Shown one piece after another: positions 1-64,000 of a DNA stretch of 64,000 bases. Numbering within the stretch: the stretch's first letter is position 1; every line of letters begins with the position of its first letter. The stretch comes from Welwitschia mirabilis (taxonomy: Eukaryota): contig JBOZIK010000001.1 of assembly GCA_051453625.1 (NCBI GenBank), forward strand, positions 45,846,160 through 45,910,159, in the 5' to 3' direction. The translations under genes and the position numbers were made by a program. The notes under the pieces are model-generated. The model was given only the letters and a program-made list of their open reading frames with translations, made no database searches and was not told the DNA's origin.

Positions 1-529
1 CTTCATCTTTCTCAAGTATGTGATCATGTGGGAATTTTGTGTTCAAAAACAAAAAAAAAGAGAGAAAAGAAAAAAAGAAAGAAAGAAAAAAAGGAAGTAA
101 AAAACATGATGTCCTATTGCAAGTACATCGAGACAAATATTTTTGAGAGGAGCCTTTGGTAGTGTAATATGCTAACTGTGGAAACTTCACTGGGGGGTCA
201 GTTGATCATGCTTCATAGGTCTTTACTCCTCTGATAGTGGTTGCACTTCCTTTATCATGGCAAAAGAAATAAAACCCTTAGTATTCCCACTTGATCATTT
301 CACTTTTGGAGATTCCGGTAAGTTTGTAGGTAGAAATAGATGAGTCCATTTCTCAGTAACTTTTGGTTTTAACTTTTATTATTCTACACACTTAACACTT
401 TGGATATCATCATAACCACTGCCTTTTCGAATGAAATTTATGGAGTTAATACATTTTGTCATGTATATTTGCTCAAGTGATGTTATGATGTTTTCCTTTG
501 GAGTTTGCTATGTTAGTACTTATGATAGG

Positions 530-1060
530 TAAACAATCTTCTCTTTGTTTCTTATGTCTATTTTTACTTTGATTTTCTTCTGTTTTCGAGTCTCTTATTT
601 CAAAGTCATTTTTGCATTTTTATATTTTCTCTTAGGACTTTAATCATTTAGTTTTTTTTTAATTGTTTACTTATAAGTCCCTTATTAGTTATTGAGNNNN
701 NNNNNNNNNNNNNNNNNNNNNNNNNNNNNNNNNNNNNNNNNNNNNNNNNNNNNNNNNNNNNNNNNNNNNNNNNNNNNNNNNNNNNNNNNNNNNNNNNNNN
801 NNNNNNNNNNNNNNNNNNNNNNNNNNNNNNNNNNNNNNNNNNNNNNNNNNNNNNNNNNNNNNNNNNNNNNNNNNNNNNNNNNNNNNNNNNNNNNNNNNNN
901 NNNNGATAAACAATCATCTTTTTGTTTCTTGTGTCCATTTTTACTCTAGTTTTCTTTTATTTTTAAATCTACTATTTCAAATTCATTTTTGAATTTTCTT
1001 ATTTCTTCTTAGGACTTTAATCCTTTATTAGTTTTCTTACTATTCAATTATGAATTTCCT
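530..1060. repeat. Diverged direct repeat (~150 bp visible per copy) either side of an N gap
   Basis: TAAACAATC..TTTGTTTCTT.TGTC.ATTTT...TCTTAGGACTTTAATC occurs at ~530-650 and again at ~907-1025 with many substitutions. Confidence 0.7.
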
Positions 1061-1708
1061 TATTGGTTCTTGAGTTCTCAACTCTCTCATGCTTTTATTT
1101 TCCTGTTTGAGCACATTTATTCTTTCTTTCTTATAGATTTTCAACCTAGATAGTCTATTTTCTCTCGCCATAGTTTTTCCTTTTTTATGTGCTTTTAGTC
1201 TTCTGTCTCTTTCCTTTTCACGATTTAGCAATTTGGGACATATTGCATATTTTAAGTGGGGGGCAAAGAACAAATATTTTTAGTATTCTTAAATATTTTT
1301 GAAAATTTATGAGAATCATTATTGTAGGTCCTTCTTCTAAGCTAGTTGCCAAAATAGGATTCATTAATTTTTACATGATTATCTTTTTATTTGAATGTTT
1401 ATCATAGTGGAGGGCTGTTTATTAGTCTTACTTAATTAACAAAAAAATTGATTTCTGTCACAAGTTCCAGTTTTGAAGATCTTTTGAGGAGCTTATCGTC
1501 CAGATGATAGTACCAGATGACTGACTTCTAATGCTTAGCAGGTATGTCTGATCAGTTTTTGAATTTTTCAGAAAGTCAGTCTATTATTGGTATATGTTGC
1601 AAATCTTTTCCAGATGCTTTCTTTAGATATCCTAGCTATTTTTATTATTTGAAACATTAGCTTACAAATGTGGTTTACTACCTGCTTTTATCAAGGACTG
1701 ACAAGGCT

Positions 1709-1718
1709 AAGTGAGGGG
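1709..1718 (+). other. Polypurine tract (PPT)
   Basis: AAGTGAGGGG lies 3 nt upstream of the LTR start at 1722. Confidence 0.7.
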
Positions 1719-1721
1719 CTA

Positions 1722-2827
1722 TGTTGTATTGCTAACTTACATGTATTTGATAAGATATTCTAAGTTGTTTTGCAGGTAAATTAGCACATAAATGCTTAGT
1801 TCTCATGATAATGGAGAACAGGGATGAAAAGGATGAAAATATGCAATTTTTAGATAAATTATAAGCATTTGGCACAGATGTGGATAAATGACATTTTGGA
1901 TAATGATTCCTACAAACAACAAAGCGATCAGACTGACTAAAGTTCGATAAAAGACCATCATCCACCTCATTGTCCAGACGTCAGTTGTAGATGACATCAT
2001 CAATAGTCAACAACACTCTATATGCAGTTCATAAGTAGTTTAACTAAAGTAGATCAAGAGATCTATCTATCAAATAACATCGTCTTATATATCATCCAGA
2101 TGACTAGTAGAATGATACTGTTTTCTTATACTTTCATCAAATGTTTGCCTGAGTTGTCACCACTTTATTGTGACTTTTCTTTACATGTTAGCTAGGGTTT
2201 TTTCTATACTCTTCTATTAGTTTCCCTTTCTTTTTTATCTATAAATAAGGGTCTCCCCCTCAATCTCTAATCATCTTCGACAGTACCTGACATACCCATG
2301 AAAGGAGATCATGAGATAGGAGAATCATTCTATAATTGCAAAGAGACGTTACCTTAGTGTTGGGTGGTGTTTTCTCTATTGAGGAGTAGCTACTTTATAA
2401 TACGAATGTTGCATGCATTTTAATATGAATTATCTTCTTTTGTGTTTAATATATGAATGAACTTCTCCCTCATAGTTTATGTTATCTAAGATTCGGTGAT
2501 AAGCTTCTTTTATTATATAGATTATGAGGGCAACATTTATCAAGGTTGAGCTTAGTTAGTTTAAGTGCATCCTTATTTATTTTCTTAGATTAGTTTTGCA
2601 TAAGAATGTTTTATTTCAATTTCATGCATTGCAATTTATTTCAGTAGATTAGGGTTACATAATTTTCTCTTAAAAGCAACTATTTTATTTCCATACCTTA
2701 GCCTTCGATGGAATTATGACATTCGGATCACTCCCATCTATACTAGTGTGTTATGTTTGGGCATATTAATTGTGATTAATAGGATTCAGCTCAGGACATA
2801 AACATTGCATAAATATGCATCATAATA
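1722..2827 (+). repeat. 3' LTR (family A)
   Basis: Starts TGTTGTA. First ~650 bp align with 19974 onward. TATAAATAAGGGTCTCCCC TATA region at ~2240. The end CATCATAATA aligns with CACCGCAACA at 5899-5908 (deaminated CA end). Confidence 0.8.
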
Positions 2828-3716
2828 AATCACTAATTCATTTTTTACTATTTTATAAAGCAAGCACTAATTCTTTGATGTTGACTATATGTTGGAGGAG
2901 ATATTCATCATTTTCTCCATTAAAAATAGGATGTGCATTTAAATTTTTTAACTTGACATCATCATTAGGAGGTAGACCAAAATAATTTTGGATTTTATAC
3001 TTTGTATTTGTAATTAATTCTTTAAGAGTAATATTAGCATTTGGATTTATGAGGGTAGTAGAGATTTCTATCATGATAGAAGAATCAAGTGAAGCTACTT
3101 GTTTCTATTTTTATATAGAATTCAACATTGTAATAGAACTATTTTCTTTTAAACTTTCTTTTAAAACACTTTCTTTGGAAAAATTAAATTCAAAATAATA
3201 AATGTATAAAAATCTTCTTTCTCAATTATTAGAATATTTTACATACTTGAGATCTACATACTTGGGTTAAGTTCATAGTTGATAAAACCTTCTTAGATGT
3301 TCTCTTTAATCAATAGGCTCTCTCTTTGATATTTTATCTTTTTACTTAATTTTACCATGTTCCATATGCTCAATTCTATTTTTATAGATGTTGTCTCTGT
3401 GGTCATCTAGACAATGTAGTTGGATGTTATAAAAACATAAAAAATTGAAAACAAAAAATGTAGAAAAATAGAATTGTGAAATAACATAAAATAAAAACTG
3501 ACAATCATCCTCTAAGTTATCTAGATGATAGAGGAGATAATAGAAAAATTACTAGTTCTTATGAAAATGAAAAATCCTAATATTCATAGGCTATCATTAC
3601 TATACATCATCTAGATGATGATGTGGATGGTAGGGCATTATTTTTGGAATGAAAATAAAAAAATGTGAAAATAAAAACCTATAATTCTATAATAAAGATA
3701 CAACACTACTGTAGAC
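2828..3716 (-). pseudogene. gag: Athila-like gag N-terminus plus 5' UTR remnant, cut by the family-A element
   Basis: ORF 2853-3074 (TLKELIT...YFGLPP...HPIFNGENDEYLLQH) resembles the Athila gag N-terminus (LPxFxG..NEDP..H). The upstream sequence resembles 21400-21750. Confidence 0.55.
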
Positions 3717-3816
3717 NNNNNNNNNNNNNNNNNNNNNNNNNNNNNNNNNNNNNNNNNNNNNNNNNNNNNNNNNNNNNNNNNNNNNNNNNNNNNNNNNNNN
3801 NNNNNNNNNNNNNNNN

Positions 3817-5150
3817 TTTATTAGCAAAGTATTGAGAAAACCTTAAATAAAAAATCACATCTATTCTACCATTCTAATGATGCCATTGTATAAGATCTAT
3901 TTGTTGTAATCCAACTTGAATATTGAAATCTCCATAAATGAAAACCTCCTCTTTTGTTTGAAAGTTTGCAATATCTTCTTATAAATGTTCAAAAGGAAAA
4001 TCTTTAGATAATATTATTATGATATAAACAGATGATTCTCTGAAGCAAAATAACGAATAGAAAGATAAACATAGCTATAATGATGATGAATTTTCAGCCA
4101 AATATATTATTCATATTAATTTACCTTTTTAATTTTGGCAATATGCTCTAAGAAACTATGAATGAGACATGTAATGCCTTTTACTAGTCTAACTCTTCTA
4201 CCTACTGTACTATTTTTTATAGAGATAATAATAAAATTTGTAATAGAAAAAATCTTAGATCCATCATCTTCCCAAGTTTCTACAAATATAAAAATATCAA
4301 AACTATTCAAGAAATTAATGTTGTTCAAAGAAATAATCCAGCTTGTAATTCCTCCATTAATGTTTAAAACTCCACAATGTAAAGAATTTATGCTTTTTTT
4401 AAAAAAAATTTCTTCCTTAATTACCACTATATTTCATGCATTTAAATATGCAAACTTACCTTCTTCGCATGATTTTTTCACTTTCTACCATTCTTTAGAC
4501 TTTTTAAGGAGTTCTATTTTTGTCAAGTCCTCATTAATTCATATTTTTTTCCCTTTAAGATTATTGTGATTGTGTTAAGCCTTGTCTCTTATAAAAATAT
4601 CTTGTAATCAAATGAGAATATGATGAGGTTTTTCTCCTTTTTGGTAAACCTTGGAAGCATCTTGAAATGATTGCTCTAGAATGTGCATTTCTTCTCAAAA
4701 AATTTGAGAAATATCAGTCATTAAATCCTATTTATCTTTTTTAGGAAGCTTCACCAATCATATGTTAAAATATTTTTCTTGTTTTTCTTTCATTGCTTCA
4801 CACATTATAGTATTCCCATCTACTTTCTCTTCTAGCTTAGATTAAATAGAGCATATCTTTTCTTCAAACATCTTTAATTTTAATACACCTTATAATTTCT
4901 ATTCAATATTCATAATCTGTATGAATACCTCACAAATCTTCAAGGATTATTATGAGAGCACATAGATCTATGCATTTAAACTCTAAATGATTGTTTCCAT
5001 ATTAGCTATTTTCAACTTCATTGCAACCCATTCTAATTTGAAAATTATTATCTTTGTTATTTTGAGAGGAGATTTTAAATATTTAATACTATCTTCAATG
5101 ATTGAATTAATCACTTTTTTTCTGGATTTCTCTGGCATTCAGAAAGGCTA
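3817..5150 (-). mobile_element. Non-LTR retrotransposon (LINE) fragment: ORF1 C-terminal half plus APE endonuclease N-terminus
   Basis: Minus-strand translation KPHHILI*LQD...LKGKKI*INEDLTK...GKFAY (ORF1 RRM/CTD-like) runs in frame into LNINGG...DIFIFVETW...GRRVRLVKGI (EEP/APE motifs I-II). Confidence 0.7.
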
Positions 5151-5657
5151 GTCAAATGCATTAGAGATAGTTCTTTTCATCTTCTTTCTTTCTCTCTTTC
5201 TATAAAACAAGGATAGTCATTCCTTATTGCTCTTTCTTAGATCTCAGAATCATGACCCTTCTCTTTTATATAAAGTCAGTGTCAGGTGAATGCATCCTAA
5301 GCTAAGTAAATAGAAATTTTTTAATTGTTTACCATTATGTAGGTTGATTACGTTTAGCTACACTTTTTATTTTTAGCTAAGTTCCAGTCTTTACACTCAC
5401 TTGCCTTCACCACCACTAACTACTCTTTTTTGAACACTCTATCTATCACTATTGGTCTCTACTTTAAATGCATCTTTACCATTGGTCAGCCTCAGTGATG
5501 CTAATAGCATTATCTCCTATAATGGTATCTTTAAAGAGCATCATGGGTAAAGTAGAANNNNNNNNNNNNNNNNNNNNNNNNNNNNNNNNNNNNNNNNNNN
5601 NNNNNNNNNNNNNNNNNNNNNNNNNNNNNNNNNNNNNNNNNNNNNNNNNNNNNNNNN

Positions 5658-5908
5658 TGTTATTTATTTTCATAGATTAGTCTTGCATCACTATTTTATT
5701 TCCATGCATTGCAATTTAAATTCAATAGATTAAGGTTACGCATTTCATTTCTGAAATCAACACTTTATTGTCCATACCATTGGCCTTTGATGGAATTACG
5801 ACATTCGGATCACTCTGTCTATACTAGTGTGTTGTATTTTTCATCTTAATTATAATTAACAGGATTAGAATCGAAATGTGAAACATTGCACAAATACACA
5901 CCGCAACA
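5658..5908 (+). repeat. 3' end of a family-A-like LTR (rest in N gap)
   Basis: Aligns with 2590-2827, including the Athila U5 motif GATGGAATTACGACATTCGGATCACTC..TCTATACTAGTGTG. Ends CCGCAACA. Confidence 0.75.
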
Positions 5909-8900
5909 ACTATAACTCAATCTAATCATTGGCTATAATAAATAGTGACATGTTAGCAACTTACCATTTAATAACCAATTTAAAGTCATGGAAAATCAAG
6001 TTAATGAAGTGTTTAAAAAACATCATTCATCATAATGAGGGGAGTGCAACCACTACTAAGAGCATAAAGATCCATAAGTAAAAGCAAATCATGACCAACC
6101 GACATCTTAGATTTTTGAGTCTTTAAAAAAATATTTATCATTCCTTATTCCTATTTACATTAAGATGACCCACTCTACAGTGTGTTTTTAGTATCAATAG
6201 TATTTAATTTAAAAGCTAAAAATAATATTTTATTTTCACAATATTTGACTCACAATCAATATACAGATTTTCAAAATTATAGATTGGGTATATGTAAGTC
6301 TAAGCTTTAAGTTAAAATAAAATATTTGCAATGTTATATTATTCTTAGTATATTTCAAATAATATCTTGTGAGGTATTTTAGGTAAATTTGAACTTTATT
6401 TTATTACTAGATTAACTTTCATTATGCTCTTGCCATACATAAAAGTACTTTCACACACTTTAAAAAAAGAATATAACTTTATCTTATTTGATTAGGGTCA
6501 TTTAGATTAATTTTCAATGATATAAAGAGAAATTTATTTATGTGTAACTTAGGCCATTATCTTTCTTTTGAATTTATTTTATCTCTATAATTAATAATTT
6601 AAATTCTATTGAGATGTTACTACATTGGAGTCATTTTCTTGCCTAGGCAAAGTAAAATATAACCTCATGAAAAAAAAATATCGTAATAGTTTAGTGCTAG
6701 AAGAAGGGTCATAGACATAATTTTAACATCATTTGATCACCCAAAATCACAAATATAATGTTGTAAAAAACACTCATGACATAATACCCATGAATAGCTA
6801 ATATTTTTAGGATTTAATCAGCAAAGAGTAAAGGGAAGTAAAATTTTTGAGTTATCATGTTAAGTATTCCATATTTAATGCATTTTTTCCACTATACTTT
6901 TAGTCTAGTTGGTATAATCTTATTATTTTCATTCTTAAATATGGTAATTCCAAGCTTTTTAGAGATTTAGTTTTGTCATATCCCATATTTTGTAAACCTT
7001 ATTTACTTGAATATTAAGTATATTAATCTTTTATTCAAATGATTAATTATCCTTATTTAAAGGCCTTTTCAAAGTAAAATGTCATTTTAAATTAACTTAG
7101 TTTGTAAATTTCATAATTTACTATGAATATAATGAAAATTATGTTAGAAGGTTTTTTTTGAAAAAAGCTATCAAAACATTAAAAAATAGAGAATCCCATT
7201 TTGATGAGGAATTAAAATCACATTATAAGACTAATATATTAAAAATTTTAAGAGGACATAATAATATATTTTGCATCTTATTTAAACTCTTGTTAAATGT
7301 GACAGGTGTACTATATTGTGAATAAACATTTTTTCCTTGTGTTATATGCTTGATAAATTTTTATGCATTTTGAAATAAATGAACTTTTGAACAAGTAGAT
7401 GCACGGTCACCTAAAACTAAGAATGATAAATGAGTAGATTTACTCTACTATGACTTTTATCTTCTTGAGATATGTAAGGGCACTTAGTTCATAGCATACT
7501 CATTGTTTAATCATTGAAATTGAAGAGTTTTTCTCATGATGCAATACGAAACTTTTGATATTTATGCATTTATTTTTTTGATGCATGTCTTGGATTAATT
7601 AAACTTACTTATAAATCTATGAAGGATTATAAAGGAGATAGTATGAGGAAATGATGCATGTAATTAACCTTATTGATTAAAGTAAGATGATTACTCACCC
7701 TAATTAAGTGCATGAGTTATAAATATGATCTTTTTTGTATTCAAATGTAACTTATTACTCATCCCACTTATCAATGCTAAATCATATGATTTTGTAATCT
7801 TGAGCTATGTGCCTTTGTTTATTTATATATAAAAATCCTTTTCTCTCTTGTAAAAGGGGATACTTTTTGACCTTATACAAGTGTATTTCCTTATTTTTTC
7901 TCTCTTTCTTTCATTTTCTTAGTTATAGAGCTTAGAGCTCAGAAGCTTGGAGTTAAGGAACTCTTGAGCTTAGATATTCATCAATCTTCAACTATCAATG
8001 ACTTACTAAACTTCCCAAGTAAGCTCTTTGTTCTTATTATTTAGGTGATTTCCTTTAAGATTCTAGTGGAATTATGTGATATTACATTAGGGAATTATTT
8101 ATGGTTTTTATGCAATTATGTTATAAATATTATTCCCTCCCATTAGTTCTCATGANNNNNNNNNNNNNNNNNNNNNNNNNNNNNNNNNNNNNNNNNNNNN
8201 NNNNNNNNNNNNNNNNNNNNNNNNNNNNNNNNNNNNNNNNNNNNNNNNNNNNNNNNNNNNNNNNNNNNNNNNNNNNNNNNNNNNNNNNNNNNNNNNNNNN
8301 NNNNNNNNNNNNNNNNNNNNNNNNNNNNNNNNNNNNNNNNNNNNNNNNNNNNNNNNNNNNNNNNNNNNNNNNNNNNNNNNNNNNNNNNNNNNNNNNNNNN
8401 NNNNNNNNNNNNNNNNNNNNNNNNNNNNNNNNNNNNNNNNNNNNNNNNNNNNNNNNNNNNNNNNNNNNNNNNNNNNNNNNNNNNNNNNNNNNNNNNNNNN
8501 NNNNNNNNNNNNNNNNNNNNNNNNNNNNNNNNNNNNNNNNNNNNNNNNNNNNNNNNNNNNNNNNNNNNNNNNNNNNNNNNNNNNNNNNNNNNNNNNNNNN
8601 NNNNNNNNNNNNNNNNNNNNNNNNNNNNNNNNNTTATTTATGGTTTTTATGTAATTATGTTAAATATTATTCCCTTCCATTGGCTCACGCTAAGACACTA
8701 GGAAGATATGAGGGATCTCTTGTGCTTGGTGATGTGGGTCATTAATAGATGATTACAGCCAAGTGACTAGGGGATTTACTATTTTTAAAAAAAAGGAAAT
8801 TTGGGTACCCATGTTTATTTTAATATTATATTTTTATTTATTATGCATTAGTTTCATCTTATTAGGGGCAAAATCTAATCCTCAAAATTCTCATTAGGCT

Positions 8901-11900
8901 AGTACTCTTTCATGGAAATCCTAAGGCTCATAGTAAATAATTCTTTTTGAATTGATTTGATTTTTAACTCTATAATGGTTTAAATTAATTAAATTAATGA
9001 AGATATTTTATAAATAATTAGTTAGTATATCCATTATTTTATTGATGTAAGTTATTTCTTAACTAGTTGTGAAAATGTTATCATTTTTTTGTTATGACAA
9101 AAATTAAATTTCTAGAATAGAGGCTTAAGATAAGAACCCCATAGCTTATTAAGTAATAGGTATAAATTAGTGAAATGATTTTTGTAAGTCTAATATTTGT
9201 TATAAATGTAAAAATGTAAAGATAGTAATTTTTTGATGGGTAATTATTTTTAAAAAAATATTTATTAAAATATATTAGAAAATAAATGCAGAAAATAATA
9301 AGCAAGTAATTTATAGTTTTGTAACTATCTATTAATATATCTGCAAACTTAAGCATCCTAAGTTGTAGGAAATTGAATAATTTTTTGAAAACATCTTGAA
9401 TTATTTAAAAACTCAAAGTATTTTGAAAGTTATGGTTATTCTAGTGCAGTGTGGTAGGATTGTAATTTCAGAAAATATGACAATATTTAACCTTAAATGA
9501 TAAAGTTAGAAATAATACTTTTATAATTACAAGATANNNNNNNNNNNNNNNNNNNNNNNNNNNNNNNNNNNNNNNNNNNNNNNNNNNNNNNNNNNNNNNN
9601 NNNNNNNNNNNNNNNNNNNNNNNNNNNNNNNNNNNNNNNNNNNNNNNNNNNNNNNNNNNNNTGTTATAATTAATGTTTTAAATTATATAAAAATTATTAC
9701 ATGAAATTTTATATGAAATTCCAATATATAAGATATGTTTTTATTAGTAATGTCAAGTTAAATTACCTATAAATAGTATTTTATTTGTAGAAATACCTCT
9801 TTTACTTTTTATTATTTATCATACTTTTAACGTGTATGCTTGTAAGAGTTTTTACCTTAGTAGTTTAAGTAACATAAATAGTCTCTAACTTATCACTTTT
9901 TTCATTGACTCATAATATAAACATATAAATCTTAGATAAAGATTTATATCTTAACAATTATACTTGGGCTATATTTTCTTTTGTTTACCTTTTTCACACT
10001 AATCTATGAAGATTATCATATGATCATGGAAGAATATCTCTAGGATTGACATAGCTCTAGTTATGTTTTAATTTCTTTAAGTACATTATTAATATGTGAT
10101 TTAATACATTTTGAATATTTTTATTATTATTGAAAGAAAACAAATATTTTCTTTGTTTAGATTTTCATTATTGTAATCTTAAATACAGAGATGTTTTTGT
10201 ATGCTTGTCTTCTTTTTCTATTTGTTTCTATAAAATGAATCTAATAATGATTAGAATTATTATAACTAAGTAACTAACCCATTAAATATTCATATTAGCT
10301 ATAATTATATGCATGCATTTGTGTATGTATTTATTGAGTAAGACTAAATTAAGATAATTCTAATAATATTCATTCCCACACTTGGACTTCATTACCAAGG
10401 TGGATTGCATTGCATTTTTTTATGATACCCTTTTGAAAGTAGATTTGATCATCACTCACTTGTCCTAACCATGTATGAACTTACTCTAACCTAATATCTC
10501 GATCCCTTGGCATTGATGGATTATGCTGCACTATCTGAAGATGCTTCAGGGAAGTAGGAGTTATTTGTAAGTATGCATTCACCTCACATACTGCCTGTCA
10601 CCTCTATTGAGGGTATATCGAGGTGAAATTAAATTCTATATATTTGAGCCCAACCATGTTTGTATAGTGTAGAACTTGAAGTAAAAATAACTTATGTCCC
10701 GATAATTGCTAGATATTGAATTGGAATGCAACAAATTGGAATTGCAATCTTCAATTTGATTGGTTAGGCATTATCCTTAAACTTAACTATGTGTGTTTAT
10801 AATAAGTTTACATCTCCTCAATTGTTCATAAGATATTTTTTTATGTGATAAAAATCTTGGAAGAAATGGAGGGCACAAACTTATAACATCACTATTATTT
10901 GTAAACCAAAATAATCAAGAAATTAGTTACAGGTAAACATATAATATTAATATGATTTATTTTTCTTAAAATATAGAAATGCTAATAAAGATATAAGTAA
11001 AATTTGATCCAAGGTTCTATTGTGTCTACTAGGTAATAATATTAAAGAATGAAGGGGGGGGGGGGAAGAAAAAAAAATATAGTGCTTAATTAGAATAAGA
11101 GAAGAGAGGGTGTTACAAGTTTTAAGTATAACTAACCTATTTACTATAAAAGATAGGAAAAATAGTACCAACATCTAGTGACTTCAGAATGAACTTTAGT
11201 ACTACTAACTTCATATGAGGTTTAAGTCTATGACAAGGTTTGGTACTAGGCTTAGTATTTATTTTTTATTTTTAGGTAAACCTATACATANNNNNNNNNN
11301 NNNNNNNNNNNNNNNNNNNNNNNNNNNNNNNNNNNNNNNNNNNNNNNNNNNNNNNNNNNNNNNNNNNNNNNNNNNNNNNNNNNNNNNNNNNNNNNNNNNN
11401 NNNNNNNNNNNNNNNNNNNNNNNNNNNNNNNNNNNNNNNNNNNNNNNNNNNNNNNNNNNNNNNNNNNNNNNNNNNNNNNNNNNNNNNNNNNNNNNNNNNN
11501 NNNNNNNNNNNNNNNNNNNNNNNNNNNNNNNNNNNNNNNNNNNNNNNNNNNNNNNNNNNNNNNNNNNNNNNNNNNNNNNNNNNNNNNNNNNNNNNNNNNN
11601 NNNNNNNNNNNNNNNNNNNNNNNNNNNNNNNNNNNNNNNNNNNNNNNNNNNNNNNNNNNNNNNNNNNNNNNNNNNNNNNNNNNNNNNNNNNNNNNNNNNN
11701 NNNNNNNNNNNNNNNNNNNNNNNNNNNNNNNNNNNNNNNNNNNNNNNNNNNNNNNNNNNNNNNNNNNNNNNNNNNNNNNNNNNNNNNNNNNNNNNNNNNN
11801 NNNNNNNNNNNNNNNNNNNNNNNNNNNNNNNNNNNNNNNNNNNNNNNNNNNNNNNNNNNNNNNNNNNNNNNNNNNNNNNNNNNNNNNNNNNNNNNNNNNN

Positions 11901-11939
11901 NNNNNNNNNNNNNNNNNNNNNNNNNNNNNNNNNNNNNNT

Positions 11940-13700
11940 AAATAAGAGATAAGTATCTTTAAAGAATGCATAATTTAAATCCTTTGGAAGAGTTTTAAGT
12001 TAAATAGTAAGGATACTCTCTCTACTAGAAGGTTATTTCTGTGATACATGTGGTAAAGATTCAATACTATCCATTCTGATGGTTCATGTTTTTACTTCTT
12101 TATGGTTGGAAGTGCTAATTTTTCATGGGGTTCACATAATGAATGATCATCTATGGAAGACAAAAAATTCATTTTCAATTCAATTAGTTCAATATTTTTT
12201 ATTTCATCCATGTAGTATTTCCTTATGACATTAAAAACTTATAACTTTATATTTATATTGGTAAATAAAATAATCTCTACCTCATTCCTAAAGTAGATTA
12301 AATAGTTGAAAGTAGTAGTGAAAGATTTATCTTTCATTTCTATTACATTAAAATCTAATAGATAGTAACATTTATGAATTTGGACTAAAACTTATTCTAT
12401 TATTCATTTAAAATTTTTGTTGAAGGTTCACTAAGTTGAAATTTATTCTCATTTTCTTAGTCCTTCCAAACTTAGTTTTTTACATAATAAATATGACATA
12501 AGGTTTATACTAGCTTTCAAATATACTAGTACTTTATCTTTTTTTTTTATTATGAATAACACATGAAATAGATAGAGAATTAAAATCTCTAAACTTAAGT
12601 GGAAGTTTATTCTCAACTATGAGCTTATTTGTTGATCTAAGAAAGAATCATCTTTTTCCATTGAGAACATATTTTTAAGGAATTTTATATATGAAGGAAT
12701 TTGTTTAAGGGTATATAATAGGGAAATATTAATTTTCACTTTTTTAAAGGTATTAGGGTATCTTATTAAAGATGTTTCTTTCTCATCAATGTAAAAATTT
12801 TTGAAAATGGAGATTTCTTATAGTTCTCATGCCCATGTCTTTTCATATTGTTCTCATTCTTATTTTTAGCCTCCCATGTAGTTGTGATTTAGCCTTAGTA
12901 TTTATTGTAAAAGGATATTCATTTGGTGCTTAAACATTTTCATTCATTTAGATATCACTTTCAAGTGATATAACATTAATACCTCTAGTTTCTTCTTATT
13001 TTTAAACTATGCTAACTACTCTGGGATTAGTTATAAGTTGATTTAGAAGATTATCTTTTGTCTTTACTTAAAGTTAATAAGTGAGAAACAGTTTGAGAAT
13101 TTTAGTTCATTCCTTTTTCTAGATATTAAATAGTTTGTGTCATTTGATTATGGATTTTAGCTTGCTTATTATTGCTAACTATTTGAGCTTCTATAAATTC
13201 TCTTAGAATGTCCCCAGTGAATTATTTTGAGATTGCTTAGATCTTTATGAAATAGATGGCTCATTTTATTAAGATGTTTAAGTGCAAATCTAGTGATCCT
13301 TCTACTTCATATTATGTGACTCTTCAAAAGGAAATGAGTAGTATTGTTAATTTTATGTGAAAGAGGGGCTTATAGATTATACACTATTTAATTACTCCAC
13401 TAGCCTTATACACTTTAGACATTTAAGTTGTTCTAAGCATTTGGCTATGGTAACTAGTTTCTACTTATATTAGCTTATTCATCTAATTTTGTATAGAACT
13501 CATCCTATAACATTGTTATATGGTTGATGTTATTTAGCTCTATCTGTAGCTCTAGATGGGTTTCCATAAATTTTATAATTTTCATCTATATTTTATAATG
13601 TATTTCAATCTTCCTTTGATAATTTAGATGTAAAATTTCCTCCCCTTATTATTTTCATTAGTTGCATACTTTGTGATGTCAAGTATGCTAAAAATTTTTA
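11940..13700 (-). pseudogene. Degenerate Athila-like gag-protease region
   Basis: Minus-strand TFKKVKINISLLYTLKQIPSYIKFLKNM (~12670-12750) matches the Athila gag/PR junction. LKTLPKDLNYAF (~11960-12000) matches the ELKPLPxHLKYAFL linker. Confidence 0.7.
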
Positions 13701-14299
13701 GTCATATTCTAATCATCAAAATCATTATCTTGATATTGAAATGTCAAATGAATGTTTGGATAGCTAAGTAAAGATTAACTAAATTACCATAAAAAATATT
13801 AAAATGATTATTTGTAGTCATTCTAGTAATCTGTCAAAGTTAGATCTATCTAAAAAGAGAATTTGATTATAAAGTTCTAATATTATTACCAAATTTTAAT
13901 CTAATTAGTTAAAGTTGCAGTCTAATTATTAGAGTTCTAATTTGATTATTGTTAGTTGCAATAGACTTAGGAAAGTGAAAAAAATCTTAGATTTCCTACC
14001 ACTTAATATTTAGTTAAGAATTAAGTGATGTTACCACATTATAAATAGATCATTTTTTTGTTGGGGACCTTTTGAGGTTTTTTAAAAATGGAAACTTAGA
14101 AGGATGGAGCTCCTAAAATAGTTTAAGTCACTTGGAATAGAGGATGTTAATCATTTGTAGTAGCTAGAATAGGGCCTGGAGGTATGAATGCTATGGAGTA
14201 AGAGGTTAATATTGTAGAAAAGGGAAATTATGGGTTGGATTAATATGTGGTACATAATAGATAAAACAAGAAAATTAACCAAGGGTGCATCTTATATTT

Positions 14300-16200
14300 T
14301 TTAAAACAACTCTACCTTTTTAAATACCAGATTGTATGTAATTGAATAATACTTTTAGAAGATATTTATTATTTTAAGATTTCAAGTCAGTTTTTTCATC
14401 CATAGATTATAAGGTGTGACATGCCCTTTAAAGGATTTGCATATGAGTAAGCCTTACTACTGGGTCTATTTTTAACCTCTAGAATATGTCTATATTACAA
14501 CATGTCTTTATTCTATGTTATTTTATCTATTTATTTAGAGATGAGGGTTTGATTGCTAGTAGTGGAAGGCTTGTGTTCTCACCAATATTTAATATTAGAT
14601 TACCCCTAGATATCTAATATAGCAGTTAGTTATTATACCCAATTACTAGGTAAAGGCACTAGTCTAAATAGCAAAAAAGTTGAGGAGGTTTTGTGCAATT
14701 TATCCCTAAAGTCAGATATTGGTAAGTCCTATGTTAGAGTTATCTATGATACATGGATGCAGTTTTGAAGTATTTTGAATTCTTAAATCACTGGCTATGA
14801 AAAGCTTCATAATTGCTATAAAGGTTTTAAATTTTCACTTCTTATTAATAAAGCTAGAGAAGGATACATTCAAGCAAGAAATGATCCGAGGCATGGAGAC
14901 CCTATGTCTTCATTTTAATTTATTTTTGTAATGGAAGTTTTTGGTTAATTTCTCAAGAATTTTAATTATTTTGGCCTCTTTCAAGGATTTACTTTGGCTT
15001 TTGATGCATTCCTAATTTAGGGATGACACCTTTTTATTTTTTAATAAGGCATGACGGAGACATAGGATAAGGCTTATAATGTTTAGATTTTTTCCATGAC
15101 TCATGGACTCCAAACTAATATTGCATAAAGTAAAGCATACAATTTTGTTATACCACCAGAAGTTTTTAATGACATTTATGAGAAGCTAAATGATAAGAAG
15201 TCCACTTTCCTACTGACTATCTGGGCATTTTCATTTTCTTTGGCCATTTAAAAAATAGCTATAGGAGGATGTTCTAGGTAAGATCTTTAAAAGGCTTATA
15301 GGATGGAAATGAAAACTACTCTCTTAAGTTAAAGGGTGTGGCTTCTAAAATCAATTCTGCATGTACTCCCTATCTATGTGTTCTCAGGTTACTAGGCTCC
15401 AATCTTTATTATTAACTACTTGGGAACTTTAAAGAGATTTTTTATGTGATCACACCTTAAAGATCATACTCTTCATTATATTAAGTGGTGAACGTTTTAT
15501 TAATTTCCTAAGGTTGAACATTATGATATTTATCTAATCAACAATGTGAATTTTGTCCTCTAAGGTAAAATTTATATGGCAATTATACATTAGGTAAAGA
15601 CTAGTGGTTCATTTTCTATAAGCTAAACATCTCCATGATAACTGTCAATTTTATAACTCTTTATTTAATTATTCCTGTAAGTCCCATATGAAAAAGTTTT
15701 GGGAAGGAATTAAAGAACGATTTGGTAAGCATATTTGTATCTTGGAAGGCAATATATAATGGGATAATTCTAATTACCATAGTTTAAAGTAACAAAATTT
15801 CATATTATATCATGAAGTCTCAAATAATACTAAATCATTAAGATGGAAGTGGCCCTTGCTATGATAACATTAAGTTTTTCTTTTTTCTCTTTTATTAAGT
15901 GTTTATATCATAGGTTGCCAGTGAGATCCTATATGAAGCATTATGGTATACTCAATGATGATATTTATGCATGTTGTGATAAAGAGGAAGAAACTATTGA
16001 TCATTGTTTACTCCAATGTGATTCCATTCATAAATTTTGGAGTACTTTTAGGAAATTTCTAGATTTATGATTAACACTTATAGTCTCTCATTAATCTTCT
16101 TTGATTTTGACTATCTACATGTGAAATATTAGAAAAAAATGTATTAAAGAATTCTTGTTAAGAATTTTATATCATTATTGAAATGCATGCAACTCCTTTT
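14300..16200 (+). mobile_element. Degenerate plant L1 LINE ORF2 (RT plus C-terminal zf-RVT)
   Basis: DIGKSYVRV (~14715, DxxKAYDRV), RHGDPMSSF*FIFVMEV (~14888, RQGDPLSP), F.DDT (~15020), FPTDYLGI, KRLIGWK, LKSILHVLPIY, and ORF 15843 HRLPV...CCDKEEETIDHCLLQC...FW. Confidence 0.8.
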
Positions 16201-17299
16201 AATTTACAAGTAAGATTATACATCCTAGTTTCTTGATCTCTCATAACTTGCAAATTGAACATTAGTAGTAATGAAAAATTAAAACTTCCAATAGTATGAA
16301 AAAGGTAACTTATTTCTCCATATGGGTCTTAGAGCCTTACTAATGTTAATGTTAGGTTTTCTTTTTTTCTACCCCTTTGTTTTATTATCTATCTTGAAAT
16401 CTATTTCCTCTTATTAGTTAGTATTAAATCTTTTAATGATGTACTAAAAGCACCATTTTGTATCTTGTTATCTAAATTATCTAATTGTGCATGAGTTAGG
16501 ATCTTAGGTAGGGGAGGAAGTAAGAAATAAAGACATAAGAACAAGAACAGGAAAAAAAAAAAAATTTGTTGTGTCATCCTTCCTATAGAAAAAATAAAGA
16601 AAAGAAATTCTATTTTTAGTTATATATTTATAAATATCACATTTCATACCCTGAAGAAGAAGAAAATTTCACCATATTAAATTGAAGCTAGCAAGTTTTT
16701 TCCATCTATCGCTAATCACAAATTGTAAGATATTTTTATCTATTTTAAAAATCACTTTTTTCCATTTCAAACATTATTTCTTTTATAAAAAGTAATAAAA
16801 TAAAAATATGTAAGATGTTTCTTTCTTTTGAAAAAGATTTTGTTTCTTTCTTCAAAGATGCTTCTTATTTCTTTTAGAAATTTAATTTTTTTCTAAAAAA
16901 GAAAATTCCTTTTGAAGACCATCTTTTTAAAAAATATCATTACAAAAAAATCAAGTCCTTTTTTACTTCAGTGATAAAAATGCTTCTAAGGGTTTATTAT
17001 TCTTTAAAGAAATCAATTTTTTTTTTCTAAGTAGAATATAAGTTACTAGTACTTATCACAAGTATTCTATTTAATTTCTAGCTAAAACTATTATTTTATG
17101 TTTTTAAAAATTATATAAATAATATAACAATGTAAAGTTTTTCTTTCAATAGTTTTAAAGCACACCTAGTGGGACTCACTCCTATTTTCATATTCTCATT
17201 ATTAGTTAATTTTTAAAAAAAAAACTTTTGAAAAGAATGATGATGATAAGAAGTGTGATTATATTGAAAAAAGGACATTAAGAGTTAATAAAAATAAAT

Positions 17300-18400
17300 C
17301 ATTAGTGAAGAAGATAAAAATAAAATCCACTATTATGAATAAATTTGGAGGTCATTGCTTTTATTAAATAATGAATAAAAGTATAAAGCCATAAGAAATG
17401 CTAGAGGAATAGTTGCTTCAGATAATGTTAGCTACACATATGATTTATGTAAAAATGACATAACAAATAGTAGCAATAATGAAGAAAATTTATATAAAAA
17501 GTAGATTCCAATATGTCAATATTTCAAAGATCTTTTGTGAAAATAGCCTAAAGTTTTCAATAAGGTTATCCAAGATTCAAAAATTTCAGCAAATATGAAT
17601 AATAACAATAAAAATAAATAATATAGGGTAGGCGCAAGTTATTACGTAAATCTTGAAAAAACAAAAGAAAAGGTCATCACTTTAGTTAAACTTCTTGAAA
17701 TGGTTTAATCATTAAAACAAGCCATTACATAAGTTATGCAAAAACTATTGATACTTACTACATCCATTAGTTTTATCTAGGAAGTTAACACCTATAAAAG
17801 CTTTTAAGTTTTAAAAAATGTAAAAGTATATAAGAGTTAAAAATATATGTTAGAAGTTTCAAACATATATATAGCTTACATAGAATTGATTCCAATACTA
17901 TATGCCACCTTTTTTATAATTCTTTATGTAAATACATAATCGAATGATATGAGAGGCTTCTCACTAATTTAGTAAGAAGACTGAAAGAGATATTTGAAAT
18001 CTTTTCAAAAGAATATACTATTAACTTCTCATATCATATATATTTAAAAGGTTTGATTAATTTAAAATAGAAGTTACATGAAAACCTAATGTGTTATCAG
18101 AAAAATTAAAAATAATAGCCTTATAACTCAAATATACTAGTTTAGAGAGGTATGTGACTAGTAGTGCTATTAAATCCTACATTCTAGTTATTTGTAAAAC
18201 ATAAATGTTAGAACTAACTATTCTAGAGGGAAGGGATGAATATGATAGCTATGGATGATTTTCACTATTTGATTGCCTAATAATAATTAGAACACTCTAA
18301 ATTACTAAAACTAAAAATAAAATTTTATTACATCTAGGTAAACCTCATAGATTTGTTAGTTGATTCAAGTAATATAAAGTACATTAGTACTAATATTTCT
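17300..18400 (+). pseudogene. Possible hAT-family transposase relic
   Basis: Fragmentary motifs only: IVASDNVS (~17410), LVKLLEMV*SLKQAI (~17680), and an FSLFD...KNK...KL.DL segment (~18260-18360) resembling the hAT dimerisation region. Confidence 0.3.
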
Positions 18401-18704
18401 AGATTATAATAAGTATGTTGAATAGTCGTGTAGCCTAAAACCATCCTTCAAATAATATCCTCCTATTTTTGATGATCACATAAATAATTCATATAGAGTT
18501 TTTCTTATGATATGTCATTTGCATATGAAAAATTTATTGCCACAACACTCCAACAAAATATGATGCTTACTCTATCCTACTTATAATTAGAAAAGCCAAC
18601 ATACTTAATCCTATGACTGAACATTAACCATATTTTGGTTTAAACTGATGAGATTTCATTTGTACTTTGTTGCTTAGATTTTTTTTTAATTTGTAATAGT
18701 ATAG

Positions 18705-19954
18705 TGTTGTAATGCCAATTTTTAGGAATTTGATAGTGTATTTTGAGTGCTTTTATAGGACATTTATATAGGTTTGGATGTAATACTGATGATTATGGAG
18801 AACTGACAAGATGATCCTTAAAACATGTAATTCTTAGCATATTTGGAGGCTTCTAAAGCTTATTCTAATAATACATACTTTGGAAGAAAGATTCACCATG
18901 TAAAAGATTAATTCCTTGTTGAGATTGGAGATGAAGAAGCATGCTGTCCCCTCTATCGTCTCCATGATAGGCAAGATGATAGTACTGCTGATGTGGATAG
19001 AAGCTGAAGGGTTGACAGTGGGGCCTAAAGCTGATAAAGTACCTTTTAACATAGAGTGACATCCCCTCTGTCGTTCTTATAAAAGTTAGAACAAAAACTA
19101 TTTTTCTATGGTTAGAAAGATTAATCTTTATAATGGGATCATGTGACTCATTTGGGCTGTTAGGGTTTTTTTTCTTACTTCTAGGTTGAGCTTCTAAAAC
19201 TTCAATGTAAAACTAAAAATACCATTCCTCTCCTTTACTTTTATTTCCATCTTTTATACTCGATATGCTTGTGATGCAAAAGTAAAAAATAAGAGATCCA
19301 TACAGTAGCTGTAGAGAGGAGTTCTCTTGGTGTTAGGCTAAGTCTCTTCCATTGAGATGCTACTACTTTGTTGTAACTTGATGTAAAGTTCTATAAATCA
19401 ATAAAATTACTCTTTTTATTATAATTCTATTTATGTTCCTTATGATTTAAGTTGGGTATAGTTTAAGTAACGATTATATAATTTATTTAGATCATAAGAC
19501 AACCTTTGTCAAGGTTGACTTTGATTAGTTTAGATTTGCATTATTATTCCATTTTTGTTCCATAATGCATTCCATATTCTATTTGGTATATCTCATAGTT
19601 TACATTGATTAGGAATAAGTAAAGTACTCTTCTTAATTGGTTTGAATTATAGAGAAGCTAGTTCTTGTGACATGAGAATTAGGATCCAATAGAATCCATT
19701 TCACTTCCATTTGCATTTTATCTTCATTTACATTGCATTGCATTTTACTTTATTATTTACTTTTAGTTATTTAAAGATAAAAATACTAAAAATAATTTTG
19801 AAAATCAATTCTCTAACTCTGAGCCTAGTGCCTTCATTGGGAGTATTACATTCAGGTGATCTCCTGTCTATACTAGCTTGTATTTTTCTACAAATGATTT
19901 AATTTAGAAGTTTACCTAAATGACTTAAGGATTACATAAATTCACACTGCAATA
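18705..19954 (+). repeat. 5' LTR of an Athila-like element (family B)
   Basis: TGTTGTA...TGCAATA termini, Athila U5 motif at ~19830-19880, followed by a tRNA-Asp-type PBS. Confidence 0.7.
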
Positions 19955-19957
19955 TTT

Positions 19958-19973
19958 TGGTGCCGTTGTTGAG
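19958..19973 (+). other. PBS (tRNA-Asp type), truncated by a nested insertion
   Basis: TGGTGCCGTTGTTGAG versus canonical Athila TGGCGCCGTTGCCGGG(GA); all differences are C>T or G>A. Confidence 0.8.
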
Positions 19974-21091
19974 TGTTGTACCATCAACTTACATGTATTT
20001 GATAGGATATTCTAAGTTGTTTTGTAGGTAAATCGGCAAATAAATTCTTGGTTTTCATGATAATGGAGAACCAGGATGAAAAGGATGAAAATATGCAATT
20101 TTTTAAATAAATTACAAGCATTCTCTGCAAATATGAATAAACAGTATTTTGGATGATAATTTTCTGCAAACACAAAGGGTACTAGACCAATTGAAGATCC
20201 ATAGAAGACCATCATCCAATTCGTCATCTGGATGTCATAGCGGATGACTAACCTACAGGATTATGATAGGTCTGTCGGGTAGTCAAACTGATAGTAGATA
20301 AAGATTTAACTGTAAGTTGGCATCATCTCTAATATTATCCAGATGACTAAGTGGGCGGTACTAATTATAACGTCTACACTGAATGTTCACCTAAACTTTT
20401 GCCACTTATTTTAATTTCTTTTTGCATTGTGGTTGGGTTTTTTTTGCACGTTTTTAGTAGTTTTATTTCATATTTTGAGTCAATAAATAGAGGTCTCCCC
20501 CTTGACTCCTAGTATCTTTAATGCACTAGAGATTCTCATGATAGGAAAGAAAAGGGCGAGAGATCCATCCTTTCGAGTTACAGAAAGATGAGCACTTGGT
20601 AGAGGGCTGAGTATCTTCTATTGAGACCCAGCTATTTTGTAACCCTAATGATTGTTACTTTTTAATATAAAATTCTGGTTTTCTATTTATGTTCATATTT
20701 TTTTTCATGTTAGATTTCTTATATCCCTTATAGTCTAATATTGCCTTAGATCTAGTGATAATTTCTAAGGTGATATAGATTATTAATGGTAACTTTTGTT
20801 AGGGCTGAAGAGCAAAGTAAGGTTAGGATTTATTTGCATTGCATGTTAGTCTAGAATGCATATTGCACTTTGCATGATAGTTTAATTTCCTACTTTGTTA
20901 TTCATTATTTCTAGTTACAAAGATTACTTGAAAAAGAAACCTAAGTTTTCTTATGGATAAACTTCAATGAGATATGACATTTGGGTTACTCCCACTATTC
21001 TAGTGTATTGTATTATGCATAAATATCTATTTTAATTACAATGATAAAATCTATTTGCATGTTAAGGCATGAATAAATACACACTACAACA
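19974..21091 (+). repeat. 5' LTR (family A)
   Basis: Perfect terminal inverted repeats TGTTGTA...TACAACA, homologous to 1722-2827, followed by a PBS. Confidence 0.85.
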
Positions 21092-21094
21092 AAT

Positions 21095-21112
21095 TGGCAT
21101 TGTTGTTGGGGA
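21095..21112 (+). other. PBS (tRNA-Asp type)
   Basis: TGGCATTGTTGTTGGGGA versus TGGCGCCGTTGCCGGGGA; only C>T/G>A differences. Confidence 0.8.
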
Positions 21113-22002
21113 AGGCTATCAAGGAGTACAAAGATTATCATTATTCAGATAAGTATTCCAGATACTTGTCTATTCAGCATTGTATTTTATTACATCTATA
21201 GGTTTTCTGTGTGTGCTGTGTTTTAGTTTGATTTTTTGGATTTTNNNNNNNNNNNNNNNNNNNNNNNNNNNNNNNNNNNNNNNNNNNNNNNNNNNNNNNN
21301 NNNNNNNNNNNNNNNNNNNNNNNNNNNNNNNNNNNNNNNNNNNNAGTCATCCACTCTGTCGTCCACATGACAGTAGGGATAACAGTTGTGTATTTTAATT
21401 TTTATTTTATTTTGGATTTTTTATTTTTTTACAATAAATTGGGTTCTGTAATCTTGTTTTAATGTTTAGACGATAAACCAGATGATAGTTTGTATTTTTT
21501 GTTTTCCTTTTTTTTTGTTTGCATTTTAGTTTTGTTTCTATTTTTTCTGTTTTTTTTTTCTTTATGTCATCTCTTTTGTCGTTCACATGACATACAGGAC
21601 AATGTTTTATTATTTTCTAATCTATTTTTTATTATCTTTTATTTGTAGGATTTTGTGATATGATAAATCTAGAGAAGAAATATCTCAGGGAAAAGAAGTT
21701 GATAGAATAGAACCTTAAAGAAGGACTAGCACTCTTAGAAAAAGAATAATAAAANNNNNNNNNNNNNNNNNNNNNNNNNNNNNNNNNNNNNNNNNNNNNN
21801 NNNNNNNNNNNNNNNNNNNNNNNNNNNNNNNNNNNNNNNNNNNNNNNNNNNNNNNNNNNNNNNNNNNNNNNNNNNNNNNNNNNNNNNNNNNNNNNNNNNN
21901 NNNNNNNNNNNNNNNNNNNNNNNNNNNNNNNNNNNNNNNNNNNNNNNNNNNNNNNNNNNNNNNNNNNNNNNNNNNNNNNNNNNNNNNNNNNNNNNNNNNN
22001 NN

Positions 22003-23687
22003 TACATGCTTACCCAACTTTTAGTGGAGAAGAGGATGAGGATCCCATTTAACATAGTGAAGATATTGAACAACTTATCCTCACCTTAGGAAATTGGAAG
22101 AAAAGAATAATAGATAGAATATATATGGTGATCTTTTCCATCACTTTAAAAGGTAGGGCAAAATTATGGCTAAAAATGTTACCTTACAAAAGCCTTAAAA
22201 AATGGGATCAAGTCTGGAAGACCTTTATAAAAAGATTCATGAGCGAAGAAACTAAAAGAAAAAGAAAGAGGGGGGTAATAAATTTTCAACAAAATCCAAA
22301 TGAAGACTATGCCTCCACATATAAGCATCTCTTCGAAGCAATTCACTGTAATATAGTAGATGCTTTTTTAAAAGTAGAACAACTAAAATACTCTTATAGT
22401 GGATTAACTCCCCACACAAAACAACTTGTAGAGTTTTCTTGTGGAGGAAACCTTTTGAACCTTACCTTAGATGAAGCCTAAACNNNNNNNNNNNNNNNNN
22501 NNNNNNNNNNNNNNNNNNNNNNNNNNNNNNNNNNNNNNNNNNNNNNNNNNNNNNNNNNNNNNNNNNNNNNNNNNNNNNNNNNNTCTTGTGGAGGAAACCT
22601 TTTGAACCTTCCCTTAGATGAAGCCTAAACAAAATTAGAAGAAATTGTGGAGGTTAGTAAAACTTGGTCATCACCAAAATAAAATCAAACGGTAGGCCAA
22701 CTTATCAAAGGATTAAAACAAGTGAAGCAAAACGAGGTAGACAAAAACCCTTCAAATCCTATAAGTGAACTTACAAAAACCTTGAAGAAATACATAGAAA
22801 TAATTCTAAATGCTAAAAATGCCATTGAGAGAAATGTTGTGCAATCATGTGATTTATGTGAGGACAACTATCATGTTATTAAAAATTATCCTCTTTTACC
22901 AAATTACAAAGAGAGAATCTGAGAGGAAGTTTTTAATTTTAATCAACCATCTCAAAACTTATAAAACTAAAACCAATCACACCATAGGTTGAACCCTCAT
23001 TTCCAAAATAATCATCAATGTTTTTGAAACCAAAACACATATTATCAATTAAGTTCATCCAACTTTTAACATATAAATGATCATCTTGTAAATTCTATAG
23101 ATGAAATGAGAAAAACACAAGAGGAAACAAATGCTAAAATAGATAACTTGGTGAGTGTTCTTCAACAAACTTTATTGGCAAACTATGGACCTCAAGGAAC
23201 TTTAGCCATACAACCTTTACCAACCTAAATGAATTAAGAAAAGATTGCAATGTTATGATATGAAGTGGCCAAGAAATGAACCCTCCTCCATGTGAACCAT
23301 CTACCTCCTACAATAATGAAGAGGAAGAGGAAGATGATGTTGAGATTTTAGATGATTACCACTTCCTTCCCCTTGGCAAGAAGAAAAAGAAAAATCCAAC
23401 TACCTCATGGCTTATTAGGCCTAACAACAACTCAACTTTTAATGATCATTTAAAAGCCTTGATGAAAAATGTAAGCATAAGTCTTCCTTTTTAGAAACAA
23501 AACTATGAAAAGACTTAATTATAAGAAAACAAAAACGAGTCATTCCTAGTAAGGTCTTTCTTGACTAATCCCTTATGAATCTAGTATGGCAAAAATCACC
23601 AAAATTTAAAGATTCAGGAGTAGCAACGGTGAATGTTACAGTAGAGGGAAACAAAAAAAAAAAAAAAAAGGAAAAGCATTAATTGAG
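22003..23687 (+). pseudogene. gag: Athila-like gag and start of aspartic protease
   Basis: LPNFSGEEDEDPI*H; ORF 22125 FSITLKGRAKLWLKMLP..SLKKWDQVWKTFIKRF (retrotransposon gag); CDLCEDNYH; NVSISLPFLE; PKFKDSG...KALI just before the N gap. Confidence 0.85.
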
Positions 23688-23787
23688 NNNNNNNNNNNNN
23701 NNNNNNNNNNNNNNNNNNNNNNNNNNNNNNNNNNNNNNNNNNNNNNNNNNNNNNNNNNNNNNNNNNNNNNNNNNNNNNNNNNNNNNN

Positions 23788-26059
23788 AAATGATTGTGGA
23801 TTTGTAAAAATAAAAAGTTAATAATAAGATGTAACAAGATCACAAGTTACAATAGGAAATAAATCACTTCAATTAATATTGTTAAAGCATAACCTATATA
23901 ATTAATATTTCATTTTCATATTCCCTCCTCTGAAAGATAAATCAACTTTTACTATGATCTAGTTTATTACCTATTTAACATAAAATAGTATGAAGTAAGA
24001 AACACGAATCATTATAGTCCCTAGTATGAATGAGACAAGACAAAGATAAAGGTAGAAAGAACACCAAGGTGTAAGATAGATTAAGATAAGATAAGAAAAA
24101 AGACTCCACGTAATCAAGCATTAGATTTTCATGAGAATGGAGATGAGATTAACTAGTTTTATCATATAATTTACCACTAAATCATTTGAGAATCTTTGAT
24201 TTTTATTTGTCCACTACCTCATTTGGTAATCTATTAATCATTATTACCATTATCTCATTTGGCAATATGTGGTTTTATTTTTTTTAACCACTACTTCATT
24301 CAACGATCTATGGGTTATCATTTCGACTGCATAATTCAGTGATTTGTGGCTTTATATTTCTACTACTTCATTTGTTAATCTATATATTATCAATCCCATT
24401 GCCTCATTTGGTAATTTATGGGTTTCCATATTTCTCTACCTCATTTAGTGATTTGTGGAACTCTCATTTCTATAACAAGATTTAGAGTTTCAAACAGATG
24501 TCATGAAAGTCAAAGATTTACTTACATAGGCTTACTTTTCAAGCATCAAGATTTTTCATAAGAAACAAGATTCATACAGGAATAATATTTGAACATATAG
24601 AAGATACTCACAAAAATAAGAAATACGTTTTAGAAATTTACAAGAATTCAAGAAAACATAAGATTTTAATAAGTAAATAATAATTTATTTATATCATGAA
24701 AGAATGCAAGAATATAGGATCATATAAATCATAATGGTGTCATACTTAAAATGAAAGTAATAATAGAATTATATAAAAGATACAAGAAAATCATAAGAAT
24801 CATATGAGATATACAAGAAATATAAACCATATAAGGTTCAAGAAATACATAAGACCATATAAGAGATAAATATAATTTTAAGATAATATCCATAATTTTA
24901 TGTAAAGTTTTTTAAGCTTTAATAACGCACTCGAAAGTTTCTAAATCTTCAAGGTAGAAGCTCTCCAATATTTCAAGACTAAAGGCTCTTTAAAAGAACA
25001 AGACTAAGGAGAAAAAAGATCCTATTTATAATGTTATGAAGGAATTTAAAAGACATTAGGAATTTTAAGGGATACATAAAAGCCACTATTATTCTTTGGA
25101 AAATAGTTATAATTCCCTAACCCCCAATCATTACTTTGCCTAGTCAATGGGTACATTTATTATTTCACAAAAATAATAGTAAATGCTTAACTTGCTAAAA
25201 ATATTTTTCCAATAGCTCTTAAAAAGATTCCTCCATCATAAATACATAGGTTACATAATCCAACAAGTTCTTAGCAGTTTTCAAAATAAGTACATAGAAG
25301 ATAAAGCCTACGTACATTACATGTCACTATTTTTCCAAAGAAAAGATAAACAATCATTGGTATTTACTAATATAGTCCATCCAAAGAAAACTGCCAAAAT
25401 TCTAAAAACATACCACTACTTGTAATTTATTAAGAAAAAGAATCAAGATAAAACATTTAGTAAGTATTTTTAACATATATATCAAGATAAGATTTCACCA
25501 CACAGAAATATTTATCATAATGAATACATGCTAATTACTAATTAAGAAAAATGCAGCATATACTTAGGTTTTGATTTAGGATGGAATAATAAAATAGAAT
25601 ATTTAAAATAAACATAATGCATCTTATTAATTATAGTTATTACAAGAATCTTTGGTATGAATTAAAACAAAAAAATATACTAATCATTATACATTAAATA
25701 CAATAGCTACAAAAGAAATTAAAATGATATTTATATAACCACTAATTTAATCACTAAAATAATATTATCAAATAAATAAAAAAATATTACAAAAAGAATA
25801 TTATTAATTATAATAGTTCCATAATGAGAAAACATTTAAAATAATAACTATAGCACAAGAAGTTTTCACAAAGTAAAGAATTACATCTCAAATAATAATA
25901 ATATACTAATAAATAAAGAATAAATAAAGAATATAGTAATTAAATCAATTTAGTAGGTCCTAGTAGATAAAAATCAAATTTTGCCCTCATATAAAATCAA
26001 AATTTTTAGTTCAATAGACTAGTGCCCTCATATAAAATCAAATTTTGCCTAAGTATACA
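23788..26059 (-). mobile_element. Probable long LTR fragment (Ogre/Tat-like), minus strand
   Basis: Minus-strand start TGTATACTTAGGCAAAATTTG at 26059, minus-strand TATAAATAGG at ~25021-25030, internal short tandem repeats, no coding capacity. Confidence 0.4.
24174..24470. repeat. ~8 degenerate tandem copies of a ~37-bp unit (core CCACTACCTCATTTGGTAATCTATGG)
   Basis: Cores at about 24174, 24211, 24247, 24288, 24325, 24360, 24396 and 24434. Confidence 0.75.
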
Positions 26060-26310
26060 AATTCTGCTTGTCTAATTATATTTATTAAAATTGGTAATAA
26101 ACACCTTCAACAAGCCCTATTATACCTCAGATTAATCATTAATCTTTTATTCCACTATGTGTACAAGAAAATTAGCTTGGATGAACTTAAATAAACCAAC
26201 ATATAATTATAAGTAACTGAAAATCCTTTAAAGTTAGCACTTTGAATAGTAGAGATATTATAGTTTAGGTAGACAACTACTATTTCCTAGTAGACTTTAT
26301 AGTTTTAGAA

Positions 26311-26880
26311 ATGAAATCAATGAAACATTATTTAGTTCCTTTCATTTTAAAAAAAGCTTTCCTTTTCGCTTTCAATGTTCTTATTAATAATAGGAATAAT
26401 CTTATGAAAATATCATTTTGTGATTTGATTATGAATTTGAACATTATTAATATTATGAAATTACTAGGAGAGATTAATAAAGTTAATTTTATTAATATAA
26501 TTCATGGTCCTAAATCTTATCCTCATGAACAAAGTGTTTCTCTTCATTTATCTTTGAAATATGATTTAAATTTTAATTATCAAAATAACCCTACTACTAC
26601 GTTGGATTTATCCTTTAAAGAATTTTTGGAAAACCATAAAAAAGCCATAGGTTGGAAAACATATAATTTTGAACATCTAGATCCTAAAGTTTACATTTCT
26701 CATGTTTTATCTAAATTTTTGAACTCATGTGTGGATCTACTTATATTTTCTCTCCCATTCCATGATTTGACCCACATTCTCATAACATGTTTTAGTCTTT
26801 TCCCTTACATTCCATTGAAAAACATCCTTATAGTCAACCCTTAGATTAGTCGATTCAATTCAAAACAAATAGAATATTAC
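26311..26880 (+). pseudogene. Highly decayed L1 ORF2 endonuclease region (left flank of the tandem Athila insertion)
   Basis: ORF 26311 shows APE-like motif order (ISFCD~GDFN, KEFLE..IGWK~F..DLGF, SCVD~SRID). It appears to continue past the TSD at 48598. Confidence 0.35.
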
Positions 26881-27776
26881 TAATGATGACTAATTTTGAT
26901 GTAAATTTTACTTATTAATAAAATGTTTTTGTTTTTATAATTATACATTTTAGATAATATTAGATGTTTTTCTTTAAAAATTAAGTTAATATACTCACTA
27001 ATCAATAGGTTAGTTAGTTAGTATATTAGTAGGTTAGTACATATATATTTTATGTTATTGAGTTATAGGTACAAAATAATCTTTGGTATAAGGATGTAAG
27101 AGAAGGCTAAGGTGGTAGAAAAATAGTAGCAACCTAAACTATAAACCTATCCCTAAGGAGAAAAGAAAGGAAATAATAAAATAGAAAGAGGTATAAGGAA
27201 GAGCTCACCATTAAAAGGAGGATATTTTTTGTAGATATCTCTAGTAATAGGACTAATAAAAAGCCATCCTACAAAGGGTACAATAGCATCTCTAATGCTC
27301 CAAGTATTGCCTGCAAAGGAAAACACAAGCTTATTAGTACATCTTTGTGTAAAATTTTGATATTTTAATACAAATATGAAAAACTAAAATTTTATGTATC
27401 ATTTTTTGCATGTTTTATTACTTGAAAAAGTAATAATATCTCTGTTTCTCATGTTTATGTAGTTGAACATAAATCAAGATAATTAACAATTCTTAGAAAT
27501 AAGTATTATTCAACATTTTATTTATCATGTTTTTCTACTTTATTTATTTCTCCATAGTTAGATATAGGTAAATAGCAGACTTTATCATTAAATAAACAAA
27601 CCTAAATAGTTCAAGTAACTTCATCATGATATTATTGTGATGATGCATCTTAAACTAAATGGTTAAATCTCAACTAGGTTTTTAGTAAGTCTTTTGTTTA
27701 ATAGTTTATGATTATTTTAGATTAATAATATCATAGTTTCTACATTTTTCTAGCATAACTATATAAGCTTTTATCA
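26881..27776 (+). repeat. LTR 1 of family C tandem
   Basis: TAATGATGAC (decayed TGATGATGAC)...TTATCA, aligning end to end with 39471-40420. Confidence 0.9.
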
Positions 27777-27779
27777 CTT

Positions 27780-27795
27780 TAGTGCTAAAAGGAGG
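27780..27795 (+). other. PBS (tRNA-Asn type)
   Basis: TAGTGCTAAAAGGAGG versus TGGCGCTAGAAGGAGG (complement of the plant tRNA-Asn 3' end); only transition differences. Confidence 0.7.
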
Positions 27796-27859
27796 TCTAT
27801 CTTAAAGCCAACTAGAATAGATAAAGAAAATTATAATCCAATAAGATAGCCAAGGAAAA

Positions 27860-30800
27860 TGACAAGATGAAAAAGGTAGGTGTGTTAAAGACCCTAAAAA
27901 AATATGATCTGGATGAGTAGACTAGAAATAGAATTAAAATCAAAATAGAAGAAGAAGATTTTATGATGGATGAAATCACTCTTTAAAATATTGTGAAAGA
28001 ATAAATATTCCTATGAATTCATATATGAATTATAATAGTGATTGCTTATTATTCATAAACCATCCCTTGTTTAAGAAGAATCTTCATAAGTAACTCAGAA
28101 AAATAAACCTAAAAAGAAATTTGTAATAAGATGCTATTAAGAAGATGATGAATACTTGAAACCTTAAATCATGATACCCATTGGCTATAAGACTTAAGTA
28201 CCATTAATCCTACAATCCTAGAACACTCAAAAAAAGTGAGAAATATAAATATAATGTCAATACCTAGTTTTGGGTGCCAGAATTAGAATAACCCCTACTA
28301 CATTTGAGTTTTTTTGATACCCTCTATAAGTAAATTATCTTGATTTGTAATTTGATTATTTGAGGTATTTCACTTTTTCTTGGCTTAATTTCAACCCATG
28401 ATGATGGTTGACGATTTAAGAGAATAAATTTTAGATAATAAACAAAAATATAATGAAATATTTGATGAATTCATGGATAAATGTATCTCATTTTTAGCTA
28501 AATGTTCTAACCATGGAATTATAGCTAGAGAATGAGTCAGAGATTTACTTAGAGAATTACAAAGTTAAGATTTAAAGGAACAAGGCTTATTATGTAGAAG
28601 CATCAAAACAAAGGATGTTTAAAAAGTAACAAAATTTATTAATTAGTTTTATAACATGAGTTAAGAATGAGATAAGAAAATAAAAATAAGAAAAGTGTAA
28701 ATGAAGAATTTACCCCTAATGAAGATGGTAGTGTATACAATTCAAAACATATTAGTCTTATGGAGGACATAGTTAAAAAAGTGACTAATAGTATGGTAGA
28801 AAAATTTGTTCAGTTAGCTATACAACACTTTAAAGAGAAAAAAGAACTTACATGTAAAGATTGTGAAGAAGATAATCATGAAGGAATAGAATATCCTTGG
28901 ATATGAGAATTTTTTCATTAGTTGGATATTAATAGATTAGTTTTAAATATAGGAAATCAACTTCAAACTAGGAAAAAACCATATCCTTACCAAAGTAGAA
29001 AATAAGAAGGTAAGTTTGAAAGGATTTTACAAAAATGTGTAAATTCAAAAAGACAAAAAAAATATGATTCTAATAGAAATTAGAGAAACAGAGATTCAAA
29101 AAACATGAAATAAAACTCAAAAGTAGACAAGAAAGAAGGGAAAATTCCTACTCAAGCCTAATCAAATCCAAGAAAAGTAATAAGTAAAGATATAACTACT
29201 AGATGTAAAAAATAGATGATGACACATGAATCATAGGAAAATAATCCAAATTTTAATAGTTCTGTAGATGATGAAGAAAAAGATATAGAAAAGAAAGTAG
29301 TAGATGATGCATCAACATATCCTCTATATTTTCCAATAAGAAGCAAACAAATAGAACATCTAAAAATTCAAAAATACATAGAACATTTAATAAAAGTTTT
29401 AGAAGACATAAAAATATCATTATCTATTTTGAAATTACTAAAATACATGCCTATGTCCTAGAAGTAAATGAAGAGCATGTGTTTAAAAAAAAATAATAAA
29501 AATGAAAGCAAGAAATAAAAATAAAAATTAAGATGGTTAGGAAAGATTAAGTTTCTTGAGCTTCCAACAAGTTCTTTAAAATAAATCACATGAAAAGTAT
29601 AGTAATCATAGAACACCTATAATAGATTAAAAATTGATGGCAAACTCAAAGTGAAAGAACTTGTGGATTTAGGAGTAAGCATTAATGTTATATCCTATGA
29701 AACTTATGAGGAACTAAGAAATCCAAAATCGATACCTTACCAAGGAAAAGTATACCTGGTATATGGATCAATAGTAATACTAGAAGGAGTTCTAAAGGAC
29801 ATACCCATCGAACTCTATAGCTTTATCTACTTGACAGATTTCTTAGTGATGAAAACTCAAGCAAATACCCATGCAATAATTTTAGGAAGACCTTCAATGT
29901 CTATGATAGATGGTACTATTTATTCCAAGAGAGGAGTAATAAAAATTAGTCTAGAAGATCTTGAGAAAGGGATTAAGTTATCTAATGTAGCAGTTGTAAA
30001 AGAGATGGTACAGAATATAAAAGCTAGAACTAATGCAATTATGATACAAGAGGTTAGTCTAATGTTAAATAAGAAAAATGAACAAAAGTATGAAGAGGAA
30101 AATTTAACATCTCAAGAAATGGAAAAGCCTCCACTTAAGAAAGGATTAAAATATATTGAAGTATCTCAAAATAGACCTCTGATTATAAATAGCTATTTAA
30201 CTCATTCATAGAAAAGAAAACTTAGAAAATTATTAATCAAAAGAAAGGAGATTTTACTTGGAATCATACTAATATAAAATAAATATATCTAAAACTATGT
30301 CAACATAGAATTTCTTTAGATACTTCTATCAAATCAAATAGGTAATCAAAAAGAAGATGCAACCCATACATGCAAGAAATAATTAAGCAAGAAATTTTTG
30401 AACTCTTGGATGTTAGATTCATCTATCCTAAATCTGATTCAAAATGGATTAGTCTTATTATAGTGGTATCAATAAAAGAAAATAAATGGTTAGTATGTAT
30501 AGATTTTTAAATGTTAAATACTGCAACTTATAAAGATCACTTTCCTATTTCATTTATAAATCAAGTTTTGAAAAGAGCATTTGGACATCAGTACTATAGT
30601 ATTTTGGATGAATATAGTGGATATAATCAGGTCCTAATATATTTCTAGGATCAAGGCAATACTGCTTTTACATGTCATTGGGGTACTTATGCTTGTAAAG
30701 TATTACCATTTGGATTATGTAATGCCCTTGTACTTTTTAAAGGTTATTAAATAGAATTTTTTAGAATATGATAGAAAGACCTATTGAAGTATTAATGGAT

Positions 30801-32950
30801 GATTTTTCAACTTTTGAAAATGATTTTGATAAGTTACTAAATAGATTAAAAAGTGTGTTAGAGAGATGTAAGGAAAAATGTCTAAAACTTAGCTGGTTAA
30901 AAAGTCATCTTATAATGAAAGAAGGCATAGTGCTAGTATCACAAAAAGAAATTGAGACTAATGAATAAAAATTTAAATTCATAAATACATTTTACAAATG
31001 ACCAAATTAAAAGAATTAAGATCTTTCTTAGGGCACATTGGATATTAAAAAAGATTTATATCTAACTTTAGTAAAACTACTAAGGCTTTGAGTAATTTTT
31101 TATAGAAGGATGTGGAATATAATCAGACTGAGAAGTGTTAAAGTAGTTATTAAACTTTAAGAAATGAACTTTTATCAACACCTATTTTATAAGGGTCAAA
31201 TTAGATAAGACCATTTTACATTATAATCAATGCATCTAGTCATTTTATGAAAGTAATTTTAGGGCAAAAAGATAAAGACAACAAAACATTTCCTATTCCT
31301 TACATTAGTAAGAGCTTCAAAACAACTTAGTAAAATTACATAGTAATAGAGAAAGAGTTCTTAGTAGTAGTGGTGGAATTAGAAAAATTTAGGTATTATA
31401 TTTTATCTTACAAAGTAAAATTTCATTCGTACCATAGTGCTATTAGATTTTTACTAAATAAAAAAGAGGTAAATTTGAGAATTATGGGATGGATACTATT
31501 GATGGAAGAATTTGACTTAAAGATTATTGATAAAAGAGGAACAAAAAATGTGATAGCAAGTCACCTCTCAAGACTAGAATTTTTTGATAAAGAGTAGATA
31601 AACATAAGAGATGCATTTCTAGATGAACATAATTTTCAAGTAAAGACCAATCCATGATATGCTAATATATCCAATTTTATTGTGATAAAAAAATACTACT
31701 TTCTATGAATTATTATGAAAAAAAAAGATTATTAAGAGAATTTCGAGGCTATATATGACATGATAAGATTTCATTTAGAAGACGTAAAGATCATGTTATT
31801 TGAAGATGTGTAGAAGAGAATTTACAAAATGAGATTCTAAAGGAATCTCATGAGGGAAAAGGAGGAGGACATTACAGTATAAGAAGAATAGGGATAAAAT
31901 CCTTCATGTGGAATACTACTAGTCCATAATATTTAAAGATTTAAATGTTTATGTCCAGAGTTGTGATAAGAGTTAAAGAGAAGAAGCATTTAACCAAAAA
32001 ATAGAAATGCCACAGTGATGAATTTAGTTAATTAAATATTTTGATGTTTATAGAAGAGATTTTATTAAACTTATTAATCCTTCCTCTTATGAAAAAAGAT
32101 ATATTTTGGTCTATGTTGATTACTTCACTAAGTGGATCGAGGATGAGGTTGTGTCTTATTATTCTTTCCAAACCATAATTAATGATTTTCTTAGGGATAT
32201 TATCTATTGGTTTAGAGCCCCTAAAAGCCTTATATCTAATAGGGGAACCCATTTTACTAGTGAAATATTTAAGAAAGCCTTGACCAAATAAGGAATCTAC
32301 CACATACTCTTTATTGTCTATCATCCTTAATCTAATGACTAAGCTAAAGTGACTAATAGAGAAATTAATAAAATATTAATAAAAATCATAAATATTAAGA
32401 AAACAAATTAGGCTGACAATTTAAATAAATCTTTGTGGGCTTATAGAAAAACTTGAAAACATAGCACAAGGTTTACATTACATGAGTTAATCTATGCAAA
32501 AAAAAGCTATCTTGCTAATTGAATTTAGAATAAAAACATTGAAATTGGCTAAAGAATTAAAATGTAATTTGGATCTAGCTCAAAAGGAATGGATAGAAAA
32601 CATGAATATTTTAGATGAAAACAGAAAACAAGCTCTTTCACTTAAAGAACTCATACAATAAAGAACTAAAATATATTATGATCATAAAATTAGAAAAATA
32701 AATTTTAATATAGGAAATTCTATATTAATCTATAATCCTAAAAAGATCCATTTCAAACAAAAAATATGAACCAATTTGGCAAAAACCCTATACCATAACA
32801 AAAATTTTGGGAAATGGAGTCATAGAGCTATATTATCTTGATAAAAAAGTAACCTACCAAGTTAATAGATAGAGATTAAGAATGTATCATGATTATAAAA
32901 CTATGATACATTATTTAGGGAACTCTTATAGGGTGGAAATAATAATTCCA
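27860..32950 (+). pseudogene. gag-pol pseudogene (GAG-PR-RT-RNaseH-INT, Ty3/gypsy order), copy 1
   Basis: PR ELVDLGVSINVI (~29657); RT KDHFP, VLPFGLCNA, VLMDDF (~30790); RNase H WILLMEEFDLKIIDKRGTKNVIASHLSR; INT HEGKGGGH, VDYFTKWIE, SLISNRGTHF. Many stops and frameshifts. Confidence 0.95.
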
Positions 32951-33208
32951 CTATACTTATGAAATAGAAGTTTTTAATATAGATAATAAAATATGTATTA
33001 TTACCTTAAAGCTTATTTAAACTATCCATTTACTAAGTTGTTCAAGATAAATTTAATGATTGTGAAATAGCATATAACTTAATAAGTCTTTTATAGGGGA
33101 TTGAGTATTATTCATATTAATAAGATTAAGAAGACACATCCCATCACATGGTAGAATACTTTTTTGATGAATGTATAAAAAAATAAAAAATAAAAATAAA
33201 AAACAAAC

Positions 33209-33385
33209 AATGCTCTACTGCAAGTGTGCTAGGGTAAATATTCCTGAGAGGAGCCTTTGATAGTGCAATATATTAGCTATGAGAACTTGACTAAGGGGTA
33301 AATTGAACATGATCTAAATAAAAAGAAAAATAGCTTATGAGTCTTTACTCCTCTAACAGTGGTTGCACTCTCCTCATTGTGGTTA
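33209..33385 (+). ncRNA. Putative structured cis-RNA motif in the retroelement 3' region (also at 108-262 and 45887-46082)
   Basis: Conserved across families A and C, with paired segments AGAGGAG/CTCCTCT, CTACTG/CAGTGG and AGTGCAA/TTGCACT. Confidence 0.45.
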
Positions 33386-33980
33386 GAAAATCAAGCTGTA
33401 AAAAATAAAAAGTTAAGAACAATTATATCCTAGGAGTTATCTGAGACATAACAAGTTACCAATGGTACAATAATATATTAAAACTTAAAAAAAAGAGAGA
33501 AAAATAGTTGTATATGTGATGAAATGTGAATCCAAATATTTTCAATTTAATAGCATGCATAATTATTAAATTCTATTTTAGCAAAGAGAAAGCTTCAAGT
33601 TTTAAAATCATTTCACATTATCTTGATAGGTTCATAAGAAAATAAAAGTAGTAATAAGATAAATTTATTTGCAATAAAATAGTTAAAAACTTTATTAAGC
33701 CAAAAGTTTATTATATCATGTTGCAAAAATAAGATAAAAATATAGTTTACTCTACTAAGAGCTAAAATGATAAACCATTTAACTAAAGCAAATCAATTTT
33801 CAAAGTGGCTAGAAAACTTATTTTTCCTTTTAGAATGCCTATTCTTAGGTGATAATCCCATAGAACTCTTACCTAGGGGTACTAGATGCATCTCACTTAA
33901 AAATACTGATAGCATGTTGATCTCTTTTGGGTGGACTTACTAAAATTTTAGGTAATTATTAGCATTTTATATTATTTTCT

Positions 33981-34462
33981 CTATGTTTTTTCAATCAAAA
34001 CTTAATGTAGCAAGACTAAGTACATGGTTTATACCTTATGATAATTAACCCTTTTTTCTAACACTTGCATTTATCCATCTAACTGGCCTAAGGAAACATC
34101 ATAAGTTGAATTACCTTGATTGAGTTGTTAAGAAATCTTTTTAATTCTTACCCTCAGGTACTTCCCACTAAGTGATGAATCATAAGATCAAAACTTGTAG
34201 GGATAACATTATTTTTAAAATGGGCTTTGCTAGACTTTGTAATAAACATATCCAAGGTATCTAAAACCTCAATAGTTGACTTTTAATCATAATACAAGAA
34301 CTTTTAAACCTCATTCTATGACTTAACTGAAATATAAGGTAATTGGAGGTTTACACTCCTAATACACATGTCCATCTAAGTGGAAATAAACTTAAAAAAG
34401 AAAGGTTTTACCTTTCTAACACATGTGACAATAATGGAAGAATGAGAAGGAGTGAAATCCAT
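33981..34462 (-). pseudogene. Antisense accessory ORF (~160 aa), copy 1, function unknown
   Basis: MDFTPSHS...MDMCIRSV...EVLD...MIHHL...QLNQGNSTYDV...KT*, colinear with 46723-47205. Confidence 0.6.
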
Positions 34463-34516
34463 AACAATTAACTAAGAAAGATGGTAAAGATTGAAAAATG
34501 ATTAAATGAAAGAAAT

Positions 34517-34900
34517 CTAAGGATGAGATGGAGAATGATGAATGATTAAGAAATTTATATCACAAGTCTTTTTTAGTATGATAAGTGTAATCCATTTTAA
34601 GTTACCCAGTGCACATGTGTTTAGTAATGAAGTAAAAGAAGTTTAAGAAACTACATACCTCTTTTATCCAACAACGAGGTATGCCAAGTGGTAGAAATGA
34701 AGCAAGATAGTAATGAGGGAATTCCAAACTAACTAAGGTTTAATCTAAAGTCAGAACTTCATATTAATTTATAATCAATTTAATTTTTTTTTTGAGCTAT
34801 AAGCCTTTGTAAGAAGCCATCAAATTTTATCATCATTTTCAGTTGCAATTGGTTAGTAAAATTTTGTAATTCACTTCTTAAAGAAATATATTTAGATAAT
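34517..34900 (-). pseudogene. Second candidate antisense ORF, copy 1
   Basis: NDDKI*W...FRLNL...YVVS..FTSLLNTCALGNLKWITL...IIHHSPSHP*, matching 47261-47660. Contains frameshifts. Confidence 0.35.
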
Positions 34901-35029
34901 ACTATGCAAACAATAATTAATAGTATAGAGGAAAAAAAATATATTTTAAGAAAGAATAAGAAATGAAAGTTACTTATGTCATTCCTGTGATTAAACATTA
35001 TCATGAGATAGGCCTTCGAAATATGTTTA

Positions 35030-35450
35030 TCCAATTAAAAAACATCAACTCAAACTTAAAACCTAGATTCAGATTTTAAGCCAACTTGATAAACATAGAG
35101 ATCTATTTTTTTCACCTCTATATCTACATAAAGCAACATCACTTGATCGAACGACACTAGCTTAAAGCTAAAACTTTGAGTTAGATTGTAGACTAAGCCA
35201 TTGTGATGTATGTTCAAAACATTAGCTGTAGTTCAAAGATAAAAGTTTGAGTTAGATGTTATGCTAACTTAATTATCTTCTTATATTCTATAAACTTGTG
35301 ATAAAACCAAATCATTTAGTTAACTGATACTAACTTGAAGTCAAAAGTTTAAGTCAAATTTTAAGCTAATCTATTAAGATATAAGTTCAAGAAGTTTACT
35401 GACACCAGTCTAAAGCTAATGCTTTGAGATAGATTTTAAGTCAACTTCAT
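35030..35450. repeat. Five-copy palindromic repeat array, copy 1
   Basis: Units like GACACTAGCTTAAAGCTAAAACTTTGAGTTAGATTTT with alternating long and short spacers. Confidence 0.75.
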
Positions 35451-36299
35451 CCTCTTAAACTTATTTATGAAGTTTGGAATCTTCTTCTTGATGACCTCCA
35501 TCAACTTACAACTATAAATCCTTTACATGACCTTACTTTTCTATTAATACTTGCTTAATTATAATCAAGTGTCAAGAATTCAAAGGACCCTATCAATAAA
35601 TCTTGAGTTTTCAATGACCATCTTTGAACCCCTTTTGTCAGCTCCATAATGAATTTGATGACTCTTGTTAAGAACTCGAGAGTTCTTAATGACCCTTGTC
35701 AAACCCTACTATTACAGAGAGTGATCATCATTTAAATATGATATTTTATTTCTCAAGCATTTTACTTAAAATTTTTCTCAATAACCCCTCCTCATTCTTG
35801 ATGACCCCGATCACAAAGTAATAAATATCTTTCTTCCATGTTATCAAACCCATGTTAGACCCTATAATGTCTATTTCATATTAGTAAATTTTTGCATCAT
35901 TCTTCTTACCACCATTTCATTCCATTTTCTAGCATCAGCCACATATGCAACAATTTCATTTCTAACTATTTTGTTTTTAGTAAAAATTATCATTGACTCC
36001 TTAAATTATGGATTTAATATAATACTAAGAATGATTTTTTATCTATTTTAAGCAAGAGACAAGTGAGTAATTCTACATTTACCTTTTCATTTTTACTTTG
36101 TCATACTTTCATGCTTTTTTGTGCTCTTTTGTATTTAAGTTCTTGAATTATGATAGAACTTCTTATGCAAAAATCTTAGGTACAACTAATATCTTATTTT
36201 TAGCATTAAAAATAATGTCAAACATGAGCAGAGAATAAATTTGAATAGAGTAGAGTAGAATACAATTTTTCCAAAAATTTTTGTAGTAGTAAAAGTGTA

Positions 36300-39200
36300 T
36301 TTTCAAATTTATGAAAATGACTCTGTGGAAATTTCTTTTATATTCTTTTTATAAAAAAATTACTTAGTAAGTTATTTTTCAAATGTTATTAGCTAAGAAG
36401 CATTTATTCAAAATACTTTTTCAATAACCTAACTTTAATAATTAAAAAAAATTAATAGAATACAAGATTATCTCTTCATTAAATTTTACACAGTGCTTTC
36501 AGATCCCTACTTAATAGAGTCTAAAAACAAAATCATTAAGATGGGCTACTACGAATTGCTTACAATGAATGACAGATTCACCTTGGATTTTGTTTATGAG
36601 TTTTATAAGAATTTGAGAATAAATGATGAAAAAGATATGCTAGAAACAATAGTTAAAAATAAAAAAATAGTAATTACTCAAGAAAATATCAGAGAAATGT
36701 TGCACTTGCCACTCAAAAGAGAACTTATTTATACACTAGCAGAAAAGAAGATACAAATTTAAGCATGAGTTATTTACGAAGGGTGGCAGTGTAAGAAAGA
36801 ATCTTAGTAGAAAAAGATATAAAAGGATAATTTTTCATTATTTTAAGAATTATGGCTAGTAATTTAATTCCTATCCTTCATAAACAAAAAGGTATTACAT
36901 TACTTAACCTATACATAATAGCAATAGTGAAGGATGAAATTAATCAAACAAATGTAAATATTATAGTAGGGATGTTTTTAAGTTTAACAAGACATATTAC
37001 AAAATTAAATAAAGTTGGAATTAGAGCTTCTAATATAGTAGGATTAGGATTTCCTTCTTTAATTACTCCAATATTAAGTAAAAATAAAGTTCCATTTCAA
37101 ATAAGTAAGTTTTGTGTTGATTTAACTCTTTAGATTTGGTCAAAGTTAAGGATTTAAGTCTCCTAGGAACCATAGGACATAATATCACTCAGCCAGACTT
37201 GGGAGAATCCTCTTTTTCTTCCCAGAGTCTACCTTCATTACTACCCTACTTAATCATGTCTCAAAACCCAACTTAATTCTCAATTAAAGAGATCCTACCC
37301 TTCCATCTGCTTTAGTTAGATTAGTTCTCTAAAGCACTAGAAGAAGATAAGATTAAGAATCTTTACAATACTTTAAATTTAGTTAGAGATGAAATTCAAA
37401 CTTTCTCCATAGAAAAGAGGAGATTTTAGCATTACAAATCTAAGTTTGTGATTTAAGAATTGACAATGAATTATTAAAGTAAAATTAGATAAAGAAAGAG
37501 AAAAATAATGAAAAGTTATGATAAGAAATCACCAAAATTAAATAAATTATTCAGATATATAAAGCTTTTAAGAATATCTGTAGGAAATTATAAAGAGATT
37601 ATGAACATAGTACTAAACTAAAGACTACTACCAAAGACAAGGTAAAAGTAGAAAACTGCCAAACATGTTAGTATCCTTATTACAGAATTTGGATTCAAGC
37701 AAGAAATATGATGTTAAATACATTGAGCATTAATAAAAATTCATTACATTCATGAATAATGAAGATCCTCTACCCTTGATCAAGGAATATTCAGATAAAA
37801 TCTATGTAAACTTATAAGGAATGAATGAAAAACTCATTAAGATTCATGCAAAGGATTAAGAATATAGATATAAATGAATTGAAGCTTAGAATTATTTGGG
37901 GTGCTATCAATCCCTTTTGGGAGGAAATAAGAGAGCCATGGACTAGTTGATGAAAGAAAATAAGTCTTTCAAGAATTAAATGGGAGAAGCAAGTTCTTTT
38001 GATTAACCTCTTCAAGATCCTAGAATAAAACATCTACAAAAACTGAAAGAGCAGTGAATTTAATTTAAGACATTCCTTTGAATTCTTCAACTCTAACTAG
38101 TAAGATTGAAAATAAAATAAAGTTAAGTATTATAAATGCTTTGAAGGAATATCTTGCAGAGTTGAAGAAGGATATGAAAATAATATGCCTAAATATATCC
38201 AACTTATTATTCAAAATTTAGAAAAAAATAATATGAGATTACTACATAAGCTTTGCATGATGAAATTAGACAAGATAATCAAGTTTAGGCATCAAGAATT
38301 GATCATTTCATGTAGCCTTGATTATTATCCCTAAAAATTTTATTATTTCATTGATAGATTTAAATAACATTTAGAAAGTATTATTCAGAAAACTTCTAGG
38401 GAATTAACAAAGTTAAGCAAAAGTTTTAACAATTATAAAAGAGATGTCAAATCATTGATCCATCTACATTCTCTCATCTTATGTAGAAACATTATCCAAC
38501 TACAGATTGAGTTGGGGGCTCCATGTAGATGTAAAGTGAGAGATAGTGGTCACTAGACACCAGATGTTGGGATTGTTGATCACCAGCAGTGCCAGTATCC
38601 TCACCATTTCGTTTACTAGATCCATCAAACAGCGTCATGTATATATAGATATAGAGCCAAAAAGCAATTGTATAAGGTTTGTCAACACTATAGAAGAGCC
38701 TAGTTAGTGCAGAATTACCCAATCACAACTAATCAGTGGTTGTTCAATGTGATTACATGATCAGGATTTCACCAATATCAAGCATAAATTAAAATTGTAT
38801 AAAAATGAGCTAAAGTATCTATTTGGGAATTCAAAATCTTCTTGAATAACATAGTAATAAAATTTTGTTAGATATTTGAAGAATATGAGTTGGATATGAA
38901 AGTTCTTATAGTGTCCTCTCGAGATTTTTAATAGTTGTGTTCTTTTTGAGATAAAATTATGTAGAACATGACTATGCTGAGAGATACTTTTATGTACATT
39001 TTCTTGAAATTAGAAAAGAAAGATTCTTCAGAGATGTACATAGTTTCCATAGGACAAACTTCAAGAATGGAACTACAAGCTAAGGCAGCTCTAGAGCCAA
39101 AACGTGCATCTCAAAGTCCTACTAGATCAAACATTCCTTCAACTCCTAAAAGAAGAAGAGAAGAGCCACAACAACCAAGGGCTCTTTCATGAGCCAAAAG

Positions 39201-39393
39201 TAAGGGAAGAAAGGCAGATACTCTAGAGTAGACAGACATACAGATCATAGACTTAAGTGATCTTACTTTGTAGGAGGATTAAAGAAAAATTTTGGTTTCC
39301 TTAGAATAAAAAAAACAATGGCCAAGGCATAGGTAGAATTACAGTCTAGTGAGAAGTACCCTTTTGTTTTTAAAAGGGGAATGAAAAAAATGA
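36300..39393 (+). pseudogene. Large additional sense ORF (Athila ORF2/env-like position) with N-terminal plant-transposon-protein-like domain
   Basis: ORF 36493 TLDFVYEFYKNL...KIVITQENIREMLHLP resembles the LVREFYANL domain of Athila ORF2. The charged helical frame continues with TAA/TAG stops to ...IDLSDL...YPFVFKR. Homologue at 51600-54223. Confidence 0.65.
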
Positions 39394-39439
39394 TGAGCCT
39401 CTTTTTCTCTCTCTACTTTGGTATATATTTGTTTATTAA

Positions 39440-39470
39440 GGGACTAAAAAAACCTCAAACTTAGAGGAAC
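39440..39470 (+). other. PPT region preceding LTR 2
   Basis: GGGACTAAAAAAACCTCAAACTTAGAGGAAC immediately precedes TGATGATGAC; the same motif is at ~54238-54267. Confidence 0.6.
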
Positions 39471-40420
39471 TGATGATGACTAATTTTAATGTGAATTTTA
39501 CTTATTAATGAAATGTTTTTGTTTTTATAATTATACTTTTTAGATAGTAATAGATATAATTCTTTAGAAATTAAGTTAATATACTTCCTAATCAATAGGT
39601 TAGTTAGCTAGTATGTTAGTAGGTTAGTATATATATTTTATGTTATTGAGTTATAGGTACAAATGTCGTTTAGTATTAGGATGAAAGAGAAAGATGAGGT
39701 AATAGAAAAGCAGTAACAACCTTAACTATAAACCTATTCCTAAGGAGCAAATGAAGGAAATGACAAAACAGAAAGGGATATAAGGAATAGATCACCATGA
39801 AAAGGAGGAATATTTTTGCAAATTTCTTTAGCAATGGAACTCAGCAAAAAGGTCAAGAGGGAAGCTATAACTATCCTAAAAAGGGTGCAAAACCATCTCT
39901 AATTCTCCAAGTATTGCTTACAAAGGAAAACACAATCTCATTAGTACATATTTATGTAAAATTTTGGTATTTCAATACAAGACTAAAAATATAACATTTT
40001 GGGTATTATTTTATACATTTTTAATTACTTGATAAAGTAATACTATTACCATTTTCTCCTATTTATGCAGCTGAACATAAATAAGAATAACTAACAATGC
40101 TTAGAAATAAGTATTGCTTAGCATCTTATCTATCATGTTTTTTATAACTTTATTTATTTTCTCATAGTATAATATATGTAAATATTAAACTTTATCATCA
40201 AATAAAATTACTTAATTAGTTCAAGTAACTTCATCATAATATTATCATGATGATGCATTTTGAACTAAACAGTTAAATCTCAACTAGATCTTTGGGAAAT
40301 CTTTGATTTTTATTTAATGATTTAAGCTTAGTTTAGGTTAATAACATCATCGTTTTCTACATTTTCTACCATAACTTTATAGTATTTTCTGCATTCAGTT
40401 TACCATATAAGCTTCCATCA
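39471..40420 (+). repeat. LTR 2 (shared middle LTR) of family C tandem
   Basis: TGATGA...CCATCA, with a PPT on the left and a PBS on the right. Confidence 0.9.
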
Positions 40421-40423
40421 TTT

Positions 40424-40439
40424 TGGTGCTAGAGGAAGG
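40424..40439 (+). other. PBS (tRNA-Asn type)
   Basis: TGGTGCTAGAGGAAGG versus TGGCGCTAGAAGGAGG. Confidence 0.7.
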
Positions 40440-40499
40440 CCTATCCTAAAGCCACTAGTGGAGATAAAGAAAACCATGATCCAATGAGATAGCCAAGGA

Positions 40500-43400
40500 A
40501 AATGGTAAGATGAAAAAGGTAGGTATGTTAAAGACCCTAAAAGATATGATCTGGATAAGCAGACTAGAAGTAGGATTAAAATAGAAATAGAAGAGGAAGA
40601 TCTTATGATGGATGAAACCACTCTTAGAAAGACTGTGAGAGAACAAATCTTTCTTGAATTAATGAATGAATTTGAGCAACAATTACTTACTCTTCTTAAA
40701 CCACCTTTCATTCAAGGAGAATCTTCCCAAATAACTCAAGTAAATAAACCTAAAAAGAAGTTTTTACTAGGATGATATTAGGAAGATGATGAAGATTTAA
40801 GACCTTTAAATTATGATATCCATTAGCTAGAATACTTAAGTGCCATTAATTCTATAGCCTTAGAACACCTAAACAAAGTGAGAAATATAAATATCATGTC
40901 AATATCCACTTTTAAGGGCTAGAAATCAAAAGAACCCTTAGTGCATTTAAGTTTGTTTGATGCCTTCTGTAAAGCAAATCATCTTGATCCATAATCTGAT
41001 TATCTAAGGTATTTTCCTTTTTCTTTAAAAGTGAATGCTCAGTTATGATATTATAAAAACTTGAATTATGCCTTTAGTTTATGGGTAACTCTCAAGGATG
41101 CTTTCTTAGCTAAATTTCAACCCATAAGAATGGTTAAAGATTTAAAAGAACAATTTTTGAATATTAAATAGAAAGATAATAAGAGATTTGATGAATTTAT
41201 GGATAAGTATATTATATTATTAGATAAATGTCCTAACCATGGAATTGCAGCTAGAGAATGAGCTAGAGCTTTACTTAGAGGATTAAAGAGTCAAACTTTA
41301 AAGATAAAACTTACTGTCTATAGGAAGCATCAAAGCAAAGAATGTTCAAGAAGTTGGAGAAGCTATTACTCAATTTTATAATATGAGTCAAGGATGGGGA
41401 CAAGAAAGTGAAAAAAGAATAGAGTAAATGAAGTATTTATGCCAGAATTAGATGGTAGTGTGTATAGTTTAAAACATATTAGTCTTATTAAAGAAGTAGC
41501 TAAAAAAGTGATCAATAATATTGTAGAAAATTTGATTGGTTAGTGTACAACACTTTAAAGAGGAAGAAGGACCTACATGTGAACATTGTGAAGAAGATGA
41601 TCATGAAGGAATAGAATGTCCTTGGATACAGGAATTTGTTCATTGGTTGGATATTAGTAGATTAGATTTAAATATAGAAAATCAATCTCAAACCAGGAAA
41701 AAACCATATCCTTATCAAAGAGGAAATGAAAAGGTAGGTTTAAAAGGCCTTTACAAAAATATGTAAATTCAAAAAGGCAAGAATAATATGATTATTATAG
41801 GAATTGAAAAAATAAAGATTCAAAAGACATGAAAGAAAAATCAAAAGTAGAGAACAAAGAAGGGAAATTTCCTGCTTAAGCTCAACCAAATCCAAGAGAA
41901 GTAAGTAGTAGAGCAATGACTACTAGATGTGGGAAACAAATGGTGATACATGAACCCCAAAAAAAGAAAATAAATTTGAACAGTTTTTCAAATGATAAAA
42001 ACAAAAATTATAAGGAAGAAAATAGTAGATAATGCATCAACAAATCCTCTATCTTTTTCAATGAGAAGTAAACAAATAAAACATTCAAAAATTGAAAAAG
42101 ACATAGAATATTTAACAAAATTTTTAGAAGATATAACAATATCATTATCTCTTTTAAAATTACTAAAAGGCATACCTATGTATTGGAAGCAAATGAAGAG
42201 CATGTGTTTAAAACAAAGGAGTAAAAAGAAAAGCAAAAAGTAAAAACAAATTGAAATGATTAGGAAAGATACAAGTTTATTAGACTTCCATACAAGTTCT
42301 TTAAAATAAATAATATGAAAACTATAGTGATCCATGAACACCTATGATAGATGTAAAAATTGATGGAAAACTCAAAGTAGAAGCACTTGTGGATCTAGTA
42401 GCAAGCATTAATGTGATGGCCTATGAAACTTACAAGGAATTGGAAAAGCCAAAGTTAATATTTTACTAAAGAAAGGTGTACTTGACAGATGGTTCAGCAG
42501 TGACACCAAAAAGAGTTCTAAAGGATATATCCATCAAACTCTAGGGCTTTATCTACCTGATAGATTCTTTAGTAATGAAGACTCAGGGAGATATCCATGC
42601 AGTAATTGTGAAAAAATCTTGGATGGCTACTGAAAATGCTACTCTTTATTCTAGGAGATGGGTAATAGAAATCAGTCTAGAAGATATTAAGAAAGAGATT
42701 AAGTTATCTAATGTAATGGCTATAGAAGAGTAACACAAAATACAAAAGCTATAACCAATGCAATTATGATACAAGAGGTTAGTATAATGTTAAATAAGCA
42801 AAATGAATAAAAGCATGAAGAGGAAAATTTGACATCTTAAGAGATAGAAAAGCCCTCACTTAAGGAAGGATCTAAATACATCAAAGTAGCTCTAAATAGA
42901 CCCCTAATTATAAATAGTTGTTTAACTCATTCTCAAGAAAGAAAACTTAAAAGAATGTTGATTAAAAAAAGGCAACTTTTGCTTGGAATTATACTGATAT
43001 TAAAGGAATAGATCCATAAATATGTCAACATAGAATTTATTTAGATACCTCTATCAAATCAAACAGGCAACCAAAAAGAATATGCAACCATACATGCGAG
43101 AAATAATTAAATAAGAAATTTCTAGACTCTTGGATGTTGGATTATTTATCCTATATACGATTTCAAATGAATTAGTCCTATCATAATTGTGCCAAAGAAA
43201 GGAAATGAATAGAAAGCATGTATAGATTTTTGAATGTTGAATACTGTAACTTCTAAAGATCACTTTCCTCTTTCATTTATTGATCAAGTTTTAGAAAGAG
43301 TATTTGGACATCAGTACTACAGTTTTTTGGATGGATATAGTGTATGTAATCAGGTCCTAATAGCTTTAGAATATTATGCTAAGACAACTTTCACTTGTAA

Positions 43401-45645
43401 TTGGGGTACTTACACTTAAAAAATATTGCCATTTGGATTATGTAGTGCCCCTGTTACCTTTCAAAGATTAGTAAATAATATTTTTTCAAGTTATGATAGG
43501 AAGATCTATCAAAGTATTTATGGATGATTTCTCAACTTTTGAAATTGATCTTGATGAGTTACTAGACAGGTTGGAAAGAGTTTTAGAGAGATGTAAAGAA
43601 AAATTTCTAAAACTTAGCTGGTCAAAAAGTCATCTTATGATGACAGAAGGCATAGTACTAGGATAAAAAATATCTCAAAAAGGAATTGAGATTGATAAAA
43701 AAAATTAAGCTATAAAATACATTTTACCCCTAACTAAACTAAAAGAATTAAGATCTTTCTTCAAGCATGTTGGATATTATAGAATATGTATATCTAACTT
43801 TAGTAAAATTGCTAAAACTTTGAGTAATATTTTATAGAACGATGTGGAATATAAATGGACTGATGAATGTCAAAGTGCTTATTAAACTTTAAAGGATAAA
43901 CTTTTATTAGACCCTATTTTATAAGGATCTAATTAGACAAGATCATTCCACATTATGATCGATGCATTTAGTCATGTTATGGGAGTAGTTTTGGAGCAAA
44001 AAGATGAAGATAATAAATGATACACTATTGCTTATATTAGTAAAAACTTTCAACTAGATCAACAGAATTACATAGTAACAGAGTAGTGATGGAATTAAAG
44101 AAATTTAGGCATTATATTTTAGGTTACAAAGTAAAAGTTATAGACCATAGTGCTATTAGATTTTTGATGAATAAAAAAGAAGAAAATTCAGGAATTAGGA
44201 GATCGATACTATTGATGCAAGAATGTGACTTAAACATTATTGATAGAATAGGGATAAAAAATGTGGTAGTAGTTTACCTCTCAAGACTAGAATTTTCTAA
44301 TGAAAAGCAGATAAAGATAAGAGATGAGTTTCTAGATGAACATCTTTTTCAAGTAAAAACCAATCCATAGTAAGCTGATATAGTCAACTTTATTATGAGC
44401 AAAAAATTACCATATTTTATGAATTATTATAAAAAGAAAATATTATTAAGATAATCTAGAGAGTACATATGGCATGATAAGATGTTATTTAGAAGATGTA
44501 AAGATCATGTTACAAAAAGAGATTTTAGAGGAAGCTCATGAGGGAGGAGGAGGAGGACATTATAGTGCAAGAAGAACAGGGATAAAAATCCTCTATATGA
44601 GATACTACTGACTCATAATATTCAAAGATTCAAATGTTTATATCTAGGATTGTGATAAGTGTCAAAAAGAAGAAGCATTTAGCCAGAGATTAGAAATGCC
44701 ACACTAATGGATTTAGTTAATTTAACCTTTTAATGTTCAGAAAATAGATTTTATTAGACTTATCAATCATTCCTTATATAAAAAAAGATATATTTTGATT
44801 TGCGTTGATTAGTTTACTAAGTGAGCTAAGGCTGAGGATCTATCTCATCATTCTTTCCAAATTATAGTTAACTTTTTCCTTAGGAATATTATCTACTGAT
44901 TAGAGCTCCTCAAAGTCCTATATCTAATAAAAGAACCCATTTTACTAGTGAAATATTTAAGAAACTCTTAATCAAACATGGAATCCACCACAAATTCTCT
45001 ACTACCTATCATCCTCAATCTAATAACTAAGCTGAAGTGACTAATAGAGAAATTAATAGAGTATTAACAAAGGTCATAAATAGTAAGAAAATAGATTGGG
45101 TTGATAAATTAAATAAAGATTCATAGGCTTATAGAATAACTTGAAAACATAGCACATGGCTTATACCATATGAATTAGTCTATGAAAAAAGAGCTATTTT
45201 GCTAATTGAATTGAGAATAAAAACATTTGAATTAGATAAGGGATTAAAGTGTAACTTAGATAAAACTTAAAAGGAATGGATAGAAAACAAGAATATTTAG
45301 ATGAAAACAAAAAAGAATCTCTTTTTCATAAAGAACTTCTACAATATAAGACTAAAATATATCATGATAATAAAATTAGAAAAACTAACTTTAATATTGG
45401 AGATTCAATATTAATTTGTGATCCTAAAAAGACCCAATCCAAGCAAAAATATAAACAAAATTAGTGAGGACCTTAAACCATAACAATAATTTTGGGAAAT
45501 GGAGCCATAGAAGTATATGATCTTGGTGAAAAGGTAATCTACTAAGTTATGGGACAGAGAATAAAAATGTATAATGATTATAAATCTATGCTACATTATC
45601 TAGAAAATCCTTATAGGGTGGAAAGAATACTTTCACTCTACTGAT
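40500..45645 (+). pseudogene. gag-pol pseudogene, copy 2
   Basis: gag FPFSLKVNAQL*Y and CEHCEEDDH; PR ALVDLVASINVM (~42383); RT KDHFPLSFIDQVLERV..YSFLDGYS and VFMDDF (~43514); RNase H IDAFS; INT HEGGGGGHYSARRT and CDKCQ. Confidence 0.95.
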
Positions 45646-46722
45646 GACATAAAAGTTTTTAGACTAAATAATAAAGGATGTGTCATTTCCTTAAAGTTTA
45701 TTCAAACTATTAATTTACTAAGTTATTTAAGGTAAATTTAATAATTGTGAAGTAAGAAGCTAACTTAGTAAGCCTTCAATAAAGGATTGTGTATTATTCT
45801 TATTAAGAAGATTAAGGAGATACATTTCATCACATGGTATAATATCTTTTGATGGATGAGTGTATTTATAAAAAAAAAAAAAGCATAATGTTCTACTACG
45901 AGTACACTAGGGAAAATATTCCTAAGAGGGGCCTTTGGTAATGCAATATAGTAGCTATGAGAACTCCACTGAGGGGTTAATTGGCCATGATCTCGATAAT
46001 TAAAAAAAAAAAAGAAGAAGAAGAAGAAATTTTATGGGTCCTTACTTCTCTAATAGTGGTTTCACTCTCCTCATTGTGGTTGAAAAATTAAGTTGTGAAA
46101 AATAAAAAGTTGAGGAACAGTTATGCCTAGGAGGCATATGAGACACAACTAATTATCAAGACTACAACTATATATCATAACTTAAATTTAAATAAAAAAA
46201 GAGAATAATAATTTTATTCAAGTATTTGACGGAATATAAATCTGAATATCTTCAATTTAATAGCATGCACAATCACTAAACTCTGTTTTAGCAAGAGAAA
46301 GCTTTATATTTTTAAAATCATTTTCACGTTACCTCAAAAATTTGATAAATTGTTTAGTTTGAATTTTCTTTTAATGAAATTAATATGTTCATAAGAAAAA
46401 AATAGTCATGAGATAATCTTATAACAATTAAAAACTTTATTAGGTAAGAAGTTTATTACATCATTTTGTAAAAATAAGATAAAAACATTGTTTAAGCTAT
46501 TAAAGCTAAAAAGATAAATCATTTAACTAAAGCAAATTAATTCTTAAGATAGCCAAAGAAATTGTTCTTCCTTGAGAATGCCTAGTCTTATATGATAATC
46601 CCATGTAACTCTCACCCGGGGGTAGTAGATGCATCTCACTTGGGACTCTAATAGCATGTGGATCTCTTTTAGGTGGGCTCATTAAAAGTTCTGGTAAGGC
46701 TTAGTATTCCATATTGTTTTCT

Positions 46723-47205
46723 TTATGTTCTCACTATAAAAACTAACTGCAATGAGACCAAGTGTAGGGTTCATGCCTTAAAGCTAATCAACGCTTTTTT
46801 TAATACCTACATCCATCTAGCTAATTGGTGTAGGAAAACATCGTAAGTAGAGTTTCCTTAATTAAGTTAATAATGAAGCTCTTTAGTCCCAACTCTCATG
46901 TACTCACACATCAAGTGATGAATCATAGGACCAAAACTTGGAAGAATGATACTATTTTCAAAACAATATTTATTAGCCTTGGTAATAAAAGTTCCTAAGG
47001 CATCCAAAACCTCAGCAATAGACTTATAAATACAGTATAAGTACTGCTACACTCCATTCTTTGACCTAACATAAATCTGAGGTGATTGAAGTTTTACACT
47101 CCTAATACACATATCGATCTTTGTAAAATCCTAGTTAAAAAGGCAATGATTTACCTTTTTAACTTCTAAAGTAGTAATGGGAGAGTAAGGGGGAGTGAAA
47201 ACCAT
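46723..47205 (-). pseudogene. Antisense accessory ORF (161 codons), copy 2
   Basis: MVFTPPYSP...IDMCIRSVKLQ...EVLDALG...MIHHL...GNSTYDV...RT*. No frameshift; several stops correspond to CAA in copy 1. Confidence 0.6.
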
Positions 47206-47796
47206 GAGGATTAACTACGAAGAAGTGGTAAGGATTGAAAAATGATTAAATGGAGGAAATCTAAGGCTCAGATGGAGCATGATGAATGATCAACATTAAA
47301 GAATTAGATTTATAATGTAAGTTATCTTTAGTATGGTTGACAAGTGTGATTCAGTTTAAGTTACCCAGTGTACATGTTTTTAGTAATGAAGTAAAAAATT
47401 TTGAAGAAACTACATACTTGTTCTATTCAATAGCCAAGGTGTACCAAGTATTAGCAATAATATTTATGCAAGATAGAAATGGAGAAATTTTAAGCTCATT
47501 AAGATTCAATCTAAAGTTGGGACTTTAGATTGATTTATGATTATTTTAGTTTATCCTCAAGCTGCAATACTTTGTGGGGACCCATCAGATTTTATCATCA
47601 TCATTAACTACAAAGTGGTTGATGAAATCCTACAATTTATTTTTAATGAAAGAAGAGCTTTAAATAATATTATGTAAACAATAATTAGTAATATAGAGAA
47701 ATAATATATTTTAGGGAAGAATAAGAATTGAATGTTACCTATTCATTCTTATAATAAAAAATTATCAAGAGTCAAACCTCTAGAATAAGTTTATCT

Positions 47797-48216
47797 AGTT
47801 GATTGACACTGACCCAAAGTTAAAACTTTAAGTCAGATTTCGAGCCAACTTAATAAACGTAAAGATTTGTCTTCTAAGCATCTACACCTGCATAAAATAA
47901 GATTACTTAGTTGAAATGATACTAATTTAAAGCTAGAAATTTGAGTTAGATTTTAGAATAAACCATTGTGATGTAAGTCCAAAAAGTTGATTGACACTAG
48001 CTTAAAGTCAAAACTTTGAGTTGGATTTCATGCTAACTTGATTGTTTTCTTGTGTTCAGTAAACCTGCAATAAAACAAGAATGCCTAGTTAACTGACACT
48101 AACTCAAAGTCGAAACTTTAAGGTAGATTTTGAGCCAAGCTACTATGGTGCAAGTTCAAGAAGTTGTCTGACTCCAGCTCAAATTCAAAGCTTTGAGCCG
48201 GATTTTAAGTTAACTT
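47797..48216. repeat. Five-copy palindromic repeat array, copy 2
   Basis: Units starting ~47797, 47909, 47985, 48087 and 48162: AGTTGACTGACACTAGCTCAAAGTCAAAACTTTGAGTCAGATTTTRAGCCAACT. Confidence 0.8.
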
Positions 48217-48443
48217 ATTTCTCTCGGGCCTGTTAATAAAAAGAAAGGTTTTTTTTTTTTTTTTTTTTTTTGAGGAGTATGGGAGTTGGGGATGGAGGGA
48301 GGGATAGGGGGGGGATGGTTATTTTATTTATTAACCCCAATAANNNNNNNNNNNNNNNNNNNNNNNNNNNNNNNNNNNNNNNNNNNNNNNNNNNNNNNNN
48401 NNNNNNNNNNNNNNNNNNNNNNNNNNNNNNNNNNNNNNNNNNN

Positions 48444-48597
48444 TAAACAGTTAAATCTCAACTACTTTTTAGTAAGCCTTTGATTTTTATTTAATGATTT
48501 AAGCTTATCTTAGATTAATAGTATCATAGTTTATACACTTTTTTATCATATTTTCTTAATTTTTTTAATATTTATTTCATCATATAAGCTTTCATCA
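48444..48597 (+). repeat. 3' end of LTR 3 of family C tandem
   Basis: Aligns with 40267-40420, ends TTCATCA, followed by ATTAC rather than a PBS. Confidence 0.85.
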
Positions 48598-49700
48598 ATT
48601 ACCCATGTATGTTTTTCATAGAAAAGGTCATAAGCACTACCATTAATTCAACCATTTCATTAATCCTTTCATCTATTCACTTCACTTTTAAACCACTTCA
48701 TTAAACCTATAAATCATTTATGGTTCCCATATACCTATAAGTTCATAATACTAGTGATCTTAATTAATGGTCTTTAATAATTAAATTGATAATGATAAGT
48801 GTTATTTGTATTAATTTAAGTATTGGTTAGATTAGATGTATTTATAATAAGTGTTCTTTATATTATTTTGCATTACATTGTTAAAGTTTGCACTCATTTG
48901 AGGTCTTTAATTTAGAAAAAGAAAATGGATTAAAAGGTGGAATTTACTTTTATGTTATACGTTTTTTAAGCATTTATAAGAATAAGATATTTCTTAATTA
49001 GACTAATGAACCATAATCCCTTCTATGTGCATCAAAAATGTATATAAGAAGTATACTCTCTTCTTTAAAAGATTTTTTTTTATATTTGATTAGTTTATTA
49101 AATTTATTTAACTACATTAAGGCTATTGATGCTCACTCAAAATGAATCTCTATTGAAAAATGCCATAGTTCTAGAAGCTCAATAATATCAAAATGCTTAA
49201 AGAAAAGGTACTAATGATTATAAAATAAAAGGTGAAACAAAAATTAAAGTAGGAATTGCATAACTTCTATGTGTTACTTTTTCTAACAATTATACTCAAG
49301 ATTTGCTTAGTACTTTTAAAATTTCATGAGTTAACTTAGTTAGTACCTCACTCGTTGACATTAGGATCTATTAAAGAAACTTAAAAAATTACAAAAATTA
49401 TAATAAAATAAGGTCATTACCTAGATGAATTATCTCTTTTATTCTTAGGTTACATGGTTGAGTTTCATTTGTATTACCATTTTCTACTTTATTCCCACTC
49501 ACATTACCATTTTTACTTTACCTCTATTGAATGAGAATGAACATCAAGAGATACAAATGTTTTTATTATGAAATAACCCTTTACTTCATGTTTATTCAAG
49601 AAATTATGCTTCAATTGTTAGCAAGAAGATATTGATTAAAAGATAAAGATAGTGATTTCTTAATAGTTATCATGTTCTTTGCATTATACCTTAGTTGCAT
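48598..49700 (+). pseudogene. Continuation of the decayed L1 ORF2 (linker and start of RT)
   Basis: Weak L1-like motif order: AIDAHSK (~GDRNTK), NKV..LDEL..F (~KAPGPDG), PTHIT (~NxTxI). Confidence 0.3.
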
Positions 49701-51599
49701 CACCTTGCATTTCTTTTCCTTTGAAAAAAAATGACACGTAATGAAGAATTTTCCATGTAATGTTGTATCAACTTGTTCTCAAATTTTGCATTTAATTTTT
49801 TCTATCTTTTCAAACTTTAAGGATAAGTTTATCTTTGGTTAAGGAATATGGAATTCACATTTTTAACTTAATGCCTTATTTTTCCAAAAATTGACCAAAT
49901 TTTTCAAGTTCATTACTCTAATACTTGAATGTTTTCAAACATTTTCAATATTAATCACTATTTTTCACATGTTTTGCTAAGGGACTAGTAAAATTTTGGT
50001 TTAGGATATGGTAACATGTAAATATTTACATTTATCTCAAGTATATTAGACCAATTTATCATAATTGAAGATATCAATTTAATTATTTTATCATAAAAAT
50101 ATGTCTTCTATATTTTTTTATGTCATATGTGAATTTTTGCTTTTATCCATATGTTCTTAGATTTTTATTCATGTTTTGAAAAACATATCTAAAAATGCAT
50201 TTACTCTATACCAAACAAAGATTATGCTAGAGACATGTGATAGTGACACCAATTAAAGGAATACTGCTCCAAAGACCACATGTTGAACTCTTCATAACAA
50301 TCCCTAGTAAACACTAGAAAGATAAATATGTCAATTACTCCATTAATCATTCTAAGAGAAATATTCCAACCACTTCACCATGTTAGAAGATGAAGATTAT
50401 AGCTACTCCACTAAATACTACAAGATGAAATATCCAGTACCTTATCTAATATAAAGGACAACAAACCCAAATGATCTCAATCCGATTATTAATTAGAAAA
50501 AGGGTTAAGTTATTCAATTTATAAATTATTACTTGAAGACAATGCTTATCCTTAAAGCAAAGGATCCTTTTAAGATGTTGTGCTAAGTTCCTCCTTTAGG
50601 ATTGGGCTAGCCTTAAGGCTATCTTAATGCTTTTATAAATAAGCTTTAGATTTATTTCATTGAAATACTACAATTCTATTTCCTAATACTAAATGATAGT
50701 ATCTTTTCTTTCTTGATTTTAAGTTGTGAGTTACTTCATACTTTTAATACTTGATTTAAGCTATACTATTATTGAGTTATTGATACAAGAGTATTTCTTA
50801 TTTATATTTTGACTTCATAGTTTGAATTTGCTTGATAGGATCTATGTTTTGTTTCCTATTTATCATGATTATGATCAGGTAATAGATCAAAGTGACAAAG
50901 ATATTTCACCACTATTCATGTGGTGAATAAGATTATGTCATCACATTATAAGTTATAATGAACTTGGTGTTTTTAAGATTTACACTAGGAATTTTCATTA
51001 TATATTTAAATATATTTTTTAATTAAAATAATAAAGCTTATGCTTTGAGTGTTAAGCCTATTTCCATATTGATGCATATTAAAATATCTTTAATCACTTT
51101 CTTTATTTGCTTTGTTTCTATTTACAATTTTGTATGATGTTAATTTCACTATTTTTCTATCAACATCATACCTATGAGAGAATGACTCTAGAATCCTTTT
51201 TACAATAGAAGCCTTTGATAATATTGGTAAAAATTTAACTTGATTGTGTATGACTTGTATTAATTAGGTTGATCTTGCATTTCTTTAATAAATCTATAAA
51301 CACAAGCGTAGATGAGTTGTACCTTGAATAACTACTAGTTTGAGAATTTTCCAATTCTACCTACATTGAAAATTAAATATCATTCATATCTTAAGGGAAA
51401 AATATCAAATGCTTATCTATTTTTAGTTTATTTTCTTAAGAAAAATTTTTATAATAAAATGTAAATTTGCAAATACTCTAGTCTATAGAATTCTTTCTAA
51501 TAAAAAGAAAGCATTACCAAGTAATATTTAAAATATGACTATTTTTTAAATTTTGATTGATGAAAAATTTCATATTTTCAATCCTATATTGTGTAATGA

Positions 51600-54223
51600 A
51601 TAATATTATGAGGGGATTCATTTATCAAAATTTAGAGTCATATTATCATTAGATTTTGGAAAGGTTCTTGTAGACCTCTATCTTATAAATTTTAAATATT
51701 GAGTAACAAAATTAGGATGACCTCAATCACTAAATCTGTACAAGAGGTGTAATTTGGAGATAATTTTTAAATTTTGTAGGAGTTTACAATAAACAAAGGA
51801 AGAAGAACTATTAGAAATAATGGTGATAACATGAAAGTATTAGTTTCTCAAGAATATATCAACAAAATACTAGGTCTATCAAGTGAGGAAACATCTATAG
51901 AATAAACAAGTAAAAGAAATGATACCAAACATGGCATCAAGTTATTATGTATAGTGATAATGAAAGAAAGGATCCCAATTGAAAAAAATTATAATTATAA
52001 ATATGTTTTATTTTGAAAATAGTAATCAATAATTTGATGATAATATTAAATAAATAGAAAGAATTAACATTGCAAAAACTCTACATGTTTAAATCCATTA
52101 AAAAAATAGCAAAATGAAAGAATATAAATAGTGCTAAAGGAATTTTTGGGGGCTTATGAGATAAGTTACTAAAATGAGAAAGGTAGGAGCTAGGAAATTG
52201 TAAGTTTAGGATATTCCTCAATAATTATGAGAATTATAAATGATAAGGGAGTGGACATAAGAGTGAATAAATCCCATGTAAAATTAATAGTTCAATCCTT
52301 ATTTAGAGTCAAATAATTAAGAGTTATTAAATCTAAATCAAAAGGGAATTCTGAGAAAGAGGAACGTAGCAGTTCATATACTCCAACCAATATAGAAACA
52401 AAGACATCTAAAATGGAAGAACTTAGTACAATCCATTTTTCTATATAGCAATTATTAAAGATGTATTTTCAAATAAGCTCATTTTTCAAAGACTTGCAAA
52501 ATAATAAAATTAATAGCATTACCATTTCTATAAATTCATTCACGAAAGAAATGTAGACCTCCATCAAATGGAGGAAGGAATCTTCTATTTTGCAGAGTTA
52601 GAATTCATTGTTATATATAAGAAATAAATCTTTAAGGAAATAACTAGATCATGGAATTGAAATACAAGATTGAGAGAAAGATAATAGAAATTTACTATTT
52701 AAAAATTTATAAAGGGGTTAAGAAAAATTACAAGTGGCATATGGTTGAATACCAAAATTAGAAAAAAAAATTATGGAAGAAAATAATAACCTTAACTATA
52801 GGTTAAGAAATAAACTAAAATTATTGGTCACATTATCGTAGAGCATGGTAAGTTGTAAAACATATAACCCAAATTACATCAAACAATAATAAACTTTTAT
52901 TATATTTATTCATAGTGAGAAATACCTTCCTTTGTACAAAATAATTTTCAAATAAACATTATGTTCATCTCTAATGAATCAATGAGAAATTTATGAATAT
53001 ACAAGCAAATGAAATAATTATAAACAAAATTAGATAGAGTTATTACCTTTAAATGATACTTACCAAATATTTTTAAAAGAAAACAAGGATCGTATCTAGG
53101 AAGTCATAAATCAAGATAAAGAGTTAGGCTAAAATTTATAGTAATTAGATTATTAAGATGCTAATATTTACTCAGAAAGTGAATCATACATCTTTGGGAT
53201 GCATCTTATCAAATATTAAAGAAGAAATAAAAAATTTTATAAAAATCATGAAGGAACAACAAGGGAATGTCCTCCTAAAGATGATCATTTTGAATTAACT
53301 CTTAATAATATTTTTCGAAAATGATATAAAAATTAGAATAGCATCACAACATGAAAAATTAATAATTAGGAATAATGATAGAGTAATCATTTTATCATAC
53401 AATGAATGTTATTAGGATGATCTATGTAGAATTGATCTAAACCAACATTCAAAATTTAGAAAAGAAAAATATGTGATTATTACATGAAAATCACATAATG
53501 GAAGCTCAATTGAGCAAAAGAGTAGTATTTAAATATGAGGAACTAAGGATCCACATTAGTTTATAATATTATTCATATAAATTATATGATTTTATTAATA
53601 TATTTCAGAATGAATTACAAACTATGATATAAAAAACTTTAAAGGATAGGTTAAAAGTCAATTAACGTTTTGAAGCTTATGATGAAAATTGTAAATATTG
53701 AAAAACAAATTTGATAGAGATAAAAGGGCTTATCTACTACAGAAGTAGAAAACTTCATTGATTCCATAGCTACTTAATTTAATAAAGCTATAAAAGAGTG
53801 TATAGTGTATTTTAACTTATTTGGAATAAACTCCTCAGGATTTCCAATAACTTTGCATACTCTATGACATAATCATAACTCATGATAAGGAATGCTTTTG
53901 TTGAAAATTTTGAAAAATTTAAAACAAGTAACTTTACAAGAATCTTTATAATACCAATTAGTCAAGCCTTAAATGAAAATAGTACAAGTCAAATATCCAT
54001 CTAAGAGTAGAGGTGGGAACAAGTTAAAAAGATTCAAGAAGATCCAAATTTAGAAGAAACTAAGTCAATAGATCTAAATGATCCTATCTTTTAAGAATAG
54101 CAAAGAAAATTTATGAATACCATTAAATAAGAAAACTAATTAGACTAGTATTCCAAGCTAATAGTAGTAGAAGAAGATCTTAAGGAGAAACCTTTTATAT
54201 TTAAAAGAAGAACCAAGAAATGA
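51600..54223 (+). pseudogene. Additional sense ORF of a related Athila-like family (homologue of 36300-39393)
   Basis: KVLVDLYL...LEIIFKFCRSL...KVLVSQEYINKILGL versus VLSDPYL...LDFVYEFYKNL...KIVITQENIREMLHL; C-terminus IDLNDP...EKPFIFKRRTKK*. Confidence 0.6.
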
Positions 54224-54267
54224 GTCTAATTTGTTAAGGGACTAATAAAAACTTGATCTTGAGGAAA

Positions 54268-55319
54268 TAAATGAAGGAAAAAACATATGTATTAAAGTTG
54301 ATTTTTTTATGATGTGAGTAATAATTTTCTTACTGAAAACTAATATGTTTTTAATAATTTTATTATTAGTTAATAGTATGTGTATTCACTATTGAAATTA
54401 TTTTATGTACAACATGCAATGAATGACTAGAAGGTAGGAACCACTTTTTCCCATGTTGCTACTTCTAAAGAGCCAAAATAGAGACTATCAAGGAGGAACT
54501 TAAAAGAAAATAATAAACAAAAAAGGAAAAGAAATTGAGGAATCTTTGAAAATAAGAAAGAGGGTGAAAATCTTAAGCTAAGGATCAAAAAGTAAAGAAG
54601 CTCTAGAGCATTCCAAATGGAGTAGTAGGTGTCTTCTAAGATCCAATGTCATCTAAAAAGGGGAAAATTCTCATTAGTAAATTCTATAATAATTTTGCAT
54701 TTTTACATCAAGATAAGGTATAAGCTGAAATACTATTTATTCATAATGATATGACATGCTAAAAATTACTTTAAGTAGTGATACTACTTGAAAAAGTAGT
54801 ATTTTCACTTTTTTTCTTCTATATTTATATTTGGATAGATGCTTAGGATATAATACTTAGAAATAGGTACTATCTAGCTTTATTTTATTCATATTTTTTG
54901 TAATATTCCCACACTGTATTCTATGCATATAACTAAAAACATGCTACACTATTTTAAGAACTAGTCTTTATAGGACTTGTAAAAACACTAATCTTTCATT
55001 AAAGTAATTAATAAGCAAGTTCAGAATCAAACTATCCAAGTTGATCATTTTTAAGAAGTAATCTTGGAAATAGAATTTAAACTAAGGTCATTGAGGATTT
55101 GACCATATTATTTATTTCTTTAATTAAACTTTCATTTTTTATTAATGATTTAAACTTAATTTAGATTAAGAGTTACATAGTTTTATAGATGTTTCATCAC
55201 AATTTATACTATTTATTCATTGGTTTTCTAATAATATTCTTTTATCATGTACATTTTGCATATATTTCTACTTTCCAAAATAGAAATATAATTTTATCAT
55301 CAATACATAAGTCTTATCA
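54268..55319 (+). repeat. 3' LTR of a family-C-related Athila-like element
   Basis: Preceded by a PPT-type motif GGGACTAATAAAAACTTGATCTTGAGGAAA. The 3' part (TTAATGATTTAAACTTAATTTAGATTAA...CATAAGTCTTATCA) resembles family C LTR ends. Confidence 0.6.
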
Positions 55320-57984
55320 ATACCAAAGTGACTTGTTATGTCTTCTTGATTCTTTTACATTACTACATTTGTTCTCATAAACCTATTAGTCTACGTAACA
55401 TGTTATCTTTTAGTAGACAATTATCCTAGATATGATAAATAATGGAACATCTACATTAAATTGGATTTTAAAAAGCATGCCAAACGGTTTTGAAGTCTTC
55501 ATCCTCTACATAAATATCTTTTAAATGAAAAAATTCATGAATAATAATTGAACTTCAACTAAGTATACAGGTAGTTCTGCTAAATAAATCTGCACTTGAT
55601 TTGTTGATTCTTTTTATATTTTGTGATAAATTAAATTCTTATAATTTCTCTACTTGTTTTGATTTTTAAAAGTTAATTTATCTTGTAATCAAGGTATTAT
55701 AGAGATTTATGATCGATGAATAAGATATATCCCTTAATAAAAAGGTAATGTCCTCAATATTTTAATGCTTGCAGATGAGATAAAGTTCTTTTTTATATGT
55801 AAATTATTTTTTTTCTTAGCTTTTTTTATTTCTCAATAAATTTATTTTTTATATTTAGAGCATTTGTTAATCTAGATAGGATAACTAGTCATTCATAGAG
55901 GTTATCATGTGTTTTAAAGGTAGCTTTTCACTCATCTTCCCTTCTTATGTATATTTAACAATATCCACTTTTTATATCAATCTTACTGAACCAAGATAAT
56001 CCTACTAAGTTATGTAAGATAGTATCCATTATTGGCATTTAAATTATTACCCAATAATAATTTTATTAATAGGTCTTAAATCCACATACATGCTCATTTC
56101 TCGATTGTCTTTTTTTTACTATAAAAATCACGTGTATATCACATGAAAAAAATGCCTTTAAAAATGAGTTCTCTTTTAAATGTTCTTAAACCTTCATTTG
56201 TACTATTTCTTCTTATTTGATGTCATCAAATAAGTATCTTTATTGGGAAGTATAACTTTCATAATAATACCTACTTGCTATTCTATGGATCTTTTATAAG
56301 ATAATACAATAGGATTTTATTCCACTAAACTATGTACAAATTATTATTTTGATTGTTCAACTTCTACAATCTCTTTTTGCACAACTTTTTTGTTTTCTTG
56401 TGTCAGTCTTATTACAATTCCCAATGCAAACCTATATTCATTTGATTCATGAGAAACTTTTTAGTTAAATAGAAAATGCCTAATAAATGATTGTTTACTT
56501 TTTCTTTAAATGTTTTTAATATAAACTATTTACACAATTTAATAAGAAAATAGGTGTATTCAATTTTATCATGCTTGCTTTATAAATCAAATTGCTAAGA
56601 TCCTTTAAGTAAGATATGGCATGCATCTGTGAGTAATACATCATGATAAGTATCCAATTTGAAACTTATTAAACATTATTTGTTTACTCTTACATGATAG
56701 CCCTTTTGAAGCCATGTTATCTTATATGCTTTAGGATTTCATCTTACTCTAAAATTTGGATTTCTCATCATTTTATGAAAATAGAATTATAAGATCTTCC
56801 TATATCTATAATAACTTTATAAACCTTGTTCTTCTACTTGCATCTTGTTTTGAAGAGCTTTCTCCTTTCAGATAATTCTTGTTGCTTATTTTTATTTTGG
56901 TATTAATATTATTTTACTAAGAACTTATTATTCTCTTTTACTTTTGTAACTTTTCCTTATGTTTCTATTGTTTTGTTATCTTTACCTTATTAAAACATTA
57001 CAATTCTAGAGGTTCCTTTTTATTTTATGTTGATAACCAAGGGATCTCTATCTGCTTTATCTATAAATGAAGCAAATGGAAGTTTTTTCTCTACTTTTGC
57101 CTCCTCCTCTTATTATTCCTTCCTTTTAAAAATGAAGATTCTTCTTAGGCCCTTCAATTTCTTTTTTGTTAATTTGTTGGTTCTTCTATGCCTCTACCTT
57201 TTACATATCTTGTACTTCTTATTTTACTTTTGTGTTTGCTTTTTTATTTTTGTTTTACATTTGAATCATATAGATAGACTTCCTCTAAAGCTTTGAAAGT
57301 GCATATATCCAATTACTATAAGATAGAGAACTTAACCCATTAATGAATCATGTAATCTCTTCTTTCATAATTCTAATGTAGTTATCATGGATAGTACATT
57401 AATGAAATGCTTCTATAAATTCTTTTGTAACCTTCCATTTTTTCTTTCAAACTATGCATCCTTCTAATTCCATAAATATCTAAACTAAAAAGATTATTCT
57501 TTATCTTTGTCTTTATGTTTTTCTAATATTGAATTAGATACCTAATAATGTGATTTTTCTATTTTCTTTCTTGTTAAATGACTACTATTCCTTTTATTTT
57601 TCTTTTTTACATGAAACTTTACTTATTTCCTCCACACGTTCTCTCTCAAAATGCTTTTCTATATGTTTAATCTAGTATAAACATTAATTATGTTTCATAC
57701 TTCCATCATAAAATGGTACCTCCACAGGTTTTTCTACTTATTCATTTCAAGGATTTTATCATCTTTTATTGTTTCATTTAAAAACTTTTAAACAATCTTC
57801 TTATAGGCTCTTTTATTTTCTACTCTTCATTACTTATGTCTTCCCAATTTTCCTAATATTTCTTAGATTCCCAAATATCTTTAGAAGTTCTAGATTTGTC
57901 TTTTGTTTTTTTCTCTTCATTAAGACCAACATAACCTCATTCTTCTATTCTTGTATTCCCATTTTTTATCCAAATTGGTGACAG

Positions 57985-58148
57985 TGATCCTCTTAGATGT
58001 TATATCTTAGTTTCCATTGCCTTCTCTTGTGCGTTTTTCTCAAAAAAACATTATAACACCAAATTGATGAAAATGATCCTCTTAGATGCCATTTTTTAGT
58101 TTCCATTACCTCCTCTTATGCCTTTTCCTCAAAAAGCATTATAACACC
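57985..58148. repeat. Two-copy ~90-bp tandem duplication spanning the CRM gag start
   Basis: TGATCCTCTTAGATG...TAGTTTCCATT.CCT.CTCTT.TG...CATTATAACACCA occurs twice. Confidence 0.8.
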
Positions 58149-58208
58149 ACCATAAATTCTTATATCCCTACTCTCTTATAACTTCTTATAATAATCTTGG
58201 AATTTTAA

Positions 58209-58225
58209 CCTTGGATCTAATGCCA
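58209..58225 (-). other. PBS (tRNA-iMet type)
   Basis: Minus strand TGGCATTAGATCCAAGG versus canonical TGGTATCAGAGCC. Confidence 0.65.
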
Positions 58226-59413
58226 ATGTAATGTAGAGTGTAGTAAGAAATGAGATAAAACTAGCAAAACAAAGAAGAAATAAATTGTATTATATTCCTA
58301 ATGTATAATTCCCAATGTGTAATTTGTAATTTGTGATATACTAAACAATTATTCATGACAAATCTTAGAACTTTAAAAAAAATGGCTTTAGAAGAAGAGA
58401 ATGAACTTTTTTAGAGAATATTTTGAAGGGATCTAAATATATAAATTAAAGAAATAATAATTTCCTCCATATTTTGTTCTTATTTTCTTTTGTCTTATTG
58501 CTGGTATTTAGAAGTTCTTATCCTTTTTAAAATTTTAATACAATTTTTTTTCCTTTTAACTTTTCATTTGCTCCTACATTACTAATATTTTCAAAAATAT
58601 CAAAATATTATTATAGATGTAATGCATAACATTGAGAAAAAAATGTATATATGGGAAATATGCCCTATATTTATCTTCCTTGAGTTGTATTTTCTTTTTT
58701 TAAAATAAAATATAACTTTTTATTAATCTAAAAGATCAAATAGCATATCAAAATAAAATGGCATCCATCAAGAAGGATGGAGGAAGGGGAGTAACTAAAG
58801 AAGATTTAGCATTAAAGGCTTTCCATAACAGGTAAGGTAAAAAAATATTTTGGTTAATCCTATAAATTTAAATCAAGATTATTAATGATCTTGTTATATT
58901 TAAATTTAGTGTAATGATCCAAAGTCATTTAAATAAACCTTCATTAGTAAAATATAATCCATGATATAAAATTATTAGTAGAAAAATGGACAGGAAAAGA
59001 GTTGAAAAATACACAGTAATTGGGCATTGAAGAAAATCATGCTTTATTCATTATTGATAAAACAACACCTTCCCATGTCAAACAAAAGGCTTTGAGAGTG
59101 TACTGACTAATTCATACTACCTTTAAGGTCCAGTCTATGGGATCGCTAGGGGACCAAGCTAGCCTGTTAAGGACTCATTATACTTGTATGACTCACATGC
59201 ATGCCCTTCACTTCTTCTTTACCCTTGTTTTAATAATAGTAAAAGGTTATCATGATGCTTCATAACAACATAACATTTCATAAATGAGTATAATTAGTTT
59301 TACAAGGATCATATTCCTTAAATGTAAATTTACATTATTAAGAAACACAATAGCTAACATTAATAATAATGAACATGGGATATTATTTTTTTCAAAGGTA
59401 AAGGAATTGTAAT

Positions 59414-60764
59414 AGACGTTCCCCTTTAAGATTAATATTCACCCTTGAAATACTACTCTTTAGGAGAAGTTTCCTACACAATTGGTTATCCTTCTTCATA
59501 TTATTCATCCTCATTATGCTCCTTGCAATATTAGAAAAGAAAATTAAAATTTATCTTCATTAGCAAATATTTTTGGATAAGTTTTTCATATAAATTTGTG
59601 ATTTTTTAAATTGTGGTGGTCACAATGAGACCCTTTACTTAATGCTTCTTGATTTCTCTTAATTTATTTTCTCTCATGTCTTTAATTCTAATAGGTTCAA
59701 TAGTAAAGATGAGATTAGCTCTTACTAGAATATTTGTTTAATTGATTGTTAGTTATTAAACTTTTCTAAATAATATGATTTAAGCATGCTAATATAAAAG
59801 AGGGGATGTAATCAAGATCATTTAGTAGGAGGTTGAGTTTGTAAGCTAATTTACCAATTCTTTGTGTAATAAAAAAAGATCCATAAAATTGAGAAATCAA
59901 CTTGCCATATTTTTCCAACTCTAGAAATGTTATTTATGAATTGACTCTTAGTAAAACTTAATCATTAATTTAGAAGATTCAAGGGGAATGTTTTTGATTT
60001 AATTACTTCTTATATCTATCTTAAGCACCTTGTAGTTCCTTTTGGATATTTTTGACAATTCTATTCATATTTTGAATTTCTTATTATTATTCTATTTTTC
60101 TCTAGATAGGATCTATCCAAATGATTAGGGTTTCATAGTTATTGTCATACATAGCTTTAAAGGAAGTGAATTTAATGGAGGAGTGGTACCCTTGATTATA
60201 AGTAAATTTTGCCCAATGGAGGTAATCTTCCTACCTAGTGGATTTGATTAGGACTTTACTTCTTAGTATGTCTTCCAATATAAGATTTACTCATTTGGTT
60301 TATCCATTAAACTTAGGGCCAAAGATAACGCTAAAGAATACTTGTGTCCATAACTACTTGAAAAATTCTTACCAAAAGTTCAATATAATTTTGAATCATA
60401 GTCAAAGATAATAATTTTTTGTACATTGCATAATTTAAATATCTCTTTTATGAATTGTCCTATAATTTCTTCTAATATTATCATAGTCTTAGTTGTAATG
60501 AAGTAAGCAATCTTTGTTAACCTATTAACACATACAAATATTACATTATGTTATCTACTTACAGTAGGTAATCTTATAATGAAGTCCATTGTGATCTCTT
60601 CCCATTTTCATGATGGTACTGATTTTAAAATCCTATTAGGTTTGCTATTCCACTTGATCTTATGATAAATTAGATTACTTATGATGAACTCCCTTTTTTA
60701 TTTTTTTCATTCCCAATCAATGATATTGTCATTGTAAGGTGGTGTAATTTTTTGCAAACTCAAG
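59414..60764 (-). pseudogene. Tekay-like chromovirus integrase (core, GPF motif, chromodomain region) and PPT
   Basis: VPS*KWEEITMDFIIRLP...VNRLTKIAYF; KLISQFYGSFFITQRIGKLAYKLNL; PPT TTAAAGGGGAA at ~59419-59429 (minus) with a decayed LTR start at ~59414. Confidence 0.85.
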
Positions 60765-63668
60765 TGTTCATGTATAGTAGAGAAGTTAAACTTAGTATCA
60801 CTCTTACACAAGGATGTATATGTGTGATAGATTTACAAAAGAAACACACTTAATGCAACTTGCAGTGAAAAGGAAGACAAAACAAAAATTAAAAAATTAA
60901 GAATTTCGTAATATTTGCTTAGAAATGTAAGGGAATGAAAGTGATTCAAAGGCCTAGCTAATTCATCCAATAACACCTTCACTCTAGTAACTTTGACATT
61001 CTTGAAACATCACTAAAGTAATAAACTTATTAGAGCTCATGTGTGAAGGCATAATCTCTTTCATCATATAAGTGTTAATGAATTATTCAGTCCCTTTTAT
61101 CCTTCATAGCTCTTTATAAGCATGGAAAGTATGAACAAATGTGCATAAGATCCATTAAACAATATCAACTACAATATCATAAAAGTAATCTTAAACAACT
61201 CACTTAGTTATAAAAGAACTTGATAATAAAGTAATTTCACCTAAATATTACTAATACTAAATTAAAATGTATTAAAAATAAAATAATAAAGGATACTTAA
61301 GAAATAGTTTCACTTAAATATTACTAATAAGAAATGAATCATGCATTAATAATCAAGGGATAAAAACCTAATTCTTGTATTAAAATCTGAAAATAAACAT
61401 TAAAATAGAAAAGATAGGTGAAGTGTGTGGACCTCTCAATAGCCTTGGAATAATCTGCCCTAAGTAAAATGGTTAGAACACCATGATGTCTAGTACTTTA
61501 AGCCTTTCTCCATGTTATCTAATCAAAACAATTAATTACAATGAGGTATTAAGGCCCTTTTATAGATAAGAAAAGGCTTGGAGAGTCTATCATGATGTAT
61601 TAAATGAATGTGCAATAAGAAGGGTTACAGTAGGATGGTTACTTAAGGAGGAGGTTACAATTTTTGGCATGTAGCTTTAAAGGAGGATTCTTTATCTTCT
61701 AATGTAAGAAAGATGATGGAATTTACTTTGAATGATGATGATGCTATTAATGAATGCCATTTCATGTGTCTTTTACATGATCATCCTTGTTATTGTCATA
61801 TGTCACTATGATGCATCATCTTACATTTCTACCATGTATCATCAGATTTGAAGATTTATTTTGGATCAACTTATAACTTAGCCCAAAGTATAAAATGATA
61901 AACTCCCTAAACAAGTGCCTAAACATGAGTTCTAAGTGACTTTGCCTTAGAAAACCAGTGGCACCAATGGACTTTTTGGATGACAATGCTAGTGTTTTAT
62001 CCTAGAATAACCTCAGTTTATGAGATGTCTTTAAAAATATAGCATTAAACCTAAAAATTGTAACAAAGTTTATAATTACATGAAACCTAATAAAAATGCC
62101 AAAATGCATCACTTTATAATAAACTGATGAATTGAATGTCTTTCTCAATATAAAATTAATCAATTCTACTTATTTGTATTGTCAATTTCTGCATGTAAAC
62201 ACAATAAAAGCTTGTTTATGTATAGAAATGAACTGAATTTAATTAAGTTAGAACTCAGTATGATTATTTCACAGGGATATTATGTTTTATCTTTACAAAA
62301 GAAACATAATTAATTCAACTTATAATGAAAAGCTAAATAAAATAAAAACCAAAATTTTGAAACTTTCTGGTAATCTTTGGTTGGTGACATAAGGGAATTA
62401 AAGTGCTTAAAATATCTTGCAAATTCATCCAATGCTTCATCTTTACTCTAATAACTCTTATATTTCTAAAACATAACTAAAATCGTTAAGTCATTAAGGA
62501 TCGGATATGAAATCATAATCTCATCCATCACATGAGTGTTGATGAGTTATTTAGTCCCTTTGATGCTTTGTACCCATTCATAAGCATGAAAAGTATGAAT
62601 GAATGCGTATAAGATCCATCAAATGATAGTGACCACAATATCATAAAAGTAACCTCAAAAAACGTACTTGATAATAAAAGAACTTTACAACTAATTAGTT
62701 TCACCTAAAGATTACTAATACTAAATTAATATGCATTAACAATCAAAGTATGAAAGTTATGTAAGAGCTAGCATCATCTAAATATTGCTAATTCCAAATT
62801 AATTATGCATTAATAATAAAATAATGAAAAGCTAATTCTTATATTAATACTAAAAATAAATACATTACATAATTAAAGAAAGGTGAAGTAAAATGAACTT
62901 CTCAACAAGCCTTGGGATGATCCACCCCCAAGAAAATGATTAGAACACCATGAAATCCTATAGCTCCAAGTTTTACCCCACATTAGCCAACCAAAAGATC
63001 CATTACAATGGGGTATTAAGGCATTTTTGTATATAAGGAAAGGCTTGAAGAGCTTTGTCATAATGTTTTTGGTGGATAGTTACATAAGAAAGGTTATATT
63101 AGAGTAGTTACTTAAGGAGCAAGTTACAATTTTTGACATGTAGCCTTAAAGGAGGATCCTTTATCTTCTAATGAAAGTAAGATAGTGATATGTCCTTTGA
63201 ATTATGATGACACTGATAATGAATTTTATGTCATGTGTTTTTCATGTGATCATCCTTTTTACCATTACATGTTGCTATGATATGTCATCTTACACTATCA
63301 CCATCTATCAAGAGATTTGGAGATTTATTCTAGATGAACTTCTAAATTAGGTAATAGGTGTAAAATGATGAAGTCCCTAAATAGGTGTAAGAACGTGAGT
63401 TTTAAAGGACTTTACCTTAGAAGACTAATGATGCTAGTGAACCTAGATGAAAACACCGATGTTTTACCTTAAAATAACTTAAATTTATGAAATTTCTTTA
63501 AAAAGATGGCGTTAAACCTAAAAATGTTATAATGAAGTTCATAATTATATGAAACTTAATAAAAAAGAGAAAAAAATATTTTATGGTAAACCAATGAATT
63601 TAATATCTTTTTCTATACAAAATTAATGTATTATACTTATTTTTAATGTTAATTTTTACATGTAAACA
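60765..63668 (-). mobile_element. Two head-to-tail LTRs (60765-62201, 62213-63668) with an 11-bp spacer, inserted in the Tekay integrase
   Basis: Colinear ~1.45-kb copies with TGTTYA...TAAACA ends, spacer CAATAAAAGCT, flanks TCAAG / CCAGG. Confidence 0.8.
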
Positions 63669-64000
63669 CCAGGATGATCTACATATAAAACTTCATGAGC
63701 TTCTCGCAAAAGTTATTAATGCCATGGTTCTTATGAAATACAAACTCTTTTATTCTTGATTAATAAATTATTTAAAGTTAAATAAGAAGATTTAACTTCT
63801 TATTTCTATGGTATTTTTCTTTAAATTTCCTTAAATAATTGATGTTGTAGTAGTTATGCCTTGATTTTCCTCACTATTTCTGAGTTATCTATGCATACCA
63901 TCATACACCACATTTAACTAAGTGAATTAGCTACTTTATTTTCTCTTCTAGGTGTGTATTTCAAATTGAAATTATATTATACTAAGAGTTCCATTCATCA
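63669..64000 (-). pseudogene. Tekay-like RNase H end and integrase zinc-finger start (upstream part of 59414-60764)
   Basis: Minus-strand YNFNLKYTPRRENKVANSLS and KRVCIS...LLREAHEVLYVDHPG. Confidence 0.8.

Follow-up and report, generated by a model that had tools for sequence, protein, structure and literature searches.

Copies of a conserved block in the window

The window (the whole stretch of 64,000 nucleotides of Welwitschia mirabilis DNA that was analysed) is AT-rich (about 26% GC), contains 11 runs of N, and represents draft plant sequence packed with decayed retroelements. A sequence-only reading had pointed to a motif at three places, each following an A-rich tract, and direct reading bore this out: copy A (106..262), copy C1 (33210..33385) and copy C2 (45888..46082), all on the forward strand, are preceded by A-rich tracts at 45..105, 33177..33209 and 45868..45887, respectively. 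Copy A was delimited by direct reading, core patterns and alignment, while C1 and C2 were recovered by nhmmer with E-values of 3e-59 and 7e-59. Two core patterns of 18-25 nt identified exactly the same three places in the window, with none expected from 100 shuffles. By nhmmer search with a profile made from the three copies, a fourth, partial copy (copy D, of family D) was detected at about 6025-6135 (6025..6135) on the minus strand, matching model positions 91-182 with an E-value of 6e-7 (6.2e-7). It retains the 3' half of the block, while its 5' half has diverged and includes a deletion of about 26 nt. The whole set consists of four copies, all decayed, two of which (C1 and C2) belong to one family.

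The tract preceding copy A (forward strand) is a polypurine stretch of GAAA/AAAG type of about 60 nt, which would be rich in Lys, Arg and Glu if read in the frame of the following ATG; this frame is open from base 1 of the window to base 161. The A tracts of C1 and C2 are shorter and interrupted by T, and a tract is not evident in D. Within copy A, the following landmarks were identified on the forward strand: the first ATG (106-108), a frame of 18-19 codons closed by TAG (162-164), the sequence AAATATT (135-141), which is unchanged in all four copies of the alignment, the core blocks (147-164 and 223-247), a self-complementary 12-mer (196-207; 45975-45986 on the same strand in C2), and a further ATG (257-259), located where the homology of relatives stops and seen as CATGG in loose ends of reads. 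The A-rich insertions of family C, which had been proposed to fall inside a paired region, were located by alignment between the two conserved halves, at one site only; the insert is about 21-22 nt long in C1 (about 33312-33333), and that of C2 is longer and A/GAA-rich (about 45990-46030). A direct repeat within the block, CCTYTGRTAGTG, occurs twice, which is at chance level by a rough estimate, and was dropped.

The two core patterns gave no match in metagenome contigs. A pattern of 18 positions was found at 12 loci of viral contigs and 59 loci of prokaryote-genome contigs, but all 71 lacked the second core block and are thus considered to be chance matches.

Retroelements carrying the block

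Copies C1 and C2 are each located within a copy of the same Ty3/gypsy element (26879-35455 and 39469-48224), and these two element copies are 78% identical. In the C1 element, a weak match to Asp_protease_2 (29612-30211), RT_RNaseH (31130-31597; E-value 1e-19), rve (32028-32328) and GPY/F (32777-32887) are aligned on one strand, in the order of protease, RT, RNase H and integrase that characterizes the Athila clade (OTA). Judged by this domain order and by the post-pol region, the host elements are probably Athila-clade members of Ty3/gypsy. The best 150 relatives in the library showed 26-40% identity to the decayed pol query.

The C-terminal end of pol could be located in both elements of family C. 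In C1, the integrase C-terminal GPY/F module is followed by 24 open codons and the pol stop TGA at 32960-32962 (altogether 32777..32962, forward strand), and the motif starts 248 nt later; in C2, the C-terminus (45465..45647, forward strand) ends with a double stop (45642-45647), and the motif starts 246 nt past the first of these. The homology between C1 and C2 extends 2.1-2.25 kb past the motif, the start of the next LTR is at 39473, and no LTR is present within 2.1 kb downstream of the motif. The distance of 246-248 nt from the pol stop, together with the onward homology over 2.1-2.25 kb, indicates that the block is internal and located at the start of the post-pol region. For copy D, a fragment of the RT N-terminal domain was detected at 6715..6966 on the minus strand by tblastn with integrase/RT-bearing relatives (E-values down to 5e-12); copy D follows this fragment on the minus strand after only 585 nt, and the D element must therefore have suffered an internal deletion. 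The pol of copy A falls outside the window, and the position relative to pol is known for C1, C2 and D.

Three LTR sequences of family C were mapped on the forward strand. The LTR upstream of the C1 internal region (26883..27757) starts with TAATGATGAC and ends with TATCA, while that between the C1 and C2 internal regions (39473..40423) starts with TGATGATGAC and ends with CATCA, followed by TTT and then by a decayed PBS-like site, TGGTGC. After the C2 internal region there is an LTR tail (48444..48600), the remainder of which is inside the assembly gap at 48344-48443. A PPT/LTR-like junction precedes the LTR at 39473, and a less decayed version of it was detected in an RNA loose end at 26883, derived from transcribed relatives; this recurrence suggests an LTR-internal-LTR-internal-LTR array for C1 and C2. 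The PBS expected in the Athila clade is the complement of tRNA-Asp (TGGCGCCGTTGCC...), a few bases past an LTR ending in TATCA. In family C, the LTR end TATCA (C1) or CATCA (C2) is followed after 3 nt by TGGTGCT (C2), of which just the first seven PBS bases fit when C>T changes are allowed; the 19-mer PBS of FIDEL gave no match within three mismatches. Better decayed PBS-like sites at 21095 and 19958 belong to other elements. Pfam detected nothing downstream of copy A, and a single sub-threshold signal between 35455 and 39472 (PF20167; 18-22 bits against a curated cut-off of 45), more than 3 kb past the motif.

Two other identities of the block were examined and rejected. As to a tRNA-derived SINE or an independent mobile unit, no tRNA-like match was obtained, and C1, C2 and D all follow pol sequence and share its strand. 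As to a C-terminal tail of pol, considered on account of the frame of copy A that is open from base 1, pol ends 246-248 nt before the block in C1 and C2, and the tail of no relative was similar; a word search among longer proteins for this tail also gave nothing, which is weak evidence.

Conservation of the block between families

The earlier observation that the flanks of the A and C copies cannot be aligned was confirmed by a sensitive self-BLAST of the window, in which matches between A and C were restricted to the motif: 78-210 with 33177-33311 (71.9% identity, E-value 4e-12) and 99-210 with 45878-45989 (75.2%, E-value 1e-12). Upon tblastx comparison of 1-3716 with both C regions, the motif was again detected, together with a few short low-complexity matches (E-values 0.002-0.7). 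The GC content is 37-41% in the motif against 22% in both flanks. A GC-richer block behind low-GC flanks resembles the transition from an AU-rich intron to an exon in plants.

The differences between families are mostly transitions. Copy A differs from C1 by 38 transitions and 6 transversions over 161 aligned bases and from C2 by 28 and 3 over 113, while copy D differs from C1 by 11 and 2 over 52 and from C2 by 6 and 2 over 48. A longer local alignment of D with A (71 bases) gave 10 of each, and the best 3' block between A and D contained one transversion per 41 aligned bases. Within family C, the C1 and C2 motifs differ by 21 transitions and 11 transversions over 189 bases and their RT sequences by 38 and 24 over 323. 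The RT of D, on the other hand, differs from that of C1 by 43 transitions and 55 transversions and from that of C2 by 34 and 52, each over 223 bases, corresponding to 23-25% transversions. The transversions thus amount to 2.7-4.2% between families (motif) versus 5.8-7.4% within family C (motif and RT). Since the difference between families does not exceed that within family C, the masters of the families would have carried practically one sequence of the block at the time of insertion, despite the deep divergence of RT. The identity between C1 and C2 is flat, at about 0.8, over pol, spacer and motif, and thus these two copies differ mainly by neutral decay and carry no information on constraint.

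The initial proposal of a conserved, apparently non-coding cis-element common to Athila-type families therefore holds: the conservation goes far beyond the flanks and, between D and C, beyond RT. These alignments thus reveal a genuine, apparently non-coding module where pol gives way to the post-pol region, either strongly constrained or recently shared, and probably a control signal. The near-identity at the nucleotide level, would-be third codon positions included, points to a nucleic-acid signal.

DNA and RNA reads placed on the block

Reads under the same species label, from one DNA run (as Logan contigs) and three RNA runs, were placed on C1 at a likeness of at least 80%. The depth of the DNA contigs was 545 in the spacer (33104), rose to 5531, 5553 and 7582 within the motif (33227, 33228 and 33279), and fell to 994 directly past it (33453); it was 1400-30800 at the listed positions of pol and 390-890 in the post-pol bins past 33744. 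In this one DNA run, the motif is thus 6-14 times deeper than its non-coding flanks. The mean of the motif bin, 32864, was the highest of all bins and above the listed per-position values; part of it is therefore probably due to the A-rich insert, and the mean is not relied on.

A total of 60, 39 and 36 RNA reads were placed from the three runs. Most were less than 90% alike, indicating that they derive from relatives. The motif bin was the best-covered internal bin in all three runs, but the ratio of RNA to DNA depth, as calculated by us, was about the same at the motif as in the LTR and integrase bins, and hence there is no sign of special expression. RNA reads at the motif are contiguous from upstream to downstream, in agreement with low-level transcription through the block. 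Among these reads, which represent a very low depth, neither a splice joint nor a pile-up of read starts or ends was seen at the motif. The likeness of the relatives to C1 stops at CATGG, in both RNA and DNA loose ends behind 33377, and this position corresponds to the ATG at 257-259 of copy A.

A possible leader for expression downstream of pol

Position, strand, conservation, AUGs, stop and low-level transcription of the block are observed; from these we infer its possible function. Our tentative preference is for a cis-acting leader or entry platform on the sense RNA, which would control expression downstream of pol; we consider this possible rather than probable. A very AT-rich spacer and a purine/A-rich tract lead to a conserved AUG in good context, followed by a short frame that is closed by a stop common to all families, and the conserved stretch ends at a second AUG (CATGG), beyond which the families diverge. 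The control might be translational, with ribosomes entering internally or re-initiating behind the A-rich tract; alternatively, the block might provide the splice acceptor and leader of a sub-genomic RNA such as that known for Athila ORF2. In either case, host factors would read the primary sequence, and such reading is proposed to account for the near-identity between families. Acceptor and leader of a sub-genomic RNA, translational entry, internal promoter, and export or packaging signal are all functions known from this location in retroelements, and each operates through sequence-reading host or element factors, in agreement with the near-identity.

The preference is based on the AUG behind the A tract, the common stop that closes the short frame, the second AUG as the limit of homology and the spliced Athila ORF2 RNA. 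In A, C1 and C2 alike, an ATG with A at position -3 follows the A tract immediately, and the stop of the short frame occupies one aligned codon; loose-end sequence of transcribed relatives also shows this ATG behind the A tract. The feature of purine/A-rich IRES, a polypurine tract right before AUG, is clear in copy A (tract 45-105, ATG 106). A splice acceptor of Athila was reportedly predicted by Wright and Voytas in 2002. In the available parts of the cited texts, expression of Athila ORF2 from a spliced sub-genomic RNA (PMC7197481) and predicted splice acceptors of both Athila and BAGY-2 (PMC2829016) are described. In plant viruses, internal ribosome entry has been attributed to purine/A-rich tracts (PMC5382211), but this result has apparently not been repeated in other laboratories, according to the same review. 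Besides the RNA/DNA depth ratio, and the lack of a splice joint or of a pile-up of starts among the few RNA reads, the following observations count against a leader: by our reading, the AG dinucleotides in the 5' part of the block are in poor acceptor context, with A or G at -3, and in family C the terminal ATG is GTG and is followed by no open frame, the sub-threshold PF20167 match more than 3 kb away being the nearest protein-family signal downstream.

Rival interpretations

The sequence-only reading had proposed a pseudoknotted RNA, and its main idea corresponds to the rival in which the block gives the genomic RNA a sequence-specific structural signal, serving in dimer linkage, packaging or nuclear export; a signal common to the families would permit co-packaging and recombination, and the signal would thereby be kept homogeneous. 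The listed pairings are indeed present in the copies: for the 32 pairs proposed, 91.7% of 120 cells pair in the alignment of four sequences, but only 37.5-56.8% when the 3' partners are slid by 1-3 columns, and five of the 32 change on both sides, including two in the small hairpin around the invariant AAATATT. They cannot, however, be taken as more than chance, having been picked on the same sequences: choosing pairs by eye on the sequences that are then scored inflates all such measures, and a set of four is too small to have statistical power. Of the six helices, that of the pseudoknot is the weakest, with 85.7% of cells paired and no double-sided change. Folding of the individual copies gave no statistical support to a stable structure: relative to dinucleotide shuffles, the z-scores of the minimum free energy were +0.69, +0.24 and +1.26, one per copy, and the minus strand of copy A scored +0.74. 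The consensus fold likewise gave none. RNAalifold yielded z -0.75 against column shuffles (63 of 300 as good), -0.29 when the insert columns were removed (114 of 300) and +0.53 for the minus strand; even so, it recovered independently the AAATATT hairpin and, without the insert columns, also the stem AGAGGAG/CTCCTCT. The suggestion of a ribozyme or other known RNA family was not sustained: at gathering thresholds, Rfam matched nothing in the entire window, and within 1-400 at E-values up to 10 it gave just two irrelevant matches (E-values 3.8 and 9), while ARAGORN predicted no gene.

The near-palindrome noted earlier does exist. The 12-mer is fully self-complementary, with G-U allowed, in A and C2 on the forward strand, while it forms four of six pairs in C1 and four of six on the minus strand, and two variants in loose ends keep it paired, one of them by a change from G-C to A-U (counted by hand). 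Its occurrence is nevertheless at chance level, as about 50% of shuffled motifs hold a fully self-complementary 12-mer. The strong excess of transitions is compatible with stems, but deamination of cytosines in a GC-richer block yields the same excess. The family C insert being confined to one site also agrees with a structural signal, while the long-range pairing with the 5' leader is not beyond that of shuffles (66 of 100 and 32 of 100 as good). The known dimer and packaging signals of retroviruses are located in the 5' leader, which counts against such a role for an internal block. A structural signal is thus considered unlikely. About the same low expectation is attached to the wider view of the block as a trans-family RNA signal for a host or element factor, that is, a plant counterpart of retroviral transport, packaging or dimer elements. 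If this view were true, the Athila families in one genome would keep the block letter for letter, as they do the tRNA-matched PBS, and could co-package and recombine, the block being the most conserved part of the element, above RT.

The conservation might instead be caused by coding, either for a short peptide from the first ATG or for a hydrophobic stretch (VFTPLIVVAL...), like a signal peptide or TM segment, at the start of a spliced env-like product. The frame GAG GAG CCT ... GTG GTT GCA has no stop common to A and C, every stop within it being private to one copy and one transition away from a sense codon of another copy; its portion visible in transcribed relatives is open by our own reading of loose ends, and the hydrophobic reading persists in copy D despite the nucleotide changes. 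A common in-frame stop lies just before the hydrophobic frame, however, with no conserved ATG after that stop, and the other five frames are likewise about half open. By our count, A and C1 differ in the best block once at codon position 1, three times at position 2 and four times at position 3, without position bias, and the C2 insert shifts the frame. Neither of two word-based protein searches found anything, the second being weak evidence, and translations of the motif gave no match among 150 integrase-bearing relatives, for which the best match outside low complexity had an E-value of at least 1. A parallel exists in soybean Diaspora, in which a strongly predicted TM domain with two stop codons is described within the 128 bp between the pol stop and the PPT, and in Tpb1-1, with a TM domain just downstream of pol; the Diaspora frame, however, contains stops even in a consensus with intact gag-pol (all from the available part of PMC1142308). 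Altogether, coding is a possible contributor, but not the main cause, and as the explanation of the conservation it is judged unlikely.

A further rival operates at the DNA level, with the block as an internal promoter or enhancer for post-pol transcripts. Poly(dA:dT) would exclude nucleosomes, AAATATT would be a TATA-like box, and the stretch of about 90 nt to the terminal ATG would be a 5' UTR. The invariance of AAATATT in four of four copies, the A tract just upstream, the good context of the terminal ATG in copy A, and the near-identity between families, compatible with binding of host factors, all fit this proposal, and for the env gene of Sireviruses an internal promoter has been hypothesised, with extra repeated motifs clustering just 5' of env (PMC2829016, available part). 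The RNA reads, however, reach upstream through the A tract, with loose ends before 33232 of median length 85 nt, and no site of many transcript starts was observed at the very low RNA depth. Moreover, near-identity over 155 nt exceeds the usual need of transcription-factor sites. An internal promoter therefore seems a doubtful explanation, not one to be expected.

Template switching or recombination might instead have carried the block from family to family, or made it uniform among them; the module would then do little by itself, or act only as a hot spot of recombination. This would account for transversions between families (2.7-4.2%) that do not exceed those within family C (5.8-7.4%). Such exchange is, however, hard to reconcile with the constant position and orientation of C1, C2 and D with respect to pol; since both flanks are unalignable, every transfer would require two switches inside a stretch of about 155 nt, and a high-copy island amid low-copy flanks suggests retention. 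We regard it as quite improbable.

The least credible proposal, to which we give hardly any weight, takes the A-rich tract as a central polypurine tract for plus-strand priming with the block as its downstream partner, or the block as the 5' end of the 3' LTR: a purine-rich tract of about 60 nt directly before copy A, near the middle of a 12-14 kb element, would suit the former, as documented in a plant copia element (PMC7197481, available part), and the env-less Diaspora with PPT and LTR 128 bp after pol the latter (PMC1142308, available part), but C1, C2 and D have short, T-interrupted A tracts, unlike the G-containing PPT/LTR junction ...GAGGAAC|TG at 39450-39474 (the RNA loose end at 26883 being G-richer still), and the LTR version was rejected after mapping of the LTRs and the pol stop, the motif being absent from 26883-27757, 39473-40423 and 48444-48600 and the internal homology continuing for more than 2 kb.

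Relation to known elements

For the leader reading, the closest counterpart in place is the leader with splice acceptor in front of the env/ORF2 of Athila, BAGY-2 and retroviruses, which occupies the same interval from pol to the extra ORF (available parts of PMC7197481, PMC2829016 and PMC7264820). Conservation through recognition by host factors is to be expected in this region. Unlike the acceptor region of Athila and BAGY-2, however, the block showed no junction read, and its candidate AGs are weak in context. The IRES of crTMV type shares with the block a GAAA-type tract directly before an internal AUG and beside a small stem-loop; the A-rich tract of viral IRES is said to suffice, which is contested, whereas here the tract is variable and the block that follows is conserved (PMC5382211, available part).

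The Sirevirus motifs (Ty1/copia) are likewise short, highly conserved and non-coding within an otherwise very divergent plant lineage, and some of them, for which a regulatory role is discussed, lie in clusters immediately 5' of the env-like gene; they comprise copies of the PPT, LTR junctions and repeated CGG-CCG boxes of copia elements (PMC2829016, available part). The block differs from them as a single stretch of about 155 nt, located post-pol in a gypsy element of the Athila clade, with no internal repeat beyond chance. The junction motifs used by ATHILAfinder are also lineage-specific, conserved, non-coding sequences of ATHILA, and the LTR end of the C elements (T/CATCA, 3 nt, TGG...) is related to them, but the available part of that description does not mention an internal post-pol block (bioRxiv 10.64898/2026.03.20.713144). 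In legume elements of the Athila/Calypso clade, the spacer behind pol in soybean Diaspora and the beginning of the post-pol region in Tpb1-1 resemble the block in lying directly after pol and in giving a TM-like translation with stops. As compared by description, the 128-bp Diaspora spacer abuts the PPT and 3' LTR, while the block follows pol at a distance of 246-248 nt and is separated from the LTR by kilobases (PMC1142308, available part).

A self-complementary stretch within a conserved non-coding RNA block is also found in the dimer-initiation palindromes and constitutive transport elements of retroviruses, the latter lying after the coding genes and the dimer signals in the 5' leader. The block differs from these by having no significant fold and no match in sequence or Rfam. 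A description of the block was encountered neither in the available main texts on ATHILA junctions, Sireviruses, FIDEL, Diaspora, REXdb and extra ORFs nor through text searches on Athila, and the three core strings occur as text in no paper of the literature library.

Four decayed copies and one placement of reads justify a survey, not a functional claim. The lineage-wide non-coding signals known for plant LTR retroelements are the PBS, the PPT, the LTR junctions and the Sirevirus motif set. An internal block that changes less than RT would give a handle on how Athila RNA is expressed and handled beyond pol, in the env-like region, and might be used as a seed for finding and classifying decayed or non-autonomous Athila copies. 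If it is read by a host factor, the block would point to that factor.

Arrangement of the family C elements

The two 78%-identical copies of the family C element, C1 (26879-35455) and C2 (39469-48224), seem to form an array of LTR, internal region, LTR, internal region and LTR over positions 26883-48600. Since a PPT/LTR-type junction is located directly upstream of the LTR at 39473, this single LTR may serve both elements, as the 3' LTR for C1 and the 5' LTR for C2. The apparent array may instead represent copies that were collapsed or mis-joined by the draft assembly. The stretch at 48233-48343, which abuts the assembly gap at 48344-48443, comprises about 25 consecutive T residues and, after them, G-rich purine sequence that includes TTGGGG; it shows no homology to C1 and differs from the PPT junction at 39450-39472.

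Candidate splice donors

In both C1 (27860) and C2 (about 40530), ATGAAAAAG is followed by GTAGGT, about 100 nt past the end of the LTR and immediately 3' of a short ATG frame. This GTAGGT is plausibly a 5' splice-donor-like site, and could possibly be the donor for a sub-genomic RNA. In copy A, the family A copy of the conserved non-coding block downstream of pol, the frame starting from the ATG at 257 reaches CCG|GTAAGT at 316-322, 60 nt past the ATG, and this GTAAGT resembles the consensus splice donor. Because the families are unalignable there, the donor-like site of copy A may be a chance occurrence.

Other element fragments and possible deleted derivatives

Further Athila-like fragments are located at 1734-1964, 19958-20218 and 21095-22478, none of which includes a copy of the conserved block. 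Decayed tRNA-Asp-type PBS-like sites were identified at 19958 and 21095, the former followed by 230 nt with 82% identity to 1734-1964, and the latter by a downstream Retrotrans_gag ORF (22053-22481). With respect to other elements, the match of an ORF at 15834-16070 to zf-RVT (E 3e-7) points to a remnant of non-LTR (LINE-type) reverse transcriptase. A direct repeat of 1.4 kb, with nearly adjacent and 75% identical units (60783-62202 and 62245-63669), adjoins a minus-strand fragment resembling pol (60111-60377). The two units may represent paired LTRs or a duplication in tandem of another element.

Among the Logan contigs of DNA run X1, which carry the same species label and were aligned to C1 at 80% likeness or higher, many contig joints within 26880-35455 skip parts of the element, as in the joint from 28669 to 33636 that removes gag-pol and the conserved block, suggesting that non-autonomous derivatives with internal deletions are common in the Welwitschia mirabilis genome.

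What the first reader, a model, noticed from the sequence alone, without database searches (positions are those of the whole stretch)
32950..39470. Multi-component accessory module in an Athila-like retrotransposon: structured RNA, antisense ORFs, palindromic array, large sense ORF
Seen: between the integrase end and the PPT, ~6.5 kb is ordered as conserved paired RNA motif (33209-33385), antisense ORF(s) (33981-34462, 34517-34900), five-unit palindromic array (35030-35450), then a ~3-kb sense ORF (36300-39393). Copy 2 repeats the order up to the gap (45887-48216). The array lies between two divergently oriented ORF sets. Established: Athila/Tat elements carry extra 3' ORFs, mostly of unknown function, and VANDAL DNA transposons pair an anti-silencing protein (VANC) with tandem target motifs. 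Inference: this could be an undescribed retroelement protein-plus-repeat regulatory system, such as a bidirectional promoter or sequence-specific anti-silencing.
Basis: partly seen in the sequence, partly recalled or inferred. Interest (0 to 1): 0.75.

Follow-up and report, generated by a model that had tools for sequence, protein, structure and literature searches.

The report
Decayed Athila-type retrotransposon accessory region
The stretch is the long tail of an old, dead plant Athila-type retrotransposon, holding a broken env-like gene, a small repeat array and a conserved non-coding block, all of kinds already described for such elements.

Summary
The region is the pol-to-3'LTR part of a Ty3/gypsy element of the Athila clade. 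The element sits in an LTR-internal-LTR-internal-LTR dimer (26881-48597) flanked by a 5-bp target duplication. Both copies are dead: about 80% alike, full of stops, CpG almost gone.

Of the four claimed components:
- **Repeat array:** real. Five units with a palindromic core, with the same spacing in both copies.
- **Sense ORF:** a broken remnant, longest open run 106 codons. It carries a split Transposase_32 (PF20167) match, the domain reported for the Athila 3' ORF of sunflower. A third decayed copy lies at 51490-54220.
- **Antisense ORFs:** not there. The longest run is 84 codons, which is chance level, with no family match.
- **"Paired RNA motif":** folds no better than shuffles and has no Rfam match. 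It is nevertheless the most widely conserved piece of the tail.

No RNA read matched the locus at 95% or more in two runs. Extra ORFs, long non-coding tails and tandem arrays are published features of these elements. Verdict: an ordinary new member of a known kind.

The parts
26881..27776 (+). LTR1 of the dimer. The 5-bp target duplication ATTAC lies at 26876-26880.
   Evidence: Self-BLAST and alignments. LTR1 against LTR2 is 82.2% identical, K2P 0.205.
28380..33000 (+). Broken gag-pol. Gag-like stretch from about 28380; protease 29627-29890; RVT_1 30526-30941; RT_RNaseH 31127-31513; rve 32058-32327. Integrase C-terminal remnants run to about 32950.
   Evidence: Translations and Pfam with stops read as X. 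The gag assignment is by eye only; Pfam gave no gag hit.
33170..33208 (+). A-rich tract just after pol. It is purine-rich (G/A) in the third copy at window 60-107.
33209..33385 (+). Copy 2 has it at 45887-46081; a distant third copy lies at window 78-273.
   Evidence: - Summed contig depth is 33064 in bin 33136-33419, against 404-915 for 33704-35407.
- Three-way alignment.
- Translated scores are alike in all frames reported, 42.7-59.3 bits in 5 frames.
- Fold z-score +0.24.
- No Rfam match.
33400..35034 (.). Family-specific spacer. The claimed antisense ORFs are not open here.
   Evidence: Contig depth is low.
35042..35444 (+). Array of five units of roughly 71-113 nt, each with a palindromic core. 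Copy 2 has the array at 47806-48206.
36442..37133 (+). Remnant of the Transposase_32 (PF20167) domain of the sense 3' ORF, split over two frames (36553-36705 and 36840-37094).
   Evidence: E 1.6e-4 for profile positions 7-58, and E 0.084 for positions 104-177. Both are under the gathering score. One search repeats the first hit.
37134..39192 (+). Rest of the sense ORF remnant. It is K/E-rich and coiled-coil-like, with a basic C-terminal end (38965-39192).
   Evidence: - Excess of long sense runs.
- The best translated match to the third copy is in a sense frame: 38194-38490, 63.5 bits, against 37.0, 36.2 and 25.8 in other frames.
- Depth peak of about 2300 at 37680-38247.
- Continuity as one ORF is inferred.
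39446..39470 (+). Weak purine-rich tract abutting the LTR (putative PPT).
   Evidence: Read. Function is inferred from position.
39471..40420 (+). LTR2, shared as the 3' LTR of copy 1 and the 5' LTR of copy 2. A TGG-starting PBS-like stretch follows from about 40424.
48444..48597 (+). Tail of LTR3 after the N gap. The target duplication ATTAC lies at 48598-48602.
51490..54220 (+). Third, more decayed copy of the sense-ORF region, from a related element.
   Evidence: 36342-38458 matches 51490-53701 at 57% over 2266 columns (E 2e-51), and 39247-39389 matches 54068-54220. No Pfam hit.

Best explanation
The stretch is the pol-to-3'LTR tail of an old, inactive Athila-clade Ty3/gypsy retrotransposon. 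The element was duplicated into an LTR-internal-LTR-internal-LTR dimer and has decayed by methylation-driven C-to-T change.

The tail holds, in order:
1. A purine/A-rich tract and a ~180-nt non-coding block conserved across related families. This is probably a cis-acting signal of replication or of expression of the 3' gene. That role is inferred.
2. About 1.6 kb of fast-evolving spacer with no gene.
3. A five-unit tandem array with hairpin-capable cores. It is of the kind that arises by slippage in the variable 3' region of these elements, and may have carried factor-binding sites upstream of the 3' gene. Both points are inferred.
4. The wreck of the sense env-like/ORF2 gene with a Transposase_32 domain. 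In living Athila elements this gene is translated from a spliced subgenomic RNA (taken from the literature).

Nothing here is active now.
For: **Shown: identity and state of the element**
- Domain order protease, RT, RNase H, integrase.
- Two internal copies 79.4% alike, with transitions in excess (1071 ts, 494 tv).
- CpG observed/expected is 0.00-0.14.
- Stops are shared by both copies even in gag-pol frames.
- LTR ends and the ATTAC duplication on both sides.

**Shown: components of the tail**
- Two collinear Transposase_32 matches.
- Sense-strand excess of long open runs, and a sense-frame advantage against a third copy.
- The array is shared with identical spacing in both copies.
- Contig depth at 80% or higher identity peaks on integrase, the post-pol block, the Transposase_32 part, 37680-38247 and the LTR ends. 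It is low over the spacer and the array.

**Shown: expression**
- 0 of 73 laid reads (X13) and 0 of 47 (X16) are 95% or more alike to the locus.

**Literature (passages read)**
- Athila 3' ORF(+) with PF20167, plus a 70-aa ORF(-): PMC11728184.
- OTA elements mostly have extra ORFs and large non-coding regions, often with tandem arrays: PMC6317226.
- Antisense ORFs and arrays in Retand tails: PMC11963269.
- Spliced subgenomic ORF2 RNA of ATHILA: PMC7197481.
Against: - Both Transposase_32 matches are below Pfam's gathering score (22 and 13.2 bits against 45).
- phmmer of the 106-aa fragment against 1.84 billion representatives found 0 proteins.
- The word-based search for longer proteins found 0.
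- The third copy gives no Pfam hit.
- Continuity of one ~3-kb ORF is not shown.
- The Athila assignment rests on not finding a second RNase H in a badly decayed pol. No tree was built and the PBS type was not determined.
- The functions given for the block and the array are inference only.
- The depth measure sums contig depths and is not a copy number.
Confidence: 0.8

Rival explanations
1. One reading: the array is a set of binding sites for a protein encoded by the element (a VANC-like sequence-specific anti-silencing system or autoregulation), or a bidirectional promoter between divergent genes.
For: - The units have a symmetric core suited to a dimeric DNA binder.
- The array lies about 1 kb upstream of the sense ORF remnant.
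- Symmetric repeated motifs cluster just upstream of env in Sireviruses and were proposed to be regulatory (PMC2829016, abstract and passages).
Against: - No antisense ORFs exist on the other side.
- All 8 pattern matches lie in the arrays and none elsewhere in the element or LTR.
- RNA depth over 34840-35407 is 0-0.16, and no start pile-ups were seen anywhere (table 6).
- The related sense-ORF copy at 51490-54220 has no array upstream.
- Array-region depth is among the lowest of the tail, so the array is not conserved across related families at 80% identity.
Confidence: 0.07
2. The element is a Retand/Tat-type element. Its tail once carried antisense Transposase_28 genes plus arrays, now decayed beyond recognition.
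For: - The tail length (~6.5 kb) is at the top of the Retand range of 2933-6566 bp.
- About half of recently active Retand clusters have arrays there (PMC11963269).
Against: - No PF04195 hit on the minus strand in 9 read-through queries at E up to 1, nor in 3 whole-region queries.
- No second RNase H was found. Only about 180 codons separate RT_RNaseH from the rve core.
- The recognisable extra domain is sense-oriented Transposase_32, an Athila trait.
- According to that paper, sense ORFs in Retand tails encode no known domain.
Confidence: 0.08
3. The post-pol block is a folded RNA element conserved for its structure.
For: - It is the most abundant piece at 80% or higher identity.
- It is shared with a distant copy in which nothing else nearby aligns.
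- An alignment fold proposes long-range GAGGAG/CTCCTC-type helices.
Against: - Fold z-score is +0.24 on the plus strand and +0.82 on the minus strand.
- Only 2 of 41 predicted pairs show a change on both sides, both in short 5' hairpins, and only three sequences were compared.
- Copy 2 breaks two pairs of the main helix.
- No Rfam family matches.
- Conservation of the primary sequence (a second plus-strand primer site, a splice signal or a binding site) explains the data equally well.
Confidence: 0.15

Closest known systems
Athila/Calypso-type Ty3/gypsy elements with a sense 3' ORF (env-like, 'ORF2'), for example sunflower 'Athila 14' with ORF(+) of 487 aa carrying Transposase_32 (PMC11728184)
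   Same: - Gypsy domain order and no second RNase H detected.
- Long tail after pol.
- Sense 3' ORF remnant with a PF20167 match.
- Basic, NLS-like stretch near the C-terminus (seen by eye).
- 5-bp target duplication.
   Different: - Here the gene is broken and the remnant region (about 2.7-3 kb) is longer than a 487-aa ORF.
- A five-unit array and a conserved block precede it. I did not see these reported in the passages I read.
- The PBS is not recognisably tRNA-Asp (recalled comparison, not tested).
Retand elements: long POL-3'LTR region with antisense Transposase_28 ORFs and tandem arrays (PMC11963269)
   Same: - Long tail of 6.5 kb.
- Tandem array inside it.
- Published speculation about regulatory accessory proteins.
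   Different: - No antisense ORF and no PF04195 here.
- No second RNase H.
- The recognisable extra gene is in sense orientation.
Sirevirus (Ty1/copia) repeated motifs: symmetric boxes in LTRs, with extra copies clustered just 5' of the env-like gene (PMC2829016)
   Same: Short symmetric repeated motifs placed upstream of an env-like 3' gene.
   Different: - A different superfamily.
- The Sirevirus boxes have a CGG-CCG core, form CpG islands and also fill the LTR.
- Here the units are AT-rich, number only five, and are absent from the LTR.
VANDAL21 VANC anti-silencing protein with its tandem target motifs
   Same: The general idea of a transposon-encoded protein paired with short repeated motifs.
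   Different: - VANDAL21 is a DNA transposon, with no homology tested or seen.
- There is no evidence here of binding, of motif spread over the element, or of demethylation.

Membership tests
Ty3/gypsy LTR retrotransposon | LTRs, target-site duplication, and pol order protease-RT-RNaseH-integrase | tested here: met
   LTRs and the ATTAC duplication. Pfam order Asp_protease_2, RVT_1, RT_RNaseH, rve.
Athila clade (criteria of PMC6317226) | Non-chromovirus: no chromodomain after integrase | tested here: met
   No chromodomain family among the Pfam hits for 31200-33031 or 32950-39470. Decay weakens this negative.
Athila clade (criteria of PMC6317226) | No additional archaeal-type RNase H (its presence defines the Tat clade) | tested here: met
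   Only RT_RNaseH and RT_RNaseH_2 were found. About 180 codons separate these from the rve core. This is a negative result on decayed sequence.
Athila clade (criteria of PMC6317226) | Placement in an RT/RH/INT phylogeny | not tested
   No reference domain set was at hand; the supplements are closed.
Athila clade | PBS complementary to tRNA-Asp (stated for Calypso and Diaspora in PMC1142308) | not tested
   A TGG-starting stretch lies 3-4 nt after the LTR. No tRNA set was available to compare it with. By recall it does not look like tRNA-Asp beyond 7 nt.
Athila 3' sense ORF with Transposase_32 (PF20167) / Athila ORF-1 (PF03078) | Match to the Pfam model above its gathering score | tested here: inconclusive
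   Two collinear partial matches, E 1.6e-4 (22 bits) and E 0.084 (13.2 bits), against a cut-off of 45. No PF03078 hit. 0 hits by phmmer.
Retand-type antisense accessory gene | [quoted passage not shown] | tested here: not met
   No open antisense ORF. No PF04195 hit.
Structured RNA family (Rfam) | Match to a covariance model, or a fold better than shuffles with covariation | tested here: not met
   0 Rfam matches at E up to 1 over 26800-48700. Fold z-score +0.24. 2 of 41 pairs with double changes among 3 sequences.
VANC-like protein-plus-motif anti-silencing system | An encoded protein that binds the repeated motif, motifs spread over the element's non-coding parts, and loss of methylation | not testable with these tools
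   Only the motif distribution could be checked: all 8 matches lie in the arrays.

The most novel reading that the evidence does not exclude
In living members of this family, the palindrome-cored units upstream of the 3' gene would be binding sites for the element's own Transposase_32-domain protein. That would make a self-recognition (autoregulatory or anti-silencing) pair in a retrotransposon.

A second, more modest novel reading concerns the ~180-nt post-pol block with its purine tract. It could be an undescribed lineage-wide cis element of Athila-type elements, such as a second plus-strand primer site or a signal for the spliced ORF2 RNA. I would give that about 0.25.
Probability: 0.07. 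Interest if true: 0.7.

Novelty: new member of a known kind. Interest (0 to 1): 0.2.

Why it matters
It matters little as it stands. It is a dead copy of an abundant repeat family, and its layout fits what is published for Ogre/Tat/Athila elements.

Two points could interest transposon specialists:
- The short non-coding block after pol is more widely kept among the genome's repeats than integrase or the LTR ends.
- A symmetric-unit array sits upstream of the env-like gene, echoing what was described for Sireviruses in the other superfamily.

Both points could be followed up properly only in intact family members.

Tried and rejected
- **Whole-genome search:** no genome is held for this window.
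- **Pfam on raw references:** I then read stops as X.
- **Whole-region read-throughs of about 2170 residues:** no hit on either strand. Shorter pieces were needed.
- **Relatives of the 106-aa fragment:** 0 by word search among longer proteins and 0 by phmmer against 1.84 billion representatives.
- **ESM Atlas:** unnamed plant clusters at 0.90-0.93, and a PF20167-bearing cluster only at 0.78. This is a lead at most.
- **Pfam on other stretches:** no hits on the third sense-ORF copy or on the stretch after the third block copy. The flanks gave only a weak RVP_2 match.
- **Rfam:** no match.
- **Earlier findings of this scan:** nothing relevant.
- **Sequencing runs:** no RNA holder was listed for the stretch.
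- **Host-element idea:** I asked whether the flanking DNA at 48609-51600 carries the pol of a host element. There was no translated match to copy 1 pol.
- **Wright and Voytas 2002:** not held, so their description of Athila4/Calypso was seen only through citing papers.
- **Supplements closed:** the tables of PBS types and eORF domains in PMC6317226 and the element maps of PMC11963269 and PMC11728184 could bear on the lineage call and on where the sunflower ORF(-) lies.
Full report
**What the window is.** The window is very AT-rich (24-30% G+C in 2-kb steps, as low as 16-19% next to N gaps) and has eleven N gaps. CpG is almost absent: observed/expected is 0.13 over the whole window and 0.00-0.14 in the parts of the element. 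A self-comparison shows that 26879-35455 is repeated at 39469-48224 at about 78% identity.

**Structure of the dimer.** Reading the ends gives:
- LTR1 at 26881-27776.
- A first internal region up to 39470.
- LTR2 at 39471-40420.
- A second internal region that breaks off at about 48224, followed by a poly-T run, a G-rich stretch and the N gap at 48344-48443.
- The last ~154 nt of a third LTR at 48444-48597.

The same five bases, ATTAC, lie directly before LTR1 and directly after LTR3. The whole is therefore one insertion that became an LTR-internal-LTR-internal-LTR dimer. The two LTRs are 82.2% alike (K2P 0.205) and the shared internal parts 79.4% alike (K2P 0.248; 1071 transitions, 494 transversions).

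Many stop codons are shared by the two copies even in the gag-pol frames. The longest shared-stop-free stretch there is 714 nt. The common ancestor of the two copies was therefore already defective.

**Which kind of element.** With stops read as X, Pfam finds the following:
- an aspartic protease at 29627-29890 (E 0.008);
- RVT_1 at 30526-30941 (E 4e-5 and 0.002, in two frames);
- RT_RNaseH at 31208-31513 (E 2e-20);
- the integrase core at 32058-32327 (E 2e-6).

No chromodomain and no second, archaeal-type RNase H were found, and only about 180 codons separate the RNase H from the integrase core. In the classification of Neumann et al. (PMC6317226, passages read), the Ogre/Tat/Athila superclade splits into Athila and Tat by the presence of that second RNase H. 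On this criterion the element is Athila-clade. The caveats are that this is a negative result on decayed sequence and that I built no tree.

**The sense ORF.** No 3-kb ORF is open.
- The longest stop-free runs on the plus strand are 106 codons (36442-36762) and 100 codons (36831-37133), in different frames.
- They match consecutive parts of one Pfam model, Transposase_32 (PF20167): profile positions 7-58 (E 1.6e-4) and 104-177 (E 0.084). Both are below the gathering score.
- In 300 dinucleotide shuffles of 36300-39393, none reached a second-longest run of 100 codons or four runs of 70 or more codons. The minus strand was unremarkable.
- A third, more decayed copy of this region lies at 51490-54220 (57% identity over 2266 columns, plus a short match at the very end).
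- Comparing translated frames, the best match is in a sense frame: 38194-38490 at 63.5 bits, against 37.0, 36.2 and 25.8 bits for other frames over the same DNA.
- Summed contig depth at 80% or higher identity is raised over 36544-37111 (1546-2890) and 37680-38247 (about 2300), relative to its neighbours.

Together this supports a former sense gene reaching at least from about 36450 to about 38490, and perhaps to 39192. That it was a single ORF is inferred.

The sunflower study PMC11728184 (passages read) reports an Athila element with a 487-aa 3' ORF(+) that partly matches Transposase_32, which it relates to Athila ORF-1 (PF03078). It also reports a 70-aa ORF(-) with one membrane helix. The domain found here is thus the expected one for this clade. 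Against this, the 106-aa fragment found no relatives by word search or by phmmer over 1.84 billion representatives, and the third copy gives no Pfam hit.

**The antisense ORFs.** They are not in the sequence.
- In 33400-35034 the longest minus-strand run is 84 codons (34780-35034), reached by 21 of 300 shuffles.
- Copy 2 has nothing longer than 59 codons on the minus strand between 46100 and 47800, and nothing open opposite the 84-codon run.
- Nine read-through queries on the minus strand gave no family, apart from a chance-level match of a hydrophobic stretch.
- This part has low contig depth (404-915).
- It is not shared with the other two related remnants in the window.

It therefore behaves as fast-evolving spacer. 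Because the common ancestor was already broken, this cannot exclude antisense genes in active relatives.

**The array.** It is real.
- Copy 1 has five units with start-to-start spacings of 112/71/102/75 nt.
- Copy 2 has five with spacings of 113/75/102/75, so the array predates the duplication.
- A degenerate 28-nt pattern taken from the units matches 8 times in the window, always inside the two arrays. The expectation is 0.03, and none of 100 shuffles reached 8. The pattern comes from the same data, so this shows restriction to the arrays rather than an independent test.
- Each unit has an inverted-repeat core. Folded as DNA, 7 of 10 units were matched by at most 18 of 300 shuffles, 2 of them by none, and 3 of 10 were not distinguishable.
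- A few DNA contigs join units differently (skips of 132, steps back of 35 and 55 nt). This fits unit-number variation among family copies, but support is thin, with 24-34 nt on the shorter side.
- The array is not accompanied by RNA: depth is 0-0.16 in its bins, and no pile-up of molecule starts was seen anywhere on the stretch.
- The related sense-ORF copy at 51490 has no array upstream.

**The 'RNA motif'.** As a fold it fails.
- The fold z-score is +0.24 on the plus strand and +0.82 on the minus strand.
- There is no Rfam match over 26800-48700.
- Two pairs of its main helix are broken without compensation in copy 2.
- An alignment fold of three copies shows double changes in only 2 of 41 pairs.

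As a conserved sequence it stands out.
- Its bin has the highest summed contig depth of the 8.5 kb laid: 33064 in X1 and 51522 in X5. Integrase bins reach 8528-11869 and the LTR ends 10302-11731 in X1.
- A distant third copy sits at window 78-273, preceded by a G/A-rich tract.
- Translated scores there are similar in the five frames reported (42.7-59.3 bits), as expected for non-coding DNA.
- The only RNA reads that pile up (13 in X13) lie here and come from other copies; none is 95% or more alike to the locus.

The depth measure is a sum over contigs and not a copy number, and a separate high-copy repeat sharing this piece would give the same picture. My reading is a conserved cis-acting sequence placed just after pol. 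It could be a second plus-strand primer site of the kind shown for EVADE, or a signal tied to the spliced ORF2 RNA known for ATHILA (both from PMC7197481, passages read). This is inference.

**Comparison with what is known.**
- Most Ogre/Tat/Athila elements have extra ORFs and large non-coding regions, which often include tandem arrays (PMC6317226).
- Retand tails of 2933-6566 bp always carry antisense ORFs, 97% of clusters with Transposase_28, and about half carry arrays (PMC11963269; abstract, results section 11 part 1 and discussion read).
- Sense 3' ORFs are reviewed as env-like genes, spliced in Bagy2 (PMC7264820, passages).
- In env-containing Sireviruses, symmetric repeated motifs cluster just upstream of env (PMC2829016, abstract and passages).
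- FIDEL of peanut is an Athila/Calypso-type element whose 3' region is scattered with stops (PMC2844528, passages).

The present tail is a further, decayed example that combines these known ingredients. I found no paper describing the post-pol block in Athila-type elements. The searches that bear on this were made, and they cover open-access text only.

**Expression.** Two RNA runs of the same species label were each read to about a quarter. They laid 73 and 47 reads at 80% or higher identity, none at 95% or higher. The locus is therefore not detectably transcribed in those samples. Other tissues or conditions are untested.

**Verdict.** It is partly wrong: there are no open ORFs, no antisense genes and no supported RNA fold. 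The interpretation as a new regulatory module is not supported by anything measurable here, although dead copies cannot exclude it for living relatives.

Noticed in passing
window 26876-48602: The element is an LTR-internal-LTR-internal-LTR dimer bounded by one 5-bp target duplication (ATTAC). LTR and internal divergences are similar (K2P 0.205 and 0.248), so the duplication followed insertion closely. Stops shared in gag-pol frames suggest the inserted copy was already defective.
   Followed up: partly
window 51490-54220: A third, more decayed copy of the sense 3'-ORF region from a related element (57% identity over 2266 columns). It gives no recognisable Pfam domain and has no array upstream.
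   Followed up: partly
window 60-273: A purine-rich tract followed by a third copy of the post-pol conserved block lies at the very start of the window. A short match to the sense-ORF region lies at 4017-4202, at about the same distance as in copy 1.
   Followed up: partly
window 48224-48343: Copy 2 breaks off just after its array. It is followed by a 23-nt poly-T run (48249-48271) and a G-rich stretch up to the N gap. This may be another insertion or an assembly join.
   Followed up: no
window 60783-63669: Two adjacent direct repeats of about 1.42 kb at 75% identity (60783-62202 and 62245-63669), not related to the element studied.
   Followed up: no
window 57970-58149: Two copies of an 89-bp tandem repeat (84% matches).
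   Followed up: no
window 26145-26325: A weak retroviral protease match (RVP_2, E 0.036) on the plus strand just upstream of the dimer. This hints that the dimer is nested in an older element. No matching pol was found downstream of the dimer.
   Followed up: partly
window 32000-40500 (runs X1, X5): Contigs of a second organism label (B) hold stretches identical to the window, for example 33705-34193 and 37372-37686 with no differences. The same old locus is therefore present under both labels.
   Followed up: no
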